Shown here in pieces: positions 1 through 64,000 of a stretch of DNA of 64,000 nucleotides. The position numbers and the translations under genes are program-made. The DNA comes from Botryllus schlosseri (taxonomy: Eukaryota). Position 1 is the first letter of the stretch. Every line of letters starts with the position of its first letter. The notes beneath the pieces were generated by a model that was given only the letters and a program-made list of their open reading frames with translations, searched no databases and had not been told where the DNA came from. The DNA is taken from contig CM119384.1 in assembly GCA_051294905.1 (NCBI GenBank), positions 6,696,001-6,760,000 on the forward strand. The letters are read 5' to 3'.

Positions 1-419
1 TACTACAGTAGCCACGATACGTGGGCCTTTTGTGAACGGGCTGTCATGACAATTTCACCCGCAGGATTGATGCACGCACGTCCTCAAACGACTTTCTACC
101 AAACTTAAGCTAAAATGTAAAAAGTAGTTTTGCCTTAAAAACTGCTTAGTAGAAGTGAAAGCAGTTTAAAAAATGGCCACTCAAGTTGGTAGTACAAGTT
201 GACGGGACCTACTTGAGTACTCGTGAACCCTGTAATGGCACAAACGTTTGATATTAATGCGGACCTGCAGTCAAATTTTGAGCGTACACGCCGCTTTGTT
301 AAACCGGAATCTATTCCGGGATTCACGGTGTCAAGCAAAGTTGCTGCTTTTTCGCCGGATTCCCCTTTTCCGATAGTCTTTACGCTCGTTTCCACGTATT
401 AATTGTTGGCAAATTACAG

Positions 420-534
420 CGTCCCGGGCAAGCTGAAGTCCTTCTTGGATGACCTCCATTCGGGCAAGCTGCATCGGGAATTCCACCACGGCCCGGATCC
501 CACTGCCGACACGGGGAAACCCGCGCAGACACAG
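420..534 (+). CDS. ERP44: ERp44 (ER resident protein 44, PDI family), penultimate coding exon
   Basis: Acceptor TACAG|420 and donor ACAG|GTGCGT at 535. Translation VPGKLKSFLDDLHSGKLHREFHHGPDPTADTGKPAQTQ matches the ERp44 signature PGKLKQFxxDLHSGKLHREFHHGPDP. Upstream exons lie outside the window. Confidence 0.95.
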
Positions 535-705
535 GTGCGTCTCGCATATCGGTGTAGCCTGCGTGGTGTTCATACCTGCAACCGAGTAGATTTAGCGGTG
601 ATGCGGTTAATGCCTGTTCCCTTGGTGAATAGTAATATTGTAGCACAGAGGTTCTTACACTTATCGTGTGGAATCCTTATCTGCAAAACTTGGGAAGCTG
701 ATCAG

Positions 706-2161
706 TAGGGCGATTTTTTTTTACCTAAAAAACGGAAGATTTGACCCAAAAAATTCTAAATTTTGACATTTTTTTACCTAACGAATGCTAATTGGGTGTT
801 TTCCCAAATAATGTTAGAATTGTACTACTTGTCTTCATTTTTGGTTCGAACTGTCTGTCCTTACGAAGTAGTTTGCCCTCAAAAATCGAAATCTGGCCCT
901 ATGAAGAATTCCAGTAGCTACATCATCTATTATGGTGAAAATAATTACAATTTGTTGTAGTATAACGAAAGATACTTTCCTACATTATCGGGTAGAAAGC
1001 GTCTGCCCTTACTATTTGCCAAGAATGGAGAAAGAATGTTCAATAGGGCTCTTCAAAAATGACTTTTTTTCTCAAATCGTACTGGCTACTTGATAAAATT
1101 GTAAGGTTACCTAATTTAAGCCTACACACAAAATTTGGTTCAATTCCAACCAGTAACCGCTTTGCTACACGAGATGAAAGTTTCTATTTATTATATAAAA
1201 ATAAATAATAAAAAATTTGAAAATTTTCTGTTCACCCCATGAAAGTGTTAGGCTGTCAATAGAAACTATGCTCACCAAATTTATTTCAATTCCAACCAGT
1301 GGAAGCGGAGTTATTGCCGTCGAAAAATTTGGAGTTGAATAAAATAGTATTTACGGTGAGCAGAACTATAATAAATAAACAAAGAATCGGTCACCGTAAA
1401 TACTATTTTATTCAAATCCAAATTTTTCGACGGCAATAACTCCGCTTCCACTGGTTGGAATTGAACCAAATTTGGTGAGCATAGTTTCTATAGACAGCCT
1501 AACACTTTCATGGGGTGAACAGAAAATTTTCAAATTTTTTATTATTTATTTTTATATAATAAATAGAAACTTTCATCTCGTGTAGCAAAGCGGTTACTGG
1601 TTGGAATTGAACCAAATTTTGTGTGTAGGCTTAAATTAGGTAACCTAACAATTTTATCAAGTAGCCAGTACGATTTGAGAAAAAAAGTCATTTTTGAAGA
1701 GCCCTAATGTTCAACTGTAGCAGCTGTCGGCTGACAACACCGAAGTTGTGCGTACACTGCTCGCGACACGCCGTATTGCTTCTGACAATGGTGTACATCA
1801 CAATTTTTCATGATGCGCTTCTTGATATAAAAACCATGCAATGCCTACGTACGCAGTCTAGCTTCACTTATGACATTGCGGCACGTTGAGCATAGCACCA
1901 CGTCAACCATGTTTCATTTGAATGTTTATGATTCACAATGAGCAGACAACGGGCCGTCTACAACGGTAGGCTTATAAAGTAGGCTACAAGCTGTAAAATG
2001 TCAAACGATATGGTCACCGACAGTGCAAAATCTACGATACAAACGATGGCGGGTTGCAAAAAAATTTCGTCTCTGTCAACAATTTTGACATTTTTTGACT
2101 TAACACAACAATTTTGACCTAATTTTGACATTTTTATTACATGTCAGAAAAAATCGCCCTA
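706..2161. mobile_element. Non-autonomous hAT element in the ERp44 intron, host of a nested foldback MITE
   Basis: TIRs TAGGGCGATTTTT (706) and AAAAATCGCCCTA (ends 2161). Flanks CTGATCAG/GTGATCAC form a degenerate 8-bp TSD. Subterminal AATTTTGACAT repeats at both ends. Confidence 0.7.
1044..1706. mobile_element. Foldback hAT MITE, copy 1 (near-perfect 663-bp palindrome)
   Basis: Arms 1044-1359 and 1391-1706 (316 bp) with a 31-nt spacer. Termini TAGGGCTCTTC/GAAGAGCCCTA; perfect 8-bp TSD ATGTTCAA. Confidence 0.92.
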
Positions 2162-2561
2162 GTGATCACCCATCTGGCGTAGTTGATGCCTAAAAGCTAA
2201 CAATGTAGCCTTACAGTTTATAGTTGTAGTGTCAACATTGACCTTTCATACCTACAAACAATTGAGTACGGTAGCCCTATTTTCGACTGCCCGATTCAGG
2301 GCATGATACGGACAGCATATATTTTTAATTTGATTTGAATCTGAAATCCGCAGCAGGATTTGGATTTGAAAATATCATCCCATTTCTTGAATATACCCGC
2401 TCATATCTACTTTTGAAGTCAATATGAGTTTCGCTCACCCGCTGCCGTCATCCTGCTATTCTCACACACGGCGTATCTTCTTTGCATGTCTTCCCATTGG
2501 TGGTGTCGCCGCACGCATTTCGCGAATCGTTTGCATGTCGTCGCCGCTCGGAAACGCGTAG

Positions 2562-2705
2562 GAGCGGAAAGTCGCGCAGCCTTCTCAAGGAAAGGTCGCG
2601 GTTAAGGAGGAGTCTAAGACGACGCCTCCCGAATCTATTTTCAAGAACCTGAAACCATCCGAACATCGATACACCGTTTTAGGCCGTAATCGGGACGAGC
2701 TGTAA
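2562..2705 (+). CDS. ERP44: ERp44 terminal exon A (47 aa, ends RDEL-stop)
   Basis: Acceptor CGTAG|GAG, phase 0, compatible with the donor at 535. Reads ERKVAQPSQGKVAVKEESKTTPPESIFKNLKPSEHRYTVLGRNRDEL*, matching the ERp44 tail PPESxFxKLxPSExRYTLLxxRDEL. Absent from the supplied ORF track. Confidence 0.93.
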   Translation, partial: ERKVAQPSQGKVAVKEESKTTPPESIFKNLKPSEHRYTVLGRNRDEL

Positions 2706-3815
2706 TTTCTTTTACTTCGTTTTGGGATGAATACACCCGCTGAGATATTTATATCTTAAGGAATCCCAGGAAACTGTGGGCTATTTAGAATTGGGAACGC
2801 GATTATTTTTGTAAGACCTACGTGATGTTGGGAACTGAGACATGACGTGATGGTGCGCATGTGATAACTTGTATGTCGAAAGAGCTTATTTATATATTTC
2901 TTCTATGCCGTAACGTAGCGGGAATTGATCGGTTGAAGCCTTGTCGTCGCGATATGAAGCCAGATATGATTTTGTTGGGGTTTGATATGTAAAGTATATG
3001 TCTGTACGTTGCTCAAGGATGGTGGTATGATGGTTGGTGCCAAGAGATCTATCGTATTATTCTGTTGCTACGCCCGCGTATGCTACTGTTATGTCATTGT
3101 GATATGAATGGTGCCAATGCGCACGTGGAAGTGTCAAATCAACAAATATATGAACTGAAGGCAATAATTCGAATTCGCGGCGTTTTGTGTGCAAGTGGAA
3201 CTTGGTGAGCTTGGATTTGTTTGGAGGAGTATGCTTGTCTGCTATCCGACAGGTGGTATACTTCAGGGCTCTACCTACGATTCTACGTTTTCGCTGCTCT
3301 GAGTTGTCAGTCTTGGTGCACCACGATCAAGGGAATGGAGGTTGGGGTGGGTCGCGGTATGACTAAAATTAGATCTATGCGTCTGGCAGGAGCAACCAGC
3401 GACTGAAGTGAAGGCAATCTCCTGTATTCGATGGGTCCCGTGTATATGCACACTTATGTAAAAACTTACATAAAAACGACTGGCCACCATCAACGGCGTA
3501 GCCAAGGTGCGAATGTTCCAGCGTTTTTGACCTGAACATCATGTTATCTGAAATTTCTGATTCCACATTTTCTCATCATCTGTGGTTTTTGGTTACGAAA
3601 ATGTCTCGCCAGTCGTCACACATGCTTCTCGGAGCTATCGAAGCATGAATATATGACCTCAAATATATTCGTATGTGCATAATTTTATACCGCTAGACGC
3701 CCCTTAAAGTATCCCGAATGCATCGATAAGAAATTTCACATCCCGCCAGGTGGCGTAATTCGTGTCATGTCAAGCATGAGCAATTGAGCATTGCAAGAGC
3801 ATTGAGCATGTGCTG

Positions 3816-4228
3816 TAGTGCGGAGCATGGACCGGAGCCGGATTGGATATCCGGCCGGATTTTTACAATGTTGACCGGATCGGAGCCGGATCAGTATTTT
3901 TCCTGTTACGGCCGGAGCCGGATCACTACTTTTTTGATCCGGCCAGAATCTTTAGGGATCAGCATAACTTATAACTATATAACTACCAACCAACCACACG
4001 CAAATAACCACCAAGCCAGTCTGAACATAAACGAGGCATATTTATCAATTCACGGAACCTCCGTACCGAGTAGGGCCGGATTTCTGGCCGGACTTTTTCA
4101 TTTTTGGCCGGAACCGGATTGGAGCCGGATCAGTACTTTTCCTGATGCGGCCGGATCGGAGCCGGATCAGAGAATTGAACAGCCGGATCGGAGCCGGACC
4201 AGAGAATTTGTCGATCCGCTCCGCACTA
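3816..4228. mobile_element. hAT MITE with CCGGATC/CCGGAG subterminal repeats
   Basis: TIR TAGTGCGGAGC/GCTCCGCACTA; perfect TSD ATGTGCTG (3808-3815, 4229-4236). Confidence 0.9.
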
Positions 4229-4781
4229 ATGTGCTGGTGTCCGTCATAATTAACCGATAAAGTAAAATTGCTAGGCCCTCACCGACTGGTAGCATAGCAG
4301 ATAAACTGGAACTATTACCATGAATATTCTGTTTTAGCCCACCGCCCCACCAACGTTGGCTCCGGAGCTGAAGGTAAGAAGATATTACACTGATTAAAAT
4401 AACTTCCCCGGATCTCGGAAAATCATTTTTCATCGCGATCTATGTAGAATTCTAGACCGAGTAGGTCACGCGTATGGCATTTTCGGGAATGAGGGATCCC
4501 CACATTCATGAGGGAACCCCAGATTCCCAGCGTCGAGAAGTACTGCGTTGAAGTTAATCAAACGCAATTCGCCTAGCTCCCAGAAAAAGAAACTTGCGAT
4601 CATCAACCGCTCGACTGCTCGAAGTCATCTGAAAATGAATTGAAAATTCGTCTGAAGTATTTCTTCAGGTCTCAGTAACCATGTTTCGAAAAAATGTGAC
4701 GTCTAAATCTAGTCAAATTCTTCAAACCCGGTATTTTTCGAATTCATTGCTCAATATTGCTGCATATCTACTACATTGCAG

Positions 4782-4970
4782 GAAAAATTGCGCGCTCAAG
4801 GCCATGACCCCGATGAGTTGGAGCGGCAAGCCCAGGAACAACTTCGAAGGGTACAAGAGAGATCAAACAGTAATTCAGGAGAGGCCACGACTGTGAAGTC
4901 AATATTTAGGAATTTGATGCCGAGCGAACATCGATATACCCTAATGGACAGAGTTAGAGATGAATTGTGA
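4782..4970 (+). CDS. ERP44: ERp44 alternative terminal exon B (62 aa, ends RDEL-stop)
   Basis: Acceptor CATTGCAG|GAA, phase 0. Reads EKLRAQGHDPDELERQAQEQLRRVQERSNSNSGEATTVKSIFRNLMPSEHRYTLMDRVRDEL*; the last ~27 aa are homologous to exon A. Confidence 0.85.
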   Translation, partial: EKLRAQGHDPDELERQAQEQLRRVQERSNSNSGEATTVKSIFRNLMPSEHRYTLMDRVRDEL

Positions 4971-6509
4971 TTCTTGTACACCGAGTGTTTGATAGCTCAA
5001 AGATGATTTGTTCTTGACCAATATGGATTTCGTTATATTTATGTGACCCAAAGTGGTTACCACTTAAGTTATATAGACCTACGCGTAGGCTATTATGAAG
5101 AGATGGGTCAATTATGGATTTTTAAATCCAAGACCAGGCTCGTCTTTGCTAGTTGGTAGCCAACAAGATAAGGAAGACGCTAGGCCTAGTTCTGATCTAA
5201 CGCTTACAAGCCTTTCTACGCTCCGGAATATTTGAATAAGGTGACAGCTTACGGTAACTCACGTGACCTGGCCATAGACAAGCGGAATATGAACGCCTAA
5301 CATGTGTAGCATCGCGATGCCCCGAAGATACAGAGGTGGTAGCCCGATAAGCATATTGCATAGCCCGGCAACTATAGTTGTAGACGAGACATCCACAGAT
5401 GAAACCTACACGTCACGCGTCGAGAATATCGAAGTCCTGAAAACGGTCAGTAGGCCTCTGGACTATTTGGCAGCCCTGTATAAACCTACACACTCTTAAA
5501 ATACTCAGCAACCCGCTGTGATTCGTGGCTCAAATGAATAGTATTGTTTGAAGTCATGAATATCATCAAACACTCTAATTTCCGACTTATTAAAAAACTT
5601 ACACTAAAAATCGACCACAAAGAGAGCATCACTTCTTTCAAAAATCCCAAGGGACGAACAAATATCCAATCATTCCAATTTAAGAGGATTAGAGGCGAAC
5701 CATGGCCTACATTTTTCAGTTGGTGCGGCTTGCTCGCGAGTTGACACACGGATTTTATGAAATCGACAAAATTGGCACTCGCAATCTATTTCGCAAAACC
5801 AGAGATGTGCAAAACGTGTGAGATTTCAAACTCTGCTAATTCTCCCTAGCGTTTTGCAAAGAGAATTTGAAAGTTAGCTCAGAACGGTGAATTTTGTAAG
5901 TTGAAATAGAAAATCCGAGGTGTGGCGCACATTTTGTATTGGAAAAAGCAAAATGTAACTTACGGCCTATGTCAAACCGTTTTGAAAGTTCAGGACAATA
6001 AGGGACTAGTTACTAATTTAAGGTCTGTTCATATAATTAAATCGCCAGAAAACCTATGAGCAATTTGTATACAGGATTGCGGCCGAACATGAATATTCTG
6101 CTTTCGGATATTTTGCCAGCAAAATCAGGCACCGTCTTCACGATGATACTTTCTTCGCTCTCATGTCCTACGTCAGTATTACAGAAAATAATGCAACGAT
6201 ACAACGGCGTGAAAATGAAAATATGCTAGCATTATCCATCACATTTATATCAAAAGTAAAAAAGATAAATGAGAGATATTTCAACAAAATATAGTAACGA
6301 TCTTTATTCTCGCAATGGAAGCCTCAAAACCTCCATTGTTGATGACTCGGCTGCCAAAACGTTTCGCACAAAGCCACGCATGTTCTCTATAGGCTAGTGA
6401 TCGACCCGCAGCGTTGTTACAAAGCGCTATGAAATAGCCATGGACGAGAAGCACAAAATGACGCCAGATAGCGTCTTACAGGCAATATTTTCATTGTATC
6501 CCAACATTC

Positions 6510-7463
6510 AGTATTAGTTTATTAATATTTTCATCATTTCAAAACACCACAAAACCGTGATACAATGAAAACGTAGGAAGGTGTCGAAAAGACCTGGAGT
6601 AGTCTTTGAAATCAGACGCTCACCCTGGCCTAGGCTAAGTAGAAAAGAGGCATGCACACTAATTGCACAGTAGGGCTCTTCAAAAATGATTTTTTTTTTC
6701 AAATCGTACTGGCTACTTGATAAAATTGCTAGGTTACCTAATTTAAGTCTACACACAAAATTTGGTTCAATTCCAGCCAGTAACCGCTTTGCTACAGGAG
6801 AAGAAAGTTTCTATTTATTATATAAAAATAAACAATGAAAAATTTGAAAATTTTCTGTTTACCCCATGAAAGTGTTAGGCTGTCTATAGAAACGATGCTC
6901 ACCAAATTTGGTTCAATTCCAACCAGTGGAAGCGGAGTTATTGCCGTCGAAAAATTTGGATTTGAATAAAATAGTATTTACGGTGAGCACAACTATAATA
7001 AATAAACAAAGAATCGGTCACCGTAAATACTATTTTATTCAAATCCAAATTTTTCGACGGCAATAACTCCGCTTCCACTGGTTGGAATTGAACCAAATTT
7101 GGTGAGCATCGTTTCTATAGACAGCCTAACACTTTCGTGGGGTGAACAGAAAATTTTCAAATTTTTTATTATTTATTTTTATATAATAAATAGAATCTTC
7201 CTTCTCCTGTAGCAAAGCGGTTACTGGCTGGAATTGAACCGAATTTTGTGTGTAGGCTTAAATTAGGTAACCTAACAATTTTATCAAGTAGCCAGTACGA
7301 TTTGAGAAAAAAGTCATTTTTGAAGAGCCCTAATGCACAGTTGCACACTGAATGAAAAGTAGAGCAGAGAATATAAAAGGCAACCAACAAAATGAGGTGG
7401 CATGTGGCGGAAGGCGAGATCGATATGTTAGGTCGTAGTCCGATAATCCTGAAAGCTGACTAG
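6510..7463 (-). repeat. Unclassified ~270-bp interspersed repeat interrupted by foldback MITE copy 2
   Basis: 6510-6670 plus 7333-7463 is the reverse complement of 60900-61165 (shared ...GAGGTGGCATGTGGCGGAAGGCGAG... and ...AAAATATTAATAAA). Confidence 0.7.
6671..7332. mobile_element. Foldback hAT MITE, copy 2
   Basis: Highly similar to 1044-1706, with the same termini and spacer. TSD TTGCACAG/ATGCACAG (1 mismatch). Confidence 0.92.
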
Positions 7464-8211
7464 TATTCTTCTAGATTCTAGAAGAAATTGCTTGTATTTC
7501 GACTTGAATGCGTACATGCTCGACGACTGTTGTTGAACTTTCAGATCAATATTCTTGTTAGGTGTTACTCGAATTCTGTACTAGAAGCTTCATACTAGAC
7601 TCGGAATCGAGTCACCCATCAGGTATTGGGTATTGGTTTAAGAGGGTGTGTCCATATGGGGAAAATCGTAGACGCATAGCCCCCTCAAAACGAGACTCGC
7701 ATACGCATACCACGTAGACCGTACATGCAGGATTACAATAATAAAGCGAAACGCAGACCCTGACCAAACGTTTCCCACATACACTGCACGGTAACGACTA
7801 GTGGTTTGAGTAATAACTAATGAGTAATAACTAGAGTCAGCAACGCGCACCGACTGTAGGTCACGGTGTTCAATGGCTTGGGGCATTTCTCAATACCGGG
7901 TGTGCATCGAGGAAGGTCAAAACTTTGATTAAACAGTAGTCGTAAACCAACATAGCCGTAATGACATAGCCCAATTCCGCGGGGTCACATTTCATATATT
8001 CCGTTATCTATTTTGCTAAATATATTTACTTGTCATTGTCACTCGTCCACCAAAAAGACAGACATTATGTGTATATTTGTGTAGAACTTTTAATAGGTGG
8101 GTCACGTAATATTTTCAAGACGGAAACTGTGCGACGGCTATAAAAAGGTTACCACTGCTACATTTGCATAGGGCTAGAGGTATTATAGAGTGCATATTCA
8201 AGTGTACAAAC

Positions 8212-8426
8212 TACAGGTCGACCGTTTATTATCGACCTGGTCGATTATCAAGGCCGATATTTGGAATTTTCCCGATAATCGATATCGGGCCGATATTTCA
8301 TATATGAAAAAAATCAAAAATATTGGAAATTTAATTCCCCCATGTTCTCAATCTCAAGAGCCCTGTGAGTGCGTCGATAATCGGTATCGGTATTGGCCTG
8401 CAAAAATCAATATCGGTCGACCTCTA
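8212..8426. mobile_element. hAT MITE, TAGAGGTCGACCG family
   Basis: TACAGGTCGACCG...CGGTCGACCTCTA with CCGATAT/ATCGG subterminal repeats; same family as 23169-25285. TSD is degraded. Confidence 0.7.
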
Positions 8427-9184
8427 GACTACAAACGTCATAGTAGGCTATATGAGGATCGAAATATATGTTTACGGGCGATTCAACAATTGTGTACACG
8501 TGTTTCGGAATTACAGTACTATTTTAAATAAACCTTTTCATACTCGCTCGCAGAGTATGTAGAAATGAAGCTCACGCATGCTTTCACAGGATAGTGGCGC
8601 TTGGCGAGTGCAAAAGTACCATATGCGCGACTCGTCAAATCTATAGATGCCTTTCGCAGGAAAATTGCATGAGCATCGCAGTTTGATTAAACGAGTCTTC
8701 ACTGCAATCAATAAATGGTATAGCCAGGGATAAATGATAAATTAATAACAAACCAACTCTAGTCAATTTGTTACCAAAACGCTTCGCAAAAGTGATTTCA
8801 CAGGGCTTTGAACTCTGATAGCTTCAGATAACAGCAGGATGCCGTTATGTCATTATGATTGTCATGTTGATGACGCCAACTAGGGTTCTGGTTTAAATCA
8901 TTTTGCCCTTGATTAAAATCGATTTTAATCAATTAAATAATTCAAATCATGATTTTTTTGGTTTTTTTTACTCATAATAACAGCAACACCAACAAAAGAA
9001 AAGGGGATGAATGACGACCATGTCAATCAAGGCGATGAAGAATAACGCTTACACTTTAATAATGTGGGGCAGTGAATTATCATCCAGATATCTGAAAACG
9101 TTCAACCTATGTGGTAATGATAGCTGAAAACCTATGTGATAATGATGGGTCGCGCGAATCATTACTGATCGGTTCTAGTTGCGA

Positions 9185-9818
9185 GAGAGAAAGAGAGAGT
9201 CTTTATTTTCATCCAACCGAAATACACAACAAACGGCAGTGATGGCGGTACAGAAAATATGCGTGCACAGTATTCGGTATTAGATAGGAATGATCGATAA
9301 GACCGTGAAGGTCATCTAGTCTGATCACACCAGCATCAAACAGGTACACTTGACTCTGAACAGTCTGGCTGTAAAAAATGTTTAGTTAAGAAAGGAAAAT
9401 AGAAGAAAAATGAAACGATGGTAGCAAATGATCAATGAAGCAATGTCTGGGTGAGGTAGGGCAACAGTGTTAGTGTAACGACAAGAGGTGATCAAGTAGG
9501 GCTTTTTAAAATATATTATAGGGCAATTCACGGATATGTGGTGGTAATGCATTCCAAATGATAGGTCCGGAGTAGTCGATAGATCTCTTAGTTAGCGAGG
9601 AAACATGTTGAGTCAAATCGGGACCATCCATAATAGTTGTATTCATCTTGATCGATGGAGTGGTTTCTGCCAGAAATCTGGATCAGAGATAACGGATTTT
9701 TTCAAATTCGATAGAGACTCCCGATTGCGCTTCGCTTGCTGTATCCCAGCAGCGCCTCGGAAATAGCAGCAGCATATTCCAGACAACTAACCAGTATTCA
9801 ATAGCAAAACGCTAACAT
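9185..9818 (-). mobile_element. CR1/L2-like LINE 3' fragment (decayed ORF2 end and 3' UTR)
   Basis: The minus strand encodes ...YSGPIIWNALPPHIRELPYNIFKKALLDHLL, the typical C-terminus of CR1/L2-clade ORF2, followed by AATAAA and a (CT)n tail. Confidence 0.65.
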
Positions 9819-9828
9819 ATTGTTTGAC

Positions 9829-10200
9829 GGGGGAGGTAGTGTAGTGGTTACGATAAGCGCCCAGCACGCAGGAGAACCGGGTTCGATTCCCGTCGGAGGT
9901 TTATCTGGGCTCCTCTTCCCCCGCCGTTGCCGTTCTTACGGCGACAAAAAAGCCCAGTAAAAGACCCGATGAAAGGAAGTACTCACAAGGAATGGAAAGA
10001 ACTAGTAGAAAAGGACTCGGCTTCAAAGAAGATCAACATCGAAAAGAACTGTAACATCGGGCACTCTAGGCCGAGGTGGATGTTAGAGTAAAGGATCGCT
10101 ACTGCTGCGTGTCGTTCGACATCCTCCTATCTGTTCATGACTTCGCATTGTGTCTTATCGCATTGTACATTGTGTGTGACTTGTTCAGATAAAAATAATA
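9829..10200 (+). mobile_element. tRNA-derived SINE (tRNA-Val-like head)
   Basis: A box TAGTGTAGTGG and B box GGTTCGATTCC within 9829-9900. The acceptor stem does not pair, so it is not a tRNA gene. 3' boundary approximate. Confidence 0.65.
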
Positions 10201-13200
10201 ACCCAACAATGTTATGTTATCGCTCTTTGTTCTTTTCCCATCTGTCTGTCAAATAGCTGAACTATACCGCTGCCGGTGACGAGATGTTATCTCCGGTTTA
10301 TATAAAATGCACAGCACATGATTGTCCGATAATAATACCCACATTCACGCATCTCGTCCGAAAATTTGAAAAAAAAACAAAAAAATCAAAAAAATCAAAA
10401 TGCTAACATTAAAATCAAAAATCAACGAAAAAAACCTGATTTAAATCACACTGATTTAAATCAGCCTGATTTAAACCAGAAGCCTAACGCCAACCTATAT
10501 CGACGTACATAGTTTGGTGCATTCAATATTTATAACCTGCAGCGTCGTCATTGACGATGCGATTGACTATGATGAGTTTGGTGATTAGCCACAGCTTCCT
10601 GGTGTATACGCGATGCTTTTGTAATGCATACTACCAGCTGACATTGTCTGCACGTCTAAGATTTCAGTCCCAGATGAACGTTAACAGTATACGCGTTTCG
10701 CAAATTAGTAGTGGAGTTTTTGAGAAATAATCCACATCTCTTCATTTCACGAGCGATTGCAGGAGTTGATGACTCTACCTCGTGTATTGCGGATGTACGA
10801 GAAGCGAGCTGAGCAGTGAGCACATATCATACACAAGTTTCTAGACCTCAAAAAATATTGGCATCCATTATTACTAGGGCAAGTTTTCGCAACTTTTGCA
10901 ACTTCTGTTTTACAGCTTCCGGCAGCTTCCTAAATACTCAGAAGTTATGTAGTATGGTGTTTTAAGCTGTCTGGACGGCTCTTATATTATAACTTTTGCA
11001 AGTTTTTTCGATTCTTCATACAACTAACGTTTTACTGGTAATATTTGGCACTATATGTAAATAGATCGCTTGATTATTTCACTGTCGTTTAAATTTGAGG
11101 TCCTTTCTGATTTGAAGTACATTCAGGCTAGACCGCCGAAAATAATATTTTCACTGGGTCAATTTTCTCAGGCTATTGATTTCATTGAAGTCACTGAGTT
11201 TTGCTACAGTGCCTTGGATACGGATCGATTCGGGTATCTCATACCCTAATAATTTCAAGGAACTTGTCTATAAATGCTACTTTTGTGAAAAATACATGCA
11301 ACTGTCCACGTATTTGAAAGCAACAAAAACCTGCCCTAATTATTACCGTTTTGATAATTTGAGAAATTCCACATTTGCCACTGCTTATTCCCTTTGAAGC
11401 TTGCTACGTATTTGGTGTGGCATAGTACTCTATAATAATATTAGTAGGAGTAATGTACTCATCAAGCCATTACGTGGTAGTGATAGTTTGATACTACAGC
11501 GAAAATCGCTGTGAAATTGTAATGTCGACACCGATGGATAAATTCAATTTTTCTCTGCATTGAGTTATGCGTTGCAGTACATAGACTCTCTGTCTATAAC
11601 TCTGTAGTTTCAGCAAATCGCCATAGGATCAAGACCATTGTTTCAATTGTGATGTAATCCGACGCTTCTCGAATTCTTACGACCTACCGATTAAGAAGTC
11701 GTGAGATGCGTATATTAAACATTTTACTGCGGTTTGATGAGTGCTGAATAAACAAACATATCGTTCACATAACCAATTTCAGTATTGTGCATTTTGAGCA
11801 AACACGACTTAGGATATTGTATTCTCATTTAACTGTAGCAAACTATTGAATTCATTAGGGGTGCCACAATTGTTGAAAAGTTTTCAAAGGGCGCCGTCCA
11901 CATAAATATCTTTGGGAAAAGTTACTCTAGCTATAAGCCTATATATGGTTACATTGAGTCAAACAACGAAACGCGTTGCAAAATATTCATCGGGAAAGGA
12001 TATCACAAACTCAGCAAAAGTTTAAGTGCGACTGTCGATAGTTATTTTTAACATTCCTTCCATGTGATAATGAAAGACCTGTCATTGACCCGTCAATAAC
12101 GGTGCATAAACTGATGCCTTTAATTCCAGACAAAAACATCTCTGTAGTCATGATCGATTGCATAACTTATCTATTGCAAATAGGCGTGAGTAGCGCGAAC
12201 CTACCACGGTTGATGTGAGTCAGAGCAAAAAGGTTTGCTGATTAGATTTTGAAACACAGATTCGTATGGGGAGAGCGATTACTAATTCCGATGGCCAATG
12301 GTTATTGGTCATGGACAATTGTACGGAGTACATTCACGATTTTATCATATATTCTCAGAATGGTACTTTGGTTGTAGCGTTGTTGTTAATAATAATAATT
12401 CTATTTTGATGTTATTTCGACTGTACTGCTGACAAAACTCTTGGTTTGGTGATAGGCCTGTGGACGCTATTGCAGTCCACGCCACATCCAAGGCAGCGCT
12501 GATGAAGAACTCAATGCGCGTGATAACTATAATTCGGATTCTAATACTCAGTCTACGCAGAGCGCAGGCACCGACGCAAGACTACTTGATATTATCGAAT
12601 GTCGCGAATTGACAATATGTGGCATAGTCCTGTACCATGCTACAGTAAGCAATTTTATTATGCACAAATTTTCGCCCTGCAAATCTGTTACCTGGTGTTG
12701 GGATGAATTGAGAATATTCTCAATACTTTCTGTTTTACCTGCTCAATAAGCAATTCGCTGCTATTTCATTGTTACGAAAATGACTTCGCCCTTTACCTGA
12801 GAGCGTCGGTACTATCTAAATATTGCGCAAGCCCTGGTTGAGCCGACCTGCATTTGACGCAAGCGACGGTCGAGAAATGTCCACTTTAGCTTAGCCGTCA
12901 CAAAGAATGGTAGAGTTGATTGGTTGTATCTGTTGCTGAAACCTAACGTTTCGGCCCTGTCACGTCTTGTTAGTCTATTGAAGTGAAGTGTAATCAAGCC
13001 ACGGTGCTGCGACCTTTAAGACAAAGACGCCCGAAGGAAACCTATCTTCAGTTCAGTCTGCACTCAGATTATTATTGACATGAACGAGGGATATGTTCGA
13101 AGGTGCTAACATGCTCTTGTATTATTACGGGTTCTGGTTCAACTGCAGTTAGTTGCTTAGCAATCATAGTGCGTCAGGTATACCTTGACTGACACGCTAA

Positions 13201-13223
13201 CTCCTTTCCCACTGGTATCGAGA

Positions 13224-16200
13224 ATGGGCGGAAAGAAGACAGTGAACATAAAGGCTATTTTGATCTGTTCCGGGGCATCGTCATGTGCAGTTGTAGCAGG
13301 TTTTGCCATAAGCTTCAGTTCTGTGGCTATGGACGATTTAAGTAATGGCATGGGCGGGGAGCTGCAACTCGCATCAGAGCAAGCAACATGGTTCGGGGTA
13401 TGTAAACAGTTTTGTTCTGCGTCGGAAACCGCAATTCATTGGCTAATATAGCGACCATACAGTCAATATTACGCAGAATACTTGACTATTTCCAATTTAC
13501 CTCGCTCATTTCATCTCTAACATCCAAGGAAACTACATTTTATTTATTATTCAACAGAGCCTGCTTCCGTTGATGGCGATATTCGGTAGTCTACTCAGTG
13601 GGCCGATAATGGATTATTTCGGACGCAGAGTAGCCCTTCTCACCGTTGCGTTATCCTTCTTCGTCAGTTGGGTTCTCATGTGCCAGGCGTACGGTCTTCC
13701 TCTTTTGTTCATAGGAAGAGGACTCTCGGGATTCGCGACTGGAATGTCAACCGCTGTGATACCGGTGCGATATGAATGAATTTAGATTATTTCGTCACGA
13801 ATTTTCTCGAATTGATACAATCCTTCGGTGGTTTCACTCTGTGTTTGACGTTGGCTTTCGTCGTTTTTCGTCGTATGCGACACCAAATTATTACGTCCGT
13901 TCACATGGTGAAGCCATTCCGTATCCGAGTAGTCGTGGCGTGACAGTTGTCTCAGCGACTCGTACAAACGACTCCCTCGCATGGAATTCGCGACTCTGAC
14001 TAACAGATTGAAAGCGCGATTCGGACTGGTCATAATGTCCCTACTCCGACTCCCCATGTTTAGTGATTCAAATCCGATGCCAGCAACTTTTATAAGCCCT
14101 CGGGCATTTTAGGAATTATGTGTCGAGACCAAAAACAGGTTTAAATCGACTCTTTGAGGCCGACTTGAGAAGTAAACTGGTCATATTTTTGACTTCATCG
14201 ATTTCCTCTGAAGCTAAACTGCGACGTTATCATTTGCGACCTCTATATATAAAGTACGCTATGCAGTGCAATCGTAGGCTACACCTTGCTTTACTGGTTT
14301 TTCGGACGACCAGATATAGTTTTAGTCTGTACCAATCTTCCCGAGTCAATGTGGCGAGGCCATACACAATTCCTTTCCAAAATTGTAAATACGTCGCATA
14401 CTAATGCAGCCGCAATAGCAATAAGCACGATTCTTCCCATAATCGTCTTTACGTGTGTGCGTGTTTCGCGAATGCTGCTTTGTTCAGATGTACATATCGG
14501 AAGTCAGTCCGAGTCACTTAAGGGGCACGATGGGAGCTTCCTTCAGTGTAGCTCTGGCCCTGGGTCTCCCAATGGGTTACTGCAGTGGAATATGGCTCGA
14601 CTGGAGGCAGGTTGCTGAAATCGGAGCTACCACATGTACAGGCGTTTCGTTTCCATATTCTTAGGGCATTTACGGAATGCGATATTCATTTTAGCCTGCA
14701 TATCATTCGTGATTATCTTCATGCTGCCAGAAAGCCATTACTGGTTGATCAGGCAGGGAAGGCTGCTTGAAGCTACGAAGGCGATGGAAACGATTCGGGG
14801 ATCGTCCTTCGACATTTCCCCTGAATTTGATGATATTCAGTTGCTTCAGAAGGAGGTATGGGGTGGTTGGCGTGTTTTGTAAAATCATCTCATAGTCTCT
14901 ACGTAACGTGATTATAATGAAATACGCAGCTCAAGCATGTATGAAGGCACATATACAGCCTCCTGCGTATATACAATAACACACGGAAATGACGGCATGC
15001 GGTATTCCATGTCAAGATGTCCGACACCTTACATTCGTGACTGTACTGACAATATGTATATATGATGACTGTGCTTCCATTGTTGTGAGCTTCGTTTGTG
15101 TTTCGGTCACTGCAGAAAATGCGACATATCATCGTTTTACCATTTGCATAATACATGCGTCCGTGCTGGTTGTTGGCGCGACGATATAATAATCTCGACT
15201 GCCCTCTCTTTCCACAGTTTAATTGTGAAATTTGAGAGTAGTTTTAATTTGCACATGGCTCACCAAGTCAACAGTTCCAACAGAAAAGCTTCTTGGAGGT
15301 GCAGAACTTCAATACACAATTAAATAGTATATTCATATTGAAATGAAGCCGAACATTTTCGGCTGACACTCGTCAGGGGTAATCGTCAGTAACTAGCTGC
15401 CAGCCGAAAATATTCTGGTACATTTCAATATCAATGTACTATTCAATTCCTACAGAATAAAAGAGATTGACAGAGAAAAGCTGTTCGGAACTAGCGTCTA
15501 TAGAAAGTCCTATACCTTGACCAAGGTTGAAGTTCGAAAATTGTAATGCGTTACGGAGAAACCGATCTCGCATTAGCGATTGCTCGTTTAGTGCACATTT
15601 GTTTGTATCCCTAGTTATAACTGATATTGGCGCTCTTGCTGCATGCAAATAGAGTTTCAAGTACAGATAATCGCCTTGTTTTAAAAGATCAGCGACGATC
15701 GAATCACGTGCGCGGACATCGCGTCGAAGACATTTCTAAAACCCGTTGGCATCGGAGTCGCGTTGATGGTGTTCCAGCAATGTAGCGGCGGGAATGTGAT
15801 ATTTTTCTACGCACACGAGATATTTCGAAAAGCCGGGTTTGATCAGGGTATGTACTATGTATCTAATACTAATGTATGCATGCTGAGTTTGTCAAAAGTG
15901 GTCGTCGCCTGTAGGCCTATTCAAGTACAAGTAGAATTTCGATTTTCTAGTCGCAATTTTATAAATATTCTACTCAAGTGCAAGTAGAAGTAATAGTTTC
16001 CAAGACATGTCGAAATATCTTCAAGGGGGAGTAGAGAACGAAATTCTGAAAAGTAATCCAATATGTGGCTTCAATGAGTGGATTTGTTCGAGGGGTCGCG
16101 TGCTTTTAGAAGTCAAACGGAGGCGATTGCTTTTGAAATAGCATGGTTATTCGCGACAAACGCAACATGACTAACGGTACTACCAGTAAGTGTCATTTTC

Positions 16201-19200
16201 GGATGTAAGTTCAGTTACCATAGTAAAAGGGTACTTTTCGCAGATGGTATGGCAATTTCACTTATAAAGATGACACAAATATACTTCAAACTACTTTCTA
16301 ATTTTTAATATTTAAAGTGTAAAGTTTGACCCAAAAACTGTTTGAGTTGAAGGGGAAGCAACCCAATACCAACACTTGATTAAATGGCGCATGTAAGGCA
16401 AAACCTATAAGTACTCCTACAAAGTAGAACGCTTTCGTTACTGATCGCCTCTATGTTTTGTATATGTTGATATCAATCAAGTCTGTTGGCAACCTGTTCG
16501 AGTACTGTAATACATATACCATGTCACCAGTCGTTCATATATGTTTTTGCAGAAGCAATCGCTAGTGTTTTAGCGAGCGGCATGCAAGTGTTCTCTATTG
16601 CGTTCGCGACAATACTTGTTGATCACGTAGGCCGCCGCAGGCTTCTGTGCTGTTCAGCACTTGGAATGGGAATATGTCACCTCTTCATCGGCGCCTGCAT
16701 GTTTTACATTAACGAAGGTATGTTTTTAACAAGTCACAATCAAATCGTCCAGTAATCAGAACGATCAGTATAATGTAACTGTATAAACCGTATACTGGCA
16801 CTCTGGCAGAGATGACCGGCAACGAGATACTTTCTTTTACTTATACTTGAGTAGCAATACCGACTACTTTGACCACCTCTTGGTAGTCAGGCGTATAGTA
16901 CACCTACACCGTTATTCCATTTTGCATTGCTCACTCTATTATTATGATACTTTTTCGGCGCATGTAATACTATATCTTAGCCTATATCCAATGTGGTGGG
17001 TCACATGCATACTCAAGCTACTATACCCATCGTACATCATATAAATATACTGTCGAATCTATTCCTAATGCGTATTTACATGGATGTGATTCCTTGTCCA
17101 TGGGAAGGGGGTTGACTCACACAGTACATAGTACATAGGTCTGTATATTTAAATGAGCAATATATTCATTTTGCCATCCAGGCGAAATGACCAGTGTATA
17201 ACAGCGAGTGTCTCAGTGACGAGGCGTTGAAAATAGCTAGTAATTCAAAATAGCGAGCTTATTAGGGACAGTGTTAAATTGCATACGGTTAGTGTTAGGT
17301 GCATGGTCAGGTTAGGGTTAGGTTAGATTTGAATGAATGACTATCCTGACACTCGCCTCGATAATGCCTCGATATTATTGCAACCGCTCTTTTAAACTCG
17401 CTGCATTGACTCTTACTGTCGTTACACATACATAGCTTATACGCCCATGCTATACCTGTCGAAATAAACGCGGCGTCGTATCCCTTAGACATTTTGACAT
17501 GTTTCAACTTTTCTCTTAATATGTCTTTCATTTGCTTGGGTGAAACCGACAGATCTGTAAGCTGCAATCAAGGTATATTTGAATGGGCAGACTGTTGAGA
17601 GAAAAGGCAGTGTTTCGGAACAACAACCTTCCACTGGAATTATAATCAACGATGAAGCGAACTAGAATGCAAAATTATATATAGTTTACCCGCTGATGTG
17701 AGCATACGCGACCACGCGAGACGAAACCACCGCCTTCGGTCGACGCATGCAGGATTATGCACTTGAGCAATCCGGTTAATTAAAAAATGTCATAAGTTTC
17801 TCCTGAAAGCTTTACCTTTTGCGCTAACCATTCTTAGCAACATACGCATATAAATCCGACTGATGGTTACGACCACTAAGTACTGAATCTGTTATTTCAT
17901 TTTCGCTGCGGGAATCAGAACAAAACTTTAAAGGAAACTTGTTTTGTTTGTGGCTTATATACATCCGGCACATTTCTCAATTCCTAATGTGCTTTTGTAC
18001 CGTCGATTGGATAAAAACAGCAGGGGTTGTTTTCTGGGCGCTCCATATTAGTCCATCGTCGGTTGAAATTAATTTTAGACAGTTGGAATGAATGATGCCG
18101 TTTCCCCAGTAGTTCCATAATGTTTTGGTGATTTCCGCCATTTGTGCATTGCAAATGGATATATATATATATGGTATTGCGATAATTCCGAACTGAACAT
18201 GAGCGATGAGTAGAGCACGTTCAACAGCCGCACAGAGTAAAAACTTATTCATACGTTGCAATCGGCTATGATTTTTATTACGAGTTAGATCTCTGAACCC
18301 TTCAAAAATTTAGATGAAACCTCGGGGAATATAACCGCAATATGCAAGTTCCTAGCGAACTGGATCTCTAGATTCGATAAATCGCGCATGTGATAGGCTG
18401 ACGTTCACTTGCCGGTATCTAGTTAAATCACGATGTCTGTAACTTATTACCCCAGAAGCATATATTTCGGTTGTCGTAGACTTGTACTGTGGCGTTTGTA
18501 CATTTGCACATGCACACTATAATGTCTCTATACTTATGTTATTACAGGAGTTGCAACTTGTTATATCCGTGGTTCGCATATAAGAGCCTCTGTATTTTTG
18601 GTATGGAAGTGTGATAAGTAAATAAGAATGATTACGCATGTGGGATCTATGGCCCCAGAAATATTTCATTACTGCAATGTTGGGTTCCGGCTATCGTACA
18701 ATCTAAATTCCGCCCGTCGCCCATACACACACATTAAAAACTGCTCCCACTAAATAATCACCTATCAGGCGCGCTCCCCGCGACCCCCAGTCGGTGCGCG
18801 TTGCTGACTCTGATTAAGGTAGTTCTCGAACGATTAGCGGTCACCAGTTTATGTGGATAACATTACTGGTCGGGGTCTTTGTGTTTCTCCACCCATCTAC
18901 ACTGCCACTTTTTTTATAATCCAACTTGTACTTGGCATGCATATGAGTAGGAGTTTAATTTTGAGGTGGGATTTGAAGCGTGTAGCGCAGTGGTTCTTAA
19001 CCTTATCTCCAGCGCCCCTCAAGGGGTGATTTGGATATTAGAGGGGGTGGAAACGCCAAGGGCGCGAAATGGGGGGGCGCTTGGCTCAGAGGGGCGGTAT
19101 GGGGGCGCTGACGAAAGATGGCGTCTCAGTAGATAATGTAGTAGAGGCTTATGATTATATAATAGCTTCTTTGAGGTACAGAACTTCAATATACAATTGA

Positions 19201-22200
19201 ATAGCATATTCATATTAAAATGAACCCGAATATTTTCGGCTGACACTCGTCAGGGGTAATCGTCAGCAACTAGTAGAGAATTCGAAAGAACAGTGTATAT
19301 CAACAATCGTAGCACAAAATATGACGTCACCAGCACGAAATGTCGAATACGAGAGCGTTCAATGTACTATTTTTAGATGATACACGAACTCTTTTTGTTG
19401 ACACAGCCTTGGCTGGTGTATTTTGATAAAAGTCGACTCCAAGGCGCACAAATGAAAGTGTGAGCGACCCTTTCCGAGTATGCGAAATCTGTCGTCTCGA
19501 TAATTTTTCGCACAGGCGGGATTATCCAACAAGTGTTTGCCAATTGCAGAATTTATGGCCTTTGATTGGTCCGCATCAATCTTGAGCGGGTGAGTTAAGG
19601 GTGAGCTTTTCATCGAGCGTGTTCTAATGAATCTAGGGACATGCTGATTTATGCGTTCCTGCAAGCGCTTTGACGTTCTTCCCACGTAGCCACAATCACA
19701 GTGGCACTTAAATTCATAAACTACATTGCTTTGCTGAAGTGCGGGTAGCACGTCTTTACGTGTTGCGGGGAGCAGTTGCGTTGTCGTGAAAATCACGTTG
19801 GTCTTCACTGTGTCGTAACACTTATTGACCGCTGAAATCAATTGCTTTTCAAAGCGGGTGGAAATAGGCCCTATCCAAGGTAGATGGATGTAAACATCTT
19901 TGGTTGTTCGTTCGGTAGGCTCTGTTGACTTTTCTGCATTGAAATGTGTTACTTTCCTCTCTATGCCACGGTTGATGACATGTTCAGGGTAACCGTTATC
20001 AAGTAAGATTTTCCGGATATTGTCAAGTTCTGAGTTCAGTTTATTACCCGAACATATCATCAACGCTCTATGCACGAGGGTGCCTATGAGGTTGATTTTT
20101 CTGCGGCTGGCCAATACCTTCGTTGGAACTCATTTAGTCCTAGCCGCAGAAAAATCAACCTCATAGGCACCCTCGTGCATAGAGCGTTGATGATATGTTC
20201 GGGTAATAAACTGAACTCAGAACTTGACAATATCCGGAAAATCTTACTTGATAACGGTTACCCTGAACATGTCATCAACCGTGGCATAGAGAGGAAAGTA
20301 ACACATTTCAATGCAGAAAAGTCAACAGAGCCTACCGAACGAACAACCAAAGATGTTTACATCCATCTACCTTGGATAGGGCCTATTTCCACCCGCTTTG
20401 AAAAGCAATTAATTTCAGCGGTCAATAAGTGTTACGACACAGTGAAGACCAACGTGATTTTCACGACAACGCAACTGCTCCCCGCAACACGTAAAGACGT
20501 GCTACCCGCACTTCAGCAAAGCAATGTAGTTTATGAATTTAAGTGCCACTGTGATTGTGGCTACGTGGGAAGAACGTCAAAGCGCTTGCAGGAACGCATA
20601 AATCAGCATGTCCCTAGATTCATTAGAACACGCTCGATGAAAAGCTCACCCTTAACTCACCCGCTCAAGATTGATGCGGACCAATCAAAGGCCATAAATT
20701 CTGCAATTGGCAAACACTTGTTGGATAATCCCGCCTGTGCGAAAAATTATCGAGACGACAGATTTCGCATACTCGGAAAGGGTCGCTCACACTTTCATTT
20801 GTGCGCCTTGGAGTCGACTTTTATCAAAATACACCAGCCAAGGCTGTGTCAACAAAAAGAGTTCGTGTATCATCTAAAAATAGTACATTGAACGCTCTCG
20901 TATTCGACATTTCGTGCTGGTGACGTCATATTTTGTGCTACGATTGTTGATATACACTGTTCTTTCGAATTCTCTACTAGTTGCTGACGATTACCCCTGA
21001 CGAGTGTCAGCCGAAAATATTCGGGTTCATTTTAATATGAATATGCTATTCGATTATATAATAGAACAACATCTTTATATATCTCCAAGTTCTCATTAAA
21101 AATTAACATTCCACAAAATCTGTCAAATCTCGAAATTTTTCGTCGCGCTCCGCGCGAAATTTAGACGCACACTGTTTCCATGAATGCAGTGGTTTATTAT
21201 AATTCATGTAAAATGAATTGCGCGTACTTCTTGATTACCAATTCCCCGTTAAAACACCCCCGTCACGCTAGCTCGGGATATTTTCCACAAAATGTTTCGA
21301 GATAGGTATTGTATACTGTCGTGTATATCGTGTCGTAATTGAAGAGGTACTGCTGTACCACTTATGAGAGTGATGCCCTTTGTACATTACAGATGCTTTG
21401 ACTCTTTCCGGCCAAAATGATTACCGAAATATAATTGTATTTGAGAGTTACAAAATTAATTCGTCAGAATATTTCTTCATCGTCTCATAGAGGATGATAC
21501 TGTCTAGTTTTGTGATCCACAACCCACATGAACGTTATATAATATGGTTTACTTTGTTTGGAATACATTCTTTTTAAAGTTAAGAGCTGGGTGGAGTATT
21601 AAATTCAGTATGAGCAAAGATCTCTGCCACATTCAGTTGATTTACTACCAACACAAAACAACAAAACAAATACCAATACAATTAACTTTCCCGTATTGCC
21701 AACCGCAGAGGCGAATTCGGGATGTATACATTGGGCTCGAACCAGATGGTTTGAGCTGGTAGGCATACCCGATGGTTGTTATAAACAACAACCTTGATTT
21801 GGTCCCGAATATCGAACATATATAAGTATGTTATCGTTAATTACTCGAGTTATCCTAGGGAGCGATTTAAGCGCGAAATATTTCCAATGGTAAAGTCTCA
21901 ACCTAAAAAGACCTACCAGACTTCGACTATCTACCCATTGTTTTTACTACAGTCCTTAAAATAGGGGGGGGGGGCGCCAGACCCAGGCAATTTTTGAAAA
22001 GGGGCGCTGGAGGAAAAAAGGTTAAGAACCACTGGTGTAGCGTTTCCGATTCGATCAACATGGGGAACAGGAACTCCGGCTTCAATTTATAACCTTTGAA
22101 TTCCTTCCGCCCTATCGTATTATGGGAAGCGTTATCCGTAAACAGCAGATCAAGAACAATTAGAATGTTGCAGCGCGCGTCACACGAGGGTCAACAAGAA

Positions 22201-25200
22201 CGGCGTGTATGTCGAATGTATTTGCGATGTTTTTAAACGTGGATTGTGATATCGGCCATCCGTGAGCTTGCTGATTATGATCAAGTCATAGCGACAACAT
22301 ACTATAGTTAAGTATTTTTATTCCGGCTCACTGTATTTATTGACGTTCGCTTATCGTGCTAGTATGCCGAAAGGCTTTAAGGAGAAATAATTTGGTGCCA
22401 CGGACATGGACATTGTTCGTAGAAATAGTAAGGCTACAAAAACTACTCTTTTCACGAACTTCATAGTTTTACTAATACCTCCATGGCCAACTTGAGAAAG
22501 TTGCCTGTTTCACATTGGTTAAGAACTACTGTATTATAGTATAAAACCGTATGTAATAGGCCTACTTTTCGTAAACACGTCATAATTCATCCGAACTCGG
22601 AGGAAGTTTTGCATGCCCGACCCTGCTGTAGCCATGCCTTCGATGGCTTGTCTATATCTTCTGGCGCCAAACCGCTACACCTTTAACGATTATCACCGCT
22701 CGATAGACTTATCTATCTGTGTGCATTCCGTTCGGCAGCATACAACCGCATTAATACCAATATATAATAAGTGTGAAAGTGATCTAGCAGTATACACGCA
22801 ATAGATGACAGCCGGTAATCAATCATATGTGCTGACAGTATCTACAAAACAATTACAGGGAGCGAATTTGCGGACAAGGCACTTGACGTCAATTCCTCAA
22901 GCCCAAACCGCGATCCTGTAAATACAACATCTCTCGTGCACAATCTAAGCACCATACACGGAGTACATGCTGCAAACCAAAGCAGTGATGTTCAGGATCT
23001 CGGTATGTGGTTGCTTCATAGCTTTACTCTCTCTCTCTCTTTCATACCACGAGGACCATACTGAGCGTACATGTTTGCAAGCATGAAACGCCAATATCAT
23101 ATTGTGCATAAAAATATGATTTACCAGATCAGCCACCATGAACGATATTATGATTGTGATATCAAAAGTAGAGGTCGACCAATATTGATGTTTGCTGTCC
23201 GATACCGATACCGATTATCGACACACTCACAAGGCCGATAACCGATATCATATAGGCCGATATTAATATGGCAGGAGCAGATTACCATTTCGCCAAAAAT
23301 AATATATATTAAGCGAGATGGCACTTGTACATGCCACAGAAAGCTAAACAACAAACCAGAAAACTGAAATTGAAAATAGTTATTTCTTAATGGTGCATAT
23401 TCATTGAAATTTGGGATAACCCAAAAAGCAAAACGTGATACAGAATTGCAGATCAGTCCAGTAGAGGTAGATTGTAATGCAGGAAGCATAATTGCTCTGC
23501 ATGCTCACCTATAGTTAAACTCGTCCTGCAAAGGGTAAATCTGTCACGTATCGCCCTTTGCGTCGTCGATTTCTTGAGATGAGAAAACGGAGCATTGAAT
23601 TTCCACTATTTTTGATTATTTTTCTATACATAAAATATCTGGCCGCATAGGCCGATATCGATAATCGGAAATGTTCCAAATATCGGTCTCGGTGACACTG
23701 GCCAACACAATTTTTGTTAACTTCGATCAGACAATTGATATTGACTAACTTTTGGGCGCTGAATTCAAAAATGACTTCCGTTTTTCTCCATCACGTCAAG
23801 TTTTTAGGTTAGGCACCCACCACATTCTCTCGTAACCCACATAATAGCACCACTTTTAATATTTTGTGTTTATTATATAAAACGTTTCAAAAACCAAAAG
23901 CAGTCGAAAGTAAATCAATTGACTTCAAGTAAACATTTGCACTGCTTTATTTGGTCGATTTAAACTGATATTGCTTCTACAGGATAAATAAAGTGCGAAC
24001 TTCAGGGTCCAAATTTACGCTAATAATCAATAATTCTATATAGGTTGTCTAGTTTGATAGACGAGCAATAGTCAGCTAACATATGTAAGCTCGAATCTAC
24101 TCTGGTACCTTATTACCATCATCTTCAGATGTTGGGGGCATTTTCTCCTTGTCCATCTCTGATTCTGTCAAGGTTTTCAGGGAAATTATTTATTTATGCT
24201 GTCTGACATAAACATATGGCCGTGGCACATGTGCATCAGGGTTACATGTGCATCCTTGTTGTCTGATCACTAAGAAAACGCAATATTTCAAGCTGACGCA
24301 TATGATCCAATCACGCTCGTGATATTGCATCCATTCGATGCTTATGTATTATCCTCAATTTTTCTGTATAATTCGCAATGACTAACTGAGTGTGCAATTG
24401 TTACTGCTCCCAAGACGGTTGCATTTTTGAAAATGCCACACTTGATTCTTTTTGAGCTATAGGCATCTGCGATTCACTTGAGTTGTAAATCGTGATTCTT
24501 AACTCCTACAGCCACCCATGGTAACAGTAGGCTATATTGCCAATACCAGTATCACGACAATACACAAAGCTACCGAAAGTTTGCCTACGGCTGTATCTCC
24601 TGATTGAAAGTGAGATACCTTCTCTACCTTGTCAAGTAGCCTAATCTTTTCTCACTTTGTAAGGATGTTAAAAGTTCAAAAGATTTATATTCCAAGCTTA
24701 AGTCAGATCAATAACTTGTGTTGATGAACTACTCTACGTTCTGAATCATCTTCGATTTCAAAATCTGCATCATTAGCCTGCTATCCCTATCATCTTCATC
24801 TTGATCCAAATTATCGAGCGTAGGAGTTTCCAGTTGCACTGGATAAGCTGAATCGTGCATTGGACCTATATATAGCTGATAGTAAATGTAATATTTATTT
24901 TTCTTGCCAGATCCTGCAGTTTGCATCAAATATGTGTGGGAAATATCCTCGGATGATGCATCCTCTCACCAAAAATGGTTGAAAGCATAGGCCTAGGTCG
25001 ATATCAGTGCCTCTTTTCGTGATAATTCAATTGAGCCCTTGGCTATATAACTTATTATGTGGTAAAAGTGTGGATTTTTATATGGTATCGAAAAGTAATA
25101 TGGTTAAATTCGTGAAAATTTGCATATTTTGGGCATATGGCGTAGAGCAAAAACTTGACGTGATGGTAGAAAACCAACGGCATTTTTGGAATCAGCACGT

Positions 25201-26836
25201 CAAAATTAGCCTAGATCAAGTGCGAAATCAAAGTCAACAAATTCTTCGTTCAAAATTGTTGCCCAGTGTAATCGGTCGACCTCTAAACAAAAGTAGTGTC
25301 GTGTTCTTAGCTCGGAAAATTGTTCGGCAAGCTATAGCGAGGCCGTTTGTTGTTGGTTTTTGTGGCTTCGCTTATGTCTCGAAAATTTCAGGCCACTGGG
25401 TCCAAATAATTGTCTTCCATTTATGCTCTATGTAGGCACACACCAAGTGATTTCCAAAAGCGCATCGCGGTATACATCGATAGCGCTAGGTTATTTTACT
25501 TATACCGCATTTACAATATTTAATACTGCAATTATCTATTTACTCTTCTATCATGTCGAAATCGGGTGTAATGGTAGCCCGATGTGCTCATGTCTTGTGG
25601 CGACATGTAGCACTACAATTAACATGTGCTTGTGTGGGAGTCGTTTATATATCAGTTCATTCGTGGTGTTGGATTGAATATTAGTTTATTTTTAACTGCG
25701 GACAGTGTTATATCATCATCGCTGAAACACAAATGGTCAAAATACGAAGGCAAGTAACGCAACGTCTTTTTTCCGTTAACAGTGGTATCCTGGGCATGTT
25801 TGATTTTTGTCATCCTATATATTGCAATGTACAGCATAGGCATGGGGCCTGTGCCTTTTATTCTTCTCAGCGAAATGGTACCGTTCCGAGGAAGAGGCGT
25901 TGCGTGCGGAATCGGAACTATGAGCAACTGGTTATGCGCGTTCATCCTCACCAAGTCGTTCATTAATCTTATCGTAAGTATAGATATCGAGCCATTTACT
26001 GCAATACTATATATTTCCCACGGAACAGAATGCTCGTTATAGGAGTACATCATTATGTGCCAGGCCTGCAGAGGATTTTGCAAGTTAATTATCGATGTAT
26101 TGCTTCGAAGTGTCACAAGTTATGCACAAAAAAAAACCTGTTCACACTCGCTAAAGATGCTCTGCTCAGTTAGCTCTCGTGAGATACTCGTCAAAGAAAA
26201 ACATCTGCTTATCCCCACCCATTATTAACCTAGCCGAGAAATCCATTTGGCTATACTCGGGACCTATAATTTAGTATTCACCATACCACAACATATCTGG
26301 GAATTGCCTCATGATAAATGAAGAAAGTTTTTTCGTTTTTTTTACTTAATTAACAAATTTTATAAGCAGATCATATCAAGAAAGCGTATTTGTTTGGTGC
26401 GGGTGCAATCATGCAGACTTTGACTTGTAAGGTCTTATAGGTCACCCCTATCGAATACTGTTTGTGTTTCTGTTTTGTATCACCATTGATGTATGTGTGT
26501 TTGTCGTGTATTTCGGTTGTTCATAGTCCGTCTTTTCTCCAGGAACTTTTTTCTGTACATACCGTCTTTTGGATGTTCGCGGCGGTCTGCTTCGTTGCTT
26601 TGATTTTTACTCGGCGATGCGTCATCGAAACGAGCGGCAAGACGTTGGCGGAAATTCAAGACCTTCTCGCAGCGGACACCAGAGACACGAAATCCTTTGC
26701 CGATGAGAAGAAATTTCTCAGCTTTGACAAGATCCTTTGTCATCCCGTCTCGCCTAAAGCGTGCGCTAAATCGACAAGGTCATCTAGTGTAGAAGAGCAA
26801 AGTAGAGACTTGATCGATAATTGCGCGGACGTGTAA
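13224..26836 (+). CDS. MFS sugar porter, class III GLUT (SLC2A6/SLC2A8/Tret1-like), 9 exons, ~547 aa
   Basis: Exons 13224-13397, 13558-13764, 14488-14635, 14695-14855, 15688-15847, 16553-16717, 22859-23002, 25783-25973, 26543-26836; all GT-AG, phases compatible, total 1644 nt. Sugar-porter motifs: D-x-x-GRR twice, YISEVSP..LRG, PES, QQCSGGN, GMGPVPF..LSE, ETSGKTL. The start codon could lie further upstream. Confidence 0.92.
15289..15444. mobile_element. Old miniature Penelope-like pLTR insertion in inverted arrangement
   Basis: Homologous to both ends of 19166-21051, including the hammerhead core and tail. A short inverted second arm starts near 15399. Decayed direct repeats TTCCAACAGAAAAG/TTCCTACAGAATAAAAG flank it. 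Confidence 0.75.
19224..19257 (-). ncRNA. Minimal hammerhead ribozyme motif in the PLE pLTR (left arm)
   Basis: Exact reverse complement of 20993-21026. Confidence 0.75.
19359..20108 (-). pseudogene. PLE ORF 3' part: RT thumb/linker plus GIY-YIG endonuclease (left arm)
   Basis: RKINLIGTLVHRALMICS thumb region; SNVVYEFKCHCDCGYVGRT...RINQH is a GIY-YIG variant with Cys/His; ends LESTFIK..P.LC.QKE. RT core absent. Confidence 0.9.
20112..20891 (+). pseudogene. PLE ORF 3' part: RT thumb/linker plus GIY-YIG endonuclease (right arm)
   Basis: Same protein as the left arm, extended by QYLRWNSFSP. Open frame but 5'-truncated. Confidence 0.9.
20993..21026 (+). ncRNA. Minimal type I hammerhead ribozyme motif in the PLE pLTR (right arm)
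   Basis: ACCC-CTGACGA-GTGTCAGCC-GAAA-ATAT-TC-GGGT: complete core, 4-bp stem I, 1-bp stem II and palindromic AATATT stem III, the form known from PLE hammerheads. Predicted cleavage after C21022. Activity not tested. Confidence 0.75.
23696..25268. mobile_element. Unclassified TIR element with CACTGG/CCAGTG ends, nested in the hAT MITE
   Basis: Imperfect inverted terminal arms of ~120 bp or more (...CCATCACGTCAAGTTTTT near 23790 vs AAAAACTTGACGTGATGG near 25150). TSD unclear. Confidence 0.55.
24250..25010 (-). repeat. Decayed repeat, possible pogo/Tigger remnant; second copy at 50420-52600
   Basis: Reverse-complement homology to 50420-50796 plus 52280-52600. The decayed frame LTK*EKIRLLDKVEK only weakly resembles a CENP-B-type HTH, so the class is uncertain. 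Confidence 0.5.
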
Positions 26837-26877
26837 AGATGTAGTACTTTTCAATATTATGTATTCTATTTATACAA

Positions 26878-26883
26878 AATAAA
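26878..26883 (+). terminator. Candidate polyadenylation signal of the sugar transporter
   Basis: AATAAA about 40 nt after the stop codon. Confidence 0.45.
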
Positions 26884-28661
26884 AGACTGACACATGGGCT
26901 ATTTGTCTTCGAGTCTTCGGATGTCAACGATGTTGTCCTATAGTTAATTCCTGGTACTGCAACAGGTTGGAGCGCGGTACAATGGTCACCAGTTCGCGGA
27001 ACAGTCATCACCGGTCCGCTGGGGCATTATTAGTCTGTAATCAGACTGGAGGCATCTTTAGATATATGCCATACACGGATTATTTGACTCGGACATGTCA
27101 AATGATATCCTGACATTTATATCGACTTTCCAAAATCAAGACAAGACTTATCGAAATTCAATATCTGCTATCAATCCCGGTCTTGTTGTATATAAGAAAA
27201 GAGCCTATCTTCTCTTTGATTTGTCGATTAAGTGGCGATTATAAATATAGTGACGTTCAATTTTTTGCTAAACTTGTTCAGTTCATTTTGAATGCATGTT
27301 CATTATTCAGTTAAGAATGTGTTGAAAGATATCTGCGTCCCCTATACTTTAGGGGGACAGCGGTAGAATTATCATGACCGGTCAGCGAGACGAAAAGGTT
27401 ATGGACCACTATGGCGTATTCATCCAACCGCAAGTTTTAATAAGCTACTTGCTATAATGACAAAATATGTACGGGAGGCAGTTCCATCATCATTCATAAT
27501 GATGATGCAGCAAAGCAAAGTTGATTTTGTCAATACTGTACATGGCGCAGATATTGCTAAGTTTGTTACAGGAATATACTTCGTAGGTGGTCAGTATTCC
27601 GAATGCTCATCGAAAGTGATTGCTCAACAATATCGACCTTGCACGGCTACGAAATTTGAATATGTCCATACGAAACATTGCGTTCGTGGATTCTTTGTTA
27701 ACTTGATCTAAACATCAGCTCATATGTGGAGAGTAGCCTATACAACCCGCAAATGCAGCTTTTACTATTTACTGTATATGCGATCCACTTGTGCACGATA
27801 ACAGTGTGACTGACTGGACAATGCAGACCGTGAGATAAGAATAAAATACCAGGTGAATCATGAAATAGTTCGGAGAAATACCTAAACTATATGCACTTGA
27901 AACCCACGAAATATGTGTAAAATATTTTTATCGGACAATGGACGACAATCCACAACGATTATTAAATCAGTTCATTTTTAATGAGCACAAAGTAGTCCGT
28001 TATTTCTTTGCGGTTCGAACTGTCATATACGGTATTTGTTGATGCATACCTTTCTGTTGCTTTCGTGTAAAAATTTTCGGAATGAAAAAGTGTTCGTAGG
28101 TGAAACTAAACACAAATCAAACTTTACCTCCATCTGCGCGCTAATCTGCTATCAACAATAAGAATTTGGCGATTTTACGCATTGAATGTTATTAAAGGTT
28201 ACTAGTTCGTACCATAATAGCAGACACATTGAGCGGATGCACGTTTAACCAGTTGTATATGTCTGTTACAAACATTGTTGTGAGCTTCGTTTGATTGGCT
28301 GTCAGTCTTTCTGACCCACTCTTGACAAATAATGTCTGAGCCCAGTATTAAAGTGGCAAGTGATGACGAAACAATTTTGATATACATCTTTGCGATTGTT
28401 ATCGCGCAATAGACAATAGATTTCCTGCGTTGCGCCAAAAAGATATCTAAATTCCGATGGTCTTAAAATTGTGATTTCAATTACGCGCGGAAGAGGAGAT
28501 ACTGATCGAGTAATTCCCCAGTGGCGAATAGAATTAACGCCTGCAGACATCTTCAATGCACATAAATACAGACTTCACCAGGCGGAGTATAGTATATTCG
28601 GACGTTTTAAGCGGAACGGTTAAGATCATATTAGTGCCTGCTGATCTGAATGATTGGCGAC

Positions 28662-31600
28662 ATGGTATTTTCTGCAAGATCTATGTGGCTGGTTTATTCT
28701 GTCGTATGCGTCTTCTTCCACGTAGCGAATTCAAAAGGTATATGCATATTACTTATAAAGGATGGCATTCCTGTAACAAACCCACGCTTTCTTACGTGCG
28801 TTCCAAATGTAATCAAAAATAGTGCATCTATGCAGAACATAGACTGGCCTCCGTGACTGCGATGCAATATTTTAGGCATCCCCTTTTTTGTTTGTGACTA
28901 CTTTTTTACTAAACTTTTCTATGGTATGCCCATTGGCCAATGGTATGATTATGATTACTAAAGCCATATATAGAATAAAACCGAAGTTTCGTAGTGGAAG
29001 ATGATTGTTGGATGCCTGGAGGACTGCCTGTCCTTGCGCTTAGCTCGAATTGAAAATATCAATGGAACTATGGATTTGATTAACAGATACTCCAGTCTGA
29101 TTATATTATTCAGCTAGACCGATTGTTCTTAACCTGTTCTCCCCTCCCCACAAATAAATAAATAAATGAATGAAGACTAAAAACAAATGTGCCTGACATG
29201 AATGTAATGACAACATATAACAGTGGTAGTTGGCACCGCTTCTTCGCAACCAAATCGTTCAATTGGGGTTTAATTCCAGCAGATGAATAACTTATTGAAT
29301 AGTTCTCTGAGCTTATACTTATTCCTATAGCATCAACAGATCAACAGGTGTAAAAGAATGCCACTTCGGATGAGTGCCACTGGGCTAGAACTTGCTGAAA
29401 AATTGACTACTTGAAAGAACGGCAAAATAGCAGTGTACTTGTTTATAACTGTTGGCTACCCCTACCAATTACTTTGGAAGATCAACTGACGAAAAGATAC
29501 TATATATTACGATTGCAGAGTGCTATGGCGTCGGAAACCCAGATGGTCCGGCGGCGCTTGTTGGAACGATACACGCCAACAATACAAATTATTTCGAAGG
29601 CTGCAAGATTGTTCGGGGCAATATCGTTTTCCAAGCATACGCATTCGGGGGGTACGTATAAGCACCAAACGTAATGTTTTTCATTCGTTATGCCAAAGTT
29701 ATGAGATGGGTCTTAATAATTATGTCATTGTAATGATATACCTTTTAGCCGCGAGTATGGATGATCAAAATACCGCAAATAGATATTATTTTATATATTC
29801 AACCGAATCCACGGTGTATGTATGAATTAATGCGTGTCACGTATTCAAAAATCGCCAGAGAACACGTCTTCTCTGATACAGCGTGACGATTCACTGGCTT
29901 GATCTGTTGAATTAATTATTTTCGAACTGCAAAATTTGTTTTGATATTGTTGGTGGGTACAACTAACACAGAAGTTATTGGATAATTTTATGTTATTATT
30001 GAAGCACTGATTTAATAGTAATATATTTTGCCTGACCTGACGTATTTATTTTTCACTGTAGCGACAAGCAAAATTATATCCCACCCATGACCGCGCAGCA
30101 AGTGATGAAATCGTTTTCGTCTGTTGAAGTTATAACCGGTGAGTGTTATCTCAATATTATCGCTAACTCCAAATACCTGAGCTTAGTCTACACCGGACTG
30201 GGAAAAAATTTATGGCAAGCAATAATTATGAATCGTTCTGTGTATTCCACATACTTTCAAGTTTTGTTGGCGATTTCGTGGAGCAGAATAAATCGATCGT
30301 GACTTGCGCATTTCAAATAGTTGCAGACTTGAGTTGGATACTGAACCTGTTAAGATATTTCATTGAAAGCATAAATGATTGTTTGGTTGCCATGTCGAAA
30401 TACAGCGACTTCTGCAGATAAACTTCTGTACCGATAGGCCTACATGCACTCAGTCACCGTGTTGCGAGGTCTATATAGCGACTCGGTGTGAATCGCGTTG
30501 TCGCAGACGGGCACTGATATTTACAAAGCGTGTTTTGAGTAGGCGCACAATTATTTCAACCCGGTATTGAAATATGTTTATTCGTTAAAGCGCTTTCCAT
30601 CTTTTGCAGGATATCTGAATATTTTGGGTTGGCATAAAAATCTTTCTGACTTCAGCGCTTTTGGCAACTTGAGAACCATTCGAGGCGTCCAACTTTTTCG
30701 CGGAGTTGCCGCGATTGTGATTCAGGACACCACCGCCGGCCGGCCGTATCACCTCGAATCGGTACGTTTGCTAACGACTCAGCGGATTAGACGTGTTATA
30801 TTAGTTATTCGTACCGTTATCGACATCCCCGACCAGAAAAAAACCTGGTACTGGCAGCTTCCTAATCCTGACTATTTTGCACCTGCTGAGCACCAGGTCT
30901 ATATATACTTGCTATTACATGTTTAGTGGCAGCGGAGCCGACTGCTTCAGACATCCAATACAGTTCGCCAGTACTGTGAAAAAAATCATCATGGGCGAGG
31001 GGAATTTTCCAATATAGGATAATTAATGGTATCGTGGCGACATCATGCGGCACCACCACTGTGGTCATCTCTTATTTTCATGTCGCTTTAGCCGTTGATT
31101 GTGCTTTGGTCAGTTCACTCTCAAGTGCTGCTTACAATAAATTTGTTACCCGCATAAGTACGTTACAACATCGATTTATAACGAGGTGATTCGATTCGAA
31201 ATGTCGTAGGTAAAATTCCCCGGTTTCTCTTGAATGGTAATGAATCTTGTTAATTCCACTGATTTCTTCACCTGGGAAGTGCTAGTGATATTTCGTATGA
31301 TCCCGAATGGTGTAGCGATTTAATGTCGCTGGATTTCTTGTTTTGACGAAAACATATTGTGTTTTAGGCTAACATGTGACTCACCGAAATGTATTGTCAA
31401 AATATCGGTGGCGGGAAAACCTAGGGAGAAAATGGCGGAATCTTTAATGTACTGTATATATATTAATGTCCAATGTCCATAGATGCCTAAACAGCTGGCG
31501 CCAAATACTTATGCCCTTGAAATTCGATACCACCAGTACAATCGGTTAATATGATCACATTGGATGAGAGAGGATAAAAACGATATAATACATATATATT

Positions 31601-34600
31601 ATACCAATATTATTGACCAAATTTAGCGAATTTATTTCGCATCGAGCGCGAATAGACATAATATAGCACATTCCAACTCTCGCTTTGGTAGTGGGGGAAA
31701 GGGCCGGCGAATATGGGGGTCTGGATGTCGCAGCCCCCTGAATTTAGGTCGCTCAACCTAAATGAGGGGACCAAGACCAACGTTTTTGGAGGTGGGGGCT
31801 AACGAAGTAATGTTTCGGTCCTGTAAATACGCATATACTGTCATGAGAGCCTTTTCTAGGTCAAAACTTTGGGATTTCGGTCATTGAAAAGCATCGAGCG
31901 CGGGAACGTCTACATTGGATACATGCGAAACCTCTGCTACCTGGACACTGTAAACTGGACGAGAGTCTTGAAAAGCCCAGTTAAAGAGAGCAGATTCGTA
32001 TCCGGCGTGATGCTCCGAAACAACAAAAAATGTTACGGTAAGAAACAAAAACAAAATCGGCTTGACTATACTGTGACTTCATCCACGTCAAGTATAGGCT
32101 ACGTCAAAATACATATGTGGCGTCGCGTCATGGTAACCTAATCAATCCCATCTGAATTTTTGTTCGCCCATCCTAAATGTCCATCCTGGACCCGCCTGTG
32201 GATACGTTGTCTTACACAAATGCAAGGCAGTGACCAGTTTGAAAAATGTGGCTCAAATTTGTCGACTATGTGATCATTGATGCATGCGTGACTAATTGAC
32301 TATGCTTCATTATAGCTGTAACGGGATTTGGTCGTAGATCTGACTTACTAAATTCCAACCTCAGAAGCCGCTAAATTCTAACGTTAAATAAGTTCCCACT
32401 CCGCACTGGAGCTTTCTTTCAATTCTTCATAAAATTTGTCTTGTGATGGGGTTTGTGAAGTTTGAATTGGCGCGATTGTGGTGAAAAATTAGGGTCATCC
32501 ACCTTCGAGTTTCTCTTGGCTTCTCTTGGGCCGCGCTCAGACCAGGACCGTATGAATTAGCATTTCTGGATTACGTGAACTACATCATAACACCAACATT
32601 GGCTTCATTTATTATCTATGTTACGTTGACAACATTGGGGAGCAATCATCGAAAATCCAAGGCTCATTAAACTTCCATCATCGAATTATTCCATGAAATA
32701 CCAAACATTGGGGTGAACTGCTTCAGACTCGAACACCAGTAGATTGCATGTGAAATTTTTGGAGCTTGAGTATAGGCCAGTGGTTCTCAAGCTTTTTCAC
32801 TGTGGGAGCCATTTTATGAACCTCAACTCTGTCGGGAGCCGCATGATGGCACGAATAACGTAATTTATTGAGAATAGAAAAATATCATCAAAAATGGTAT
32901 CAACGAAATGGTGTACGGCTAAAATAGCGACGGCCTTAATAGCGACGGCCAAAACACCGACTGGCCACAACAGCGACGGCCATAACAGCGACGGCCAAAA
33001 CCGCGATTGGCTCAAACAGCGACGGCCAAAACAAATACGACAATTTCCCCAGACGACACTGTGACAGCGGGCACTCCCCATACGGACAACTTCCGAAACG
33101 ACGTTACCCAGCCACGTCCCTTCACCGATGGTATACCGAGGTATACCCTTCACCGTTGAAGCCGATTGCGGATGATTTACAATTTACATTCTTCCAGATA
33201 GTAAATAGATAGTGATCACCACAGATTTAGCGTCACAACATGTTTATTGAGACTTAATCCACAATCTTTCTGAGTTCCGAGAGCATGTGAATTGAGTTTG
33301 GATGAACAAGGCGTGACGCTAAATCTGTGGTGATCACTATCTATTTTGCAACTTAGTGCGAAACTTGAAATTGAATTTGATTTTTCACAAGTTTGTCATA
33401 ACGAGGTTTCATCGTGGAGGAAGCTGTGCACAAGAGCTGTTTCAGATGACGATCAGTCAATCGATTGCGATATTTGCTTTTGATCCTCACTAATTTGCTG
33501 AAAAGGGCTTCACATACATAGGTTGAACCGAACATGCAGGCATTCTTCGATGCGTTAGCTATCAGGTTGGGGTATTTTTCTTCAGGAACAGCACCCCAAA
33601 ATTCAAGGAGTCCATTGCTTTGAAACAACAGTCGCAATTCTATATCGGACTGCAAGTCCAGCAGTTCCATCTGAAAAATATCAGGGGCAGTGGCGGCATC
33701 TACTGCCATTGGGTTTGAAAATATATTCATCAGGGGTACGGAATGATGCATTCCCTCTATTCGACGTTTAAACCCGTCAATCAAGGTACTAATAACCTGG
33801 TCATATGTTTTGAATGATCCATTCTGTCGGTGGTTTGAAAGCGTTACAAAATGTGTCGTAACACCCTCCTCTAGGTGCTTTCTCCAAAGACACAATTTCT
33901 CAATGAAACCAGACACTGTCCCGTACCAGGCGTGACAGAGCTTGTTATTTCCTTGTAAGTTCCGATTTAGTGACGACAGGTGTGAGGTAATATCCACCAT
34001 GAACGCCAAGTCAGCAACCCAGTGTTCGTTTCCCAACTGAGGGATGTCTTTCTTTCCTTCGACAAATATTTTAATCTCAGGAAGTAGCGCGTAAAATCTT
34101 TTGAGGCATGCAGCTCGGCTTAGCCATCGTACAGCGGTGAACATGATCAAGTCTCCATGGTCAGCATCAATATCGGTGAGAAAAGCCTTGAATTTTCGAT
34201 GGTTAAGTGCGTTTGCTCGAATCCAATTTACGGTCGATATTACTATATCTGTCACATTGGACATCTTTAATGATTTAGCAACAAGACTTTCCTGGTGTAT
34301 AATGCAGTGTTGCCAAGTCACAGCGTCAAGATTCTGTTCAGCACGCCATTTGTTGACGAGTCCTTGAAGACCTAGATTTTTGCCGAGCATTGCTGGGCAG
34401 CCATCTGTCGCCAATGAATATAATTTCGATGGGTCTAAATGCGCTTCTTGAAGAGTAGCATGAAATTCACGAAACATGTCGGTTCCCTTCGTTGTGCCAT
34501 GAATAGATCGCAAAGTAAGAAACTCCTCGCAAATCTTGAAATCTGGCATGACTCCCCGGATGAATACAGCTAATTGCTCTATGTCGGTAATGTCGTTAGT

Positions 34601-36388
34601 GCTGTCAAGAGCAAGCGAGTAGTAAGAAAAATCTTGCGACTTGTGAATAAGTTGCTCATGCAGATCTTGGGATATGCAATCGACACGACGCGTTACTGTA
34701 TCATTGCTAAGCTGCAATTTTTTAGCTTTCTGCTGAATGGCAGGAGAACAATTGTCTTCGGTAAACAAAACAATAGCCTGCTTCGTAATTTCGCCATCAG
34801 AATATGGCTTCATATTGCTGGCCAATAGATGACTGATCTTATATGATGTTATTGTTACCTCTTCGGGTTCTTTTTTTTTAAAAACATTTTTCCTTGTTTG
34901 CTACGCTCTGCTTTCAGACATTCTAACTTCCGTTTCCTTGATTCACCTTGATAGACGTCGTATTTTCCCGCATGTGTTTTATAATGCCTCTTAACGTTGA
35001 AAGATTTTACACCGTTTATTATTATAGGGCACAGAAGGCATTTCGCTTTGCCGTTTTCCTCAATTTGAAAATACGCCTCTTCCCATTCACTTTGAAAGGC
35101 CCGATTTTCTTGCACAAGGGTGCGAGATTTCTTTGCAGGTTGATCTGAACCTGACATTATCATTGAACCAAAGTCTCCGATATTTTCTAACGCTATCAAG
35201 ATGAAAGCAAAGAGTAAGAAAATAAAGTACCTGCAGTTACCCCAAACGTTGATTGTCTTATTGACCGAGTCTCTTGTCACCCGTATTCTAATATGAGCCG
35301 CCGTCTCGAGCGAAATAAACTTCGCCCGTCTCATTACAGACACCTGATTAGGCTTAGGTCAGACGGTCAGAGCCTTCAGTAAAGCAGTAAAGGTTCGGAT
35401 TTAAAGCCTACCGAAATTACTATCGGTAATGTTACGTCACAACCCGTACAACTTGTATTACGTAGGATTCTATTGTGATCAGGGAATGACCTTCGCGTCA
35501 GTAAACGTGAACATAAACGTACATTTGTTGTGTTGAAGGCGCGATTTATTTATGATCATGAATAATTAGAATTTCCGTAGAAGCATCAATGATTTCACAT
35601 CGTTAGTGAGAGCCGCACGGAGAGCAGTCGAGAGCCGCATGCGGCTCGGAGAGCCGCGGTTGAGAATCACTGGTATAGGCATAGATACAGATATTTTTAT
35701 ATTGAACATACCTGCAGAGCTGGTCGATGTATATCCAGGCATATAGGCCTACTACTTAATTTACAGGGCGTTAGGTTGCTAAATGTTACAAATATAATAA
35801 GTAGGCCTATTTATAGGGTTTATAAGGCAAGCCAAATTAGAAATGAAATGACTGAAAATAATTTGAACTTTCACAAAAACGTAATTTGTCAACATCCCGA
35901 TAAAGCCCTGATGAACATGCAATGTTGATTTCTGCAGACAGCGCAGACTGGCATATTATACCGTTATTCCAAAAGAGCCCATTTCACAAATGTTCTCATT
36001 AATTGAAGGTACTCTATTCATATTTTCTATTCTCTCAACAGGCGAGACATGTCATCCAGCCTGCGGTGATGGTGGATGCTGGGGCCCGGGGGCTCGAGAT
36101 TGCCTGAGTTGCGAGTATTTTACATTGGGAGATAAGTGTGTCCTGGAATGTGGCGAAGGTTTTTACCACAGTGGAACAGAATGTCAACCTTGTGATGAGC
36201 AATGTGACACCTGCTACGGCAGTGGACCGGGTAATTGTATCCGATGCAAAGAGCTACGCCTCCCCAGCGGAAAATGCGGTGGTCCGTGCCCCGACGAGAT
36301 GTGCGTCGATGTCTTGACCGACGAGTGCAGACCGTGCTTTGAATTGCTGAAAAAGGGATACAAACAAGAGAGCAACGTACTTCATTGA
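28662..36388 (+). CDS. Predicted secreted EGFR-like protein: signal peptide, domain III (L2) and partial domain IV; 6 exons, ~320 aa
   Basis: Exons 28662-28737 (MVFSARSMWLVYSVVCVFFHVANSK; alternative ATG 28650), 29519-29651, 30062-30138, 30610-30761, 31860-32037, 36042-36388; GT-AG, phases 1/2/1/0/1, 963 nt, no internal stops. Motifs CYGVG, GCKIVRGNI, AFGG|D, VEVITG|YLNI, NLRTIRG, LGFRSLKSIERGNVYI..NLCYLDTVNW, CHPAC..GCWGPG..DCLSC. L2 and domain IV exons are high confidence; the signal exon link and terminal stop are moderately confident. Confidence 0.8.
32778..35672 (-). mobile_element. Near full-length Buster/Charlie (SPIN-like) hAT transposon in intron 5 of the EGFR-like gene
   Basis: TIRs CAGTGGTTCTCAAG/GTTGAGAATCACTG; perfect TSD GTATAGGC; GAGCCGC subterminal repeats. 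Confidence 0.95.
33353..35163 (-). pseudogene. hAT Buster-type transposase (~600 aa) with one frameshift at 34871-34884
   Basis: BED finger CLLC...KRHYKTH; catalytic SLALDSTND, LATDGCPAM, HCIIHQ, RWLS and FGSTYVCEALFS; hATC C-terminus. Two ORFs are joined by a -1 shift in a T5A9 run. Confidence 0.92.
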
Positions 36389-38338
36389 AAATAATTGCTA
36401 AGTATCGAAAAACCGGATACAGTGTTGGAAGCTCTGAAATCGCATAAAATGTACTCTTGAATTGTTCATACACATTGTTGTTGTTAATGCGTTTGTGGGT
36501 CGTTGGGAAATGTGGATTGAGTTTTGGATATGTACCGACGATGAACTCTGTTTAAAGCAAGATTAAATCATTTTCCAGTGGTTTTTCGTACAAGTTATAC
36601 CTTTAAATCTTCCCCAAATCATCTACAAGTAGGTGTGCAATTCATTCGTTCTCGATAAAGCTCATACTCGAAATAATGAGTTCTACCTATTTGAGATAGT
36701 TATTTCGAAGGCACCGGACCAGGCTCAATCAAGTCATCAGGGATAGTCGGACGTAGTTTGCATGAAATATCATTTTCATTATTGTACAGAAAAGAACAGT
36801 GGCGGCTCGTCCTATAGGGCAACTGGGGCATTGCCCCACCTAAAATTCTGTTCAATAACAATTTAACCATTTATAGACGCACAGCGCTCAATATATATCG
36901 AGATCACAGCGAAACCCGCGTTCTTCTTGTGCTTTCGCTTGCAAACGCCCATACATAGCGAAGTCTCTGCGAAAATCGAATTCTCTTCTGTGTTTTCGCT
37001 TTGTGAATGCCTAGCCGGGGCTTGCCCCGGTAGCGCTCATAACAAGCTTTCACTATCTATTCTCTCAAAGCCGCGCACAATAAAGAAACGGTGATTTGCT
37101 CTCTCCTATTCGTAAAATGGCCGAGCAACCGGGGCAAATATGCCTACTCGCCCCTAAGGTGTGATGTAGCAATCGTATCTATATCTGAACTCGGATACCG
37201 TGATATGCGTTGAGTCGACCGTTGCTGGTACAGGTCGATTTTGATGGTGTTTCACACCATGATAATTCTTGAAACTTGGTATGTCATGTCGTGATGGTGG
37301 TATTTAACACTGTCCTAAGTTTCAGGGTTTCTACTCAAAGTTTAGGGTAGTAATTCCGTTTCCAAAGTCGAGTGTGTGCTGATCGGTCATGTATCGCAAA
37401 CATATTTCACGCAAAGCCGGTATTGGTCTCCATTGATTTTAACGATGCTCCTTAGCTAGATCCGTCATGAACTTTTACATGGTATGTCTTGATTTTAGTA
37501 TCGAACGCTGTGCCAAGTCTCAAGGTTGACACTCAATGATTATAGGGCAGCAATTTCGTTATTAAGTTCGAGTATGGTAGAGATGTGCGCTGATCTGACA
37601 CTTAGCCTACCTAACGCATTGCGGATTTCACGCAAAAGCCGGTGTATCTGTGTTCCATACTGAGATAGGTGATGAGATGATGATATCATGAAACAGTTTA
37701 CTAACATCCTCGGTTTGCATTCAAATATTTAGTTTTATTTTATATTCTCCAATGTCAATTTCACCGTGGAATGGCGGCCTTCGGGCCATTTGCTCACAAT
37801 TACAACCCCTGTCAAGCGCGATAGCTGTTTCGTTTTCGATGGCGGCTAACAGCTGATCGCTTGATCAGCCGATTCCTCAGTAAATATTACGCAAAATTCG
37901 GCGTTGATCTGTTCGTATTAATTTTGACAGTGTACCATACCGAAAACGGCCATGAGGCTATACTTCTCGATGATTTCATGTAACAGTGTACCAAGTTTTC
38001 GGCTTTCATCCACGTATTTATTCGGTAATATATTTTCCGAAGGCGATTTTGCAGCAGACATATAGACACTATAGACCGTAAGCCGTATGTGTCGTGTGAC
38101 AGTCTCCAGCCTCAAGGCCAGAATCTCCCAAGCTGTACCGGGACCGAATTTCCGAGGCTGCTATCCGTAGTTCTTCAGAATGATGTTTTGGATTCAATAT
38201 GACATTTCCTTGTCCAATCTATGAGATAACAATTGCGTATGTGTCCGAACTCGTTGACCTTTCCAGTTAGGCATACGCAATCTCTCGATTTATAGTCATT
38301 TCCATTTCTGCAGATAAGTAGTCAGGTCAAGTGCGAAC

Positions 38339-40560
38339 ATGAATCGTGTTGAATCTTTGCTCCGTACGCCGTTTAGCCAGCTGCCTTTAGAGCAAAAATT
38401 AGAGGTAAAGCGACTAGGTCCGTATCAGCCTAGAAATTGCCCATTGATCCAATCGTACGCCGGAGGAAAACGCACTCGTGCCTTTTCTTCAGCGCATTTC
38501 GATAAAAATGAATGGCTTACTTATGGCGAGGATAAAAACGCCTTGTTTTGCTTTTACTGTCTTTTATTCGACGGTACCGGAAGCAGTGGCTCTTGTTGGA
38601 ACAAAATTGGTTATCGCGATCTGAAGCATTTGTCAGAGCGTCTGAAAACGCACCAAAAATCCCACGTGCACATGGCTAGTGCAGTTAAATATAAATTGTT
38701 TGGCAGAGTAAATGTAATGTCGCAGCTCAATGAAAGTTATCGCGTATCAGTATGCAAGCACAATGAGCTTGTAGATAAGAATAGGCATGTTCTCTCTCGG
38801 GTGATTGATGCCATTAAATTTATTGGAGTTCATGAATTGCCTCTTCGAGGCCACGATGAGAAGGAATGCTCTCTCAATAGGGGGGTATTTTTGGATCTAA
38901 TTAAATACACGGCTTCCATTGATAGCATTTTGCGCGAACATCTCGACACCGCGACAGTAGCTAAGGCAGGGGTTCTCAACCCGCGGCCCGCGGGCCGCAT
39001 GCGGCCCGCAGACGATTATTTTGCGGCCCGCGACATCTTTCATTATAAACGCAATTTCTACTGGCACGATATTGTTACATATTAATTTAGCTACTTAGCA
39101 CTCTTATCGCACCGTCTCTCTATCGTTTGATTACTGATTCTATGATGTGTTCTGGTTTCTTGATATATGCTCGAGTGTAGATTGTTATTGTTTTGAATTG
39201 GTATTCGGCTGGACTCTTGTTCAAGATAATTCCGTTGTGTAGTACACTTTTAAAGAGTGTTTCACTCACCGCGAACGGTTTGAACAGATACAAGAACAAG
39301 GAAGGGGAAATTAAACGGCGCGGGTAACTGGGTTTGTAAGTCCGCGTGGAACAGTTAATTTGCTTTCTCAGATATAAATGGAAAACCCGATGTGACATGT
39401 TTGTCGAAGATCAGTTGCCGTAACGAAGTGTAGAAGCTTAAAATTATACCACGACACTTAATTCTGAAGTTATGCGTATCACCTGATTAAAAAAAATCAT
39501 TGCTAGCTAGGTGTCAAGCCCACCAATAATCCATATTTCGAGGCATTGTTAAAATTGTCGACGATGTTACAGACGCATGGTTCAAAATTGCTTGGAATAT
39601 CGCTAAATCCATGAAATTTGCCAGAGAAGGTGTCATTTAGAAAGAACTTGAACATACTGTGCGAATATTTGCTACTTCCAGAACCAGCAAGGACAACATC
39701 ACCTGACAAATGTTGAAGCTACAGTAGTCTGATTGAACTGTGACCAGAAAAGTAACAGCAATGTCAGTCGCTCTGTCATCGCATGTTCTGAAATACGTTA
39801 CCGCGCAGACCATTTTAGCCTAGCATCGGACGAGAAGCTGCTGACTCCACAGATCCTGCAAAGCTAATTATCTAAGTGCATTATTTCAGAGTGGAAATGC
39901 TGGAAGGGCAAACGCGTGAAGAGCCGAGCGAAAAACATCAACTTAACAAATGTGACTCCTATCTGCACGACTATTGGTGCAGGGCTCCAGCCATGGATGG
40001 AAAGGAGTAGGGTTGATTGATTTGTTCAGAAATGACCCGAACGCCAGACTTCTTCTCATATCACTGAGAGCTCAAAGTGATAATGGTCTTTGTAACGAAA
40101 AAGTTACCGTAATTCTATACTTGCTCGGTCACCTATTGAAACAGAGAGTTCGGTTCTCTGGTGGAAGGGTTTGAAGGTGGATATACCGACTGGGCAACTA
40201 ATGCGATGCACGCTCAATGACGGGTTATACGTGCGCCGCTGGAAGATATTATATTCTCACAGAAAACAACAACTGAAAACTTACGAACACTGCTTTAGAA
40301 TGCATAAAAATATACTGAACGACCGTATACGACTAGTAAATAGGCTACAGTAGCCTAAATTTAATAGTAGCCCGCAAATACATAGCAATAATTTTCTGCG
40401 GCCCGCAACGTCTTTTGCTGTTAAAATGCGGCCCGTTATACAAGGGAAGTTGAGAACCCCTGAGCTAAGGGTACCTCAAAGACTATTCAAAATGATGTGC
40501 TTGATTCGATATATCACATCTATCTTAGTTCGCGTACATTTTGTAAAATAATCATTTGAA
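38339..40560 (+). pseudogene. N-terminal hAT transposase fragment (TTF-type zinc finger/DUF4371 region), split by an insertion
   Basis: WLTY...ALFCFYCLLF...HLSERLKTHQKSHVH and LPLRGHDE...NRGVFLDL. The frame resumes after the nested element as GTSKTIQNDVLDSI. Catalytic core absent. Confidence 0.8.
38967..40462. mobile_element. Buster-type hAT derivative with decayed transposase traces
   Basis: TIR CAGGGGTTCTCAAC/GTTGAGAACCCCTG; perfect TSD AGCTAAGG; GCGGCCCG subterminal repeats. Confidence 0.92.
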
Positions 40561-41502
40561 TAAAAAACAATGAATAAAACATTTGTCACCGCACTTCAAG
40601 TCACGCCACCGGCAAACCTCTCGCGGCACCTACGTTAAAAATCATTGTTTACGGGAAATTCATGTGGCCATCATGAACGTTGAAAAACGCTACTGTGACG
40701 TCATATTGATAACAAGTCGCTTGCGGCCCTTGCCCCACCACCCGATATTGTCACGAGCCGCCACTGGAAAAGAATGTAAATATAACAATAAAATAGTTTA
40801 CCGAGGTAAAGTCTGCAGCGGGTAATTCTAGAACTGAGAGTGCAAAAGAGAGAAAAAAGCATGCATCCGAGCTCAACTATTCAGGCGCGGCGACTCATTG
40901 AAATAATGGGGATGCTGCAAAAACAATCATTTGTGATTTTGGGGATCACACACACGAAATCGTACGAGATGTAGGCCTACGGGCTTTCTGCTTGCTTCGA
41001 AGACATGTTTTCTAACACTGACACATAGCGGATTTTACAGAAATGTTGATTACAGACCAGAGATGATGGCTGTCCGGTTCCTAATTTTGGAACGATATTT
41101 CCACGTTCTAAGATTTTGTTAGGCTAAATTATTTGGACAATAACGTGAAGACCCGTATTCATTATAACGCAATCAAAACGGATGGCTTGCACAGCTTGAT
41201 TACAACCGGGTAGGTCTCAAATATTTGTAACGTTGCAAGCCCCATTGTGTTAATAGTGGAATATTTATGAATATCACTTTTAGAACTGTATTATTGAATA
41301 GTTATCGAGCCTGTAACTCACAAGCTATTCACATTCACCCGAGTTCCTAACTACCATCCGCCTGTAGTTGAAGAGCAAGTAATGATTATTTTATTTCTGA
41401 GAGAAACAATGCGAAGACCACTTCAGTACAGCGGTCAACATATATCCACACATGTGTCATTCTCGTCGTACCGTGTCTAATGTACATTGAGTATGTTTAA
41501 GC

Positions 41503-42825
41503 CAGTGGTTCCCAACGTGGGCGATTTGTCGGTCCAGGGGGACGAAAATAGCCAAGGGGGCGATAGGGGGGCGAAACGGACGAAGGGGGCGATAGGGGGG
41601 CGATGGCGCGTTGAAATGGCTACATTGGCATCCATGACCGTAACTGCCACACCCAAGCCCCCAATTGAGATGCGGGGCCCGAACTCGAAGGGGGTCCACA
41701 ATTTGTCGTGAATTAACATTAATTATAGAGTACTATTTTGAAAATTTAGGCAACTTTTTCAAAAAATTTTCGCGCTGCGCGCCATTTCGTGGTCGCGTAT
41801 TTCTTGCTTATTGGATACCCTTCCTCCAAGAAATAATACGCATGAGGTATAGAAATGGGCATCTCGGCGTCAGCCATTATCACACCATGACGCACCAAGA
41901 CATATGAAGTTTCAGGCCATGTAACATGCGACTCCGAGAAGTGTGCCAGAACGAGAAAACCTTGGCGGAAAAGGACTGCCTTTATGCTGACCGAATTCGA
42001 TATATATACGATATACATATATATTTAATTGTCCATAGGCGCCTAAATGGCTGGCTCCAAATGTTCCTGTCCTGTCCAATCAGAACCCCACAAAAATGCC
42101 ATCTCGCAGAGAAAATTAATTGCCAGTGCAGAAATACCAATTTGAATTCGTGTGCGTCTTTTAGTTTAGTACGTATGGGCGATTTGAATACCTTTTGACA
42201 TAGCAGACAGGCCACAAAATGTCATTACGTAGCGAACGGGTCCGCCCGAATATGTTCAATTATTATTAACGGGCCCTACATTTTCCAAGACACGTCACTC
42301 AGCTTTACCGGTAAATCTGAATACATGAGCAGAGAGAGGATGGAAAATTGACAGCAATATTTATGCAATTCCCGATCATATTGACCGATTCAATCATGAA
42401 TAATAGAAATTTTTTGCGCTTCGCGCGAATTGAGCCGACTAACTAAAGAGTCCAACAATTTGTGCTGAGAAGTAGCGATATAAAGAGGTATCGGGGGAGT
42501 TGGGTCTGAGGGGTGCAGAAGTTTGCTTTATCGCCCTATATAGAGGGGCCAAGACCAACGTAATGGGGGGGGGGCTGACGAAGTCCTGTTACGGTCCTTT
42601 GGCAATCAAGTCGGAGAAATCACCTTTTTTGTTAGTCAACTCACCAAAATTTAGCTAGAAAAGTGTAATTTCGAGGTCGAGCCGAAAAGTTGACCTTTTT
42701 ACTAAGTCAACTCGCCGGTGATTTCAGTCTGTATGCGCATTTTTGTGTTCCCAATATTTGGGGGGCGATGATCGGTGTGGAGTTTGAAAAGGAGGCGATG
42801 AGTCGAAAAAGGTTGGGAACCACTG
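41503..42825. mobile_element. Non-autonomous Buster-type hAT element
   Basis: TIR CAGTGGTTCCCAAC/GTTGGGAACCACTG; perfect TSD GTTTAAGC; GGGGGCGA subterminal repeats. Confidence 0.92.
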
Positions 42826-44289
42826 GTTTAAGCAATCAATTAATCAATCATTTTATTCCCAATGTCATCAGTTCAAAATATCATAGGAATTGCGTTGCAA
42901 TGAAAAGATGGGAATGAATCGAAACGGCTTGCCGAAGTCCGTATTAATCCACAGCCGCCTTGGAAGCTATGTTGAGAAAGGAGACGCGTATCGAATGAGA
43001 AATGCAGAAGCTAGCATGGAAATTGACAAGCAGAGAACGCAACGAACAGGCGTCAAATACGATGTGCACTGTGCAGTCAAAGTCGATATGTCAAAAGCTT
43101 GATCTGGTGATTTGAAATGCAGCATTGGCTATAGTATTGATCTAGACATCCCTGATATTGATTCAGTAGAAAATGTTGAGAATTTTTATTTGGAAAGAAA
43201 GACAAAATAGACTCCATACTACTAGACCTGACTAGTGACTACTCCAGAACGGCCTGATAGCCGGCGCCAGGCGAAATATGGCTCCACACCAATCAAACTT
43301 AACTGAGCGTCATGTTTATCGGCAATTCACGTTGATTAGGTGGTGTGCCTATTTGAAAGCCGAGGGCGCACGACACGCAAGTGCGTTGTACTTCAGCTGA
43401 TGATAGCTACAGTAGAATTAGGTCCTCACCAATGTTTCCTCTAAGCTGCCCCGCGCACTGCTGACAAAGTCATCGCGCACAAGAAAGCCGAAGTGATGAC
43501 CTGTTTTTAGTCGTAACGCACTGTTGTCCAACGGATCCACTCGGTCAGTTGGTGACTGCGCGCAGACTCGTGAAAAATTAGAGGGAACATTGTTCATCAC
43601 AAATTTCCCAATAAGTAACCTAATCCAATGTTTCGCCTAACACGCGTAAGCACTAAGCACCCTGGGCCCTTGTATATATTTCATGTTCATGTTCATTATA
43701 AATGACGGAAAATAAGGCATCACTTTTAAAAGGGTAGACTCGTCTAATGTGACACAGGCTCGTGTGACGTTAGACACTATGACGATATTCCCATGTAAAT
43801 TACAAATGTCCGATAGTCGCTAGATGGTGCCCTGTTACTGATGGTGCAAGACAATTTCACTTGCTATGAGCAATAAATGTTTTTCATTAATTATATATAT
43901 TAATTCGTTTGTTAAGTTGTGTTGGTTTCATTTCTTTACGACACATTTCAATACGTCATACGTAAGTATACTAATTGTGCGTGCGTTAGATGCCAATACG
44001 TTACACGGCGACTCTGGACAAAACTTCATTTCCAAAACAGGATTGGCTACCAGAACACCTAAAATTGTTGATTCTTCTTGATCAATCGTTTTATTGAAAT
44101 TTTCGTCAGATCAAAACACCACAATATGTGGCGGGTATTCGTCGAACCGTTTGACGCTATTACGGTGGTCTGTAGGATTCTCTTCCCGGTTTTCAGAAGC
44201 TGCCTTGGGCGGCTAAGATATAATTAATATGGGTTATTTAATTAATAATATGCAGAATTTGACGAGAAATATTCATAGAAACATACTAC

Positions 44290-44610
44290 AACTGTCTATG
44301 AATATTTGGGGTTATTGAGAGCCGTAAGGGCCACAACGACGCCTTGACAATGATACTGAGAACCCGATGTTGTAGTTTATGCACTGAGTCGATTGCATTA
44401 TTGCTCGCAGCTCCGGACCAAATAATTCCGTATTGTAATAAAATCGACAGGGGGTTACCAAATAGGCAGCACAAACTACATATACCCTCGATAATTCTGG
44501 CGTTATCGATTGTAGGTGACTCTTCCAGGACATGTCCGGTTCCAGTAACACCCCGAGGTATTTGGCATCTTCAGCGTTAAAAATCAGTTGAACAGCGATG
44601 ATAGCTCGCT
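44290..44610 (-). mobile_element. Decayed CR1/L2-like LINE RT fragment
   Basis: Frameshifted AKYLGVLLEPDMSWKSHLQSI...LQYGIIW...VHKLQHRVLSII, typical of the post-RT region of CR1/L2 ORF2. Confidence 0.7.
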
Positions 44611-46150
44611 CTTCCGACCGCCAAGTAAAATAACAAGTGAAATACAAGTTTGACTAATTTGGCCATGTTCTAGAAGAGGTAAATCGACAAGAGCTCACAT
44701 CTTTTACTGACGCGTATGCGACATTCACTGGTTTCTGGTGTGTATCACTATAAATGCTGTAGCCTACATAACAAAAGTTAGAATGACATTTTATAGTCCA
44801 ACAATCGCTAACAAGTTCCTGACCTGAAAGTCACACAGTTAGTCAGGGAATTGAAGCAGATAATGTTGCACACAGTCGCACATGCGAGCAACATGCTGAA
44901 ATAACAGACATATTTTCTTGACAATGCTTATGAAAGTACTTCATCACAGTAGTAGCCTACACTGCACAAGTGACGTATTGGCCATTAAAATACATTTGTT
45001 CGTAATCCCAATACACATTGCTTTGGTTAGTCAGTCAGCCAGTCATTCAGTCTGGCGCAGTCATGAGAGCATTGTAACCCACGTATTTTGTTATTCAATG
45101 TGACCTACCATACAGAAAATATATGCACAGTAAGATTGGGGACCTGATGAATGAGAAAGAAACATGTAAGAACGAAACGGTTATCTAATGCGGAAGAGTA
45201 AAATTGAACTTGCATAACTACAAAATCAAAATTATGAAAGACAACTACACAACAACACTGTTATCGGATATATTCACGTAAAAGAACTTAAAATCATTTA
45301 GTTTAGTATAGTTTAGTTATGTAAGTAATAAAAACGACATAAAGTTTTGATACTATTCTGATATCCATTAATAATGACTATGCACAACTATCCAAAACGT
45401 TGATCATTAATTTTGGCATTCGTTCAACCTTCAAAATCTCAAGACAACGCGACTATTTGTCAATGCGCTTTGTACTAGTTATTCTGCAGTACATGAGTAC
45501 CGCCAGATAGTTCGACGTGTTTGAGTGAATGTTCGGTACCATTAGATTTCTTAGGGCATGGTCACAGTTTTGCCTCATTTCTGTATCTATCTCATTCTAC
45601 TTCGTTCTTTGTATTTCTTTGCCTCGTCCTTTCCTTTCCTTTCTCGTCTCTCGAGTGTCTCGAAATTTTTGTCCCGGAGCTTCGGTATGTTTTAGTCGAT
45701 TCAGTTGCCTCGCGGCCGATGGTATTGTTGTAGAAGTTATAGTTAGCGAAGGGCAAAAATGATAGCTTTATGTGGAGATGTTCTTGCACTGACTGTGCCA
45801 AATTTACTTCGTCAGTCCAAGATAACGGAGCATGCAACCAATGTTTGATTTAAGGCGTGCAGATCGTTTTGGTTAATGATTTCGCCCGCGTGACAATATC
45901 GCAAGGGGGCTCGCGCCCCAGTTTGAGAACCACTGATACTAAAGAAACTATAGTTTTGTGGTGTAATTGAGTCATGAAAAACGTTGATAGATATAGATAT
46001 CCGGTACGAAAGACGACCGCCAAGTATCAATTTCTGAAAGTACCTAATAAATGACTGTATGAAGGAATACCGATAGCGAATTTGTATTTATGCAAGTGAT
46101 ACGAATGTATACAGCAAGAACTCGGTTTAATTGGTGAAAATTCGTTAATC

Positions 46151-49100
46151 ATGAAGAAATCGCAGACAACGCGTTTGATCCTATGTGCCGCATGCCTGTT
46201 ACTTTATAGCGTCCATGCAACAAGGATGACTAAAGGTAAGCGCCAATATTTGGTAAATGGAATATGCATATTCCAGTCTCGGTCGTGCTTAAGAATATAA
46301 AATAGACACTTGAGTTTTGCTAGAATTCTCGATAATATGTGGTTGTGGTACAATTTCTGTCATATAATAGTTAACTAAATTACAACTCCCTGGGGAGTTA
46401 CTGGTTTTACAAGAGAACGGGGTGTAGTGGATTAAAATCGCTTGTTGATTGCGTGGGACTTATAATCAAAAATTATGGGACCATATCCGAAAAAAGTGTT
46501 GTTGATACCACCACGGCACCACCGACTGCACTGCACTGCACTGTACTTGAAATGAACATTCATTCCTCGATCACTTCCATCAGAGTATCAACATTTCTAT
46601 ATTGAAGTACATTTATGAGAACAAGTCATTAAGCCTGACAACTTCCATCGGTGACATTCGTGTGAATATTCGATAATTACCCGTCTTCTGTTTTGTGAAA
46701 TAATGTCCCCTAGGTTTTGATGGATGGCACTCTAATTGCCAACGCTCGTGTATTTCCGTAATTTCCGCTGTAATGATAACCATGAAAAGCGCATCCAGCA
46801 ATCTATTTTGGTCCTTTGAACTTGTGGTAGCCTTTTCGCGATGAATAGTCACGTACAGCAGTTCAGTATCTGTCGGTGTGTTTTGCTGCAGCTCTCTGCA
46901 TGGGAGGTCGGTAACGAAGGACTTCTTTTTTTGGAGTACTCAAGTAGTCTTTAGCAACTTGCACTACTCAACATACGTGTTTTCGTTCTTCGGCTCCCGC
47001 CTACTTAGACATTTTTGTCAAAACTAAATAATTTTATGCATCGCGATAAATTGCTATCGTTTCGAAAATTCACACCTATATTTCTAGCGTCATTATTGAT
47101 TTTGCGTTGGGAGCGAAGAAGCACCCTACAATTTTTGACGCGACCTCTGACTGCTAAAAGCATATATATGATCCCCATGTAGCTATTCTACTTTTAATTG
47201 AGTAGAAATTTATTACGTTAGTTCTACTTCTACTTGAGTGTCAACGCTGGCTGCTTTGACCTCATCTGATCTTCTGTAGATTGCATTATCGACGATATTA
47301 TGCACGATCTAAGATCGTGAATTCTGAAAACAAAATCTTTTATTAACTCCTCGTATAGTTTCAGTCCTTCCAACATCTGTTTTTATACGCGATTGCTCGC
47401 TATTGGCAATCCGAGCATCATGTTTGGGATTGAATGATGCTTTTAAATTATATTACAACTTTGTAATCAAACTTTTATCGCACTGTCAACTTTCACGATC
47501 ACACAATGCGTCACGTCAATTTTAACAGTAATCTCTCTAATTAAGTAGACCCATACATATCATTGTGGGTCTTTTATTCGTCTGATTCGCTTGATACAAT
47601 GGTACTTGCCCGGTGTCATTCAATGCCATACAATACAAGGACTAACGCAGAGCCACGTATGTGGTCACATCCCGCATAGAATTATCCACAATAAGATTTA
47701 GAATGGAGTCGTTGCAAACGGTTCCATACCAATACCGGGAAAACTATTACCGAGACTGGACATTACCGAGAATGGACATTGGACACCACACACAAAAAAA
47801 TCTGGTAGATTTACAAAGAAATTTCTGTAAATTTTACAACGAATTACCGGTCGCAGCCAATAGGGTCCATCAAACCACTAGGTGTCGCCAGACTTTAGGT
47901 GGTAACCGCCGTTGTTACGTACGCGGTTGCCGTTATCAGAAACCTATAGGTGACTTTCTCGATTGTGTAAGGGTATTTTATATGGAAATAATGGCTACAA
48001 CATATTCTACGTGGACCGTGAGCTCGCTATAATATGAACTAAAACTTCGAAAACTTCAGGTGCTGAGCTGGTAGCCGACATTTAGTTGACAATTTCACAT
48101 TCTCACCTAGTTATCAAATCGGCCTTATTTCCTTCCGTAGAAGCTTTCCGCAGTTTTAGTTCATTTTATAGCGAGTTCACGGTCCCCGTAGAATATGTTG
48201 TCGCCATTTTTTCCATATAAAATACCCTTACACAATCGAGAAAGTAACCTACAGGTTTCTGAATACGGCAACCGCATACGTAACAAAGGCGGTTACCACC
48301 TAAAGTCTGGCGACATCCAGTGGTTTGATGGACCCTATAGCAGCGTGTAGCTTGTCATTTTACATTTTGATATGTAATATTACATTAATTTAGCTGCTAA
48401 GTCAAGTTACCAGAATTTCTTCGCAAGGTTACTGACAGTTACTCGCTACGGCATTTTACCAAGCTATTGGTAAAATTGATAAGCTTCCAAGCCCCAGCAA
48501 CCAGTGGATACGTGGAAGTGCATGTCACTGTGATATCATTCTCGTTGCGATTTGACCTGATTCAACCTCGTTCGCGAGACAGGATTAGGTCACACGGAAC
48601 TGGTTGACCCTAGTACCAATTTCGGTATAGTGCATAGTTGGGTGCAAGAAGCAGCTGACAATGTAGTTACACCATATACATTATATTATAAGGCTATGGC
48701 TACACGGTCGCTCTCAGCGGTTAGATTTGTTGTAACAGATAGGGCTAATGAGTAACAAAAATCAGTTTAGGATATATAATCTTATTCCTGAAACTAGAAA
48801 TATCAGCACAGCAGCAGGCTCAGTTGACCATTTCTTAATGGCGGACACGGGGACCTATAATAGGTTACCTTAGGTTGCGCGTTGCAGGTTTTTCTGAGAT
48901 TCGTAGTAAACAACCAACAATCAACTGTGACATCACAAATAGCGTCCGGTTAGGTAAGTAAGTAGGGAACCACACGTGGAGCAATAAATATCAATATATA
49001 CGAAATTAGATGCAAAAGAAAGGGACTATAGGTGTTGATAGATGTTTCTGTATGAAAAACCAAACTGGATTGAACATTATAACGTGGACAGTAAATATTA

Positions 49101-52100
49101 TTGGTGGCATATGTGAGCGGATGAATATCACTTATTTCAAAGTCGTCTGCGTGTCGAGCCGAGTAGCCGACTGCTCGGCCATTAATATTGAGCTTTGGAC
49201 ATGCAAAGGCTGGCGGTGCGAAGCTTGTGACTTGTGATTGAAGAAAGTAGAGACTTTCGTTGAAGATTCTTAGGACTGATGAATGGGATACGCATCGTAA
49301 AAGGTACAGTAGCCTACTGTATAGTATTAGTTACCGTGAATATCTACGACTGTGCACACCACCTGGTTCGGTTCTGTTTTGGGATATTAGTCGACTTGTA
49401 TAATGGACCTGCGACACCACATACTCTGCCGCGGAGTAGTTGAAACTGTTAGCTTGTTATTGACATTTATCGGGTCATAGCTTAGATATGTTTTCATCCA
49501 CTGCTCGATGTTTGGCTCACATGCCGCATCAAATGAGGCACCTTTTCTTTCAATACATTGATCATTCAAGTCATGAATCTCTGCTATATCATGTCAAATG
49601 AGAAGTCATCAACTCACAATGTACCAGTACCGGTACTTCAAAACTTGTTATATTTTTGTTAGCCTATTTGTCTTGGTCTTTATAAGTCATGTCTAGGTTA
49701 TCAACTTGGCTTAGTATAGCGACTTACGCATGAATTATTTTTAGTGGAACTGCAAGATACTAGTCACACAGAAGGAATGAAGACGAGACAAAGAAACAAT
49801 TGGAAGTTTATCCGGCGTTGGAATTAATTCACCTTTTCTTGGGACCACTCGTGCTATATTTGCATGCCTCCTAAACAACCTCCAGCAGCAATACTTTTTC
49901 ATCGTGAATCATGAATGAATAAACAGTTGTCCTAATGTCGTCTTGAGAGCGTGAAGAAACTTTTGCGGTATTTTGGCATCGCGTTGCTTTGGGATAGGTA
50001 TGGATGTAGGCTGAGACGTGAATTTACAAGCTGGCGTGTAATCTGATTTACAAGGACAGCATGTAGGGTTGTAGGTAGGTAGGTAGGTAAGGCGGTAAAA
50101 TTACAGTCTCGGTGGTAAATGTACACAGAAGAAAATGTAGATTGAATATACCAGAGGTGACTAACATTACAGTCTGGCATGTAAAGTTAGATTACCGGAC
50201 GGTTGTAAGTTGAATTTACATTGAGTGACGGTAATGTTATATTACTGCCAAGTGGCTGGCCACCCTGCTTCCAGACATTTCGCGGTAAATCGAGGTAAAT
50301 TTTTTTTTCAGTGCACAGAGAATGGACATTACCGAGAATGGACACCACCGAGAATGAACATTTCGTTCATACTTCTACCATATAATAAGTTATATAGTCG
50401 AGGGCTCGATTGAATTATGTAGGAAAAGGTACTGGTATCGATCTAGGCCGATGTTTTCACCCATTTTTGGTTAGAGGATGCAATCATCCGAGGATATTTC
50501 ACAAACATATTTGATGCAAACTGCAGGATATGGCAAGAAAAATAAACGTGACATTTAGGCTACTATCAGCTATAGGTCCAATGCCCCATTCAGCTTATCC
50601 AGTGTAACCTGAAACTCTTCGCCCGATAATTTAGATCAAGATGAAGATCTTAGGGATAGCAGGCCAAATGGTGAAGATTTTAAAATCGAAGTTGATTCAG
50701 AACGTATAGAGTAGTCCATCAACACGAGTTATTGATCTGACATAAGCTTTGGGACTTGGAATAGAAATCTTCGTGACTTTTAACATCCTTATGGAGCAGA
50801 GGTCTCAAACTCAAATGTGCTTGCGGGCCATTTTCCAGTTTTGACGGCGCCGCGGGCCGCAGCATTTATAGGGGTATTCTATGTCTTTTCAAGTAGGCCT
50901 TATTTGGCGGGAATGAATTTTCCTACTGAAAGTTAGTCGATCCAACATACTGACAGTAAACAAGCATCGTCAAAATGTGATTTACGTTTGTATCAATTTA
51001 GGCCTGGCACGAAAAATCACATTTATAACTATTTGAATATAATTGTTGTACTGGATATATATGAACTATAAGATATAGACACCATGATGGGCGGACAAAT
51101 GTATGATGCCATCATAAAAGCTATCAGGTTATAATTTTCAGCTACTATGAATATTTTGAATCCAACAAACTGATAATAGAGACTGATCTGATATCAAAAC
51201 ATTTTTAAGTCGAGCATTGTAATTCCAATCCAGGATTCGGGTATACTACTGATACGTAGGCTATTAATCTCATGGCTAAATATCTTCAAATATAGGAGCA
51301 GAAAAAATATAAATATAATATAAATATATTAATGAATGTGTCCTAGTGATTGAAATGTCGGAACGCCGAACACCCCATTGCTGTTACATCGTTGGAGCGT
51401 ACCACTACGGTAGCCTACTCGGTAGCTACTCGGTAGCCTACGCTAGCTTTAAGTGGCCGTAATAACATGGTTTAGCGACCAAATATGTAACTAACAGATT
51501 GCAAATGGTTGCCATAACTATACATGCTTAGTTAGCGAAATACCAAGCTGCGACCTTCTGATCTATTACTGATGCGCGATTAGTTTATTGCGTCAATGGT
51601 TCTAACAAATTTACGGCATTCCGAGTCACTTCAAGTCCACTCGAGTCATTATCATTTTGCCATAGAGTTGACCCGAGTCTGAGTAATTCTAAGAAAGGTC
51701 GCGTCCAAGTCCAACTCACAAATTTCAGTCTAGAATCGTCTAAGGGTCCGGTTTTGTCATCATGAATTGGAAATGTGGCAAATAGTGAATGTTCCACTGC
51801 ATGGTAGCGTTTGCAATTGATGTGATGGTGAAGTTTGATGAATAGTTTAAGGCTTTCGGAGCAGTTTAAGAGGGAATTTTCACTTTAAAACCTGAATAGA
51901 TATATGTGACACTTAAATTTTGTAGTGAAGTTTGATGAATAGTTTAAGGCTTTCGGCAATGAGGGAATTTTCACTTTAAAACCTGAAAAGATATATGTGA
52001 CACTTACATTTTGTCAAATTAATAAAAATCTAAAATGTCGTCGCGGGTCGCACAAAATGCTCTGGCGGGCCGCATGAGGCCCGCGGGCCGCGTGTTTGAT

Positions 52101-55100
52101 GTGGCAGCCGTGCTCTATACTGCCCCTTACGTCAGTTATAGTATCATCGCATCGTGCTTTCACTTCCTCTTTGGCTTCTGGGCGCTTCGGCGGACGGACG
52201 TATAATAATGTCTCTGCAGCAGTTGTAGAATCGTGTGTGATCAACTACAGACGGAGGTCTGTTACATTTGAGACCTCTGTTATGGAGTGAGAAAAGATTA
52301 CTTGGCAAGGTAGAAAAGGTATCTCACTTTTGAACAGGAGAAACAGCATTTTCTTCGTAGGCCTACTTTCGGTAGCTTTGTGTGTTACCGTGATATTGGC
52401 ATTGCCATGATACCGTTACAAGTCAAGTAAATGGCAAATGCCTATATGTAGCTCAAGAAGGATCCTAAAGTATGCCATTATCCAAAATAAAAAAAGTCAT
52501 GCAGTGCAGTAACAATTGCACACTCAGTTAGTCTTCGTGAATAATACAGAAATTGTTGCAATGTCACGAGAACGATTGGATCATATGTGTCTGCTTTGAA
52601 ATATTGTGTTTTCTGGTGCTCATGCAACCCTGGTGTCAATGCCATATATCTTTATGTCGGACAGCAGAAATTCAAAAAAGCTAATATATCTAAATAATTT
52701 CCCTAAAAACCTTCACATAGTCAGAGATGGACATGGCGAAAATGTCCCCAACATCCCCAAATTTATCATACCTCCGCCCAAGTGTTCGGAGTTAGCGGTA
52801 GATCAGTGATCGTAATTGTATACCGTTAAGTCATGTTCATGTCACACGAATAAGGCTATTTAGGAGCCGAAATGACGGTCCGCACTAGCAGGTAGCAAAT
52901 CAGGTAGTTTTCAACCTTTTATGGTCGCGGCTACATTTCCAATTTGAAAATGCTCCGACGCCCAGCTCAAAATTTGATAAGCTAATTACTAAAAAGGTCA
53001 GCACCTTTGCCCAGACTTATCCACGGTCTATTTTGGAAGCTGATTACGTTCAACGTCTTCTCGATCCACAGAATAAAGGCAAACGACCCCCAATTAGAAC
53101 CACTGTCCTTGACTGAAGCATCTAAACGTTATTAACCAACTCTAGGAATGTACTGTTATCTTATAATTGCGATTACAATGAGAATTATTTCAGTAAATGA
53201 TGGTTAATTTTATTTATTTTTGATTGTATTCATTGCTATGGCGGTGGACATCATATTAACTTCAATATATGTAACTCCAAATCGCACGCAGGCAGCTCAA
53301 GGAAAAATTTCAATTAACATACATCTGCTGAAAACTAATATTGTTTATGTTGATTTACCAAAGAATTTCTAGACTTCTTCAAGCTTTCAAAATTCCGGGC
53401 ATTCAGGCATATTTTAGAATTGCCATCCGGACGCAGATTGAACAGTAAAATCCCGGACATATCCGGGAAATTTCAGCTGTATGGCAAATTTAGTTTTCTC
53501 GGTATTGACCGGACACCGTTGCAACATACTAATAATATAATGACTCATTAGTTGAATTACCCCATTGCTTCATAGAACGAAAAGAGTGCATGGGCACAAA
53601 TGCGGGATTGTTTTATCCCATGGATCTCCTGCAACATTACTACGGACTTGTTAAAAAATACACCAAGTGCACGTACGTTGACGGAAACTTGGAAATTACT
53701 GGAATCCCAGAGAATATGAACATCTCGTTTGTGAAGGTATTATTTTGAAATGAAACAGCACGTAACCATTAAGCATTTAGGCTCGTTTTGCAAGAATTGT
53801 TGAAATAAAGGTTTTTGGCTTCTTTAGTAATATCTCCTCCTAATGGTATAATATGCATGGAGGAAAAGTGCTATGTTTTACGGTGCTTTTGGTAATATCC
53901 TAATATGTGAGCACAATCCTAAAAAGTATAATTACATACCTATTCAATTATCACCCCTTCTCATGTTGAAGCTCTTAAATATTCTGTGGGATATTCAGAG
54001 GGGGTCAGTAACGAAGTACTTCTACTTTTTCGTAGTAGTTTTCCTCTACCTCTGGTACTTACTCAAGTGGATCTGATTTTCGCTACTTCAACTTCTACTT
54101 CGTAATATTTTGTAATCTACTTACTTACTTTTTGCTATTTCCAGTTTGTCAAGTAAAAGTAGTTTAATCCTCCGATACGAAAAATAGTCTGAGGAATTTC
54201 GGGGCTGTTTTCACCGACTATCACCATTTAATCTTCATAAAACTTGAACAAAGTCCAGAATTTTCGTCGCGCTGCGCGCACAGTGGATATGGAGTGATCA
54301 ATATGATTTCACGAAAGTATCGGTGAATATAATTTAGGTAGCGGGTTGCGTGGTTCCGTTCACACAGCATTGTCGTCTATATGAAATATTTTATCACAGT
54401 ATATATGGCTCATCAAAACGTTTGAAACTGATGTGTCGCAATCTACCATTTACTTATCATATCATATCATGAGTAATCTAGCAATCTAGAAAATTGGATT
54501 CCGACTTTTTTAGTTTTAGACCTATTTTAGCATACCACCTTTGAAACTTTCTGGAATACATTTTCTGCTTTTAGAAGTAGTATTTATATTTCTCTTTCAA
54601 TTCCCAGAATCATTCCTTGGTCTGGAGAACATAACCTACTTGTTGAAGTATAAAAGCTAGTGTTGTTGGTTTGATTGAGTAATTCATGATTTTCTTTTTT
54701 TTTTGGGGGGGGGGGGGGCATTTTGTCGACTACTATGGTCATTTACACCAGGCCGATATCCTTCTTATTTTTCCGTAACTGCCGACTTATTGCACGGCTT
54801 TCTAGGCATTTTATAAGACACCCCCTTGCGCGTATGAGGTGGCGAGGAGGAGCCGATAGGTAAATCTCCAACACTTAATTATCGGAATTAGGAAGTCGAC
54901 CTCGGTCGGACCCGAACCCGCACCCATTGGTGTTGCAGTCGCGGATTATACCACTGCGCTATCTCGCCACCGATGGTATTCACGGTGTTTGTCGACTGCT
55001 ATGGTCATTTACACCAGGTCGACATTCTTCATTTATATTCCGTAACTGCCGACTTGTAGCACGCCCTACTTCTAGGCTTTTTATAAGACACCGCTTGCAC

Positions 55101-58100
55101 TGATGAGATGGTGAAGAGGAGCCTAGATCAACCTCCAACACATATGCAGGAATTCTGGAGTCGACCTCGGTCGGACTCGAACCCGCAACCCATTGGCGCT
55201 GCAGCCGTCACCTCACCCATTGGCACTCGTCACCTCAAGAAGCAAGTGTAGTAATGCCTATAATTCCGGAAATAAACCTACACAATATGGCATTTCTACG
55301 ATCCATCATATTTTCTATTAACGTTTACTAATCGAGCCAAGTGTTTATACCGTATCCGATACAACTTCTCGGGATTGCTCTCCGACTAACTATGGACCTT
55401 ATCATATGGGGGATGGCGCCATACAATTATATTTTCTAAAACGTGCTGTTCCAGTAAACAGAGGATTAGTATCGTATTTCCATATCAATACTATCATTTT
55501 CATCCCATCATGCTGACGAATGCTTATGCTGTCGAAAATTGGATACCTCCTGGTATGCATCAATATGGCACCGTTCGCATAGCTCAATTTGCAGCTTTTG
55601 ACAATACATGCGAACGAATTTCGATCGTTTTCACAACTACTTACTTACTTGAGTAGATTTAATGTCAATTCTACTTCTACTTCAAGTAGTTTTAGGTTCC
55701 TTATGGAAGAAGTACTTCTACTTGTACTTGAATATATTTTTTCGTCGCGACTTCTACTTTTACTTGAGTAGCTTTCTTGACTACTTTGATCACCTCTGGG
55801 GATATTTCGAATTCCCCTTTCTTGTTTTCGTTTGTAACGTAGTCGGATGTAATGTATGACAATCAATATCTCATAGTCATATCGATATTTACTACTTTAC
55901 TTCAAGTCACCATTGGTTTAAAAGATTACTGTGCCACAATGTATATTCAGCCACCATATATATGGTGGTATAAGATAGTTTGCTGCCGAATCTAGACGTG
56001 GCATTGCTGATATCCAACCTGAATCTACAGTACTGACCGGTTCCATGCATATTACAGGACATCGAAATCGTCACCGGATACGTAATCATATCGATGAACA
56101 AGGTCGACTACGTACCACTTGAAAACTTGATGATTATTCGCGGCCAAGAATTGTATCATGACAGGGACGCCCTTTACGTAACAGCAAATATCAATAGAGC
56201 TCTGCCGTTAGTTGGACTCAGAGCGATCGGGTGAGTAATCTTTCGGTTATTTTGTTCACTGTTAGTTTGACATATCGGTGCACTTGATTTGAGGGGACAT
56301 ACACTGTAATGATTTCTCTATTGCTACAAAATGAAATCGTGTCAATGAGAACACTTTCGAGTTCGACCCCATTCTCTTGCAGCCGTATTTTTAGTTATGA
56401 CTAAGCTTTACATTGACGGCATCGCGCGACATAGGTCATACTTTAGAAAATTGATTTCGGGGTTGAATGTACAGTTAGATTAAGGTACGTTATGCAGTTT
56501 TATCATATAGAATCAAACATAACATTACATTTTACATGCTATATCAATGATTTGTGCTTCTCGTAGACATATCTCGGTCATGCAGGCTGAAATGAAACGA
56601 AATTAACTGAAACAATATATCTAACTTATCCAAAAGATATATACAGCGTATAAATTCATGAGTGGAAAATAAAATAAGTGTATTTACCAGATCTCCGCCA
56701 TAGCGTGGGGTATTAATCCGCACTTTCTGGTGTCCAATGGGTAAAAACGAGTCTATTACACCAATCCTTATTGCAGCGGTTCTCAAACTTTTTTTATGAA
56801 AAATTTCGAGCCCACCCTTATCGACATATCACAAAATGCAAATATAATACTAGCAATCCCAACGGATGGTTTGATGGCATGGAAAGTGATGGCTGTTGAT
56901 GAGAGAATTCTCAAATATTAAATTACGACTATACACAGAGTAATAACTAGCTATGAATGGGAGAATTGAAAAAAAATGCCCAGTTGACCGCAGCTTTGCG
57001 CCCCCTTCAGATGCTCTCACGCCATCCAGTTTGAGAACCACAGCCACTGAGATATATCCCAGTGTGTACTGGGTTCTGCTTATGTGTACCACCTTTTTGG
57101 GAGTACTTCAGGTGGTCGCAAAAGAATCCACCACACCCCCGGGATATATCTCAACAAGAATGGGTGAATTTGAGGCGTTATCACCCATTGGAATAGATGT
57201 GAAAGCAAAATTCGATGCCGGGAAGTGCTGATGACCTGATTTGCACGCTATGGTATAAGAATTTACGTAATACACTTATTCTACACACATGTATTTCGCA
57301 TAATTTGGTACCAGAAATTGCTATTTACGCGATTCACACCCTACGCTATGGTGGAAATCCGCGACTACACGATTTTCGTTCACAGTTTAGCGCAGGGGTC
57401 ACCAACCTTTTTGAAATTAAGAGCTACTTCTTGGGTACTGATTAATGCGACGGGCTACCACTTACTCCCGTCGTTTATCCGCGCAAAGTTTGATTTCTTC
57501 ACCTATAGACATTCAGAGCACTCGGCAGGGTTTCCGCCCCTTACCATGAACAGAAAACTCTCACTCACCGGGACTTACACCAGCGTATCCGGGCGCCGTT
57601 CAGCAATCTCTGCGTCAAGACTAGGGAATATTAACTTAGGGTTACCATACGTCCTCTTCCTCTTTTAGGAGGATTTGTCCTTTTTTTTGAGGAAATTAAA
57701 CATGTCCTGCGAGGACGCCTAAATGTCCTTCTTTTGTGCAATTCGTCCTCCTTTAGAGCTTTTACAGCTAGGGTAATGGACAGGGTCAAGTGAAAATCGA
57801 CATAAATGACATGAAATAAGAGGTAATGTGGACGTTCTAGCGGGTCATTCGGGAGTCGAATGAAAGTGATTACCTTTTTTCAGTAAACACCACAGAAGTA
57901 ACGTAAAAGTGGGTAATTCAGGAATCGAGTCAAAGTAATGACCCTTTTTTTGAGTCAACACACCAAGATTACCAGTAGATATTTCAGAATCAGCTGTTTT
58001 CAATTTCGATCAATAAACTTTTATAATTTGGTAAAAATGTCCTCCTTTGCCGATTCCAAAATATGGTAACTCTAGTTAACATATTTTGATTGATATTTTC

Positions 58101-61100
58101 GGAATCAATGCGATAGTAGCTATCGATCAAGACCAGATTCAGTAAATTCTGAGCTCTGGAAGACAACTTTTGGATTGCCAGAAATCCTACAGTAGCTGCC
58201 GTCAAATAAGTCTGAGTAAAGCTTCAGCGAAGGGGAACGAAGCTGCAAAATCAGTCGTTGCCATTCCATATTTACATTTTATGTTTACATTCCATGTTTA
58301 CATTCTATAGTTTATACACTATACCAGTGGTTCTCAACCGGTGTGCCATTTACGTCTCGCAAGTGTGTCGCGAGAGATTCTAAATTTTGAAATTATGTGC
58401 TAAATAATTCTAGTCTATAGCAGACGATCAATACTAAATCAAACTCGATTTGAAGTTTGCTCATATGACAAATCAAAATTGCTGTCATGCCATCGCGTGC
58501 TTTAAAGGCTGAATTCAGTTTTACACAGCACAATGATTGATGGCAGAGAAGAGCAGACATGGCGGCGCCTGTGTGACTATGCAGTATTCTGGCAGTTTAC
58601 AGATGCCGTAAGTTGAAAAATGTAGCGAACTACTGTGCTAGTGTGCCGCGAACTATTTTTCATTTTCGAAGGGTGCCTCGATGTCAAAAAGGTTGAGAAC
58701 CACTGGACTATACAGTCATGTCCGCATGAGGGACTTGATGCCGCTTTCGTAATTTTAACATCTTTCCGTCATTCGTATTACTACGCCACTGTGGAATGGT
58801 CGCATAGTTGACATTTTCCATACCTTGTCCTACCGTTAATTCGATATAATACGCATGCTGCTAATTGTATGATACAAAAGTAAATGGGGTTTGCGCATAG
58901 CAAAATATTTGCATTCCATCCACGGCCTGTACCAGGGCTACTACACTGGCGGACCTTTTCGGTCTTGGATCCGGACCTTATCTGTCTCAGTATTTCATTA
59001 GTTCCATTATTGTTGATTTGACCAACCGAACAATAAATGTATATCGGTTGTTGCTTTTGGTAATACCGCTGACCCGGATTTTATGTATAGTTTCACCGTA
59101 TAACATTTGTATGACATGTACGTACATGTACATTATTTCACGAGAGTTATAACGGACTCATCCAAATTTTAAACTTCTATAGATGGACGTTTGCTAAATA
59201 TAGTTGAGTAGTATTCCTGGCTTATAACATAGCACACCACTCGTTGTTCCATCTCCTTCTAGATTCGCGCGAAAATATTAAAAGTATCATTTTTTCCCAG
59301 GCTCAAGTCTTTGACTGAAATTCAACGCGGAAACATCCACTTCACCGAGAACCATTTTATCTGTTACGTCGACACGATCAACTGGTCGGACATCATCAAT
59401 CCGACCGCAAAAGAAAAGGATGGATGGTCCGTGTATATTAACAACACAAGAGATCCGGCCATAACCTGTGAGTACCTTCTCGGGGAACCATAATGGAATA
59501 GCTGAAAGTCCAATTTAGGTATTGACTGTTCAAGTTTCGCTTCGTATTCGCAATTGAGTCAAGATGCGTAATGTGACATTTCGCAGGATGCAGATATTAT
59601 AAGTCGCTTCGCGGTCACTTGGTTTTGTCGTTTGTACAACTTTCCATTCGAACTCTTGGTACATCAAAGCACGGGTTAATGTTCTTCGTTGGTGGCGTGC
59701 GTTTTAGAGTTAAGGGTTGGAGGCAGAGAAACAAATGAGGGATTTGTTCTACCGATTCGATATTTTCATATTGTGAAATAGTATTGTTACCGGTCAAAGG
59801 AGATTGTAACCATGACGTGTAGAAGATTGTTGCAAACAATTTTGTAGATATTTTCGGAGATTAGGACATTCCGTATCGAATCGCCTTATATAGGTATCAT
59901 TCTTGATAGGGAATCACCATTGACTGATAACGAGGCTTGAAATGTAACCTGTTGAACTTCCTAGAGACACGTATACCTGTACTCACTACTCAGTGCTCTT
60001 ACAAACTCGCAAGCTTACTGGTGATTGTGACACATGAAGCAAAGCAGTGTTTTCTGCAATAGACCCAAACCCCCTTAAGTATGAATAAAACATTATAGCG
60101 ATTACAATAATCTTGCGGTAGGATCTAAGATTATCAACGCAAACTGGTTTTGAGTGCTATAAAAAATTAGAATTTTTCAACCATTTTCTCTATGGTCAAT
60201 ATCAATCACTACACTCATAAATACAATGCGAATCAATCAGTTGCTGAGCAGAATTGGACCAGTAATAAATGATTTCCTTGCTTGAGTAGCCCGGTGCATG
60301 TGTCGGTTGACGAGTTCGACATGTCAGATTGTGGTGCGATAATCCTGAGGGCAGACTAGCATTGATCCAGTAGAAATTGCTTGCATTTCGATTTGAATGT
60401 GGACATGCTCGACGACTGTCGGATAGCTGGCGAGATGCTGTTCCACAATACCGGTCCGGCATAATTGATAGAGCGCTGCGTTTGACTCAATACGATGAAT
60501 GTAATTTCGGAAATGCATCTTCCAATATCTGGTTCGTTACATCTCATTTGAATATGCAAGACCCATGTTTACCACTCAAGGAATATTAATTCGGGAATAA
60601 ACCTACCATAGGTGTGGTTCTGTCTCTGATACAAGTTTCGACCAATGTCGATTTCTTCTAAACGGAAAAGGTAACCGAAAGGCACCCATTTTATGATTTC
60701 ACGGCGACTCTGCCCTAAAGTGATCAAAGAGTAACATAAGCCTTTTGTATTTTTGCACTGATGTCTCCCGTATAGTATTCTAGATTGATTCCAATGCGAG
60801 GTCGGTCAAATCTGTATCTATCTTATCTTATCTTGTGCGTCGGTTGGCCAGGCCAGCTGTGTCCTCTAAATTATCAATATCCACTGTAAGCGATGCATAC
60901 TAGTCAGCCTTCAGGTTTACAGGACCACGATCTAACATCGACCTCGCCTTCCGCCACATGCCACCTCATTTTGTCGCTTGCGTCTTATATTCTCTGCTTT
61001 ACTTTTCATTTAGTGTGCATGCCTCTTCTCTACTTCACCTAGGCAAAGGTGGGTGTCTGATCTTAAATACTACTCCAAGTTGTTTCGACACATTCCTATC

Positions 61101-63900
61101 TGTTCATTGTATCGCAGTTTTGTGGTGCGTTGGAATGATGAAAATATTAATAAAGACCGACTAACTACGTAGTAAAAATAAGGCTAATCCTGATACTGTG
61201 TTGGAAATGCATGTATTCATATGTCACATTGCGTTGCTGAATCACAGGGTTTATCATGACACATAAATTGAGTTGATAATTCCATTTATTTTATTGTGTA
61301 TCCATTAGTCTCTGCATTTCGGTACCAACATTATTTCGGTGATGAATCACTTTATAACCGTAGTTATTAACCGGGGATATACGCCTTCTCACAAATGAAC
61401 TCGTCAAGTCAACAATACGCGCGTACGAATCGCTGTCTCCGCGTCTGCGTCAAAATCGAGGGAGAAGAGGCTCTTTACGCGAAGAGCAAACGAGAGAAGA
61501 GTAGAGAAAGGAAAGAAACTAAAGAAATGCTTCACGCGCCCTATACGCCGTACGATGTTACGCAAATGTGAACGTGAGCTTATTGTCAGGGGAGCGAGCC
61601 CTAACATGCTTTACACTGAAATCTCGGATTTCAACTTACGCGTACCCATTATACTCTCAAGTGCAGAATTGATATCGTTATTCTAACAAGAATTTTTAAT
61701 CATTGATTTGAATTATGACATCATACTGCGGACGTTCTCGGCGTCAGATGTATAATGTTTGAAGTTGGCGGTCAGGCTTTTACCCAGGGTTGCCATCGAC
61801 ATGGACTCAAAAATAAGGACAGTCGAAAATTTGGATTAGCATTAAAAAGCGTTTTGTACATACTTTGTATTTATACATGCCGTGGCATATCACATTCCAT
61901 ACTTTTCGCAAGAAACATCCTGCTCCAGCAACTCCTTGTTATTAGAAGGTGCTCCATGGATTTCACGACAGCTCAGGTCGAGGTTTACCTTTACTCAGGA
62001 CCGAAACTGCACTTCGTCAGCCACCCCCCAAAAAAACGTTGGTCTGGGGCCCCATAGGGTGATAAACCAAACTTCTTCATCTCGTTCTGAATAGAGGCGT
62101 CAACCAAAGATGGAAAAGGCTGTGCATCAAGTTTAGACAAATCATTTTTGAGCGCACGGAGCAAGAACTTCAGTAACAATGCTCGTAGTCTTGGTCCAGG
62201 CCGAAGCAAACTTCTTTGCGATGTTGAAGTCGGGAAATATTGCTTTGAACAAATGCGATGTGTAATCGTTGTAAAGGAATGATTGCTGGTGTTTGACAGT
62301 ATGGATGAATGCCCAGGTACCCTCAGCAGCAGCTGGCTTATAGTCTGTGGTCGTTACTCGTTGTGAAAAATATATTCATCGTCTGGCTCGAATTGATCAT
62401 TATGATACACTCCATGTGTTTTGGGGTATCAATGTGAGATGAAATAGAGGTCTTTCCTATGGCCACCGGGTTAATGTCACAATTGCAAATATTGCAATGT
62501 GCGAAACACTCGCCCTTCAATCTTCGTTTGATACATTTGAACTCTCCCTCATAATCGTCACGAAAAACATTTTTACGCCTGCTCATTTTAACTAATCAGA
62601 TTTAGCCTTCTTAGTAGCTAAAACTATACATGCAATACAATTTAGATAAATTAATCAATGATTTACAGCTTTAGTACTCTTTAACCCAAGTGTCGACTGC
62701 ACTGCGCCCTTTTTGCAGTAGGCCTACGAAATAAATGCTGCCTTCCCCACGGCTTATTCTGCTGTAGACTAAATAGCAGAAAGCTAGTGCTGCTGTTTAC
62801 TGCTAATATAAAGTCCGCTGCGATAGCTTGGTAGAGCCGAAACTGATATACCACTCACTGCCCTAGCTATCTCACCACTTAGAAGTCAAATCCTGTGGTG
62901 TGTACGCCACTGGAGTTCCTTTCATTGATGATGTCATAAAATCTCACCGCAAACTCATAATTTTAAAATATTATGCAACCCAGATACCAGAGGAAAACGA
63001 TCGAAGTTGAAATTCGATAGTTGTTGAAAATAAGACAAAATAAGGACGCAAGTCGAAAAAAAGGACCTTTCTTTGAAACAAGGACAGTAGAGTTTTCTAA
63101 GACGTGGGCCTTAAAAATAAGGACAAATCTTAGAAATAAGGACGGTATGGCAACCCTGCTTTTACCATTGTGTTGAGCGTCGTCCAAGATAATATTCAAA
63201 TTAGGGTATTGAGCGCTCACTTTCCAAATACTGCTCACTTGTCTTCCAATATCTGTTGAGCTTTTCGAAGCTATCTAATCGACTGATTTATCAAATATCC
63301 ACCCGATATAGATGAAACAAAAGCTTGCAAGTTTATTAGAAATTCAACGTGACTACTTGATGTTTTCTAAGTAGGATATCATGTTCACCTTCGTTTCTCG
63401 CGAAATTATCTTTGGGCGTTCCTTTTGTTAGAAGTTGCATTCTCTTACATGTTACGTGAAGACAAGCGAGTCCAGTTTCGTGGAGTGAGTGGAGGGAGAA
63501 TTACGGCGCTCATTCACTAGAATTGAACCCTATATTTTCAATTGTAAATGTCAATTCCCTATGATGTCACAATTGAATATTCGATTGAATATGGCTTAAA
63601 AACAAAAATAACAATGAAAAACATGTGTTGGACAAGGACCTTGTTTTAAACATGTTTGTTTTAAATGCAACCCTAGAAGCAGCGTCAATTATCCACCAAC
63701 AGAGATAATGCAGAATCGCCAATTAAGCTTTAAAAACCTATGTATTTTTCAATATTCGTGAGAGATTATTTGTTAATTAATCAGTAGACCTATGTCTGTT
63801 TTAATATCCTGATACCATCACTATTACCTTATAGGTGAACCTTGTCATAAGAGGTGCAACGGATCGTGCTGGGGTCCAGGAGAAGACGATTGCCAGACAC
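46151..63900 (+). CDS. EGFR: EGFR/ErbB family receptor, 5' exons 1-5 (signal peptide, domain I, start of domain II); continues beyond the window
   Basis: Exons 46151-46235 (MKKSQTTRLILCAACLLLYSVHATRMTK), 53576-53736 (ERKECMGTN...CTYVDGNLEIT...ISFVK), 56058-56230 (DIEIVTGYVIISMNKVDYVPLENLMIIRG), 59301-59467 (LKSLTEIQRGNIHF...CYVDTINWSDI), 63835-63900 (CEPCHKRCNGSCWGPGEDDCQT). Phases 1/0/2/1/1 are all compatible. TM and kinase exons are not visible, so receptor status is inferred. Confidence 0.9.
47861..48337. mobile_element. Foldback MITE with ~195-bp imperfect arms
   Basis: TAGGGTCCATCAAACCAC...GTGGTTTGATGGACCCTA with an ~80-nt spacer. No 8-bp TSD; TA at both ends. Confidence 0.75.
50797..52279. 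mobile_element. Non-autonomous hAT element in EGFR intron 1
   Basis: TIR CAGAGGTCTCAAA/TTTGAGACCTCTG; perfect TSD TTATGGAG; GCGGGCCGC subterminal repeats. Confidence 0.92.
51826..52014. repeat. Tandem duplication, two ~95-bp units
   Basis: GTGAAGTTTGATGAATAGTTTAAGGCTTTCGG...GAGGGAATTTTCACTTTAAAACCTGAA..GATATATGTGACACTTA.ATTTTGT occurs twice. Confidence 0.85.
54725..54971 (-). mobile_element. tRNA-derived SINE, copy A (tRNA-Cys-like head)
   Basis: Minus strand GGTGGCGAGA-TAGCGCAGTGG (A box)...GACTGCAA...GGTTCGGGTCC (B box), then a ~170-nt body and a C/A-rich tail. Confidence 0.75.
54991..55236 (-). mobile_element. tRNA-derived SINE, copy B, in tandem with copy A
   Basis: Colinear homology to copy A; B box GGTTCGAGTCC intact, A box region rearranged. 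Confidence 0.7.
58325..58705. mobile_element. Buster-type hAT MITE
   Basis: TIR CAGTGGTTCTCAACC/GGTTGAGAACCACTG; TSD CACTATAC/GACTATAC. Confidence 0.88.
60190..60590 (-). mobile_element. CR1/L2-like LINE 3' fragment
   Basis: ...QRSINYAGPVLWNSISPAIRQSSSMSTFKSKCKQFLL, a typical ORF2 C-terminus. Confidence 0.75.
60900..61165 (+). repeat. Uninterrupted copy of the repeat at 6510-7463
   Basis: Reverse-complement homology across the MITE insertion point. Confidence 0.7.
61785..63158 (-). mobile_element. Internally deleted hAT-like element with a decayed transposase N-terminus
   Basis: TIR CAGGGTTGCCAT/ATGGCAACCCTG; perfect TSD CTTTTACC; AAATAAGGAC subterminal repeats. Minus-strand zinc finger FAHCNICNCDI...SISSHIDTPKH (62338-62586) and a PFxxxVDAS-like remnant. 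Confidence 0.85.
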
Positions 63901-64000
63901 GTGAGTCCATCTATACAACAATTCGATCATTTCATTCCTGTCGCTGTACAAATATTCAACTGCAAATATTGTGCGTTACGACGATGGTGTTTTTCGCATT

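What the first reader, a model, noticed from the sequence alone, without database searches (positions are those of the whole stretch)
420..4970. ERp44 has two alternative, duplicated terminal exons giving two different RDEL-ended C-tails
Seen: one phase-0 donor (535) and two phase-0 acceptors (2562, 4782), each opening a stop-terminated exon with SIFxNLxPSEHRYT...RDEL. Tail A (47 aa) keeps TTPPES and is Lys-rich. Tail B (62 aa) has TTVKS and a charged, helix-like linker containing GHDPD, which echoes the upstream HGPDP. No copy of the HREFHH exon lies between them, arguing against a second gene. Established: the ERp44 C-tail is the pH- and zinc-regulated lid that covers the client site and the RDEL signal. 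Inference: alternative last-exon choice could produce isoforms with different lid dynamics or retrieval.
Basis: partly seen in the sequence, partly recalled or inferred. Interest (0 to 1): 0.7.

Follow-up and report, generated by a model that had tools for sequence, protein, structure and literature searches.

The report
ERp44 gene with two alternative tails
This sea-squirt gene for the secretory-pathway chaperone ERp44 ends in two alternative, anciently duplicated coding ends; the second, kept across ascidian orders, lacks the proline known in human ERp44 to lock the regulatory tail shut, so the two protein forms are probably gated differently.

Summary
Exon 420-534 (donor GT 535-536) is followed by two intact, stop-terminated, phase-0 tail exons: A at 2562-2705 and B at 4782-4970. 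The gene is single-copy.

The interpretation of alternative last exons is supported, with one correction. The B path is therefore most likely 534>4338 and 4373>4782.

The organism is an ascidian. The same order (exon n-1, A, small B exon, B terminal exon) occurs in:
- a relative's genomic contigs
- Styela clava, as RefSeq isoforms X2 (A) and X1 (B)
- Clavelina lepadiformis, as isoforms X2 and X1
- a further ascidian-like contig

Phallusia has a B-like tail in a protein record. Against the nearest relative, synonymous sites are saturated (pS 0.74-0.93), while pN is 0.12 for A, 0.15 for B and 0.15 for the constitutive exon. Both tails are therefore under selection.

B tails replace the near-universal PPE(S) motif with T[VAI]K. 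In human ERp44 the first proline (Pro353) plugs the zinc-binding histidine cluster.

I found no literature on this arrangement.

The parts
420..534 (+). Penultimate common ERp44 exon (hinge with HREFHHGPDP histidines); donor GT at 535-536, phase 0
   Evidence: It is single-copy in the genome. It aligns to the relative's mRNA L013 1137-1220 and to ERp44 proteins.
1036..1713 (.). Young high-copy foldback (MITE-like) repeat inside the intron between exon n-1 and exon A
   Evidence: More than 40 genomic copies at 93-97% identity, matching on both strands.
2562..2705 (+). Terminal exon A: 47 aa plus TAA; ancestral-type tail with TTPPES...RDEL; purine-rich, weak-looking acceptor (ggaaacgcgtag|)
   Evidence: Orthologues are L011 3159-3302, L013 1254-1397 (spliced mRNA), Styela L014 15181-15330 and Clavelina L015 5381-5542. 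pN/pS is 0.123/0.743 against the nearest relative.
2706..3815 (+). Presumed 3' UTR of the A transcript (end not determined); no AATAAA or ATTAAA hexamer
   Evidence: Inference from position. Hexamer scan. The relative's A mRNA has at least 729 nt of 3' UTR, also without a canonical hexamer.
3816..4229 (.). Dispersed repeat of about 415 bp (CCGGATCGGAGCCGGATC-rich) between exon A and the B module
   Evidence: At least 40 genomic copies at 87-93% identity. Internal direct repeats shown.
4338..4373 (+). B-specific micro-exon B1: 36 nt, PTAPPTLAPELK, phase 0/0, strong sites (ctgttttag| and AAG|gtaaga)
   Evidence: It is the only AG...GT open segment between 535 and 4781 that ends in E[LIV]K. It is homologous to the Styela clava exon L014 17685-17717 (PPLPSLTPEIK), which is included in RefSeq isoform X1, and to L010 1454-1486 (PPLPTLDPSLK).
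4782..4970 (+). Terminal exon B2: 62 aa plus TGA; charged helical linker (G[HR]DPD..E.QAQ) then lid TTVKSIF..LMPSEHRYTLMDRVRDEL
   Evidence: Orthologues are L010 1595-1780 (76% aa identity, introns unalignable) and Styela L014 18704-18892. pN/pS is 0.153/0.879. There is no in-frame ATG upstream, so it is not a stand-alone gene.
5589..5594 (+). First canonical poly(A) hexamer (ATTAAA) downstream of exon B; candidate end of the B transcript
   Evidence: Hexamer scan only. No read evidence.

Best explanation
The window holds the 3' end of the single-copy ERp44 gene of an ascidian.

After the common hinge exon (420-534) the transcript can end in two mutually exclusive ways:
- (A) It splices to exon 2562-2705 and ends there. 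This gives the ancestral-type C-tail, with a disordered Lys-rich linker and the TTPPES...RDEL lid.
- (B) It skips A and splices to micro-exon 4338-4373 and then to exon 4782-4970. This gives a 74-aa tail with a Pro-rich stretch, a charged helical linker and a variant lid (TTVKSIF...DRVRDEL).

The B module arose by tandem duplication of the terminal exon. It has been kept under purifying selection in ascidians, probably since before the split of Stolidobranchia from Phlebobranchia plus Aplousobranchia (about 390 Mya).

Both tails keep the lid core (S-I/V-F..L/M.PSEHRYT) and the retrieval signal. Tail B lacks the PPE motif. In human ERp44 the first proline of that motif (Pro353) sits between the three zinc-binding histidines in the closed state and must move for the tail to open.

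My inference is that the B isoform has a differently gated lid, easier to open or more easily loaded with zinc. Choice between the ends would be set by competition between the weak acceptor and poly(A) site of exon A and the strong splice sites of the B module.

Shown: the anatomy, single-copy status, conservation, selection, and isoforms annotated in relatives. Inferred: use of both ends in this species, the gating difference, and the mode of regulation.
For: Anatomy and reading frames.

Single copy with only two tail exons genome-wide.

The remaining ERp44 exons lie upstream, and no other ERp44 exon lies between or after the tails.

Conservation in relatives:
- A relative's genomic contigs carry n-1 plus A (L011) and B1 plus B2 (L010). 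Tail identity is 74-76% aa while the introns cannot be aligned.
- Styela clava XP_039251819 (X2, tail A) and XP_039251818 (X1, micro-exon plus tail B) map to one locus in the order n-1, A, B1, B2.
- Clavelina lepadiformis isoforms X2 and X1 have the same layout.
- ENA contig L012 has the same layout with all phases 0.
- The Phallusia mammillata protein P0207 has a B-like tail.
- The assembled transcript L013 of a close relative shows n-1 spliced to A.

Selection: by Nei-Gojobori counts against the nearest relative, pN/pS is 0.153/0.879 for B, 0.123/0.743 for A and 0.151/0.931 for n-1.

The PP motif:
- 132 of 140 complete ERp44 tails in my sample have PP before S.F.
- Six of the eight exceptions are tunicate B tails.
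- The role of Pro353 is described in PMC6363758 and PMC13384778. The mapping of PPES onto human P353-S356 comes from the HMMER alignment to 2R2J.

AlphaFold2 on the Styela isoforms:
- The B linker forms helices 374-382 and 387-408 at pLDDT 88-95.
- The A linker is disordered at pLDDT 40-52.

Splice sites: the acceptor of A is purine-rich in this species, in L011 and in Styela, whereas the B1 sites are strong.
Against: - There is no read-level evidence from this species.
- The RefSeq isoforms are automatic models, and I could not inspect their support.
- No short B-tail fragment from an RNA assembly was found in the 34-108 aa range. B may therefore be rare or restricted in expression.
- No canonical poly(A) hexamer follows exon A.
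- B lids from different orders are no more alike (46-64%) than A and B lids are (mean 61%). A single origin therefore rests on shared motifs and layout, not on a tree.
- AlphaFold gives low confidence for the lid in both isoforms, so it says nothing on docking.
Confidence: 0.8

Rival explanations
1. Exon B (4782) is joined directly to the donor at 535 without the micro-exon, giving a 62-aa tail. The micro-exon is unused or only optional.
For: Both 534>4782 and 534>4338>4782 keep the frame, since all phases are 0. Micro-exons are often cassette exons.
Against: - The micro-exon is conserved in three stolidobranch species with intact strong splice sites.
- It is part of the annotated Styela isoform X1.
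- Clavelina X1 also has an extra B-specific exon.
- pN/pS is about 0.3-0.4 on only 11 codons.
Confidence: 0.12
2. The B module is a conserved-looking but unused relic in this species, so only tail A is made here.
For: There is no expression evidence for B in this species. The only relative transcript recovered carries tail A. No B fragments from RNA assemblies were found.
Against: - The open frame, stop codon and all four splice sites are intact.
- pN is 0.15 against a saturated pS of 0.88, the same as the constitutive exon.
- A relic would not survive a divergence at which introns are unalignable.
Confidence: 0.05
3. The B exons belong to a separate small downstream gene. The first Clavelina annotation called them this way, as a 115-aa product.
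For: Clavelina record CAK8673491.1 (P0276) is an ab initio 115-aa protein made of the B exons alone.
Against: - In this window no in-frame ATG precedes B1 or B2.
- No signal peptide is available to such a product, and an RDEL end is pointless without ER entry.
- The phases match the ERp44 donor.
- RefSeq joins the B exons to ERp44 in two species.
Confidence: 0.02
4. The two-tail arrangement arose more than once. Stolidobranchs on one side and phlebobranchs plus aplousobranchs on the other duplicated the last exon independently.
For: Cross-order B-B lid identity (46-64%) is not higher than A-B identity (mean 61%). The B1 exons of the two groups (PPLPSLTPEIK versus LIGYHVPSPRV...) are not clearly alignable.
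Against: - All B tails share T[VAI]KS in place of PPES.
- All except the Phallusia record share a hydrophobic residue before [RK]DEL.
- The order (A upstream of B), the two-exon B module and all-phase-0 junctions are the same wherever a locus was available.
- There is no sign of within-species homogenisation: same-species A-B identity is 57-64%.
Confidence: 0.2

Closest known systems
Human/vertebrate ERp44 (ERP44/TXNDC4; PDB 2R2J, 5GU6, 5XWM)
   Same: - CRFS active site.
- The a-b-b' thioredoxin-like body.
- HPLHH and HREFHH histidine cluster.
- Flexible C-tail whose S.F..L.PSE.RYT segment covers the client site, and a terminal RDEL.
- Tail A keeps the PPES motif (human P353-S356).
- The Styela orthologue aligns to 2R2J at E = 6e-147.
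   Different: - The papers I searched describe one tail and mention no isoforms.
- Here a second, alternative tail exists. It lacks the Pro353-equivalent plug and has a structured helical linker plus a private micro-exon.
Styela clava ERp44-like isoforms X1/X2 (XP_039251818, XP_039251819) and Clavelina lepadiformis X1/X2 (XP_076821582, XP_076821584)
   Same: Orthologous loci with the same exon order and the same A-type and B-type tails. These are the direct counterparts of what the window encodes.
   Different: - They are automatic database models with no published description that I could find.
- The linker sequences differ, and the Clavelina and Phallusia B linkers are long and Ser/Thr/Lys-rich rather than a charged helix.
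Alternative last exons (ALE, splicing-coupled alternative polyadenylation) made by tandem exon duplication
   Same: A shared donor and two terminal exons of common origin, each with its own stop codon. The upstream exon has the weaker acceptor.
   Different: - Here the two poly(A) sites and their regulation are not demonstrated.
- The distal choice is a two-exon module rather than a single exon.

Membership tests
ERp44 (PDI-family chaperone of the early secretory pathway) | CRFS active-site motif in the a domain | tested here: met
   The upstream exon (L005 2085-2234) reads ...FVNFYADWCRFSRML....
ERp44 (PDI-family chaperone of the early secretory pathway) | Three thioredoxin-like domains a-b-b' with overall sequence similarity to solved ERp44 | tested here: met
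   Eight upstream exons map collinearly on ERp44 proteins and on the relative's mRNA. Close orthologues carry PF00085 and PF13848. The Styela orthologue matches 2R2J at E = 6e-147.
ERp44 (PDI-family chaperone of the early secretory pathway) | Histidine cluster at the b'/C-tail border (human His299, His328, His332) | tested here: met
   HPLHHLGK is in the exon at window -2487..-2353, and LHREFHHGPDP is in exon 421-534. Residue roles are taken from PMC6363758.
ERp44 (PDI-family chaperone of the early secretory pathway) | C-tail lid segment plus C-terminal RDEL/KDEL-type signal | tested here: met
   Both tails carry SIF.NL.PSEHRYT...RDEL.
ERp44 (PDI-family chaperone of the early secretory pathway) | PP(E)S motif whose first proline (human Pro353) plugs the His cluster in the closed state | tested here: met
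   The gene meets it through tail A (TTPPES). Tail B does not: it reads TTVKS, and every tunicate B tail lacks PP at this position.
Alternative last exons | One upstream donor compatible in phase with two terminal coding exons, each ending in a stop | tested here: met
Alternative last exons | Transcripts of both forms exist | tested here: inconclusive
- In relatives, form A is seen in assembled mRNA L013.
- Form B is seen only in RefSeq models and a Phallusia protein record.
Alternative last exons | A separate cleavage/poly(A) site after each terminal exon | tested here: inconclusive
   There is no AATAAA or ATTAAA between 2706 and 4337. The first one after B is ATTAAA at 5589. Styela and Clavelina do have hexamers after A. 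There are no 3'-end data.

The most novel reading that the evidence does not exclude
Ascidians have kept a second ERp44 isoform for roughly 390 million years whose regulatory tail lacks the proline plug of the zinc-binding histidine cluster and carries a rigid helical spacer. This would be a natural 'unplugged' ERp44 with a different zinc/pH threshold for opening, client capture and KDEL-receptor retrieval. It would be switched on by last-exon choice in particular tissues or under particular secretory loads.
Probability: 0.3. Interest if true: 0.7.

Novelty: new variant of a known kind. Interest (0 to 1): 0.55.

Why it matters
In the papers read here (PMC6363758, PMC13384778), ERp44's C-tail is a pH- and zinc-operated lid. 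Those papers treat it as a single tail and mention no isoforms.

A conserved, genetically encoded choice between two lids, one of them without the Pro353-type plug, is a ready-made natural experiment on how the plug and the linker set the opening threshold. It would also show that an animal lineage tunes early-secretory quality control by alternative splicing rather than by gene duplication.

For genome annotation, it shows that the B path needs a 36-nt micro-exon that is easy to miss.

Tried and rejected
**Read evidence**
- In one search they were masked with N. In local scripts the window served only as a passive BLAST subject.

**Protein searches**
- Short-query searches with tail B and tail A returned only genomic ORF fragments of relatives and no transcript fragments.
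- The representative search with exon n-1 gave mostly exon-sized fragments and only A-type tails.
- A profile search found no protein of this species itself.

**Other checks**
- blastn between the window and the relative's contigs aligned nothing outside the exons, so UTR and intron conservation could not be used.
- dS could not be estimated because synonymous sites are saturated, so pN/pS proportions are reported instead.
- AlphaFold did not resolve lid docking in either isoform.
- The 'GHDPD echoes HGPDP' idea is rejected as a conserved histidine feature: Styela has GRDPD.
- The separate-gene and relic readings are rejected (see the rival explanations).
- Literature searches for ERp44 isoforms or tunicate ERp44 found nothing relevant.
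Full report
**1. What is in the sequence**

The stated features are all present.
- An acceptor AG at 418-419 opens an exon (420-534). Its in-frame codons 421-534 read VPGKLKSFLDDLHSGKLHREFHHGPDPTADTGKPAQTQ. It ends in phase 0 at a GTGCGT donor (535-).
- Exon A: acceptor AG 2560-2561, then 2562-2705. It encodes 47 residues ending TTPPESIFKNLKPSEHRYTVLGRNRDEL, followed by a stop.
- Exon B: acceptor AG 4780-4781, then 4782-4970. It encodes 62 residues ending TTVKSIFRNLMPSEHRYTLMDRVRDEL, followed by a stop.

**2. One gene, not two**

The window is G000:C14:6696001-6760000 of a 495.5-Mb genome.
- A six-frame search of the whole genome finds the hinge exon once. It finds tail B only at itself and, weakly, at tail A.
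- The other ERp44 exons, including FVNFYADWCRFS, lie 2.3-8 kb upstream of the window in collinear order. Nothing ERp44-like lies between or after the two tails.
- No in-frame ATG precedes the B exons.

**3. The organism and its relatives**

A profile search placed the gene among tunicate ERp44s.
- The closest hit is an assembled transcript of a related species (P0162/L013, about 90% aa identity). In it the hinge exon is spliced to an A-type tail.
- The closest named relative is Styela clava. Its RefSeq records give isoform X2 (415 aa, A tail ...TTPPESIFKKLEPSEHRYSLLKRSKDEL) and isoform X1 (439 aa, B tail ...GRDPDEIEKQAQ...TTAKSVFKNLMPSERRYTLMDRVKDEL).
- Clavelina lepadiformis likewise has X2 (A tail) and X1 (B tail ...STIKSIFVQMKPSEHRYTLLNKIRDEL).
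- A Phallusia mammillata protein record has a B-like tail.

**4. The same layout at every locus examined**

| Locus | Exon n-1 | Exon A | Small B exon (B1) | B terminal exon (B2) |
|---|---|---|---|---|
| Styela clava (L014) | 13556-13672 | 15181-15330 | 17685-17717 (33 nt, PPLPSLTPEIK) | 18704-18892 |
| Clavelina (L015) | 5091-5228 | 5381-5542 | 6179-6250 | 6456-6701 |
| Unnamed ENA contig (L012) | ends 9092 | from 10103 | candidate 12799-12867 | 13520-13681 |

In L012 all phases are 0. Genomic contigs of a nearer relative carry n-1 plus A (L011) and B1 plus B2 (L010).

**5. The missed micro-exon**

Guided by Styela, I scanned the window between 535 and 4781. I looked for AG...GT open segments of 24-81 nt ending in E[LIV]K.
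- There is exactly one: 4338-4373, ctgttttag|CCC ACC GCC CCA CCA ACG TTG GCT CCG GAG CTG AAG|gtaaga, which reads PTAPPTLAPELK.
- It matches PPLPSLTPEIK in Styela and PPLPTLDPSLK in L010 (1454-1486).
- The B path is therefore most likely 534>4338 and 4373>4782, giving a 74-aa tail.
- A direct 534>4782 join is also in frame and cannot be excluded.

**6. Selection**

Between the window and the nearest genomic relative, only the exons align and the introns do not. Nei-Gojobori counts:

| Exon | pN | pS |
|---|---|---|
| B | 0.153 | 0.879 |
| A | 0.123 | 0.743 |
| Constitutive hinge exon (n-1) | 0.151 | 0.931 |

Synonymous sites are saturated, and both tails are constrained about as strongly as the common exon. 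Exon B is not a decaying copy.

Same-species A-B lid identity (57-64%) is no higher than cross-species A-B identity. There is therefore no sign of gene conversion.

**7. What consistently distinguishes B from A**

- In my sample of 140 complete ERp44 tails, 132 have PP just before S.F. Six of the eight exceptions are the tunicate B tails.
- The HMMER alignment to human ERp44 (2R2J) puts TTPPES on human SSPPES. The first proline is therefore human Pro353.
- According to PMC6363758 and PMC13384778, Pro353 sits between His299, His328 and His332 in the metal-free closed state. Its displacement on zinc binding drives the opening of the C-tail.
- B tails have T[VAI]K at this position.
- Apart from the Phallusia record, they also share a hydrophobic residue before [RK]DEL.
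- In stolidobranchs they share a conserved charged segment, G[HR]DPD.[LI]E[RK]QAQ.
- AlphaFold2 on the Styela isoforms predicts two helices for the B linker (374-382 and 387-408, pLDDT 88-95). The A linker is predicted disordered (pLDDT 40-52). The lid itself has low confidence in both isoforms.
- By my own count, net charge is about +3 for tail A and about -1 for tail B.

**8. Likely mechanism**

Shown: the anatomy, single-copy status, conservation, selection, and isoform models in two other ascidians.

Inferred:
- Both ends are used in this species.
- The choice works by competition. The acceptor of exon A is purine-rich in this species, in L011 and in Styela. Its poly(A) site competes with the strong splice sites of B1 and B2.
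- The B isoform, without the proline plug and with a stiff spacer, opens or binds zinc at a different threshold.

**9. Age**

If the B modules of stolidobranchs and of Clavelina, Phallusia and L012 are orthologous, the arrangement predates their split, dated at about 389 Mya in PMC5899321.

The case for one origin rests on shared diagnostic residues, order and exon structure. Lid identities alone do not separate one origin from two.

**10. Limits**

I have no junction, strand or 3'-end data for this species.
- In local scripts they were present only as a passive BLAST subject or were masked.
- No canonical poly(A) hexamer lies between exon A and the micro-exon.
- I could not inspect the evidence behind the RefSeq models.
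- I found no paper on ERp44 isoforms of this kind or on tunicate ERp44.

**11. Verdict**

This is a conserved variant of a well-known chaperone. It is already visible as automatic isoform models in two ascidians but is undescribed in the literature I could search. It gives a concrete, testable link to the Pro353/zinc gating mechanism.

Noticed in passing
window 1036-1713 and 6664-7335: There are two copies of a young foldback (MITE-like) element of about 680 bp. One lies in the intron before exon A and one lies 1.7 kb after exon B. The genome holds more than 40 copies at 93-97% identity.
   Followed up: partly
window 3816-4229: A dispersed repeat of about 415 bp, rich in CCGGATCGGAGCCGGATC units, has at least 40 genomic copies at 87-93% identity. 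It is inserted between exon A's presumed 3' UTR and the B micro-exon.
   Followed up: partly
window 2706-4337; L011 3303-3848; L013 1398-2126: No AATAAA or ATTAAA hexamer follows exon A here, in the nearest relative's genomic contig, or in 729 nt of a relative's assembled A-type 3' UTR. Styela and Clavelina do have such hexamers. The poly(A) signal of the A transcript is unexplained.
   Followed up: partly
window 2540-2561; L011 about 3140-3158; L014 about 15160-15180: The acceptor of exon A is purine-rich with a poor pyrimidine tract in three stolidobranch species. The B micro-exon has near-consensus sites. This could be the basis of regulated last-exon choice.
   Followed up: no
proteins P0219 and P0249 (Ciona intestinalis): Two Ciona ERp44 records differ by an 18-residue insert (PHIQALPEDPSAAPAVN...) directly after HHGPD. 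This suggests that the linker after the histidine hinge is also alternatively spliced in Ciona, in a different way.
   Followed up: no
protein P0004 (716 aa, representative library): This was the top hit of the hinge-exon search. It matches the query in 12 separate stretches, so it is a protein with many repeats of an HREFHH-like segment. Its origin and meaning are unknown.
   Followed up: no

What the first reader, a model, noticed from the sequence alone, without database searches (positions are those of the whole stretch)
28650..36388. Stand-alone gene for a secreted EGFR half-ectodomain (domain III plus partial IV): candidate decoy or ligand carrier
Seen: a hydrophobic signal-peptide exon (28662-28737, phase-1 donor AAG|GTATAT) splices in frame into an exon starting E-CYGVG (29519). 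Four L-domain exons and one Cys-rich exon follow, ending in TGA at 36386-36388; the 963-nt frame has no stops and carries NxT/S sequons (NNT, NLS, NWT). No domain I/II exons lie between it and the transporter stop (26836), and no TM or kinase exon was found before the next signal exon (46151). Established: the motifs and intron positions (AFxG|D phase 2, EITG| phase 1) match EGFR domain III rather than domain I, and isolated EGFR domain III binds ligand. Secreted decoys exist for related receptors (Drosophila SDR for InR, nematode IRLD proteins), but the soluble EGFR isoforms I know retain domain I. Inference: a partial EGFR duplicate that lost domains I-II and everything after domain IV, and may act as a secreted EGF-ligand sink, carrier or ectodomain partner. 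I do not know of a described gene with this architecture, but could not search for one.
Basis: partly seen in the sequence, partly recalled or inferred. Interest (0 to 1): 0.9.

Follow-up and report, generated by a model that had tools for sequence, protein, structure and literature searches.

The report
Secreted EGFR domain III–IV gene
This is a real, expressed six-exon gene for a short secreted protein made only of the second ligand-binding domain and the following cysteine-rich domain of an EGF receptor, a cut-down receptor relative whose likely job, still untested, is to bind something outside the cell and tune EGF-receptor signalling.

Summary
Six GT-AG exons (28650-28737, 29519-29651, 30062-30138, 30610-30761, 31860-32037, 36042-36388) give a 324-aa open frame: signal peptide, one receptor L domain, then 18 cysteines of GF_recep_IV type.

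RNA confirms the model. Four junctions appear in two transcript contigs and in raw reads. The fifth junction shows as a loose end that spells the start of exon 6. Transcripts begin at 28606-28636, and no RNA lies between this gene and the transporter upstream.

The L domain is domain III by BLAST, by PDB positions and by a tree (100/98 support). No domain I/II, transmembrane or kinase exon lies nearby.

One contig's length fits a poly(A) site 20 nt after ATTAAA at 36562. Two relatives from other marine animals have open frames that end at a similar place. A donor-like GT 9 nt before the stop is not excluded.

No predicted protein with this architecture turned up. The closest described cases are kinase-less EGFR or insulin-receptor paralogues that keep the whole ectodomain. 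Decoy function is inference. The scan has an unchecked note of a second membrane-less EGFR paralogue about 61 kb beyond this window.

The parts
28606..28649 (+). Transcript start region and short 5' UTR
   Evidence: RNA contigs begin at 28606 (X9) and 28636 (X25). Depth is 0 from 26900 to 28499 in all four runs. An in-frame TGA lies just before the ATG.
28650..28737 (+). Exon 1 coding part: signal peptide. ATG at 28650, with a second in-frame ATG at 28662 in a better context. Phase-1 donor AAG|GTATAT.
   Evidence: Model. It holds the only hydrophobic stretch of the protein. Junction 28737|29519 is seen in X25 and X9 contigs and in 38 X23 reads.
29519..29651 (+). Exon 2: start of the L domain (E-CYGVG ... 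AFGG), with the NNT sequon
   Evidence: Matches ErbB2 residues 321-360. Junction 29651|30062 is seen in RNA.
30062..30138 (+). Exon 3: D-KQNYIPPM ... VEVITG. It carries the Asp of AFxGD.
   Evidence: Junction 30138|30610 is seen in RNA.
30610..30761 (+). Exon 4: L-domain middle part, with the NLS sequon and a 9-aa insertion (DTTAGRPYH) relative to canonical EGFRs
   Evidence: Recep_L_domain 22.5 bits. Matches ErbB4 residues 376-413. Insertion seen. Junction 30761|31860 is seen in RNA.
31860..32037 (+). Exon 5: end of the L domain (GNVYIGYMRNLCY, NWT sequon), phase-1 donor
   Evidence: Matches ErbB3 residues 420-462 at 39.4 bits, against 13.6 bits for domain I. The loose end behind 32038 spells exon 6 in 38 reads and 2 contigs.
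33353..35343 (-). hAT-type transposon ORFs inside intron 5. They are not part of the gene product and explain the 4-kb intron.
   Evidence: Dimer_Tnp_hAT E 1.8e-09 plus a BED-like zinc finger. The matching intron in relative L001 is about 380 nt.
36042..36388 (+). Exon 6 coding part: Cys-rich domain IV-type region with 18 Cys, a hydrophilic tail, and the stop at 36386-36388
   Evidence: GF_recep_IV E 3.8e-15. Matches EGFR 481-572 and LET-23 493-576. L001 and P0030 match at 40-43% identity, and their open frames end at a similar place.
36389..36587 (+). Inferred 3' UTR, with ATTAAA at 36562-36567 and a poly(A) site near 36587
   Evidence: The X9 contig carries 546 nt after exon 5. If unspliced it ends at 36587, 20 nt past ATTAAA. 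This was not seen directly.

Best explanation
Shown: a transcribed, correctly spliced six-exon gene. Its open frame encodes a signal peptide followed directly by an EGFR-type L2 domain (domain III) and a domain IV-type cysteine-rich region. The mature part has an even 22 cysteines. The gene has its own transcript start, separate from the upstream transporter gene. No domain I/II, transmembrane or kinase sequence lies around it.

Inferred: the message ends at the TGA in exon 6 and is polyadenylated about 200 nt later, so the product is a soluble secreted glycoprotein of about 295 residues after cleavage. It arose by an old partial genomic duplication of an EGFR-family gene that began in the intron before domain III and picked up a new signal-peptide exon.

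Most likely mechanism (inference): it acts outside the cell as a kinase-less binder in the EGFR pathway. The best guess is a ligand trap or buffer using the domain III face. Affinity would be modest because domain I is missing, though high expression could offset that.
For: Gene model and frame.

Splicing and 5' end: one search shows the four junctions and the exon 5-to-6 loose end, zero depth from 26900 to 28499, and contigs starting at 28606 and 28636. The X25 contig is 1525 nt at depth 137, against 5-9 for the neighbouring transporter.

Domains.

Tree: one search places the L domain inside the L2 clade (100/98) on a long branch.

No other EGFR exons nearby. No TM-like open segment at 36389-46150.

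3' end: the X9 contig length fits ATTAAA plus 20 nt.

Constraint: no nonsense or frameshift variant appears in the RNA, and pN/pS is about 0.39 from the 28 listed exonic variants. Relatives L001/L002 and P0030 are closer to this gene (152 and 88 bits) than to seven canonical EGFRs (113 bits or less). They keep the cysteine pattern and have similar tail lengths.

Ligand face: the Asp of AFxGD, which is the ligand Arg partner in human EGFR (my knowledge), is kept.
Against: The stop codon and 3' UTR were not covered by reads. A GT lies 9 nt before the stop here (AAC|GTACTT) and in L001 (AG|GTATGT), so a spliced longer form is not excluded.

Several positions that contact EGF in human EGFR are changed, for example the equivalents of F357 and Q384. 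A 9-aa loop is inserted near the binding face. Isolated domain III binds ligand only weakly in human EGFR (my knowledge).

No signal-peptide predictor was available. No binding data exist.
Confidence: 0.62

Rival explanations
1. The same gene has a different C-terminus. Exon 6 is spliced at the GT 9 nt before the stop (or at 36230) to a small downstream exon, giving a membrane-tethered or longer protein instead of a soluble one.
For: GT donor-like sites sit at 36377 here and at the matching place in L001. The X25 contig has 882 nt after exon 5, more than the first poly(A) site allows. The share of sampled words in 36042-36600 (0.25-0.28) does not tell the two forms apart.
Against: The X9 contig length fits the ATTAAA poly(A) site. 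AAC|GTACTT is a poor donor. The sequence after 36230 is conserved as coding sequence in L001. No TM-like open segment and no EGFR homology occurs in the next 9.8 kb on this strand. No conserved downstream exon is shared with L001.
Confidence: 0.13
2. It is secreted, but it is not an EGF-ligand binder. The L domain plus Cys-rich scaffold has been re-used to bind something else, such as another receptor ectodomain, a matrix component or a non-self molecule.
For: The branch is long (1.89 against a median of 0.99). Identity to any canonical domain III is only about 32%. Contact positions are changed and a 9-aa loop is inserted. Six non-synonymous differences cluster in 20 nt, in the loop matching human EGFR 461-467.
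Against: The Asp of AFxGD and the hydrophobic character of several contact positions are kept. The gene sits next to EGFR-family paralogues (scan note s1-300953, unchecked).
Confidence: 0.2
3. It is a transcribed relic of a partial duplication with no function.
For: It is not represented among predicted proteins in the collections searched. pN/pS is not very low, at about 0.39 from a partial list.
Against: The frame is intact in the reference and in RNA alleles, and the cysteine count is even. Expression is high (depth 137). At least 14 listed RNA-type runs from 5 studies held words of exons 1-5, and 14 (plus 6 of unknown type) held words of exon 6. Relatives at 40-51% identity in two other animals keep the frame and the cysteines.
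Confidence: 0.04

Closest known systems
Harvestman (Phalangium opilio) EgfrB, a kinase-less EGFR paralogue (bioRxiv 10.1101/2021.01.11.426205)
   Same: A separate germline gene, not a splice form. [quoted passage not shown] Its function is also unknown.
   Different: EgfrB is described as keeping the L domains, the furin-like domain and GF receptor IV, which is the whole ectodomain. The gene here starts at domain III and has no domain I or II.
[quoted passage not shown]
   Same: Receptor tyrosine kinase paralogues that lost the kinase. SDR is secreted, binds the ligands and antagonises the receptor. Their origin was shown by shared intron positions with the parent receptor.
   Different: They derive from the insulin receptor, not EGFR, and keep the N-terminal L1 and Cys-rich parts. 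Ligand binding is shown for SDR and is untested here.
C. elegans IRLD proteins HPA-1 and HPA-2 (cited in PMC9262388)
   Same: Kinase-less proteins with receptor L domains that modify EGF signalling.
   Different: They have only weak homology to both insulin and EGF receptors and belong to a nematode-specific expansion. The gene here is a clear EGFR domain III-IV homologue (E 1e-37 to 1e-41).
Soluble vertebrate ErbB isoforms (sEGFR, p85-sErbB3, Herstatin), the tumour deletion EGFRvIII, and recombinant isolated domain III
   Same: Truncated ErbB ectodomains can be stable outside the cell. PDB holds isolated EGFR domain III chains of 201-214 residues and a 357-residue EGFR chain whose aligned positions fit a domain III-IV fragment. 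EGFRvIII likewise lacks domain I and most of domain II (my knowledge).
   Different: The natural soluble isoforms are splice or read-through products of the receptor gene and keep domain I (my knowledge). EGFRvIII is somatic and membrane-bound with a kinase. The gene here is a separate germline gene.

Membership tests
EGFR/ErbB receptor tyrosine kinases | L2 (domain III) and the following Cys-rich domain IV | tested here: met
   Pfam Recep_L_domain and GF_recep_IV. BLAST gives 114-145 bits to III+IV of 7 EGFRs. PDB positions are 321-572. The L domain lies in the L2 clade at 100/98.
EGFR/ErbB receptor tyrosine kinases | L1 and Cys-rich domain II with the dimerisation arm | tested here: not met
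   The transcript starts at 28606-28636, and the signal-peptide exon joins directly to domain III. No EGFR-like exon lies upstream in 28 kb.
EGFR/ErbB receptor tyrosine kinases | Transmembrane helix and tyrosine kinase domain | tested here: not met
   There is a stop in exon 6. No kinase homology appears after 36400 on this gene's side. No TM-like segment occurs in the protein or in the next 9.8 kb. The 3' end was not seen in reads.
Secreted kinase-less receptor decoys (SDR or EgfrB type) | Separate gene with a signal peptide, receptor-derived ectodomain, and no anchor or kinase | tested here: met
   The signal peptide was judged by hand (positive n-region, 13-residue hydrophobic core, A-x-S before the cut) and not by a predictor.
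Secreted kinase-less receptor decoys (SDR or EgfrB type) | Binds the receptor's ligands and antagonises signalling | not testable with these tools
   Only residue comparison was possible. The Asp of AFxGD is kept and several other contact positions are changed.
Secreted kinase-less receptor decoys (SDR or EgfrB type) | Keeps the complete ligand-binding ectodomain (both L domains) | tested here: not met
   Only one L domain is present.

The most novel reading that the evidence does not exclude
This is the first member of an old, conserved family of secreted 'domain III-IV only' EGFR derivatives in marine invertebrates. With the membrane-less and full-length EGFR paralogues reported nearby, it would form an extracellular regulatory module. 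It could buffer ligand at low affinity, hand ligand on, or bind receptor ectodomains in trans. That would be a mode of EGFR control not described in model organisms.
Probability: 0.15. Interest if true: 0.8.

Novelty: new variant of a known kind. Interest (0 to 1): 0.55.

Why it matters
Kinase-less receptor paralogues are a recurring way to tune growth-factor signalling, but the described ones keep the whole ligand-binding ectodomain. A germline, well-expressed gene that keeps only domain III and IV raises a direct question: is half of the EGF-binding site enough to do something useful in vivo? It is also a natural counterpart to engineered domain III fragments and to the domain I/II-less tumour variant EGFRvIII. 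The gene appears to be missing from predicted protein sets, so it would be overlooked in surveys of the EGFR pathway.

Tried and rejected
- **Word-indexed protein search with exon 6:** no candidate. Its length filter would have excluded a 324-aa protein anyway.
- **Same search with an alignment of one EGFR segment plus the exon pieces:** nothing found, but the test was flawed. Most columns were gaps, so the profile collapsed to about 27 positions. It says nothing.
- **Exhaustive representative search with exon 6:** dominated by multi-repeat furin-like proteins. No hit exceeded 48% identity. None of the short hits fetched had an L domain. Only P0030 and P0045 looked like relatives.
- **Cluster look-up and contigs:** only short contigs, and no DNA for P0030. 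L002 is the same species as L001 and adds nothing.
- **Metagenome scan with the exon 6 alignment:** only a canonical full-length EGFR gene (L003).
- **tblastx of L001 against 26000-47000:** no conserved exon beyond exons 5 and 6.
- **Self-BLAST of 36389-37600:** no repeat that would explain the end of the X25 contig.
- **Run-index word shares:** fit expression of all exons at about 4% allelic divergence, but cannot decide the 3' end.
- **Splicing at 36230 as the main form:** rejected, because the sequence after it is conserved as coding sequence in L001.
- **A 'trans-tether' role for domain IV:** considered, but the human tether residues D563, H566 and K585 (my numbering, anchored) are not kept.

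Full report
**Observation.** The exons are 28650-28737, 29519-29651, 30062-30138, 30610-30761, 31860-32037 and 36042-36388. All introns are GT-AG, with phases 1, 2, 1, 0, 1. The frame is 975 nt from the ATG at 28650. It has no stop before TGA at 36386-36388.

The 324-aa product has one hydrophobic stretch, at the N-terminus. It has 22 cysteines after the predicted cleavage site (VANS|KE) and three sequons, NNT, NLS and NWT. Pfam on the exon pieces gives Recep_L_domain on exons 4 and 5, and GF_recep_IV (E 3.8e-15) on exon 6. The 4-kb intron 5 holds a hAT transposon on the other strand.

**Transcription and splicing.** Sampled words of exons 1-5 were held by 14 listed RNA-type runs from 5 studies. 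Words of exon 6 were held by 14 such runs, plus 6 of unknown type. The shares fit exon-only content at a few percent allelic divergence.

I laid two contig runs and two raw-read runs on 26700-32699. Depth was confined to the five exons. Junctions 28737|29519, 29651|30062, 30138|30610 and 30761|31860 appeared in both contig runs and in 38, 38, 21 and 16 raw reads. A loose end behind 32038, seen in 38 reads and both contigs, spells the first 30 letters of exon 6.

Contigs start at 28606 and 28636. Depth is zero from 26900 to 28499 in all runs. The gene therefore has its own start, separate from the sugar-transporter gene that ends at 26836. No upstream exon feeds exon 2. One contig is 1525 nt long at word depth 137, against 5-9 for the transporter. 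No indel or nonsense variant was listed in the exons.

**Domain identity.**
- Against seven full-length EGFR-family proteins, the product aligns to domains III+IV with 114-145 bits. It aligns to domains I+II with only 55-75 bits.
- Against solved structures, the pieces fall in order: exon 2 on ErbB2 321-360, exon 4 on ErbB4 376-413, exon 5 on ErbB3 420-462 (39.4 bits, against 13.6 for domain I), and exon 6 on EGFR 481-572 and LET-23 493-576.
- A maximum-likelihood tree of L domains places this one inside the L2 clade with 100/98 support. It sits on a long branch, 1.89 against a median of 0.99. The L domain of the neighbouring gene falls with L1.

Using the PDB coordinates as anchors and my memory of the human sequence, exon 6 covers the cysteines equivalent to C482 through C596. 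That is most of a vertebrate-type domain IV. It is less than the longer Cys-rich region of invertebrate EGFRs.

**Surroundings.** tblastn with the seven EGFRs finds no EGFR-like exon in 1-29500 and none between 36400 and 53500. The next gene starts with its own signal-peptide ORF at 46151. Its L1 exons lie at 53536-59469, and it runs off the window. The + strand of 36389-46150 has no open segment with transmembrane-like hydropathy. It contains another transposon fragment at 38339-39085.

**The 3' end is the weak point.** I had one read-laying run and spent it on the 5' part, so the stop was not seen in RNA. Four pieces of indirect evidence support it:
- The X9 contig carries 546 nt after exon 5. 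If unspliced it ends at 36587, 20 nt after the ATTAAA at 36562-36567. By my estimate about 5% of positions in that region would fit a hexamer this well.
- The X25 mRNA-like contig is only 1525 nt at high depth.
- Nothing receptor-like lies downstream.
- Two relatives have open frames that end at a similar place.

Against it, a GT lies 9 nt before the stop here (AAC|GTACTT, a poor donor) and in relative L001 (AG|GTATGT, a good one). A spliced form is therefore not excluded. I put the soluble form at about 0.8-0.85.

**Relatives.** The exhaustive search gave two short single-stretch hits. P0045 comes from scaffold L001 of a marine-biofilm metagenome. The sample id appears in PMC6355793. P0030 comes from a short Logan contig.
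- L001 carries both exon 5 and exon 6, with the same phase-1 intron, here about 380 nt long. It is 51% identical to this gene over 162 residues (152 bits), against 113 bits or less to canonical EGFRs.
- P0030 is 41% identical over its exon 6.
- All three keep the cysteine framework. After the last CxxC, each has a non-canonical hydrophilic tail of 15-17 residues.
- The window protein and L001 each have 18 cysteines in exon 6 but reach that even number differently. The window has an extra Cys in DEMC and lacks the third Cys of CxxCxxxC. L001 has the reverse. This fits a truncation that is real at the protein level.
- These contigs are genomic ORF calls, so their stops could also be intron read-through. 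I treat this evidence as moderate.
- No full-length family member was found.

**Constraint.** Of the 28 exonic variants listed, 12 are synonymous and 16 are not. That gives pN/pS of about 0.39. The figure is rough, because the list is truncated and X23 also contains a more divergent allele or paralogue.

**Function (inference).**
- The Asp of AFxGD is kept in this protein and in six of seven canonical EGFRs. In human EGFR it pairs with the ligand's conserved Arg (my knowledge).
- The equivalents of V350, F412 and I438 stay hydrophobic.
- The equivalents of F357 and Q384 are changed.
- A 9-residue loop (DTTAGRPYH) is inserted near the binding face.

Isolated human domain III folds on its own, as the PDB chains of 201-214 residues show. 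It binds ligand weakly (my knowledge). The most likely role is a soluble binder in the EGFR pathway, best guessed as a ligand trap or buffer. A different binding partner is a serious rival.

**Comparison and novelty.** Kinase-less receptor paralogues are known:
- harvestman EgfrB, which has the whole ectodomain and no transmembrane or kinase part;
- fly SDR and insect DR2, derived from the insulin receptor;
- nematode IRLD proteins HPA-1 and HPA-2, which modify EGF signalling.

A survey of metazoan EGFRs (PMC4914847) gave no mention of truncated or receptor-derived soluble forms for the words I searched. I found none that starts at domain III. I rate this a new variant of a known kind.

An unchecked scan note (s1-300953) reports another membrane-less EGFR paralogue about 61 kb beyond this window, next to a full-length kinase. 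If that holds, this locus carries several extracellular EGFR derivatives.

Noticed in passing
window 46151-64000: A second EGFR-family gene on the same strand. It has a signal-peptide ORF at 46151, L1 (domain I) exons at about 53536-53736, 56049-56228 and 59299-59469, and the start of the Cys-rich domain II near 63834. It runs off the window. Its L1 is only 37-51% identical to the canonical EGFRs fetched.
   Followed up: partly
window 28650-32037, RNA run X23: Besides reads that match the window, X23 holds reads whose neighbouring exon parts are too divergent to lay. Loose-end consensus sequences at 29517, 29651, 30609, 30763 and 31859 have agreement of 0.59-0.67. This points to a second, much more divergent haplotype or an expressed paralogue of this gene.
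   Followed up: no
window 31980-31999: Six non-synonymous differences occur within 20 nt in X23 reads (V191I, K192T/N, E193G, S194G, V197A). They lie in the loop that aligns with human EGFR 461-467, near the ligand and cetuximab face. This may be a hypervariable binding loop, or the paralogue noted in the X23 item.
   Followed up: partly
window 33353-35343 (minus strand) and 38339-39085: A hAT-type transposon with two long ORFs (490 and 162 aa; Dimer_Tnp_hAT, BED-like zinc finger) fills intron 5. A DUF4371 plus zinc-finger transposase fragment lies downstream of the gene.
   Followed up: partly
protein P0140 (696 aa, another organism): This representative protein has EGFR domains I-IV followed by a heptad-like, coiled-coil-looking tail (my reading of the sequence). 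It has no transmembrane or kinase part. It is another kinase-less EGFR ectodomain in public data and is not the product of the neighbouring gene (37-51% identity).
   Followed up: partly
window 26462-26836: The last exon of a sugar-transporter-family gene (Sugar_tr C-terminus) is transcribed at low depth in all four runs. It is cleanly separated from the EGFR-like gene by 1.6 kb with no RNA.
   Followed up: partly
L003 (metagenome contig, 14.7 kb): A compact, complete canonical EGFR gene (domains I-IV and kinase within about 7 kb) from an unidentified eukaryote in a metagenome. It is useful as a comparator for intron positions.
   Followed up: no
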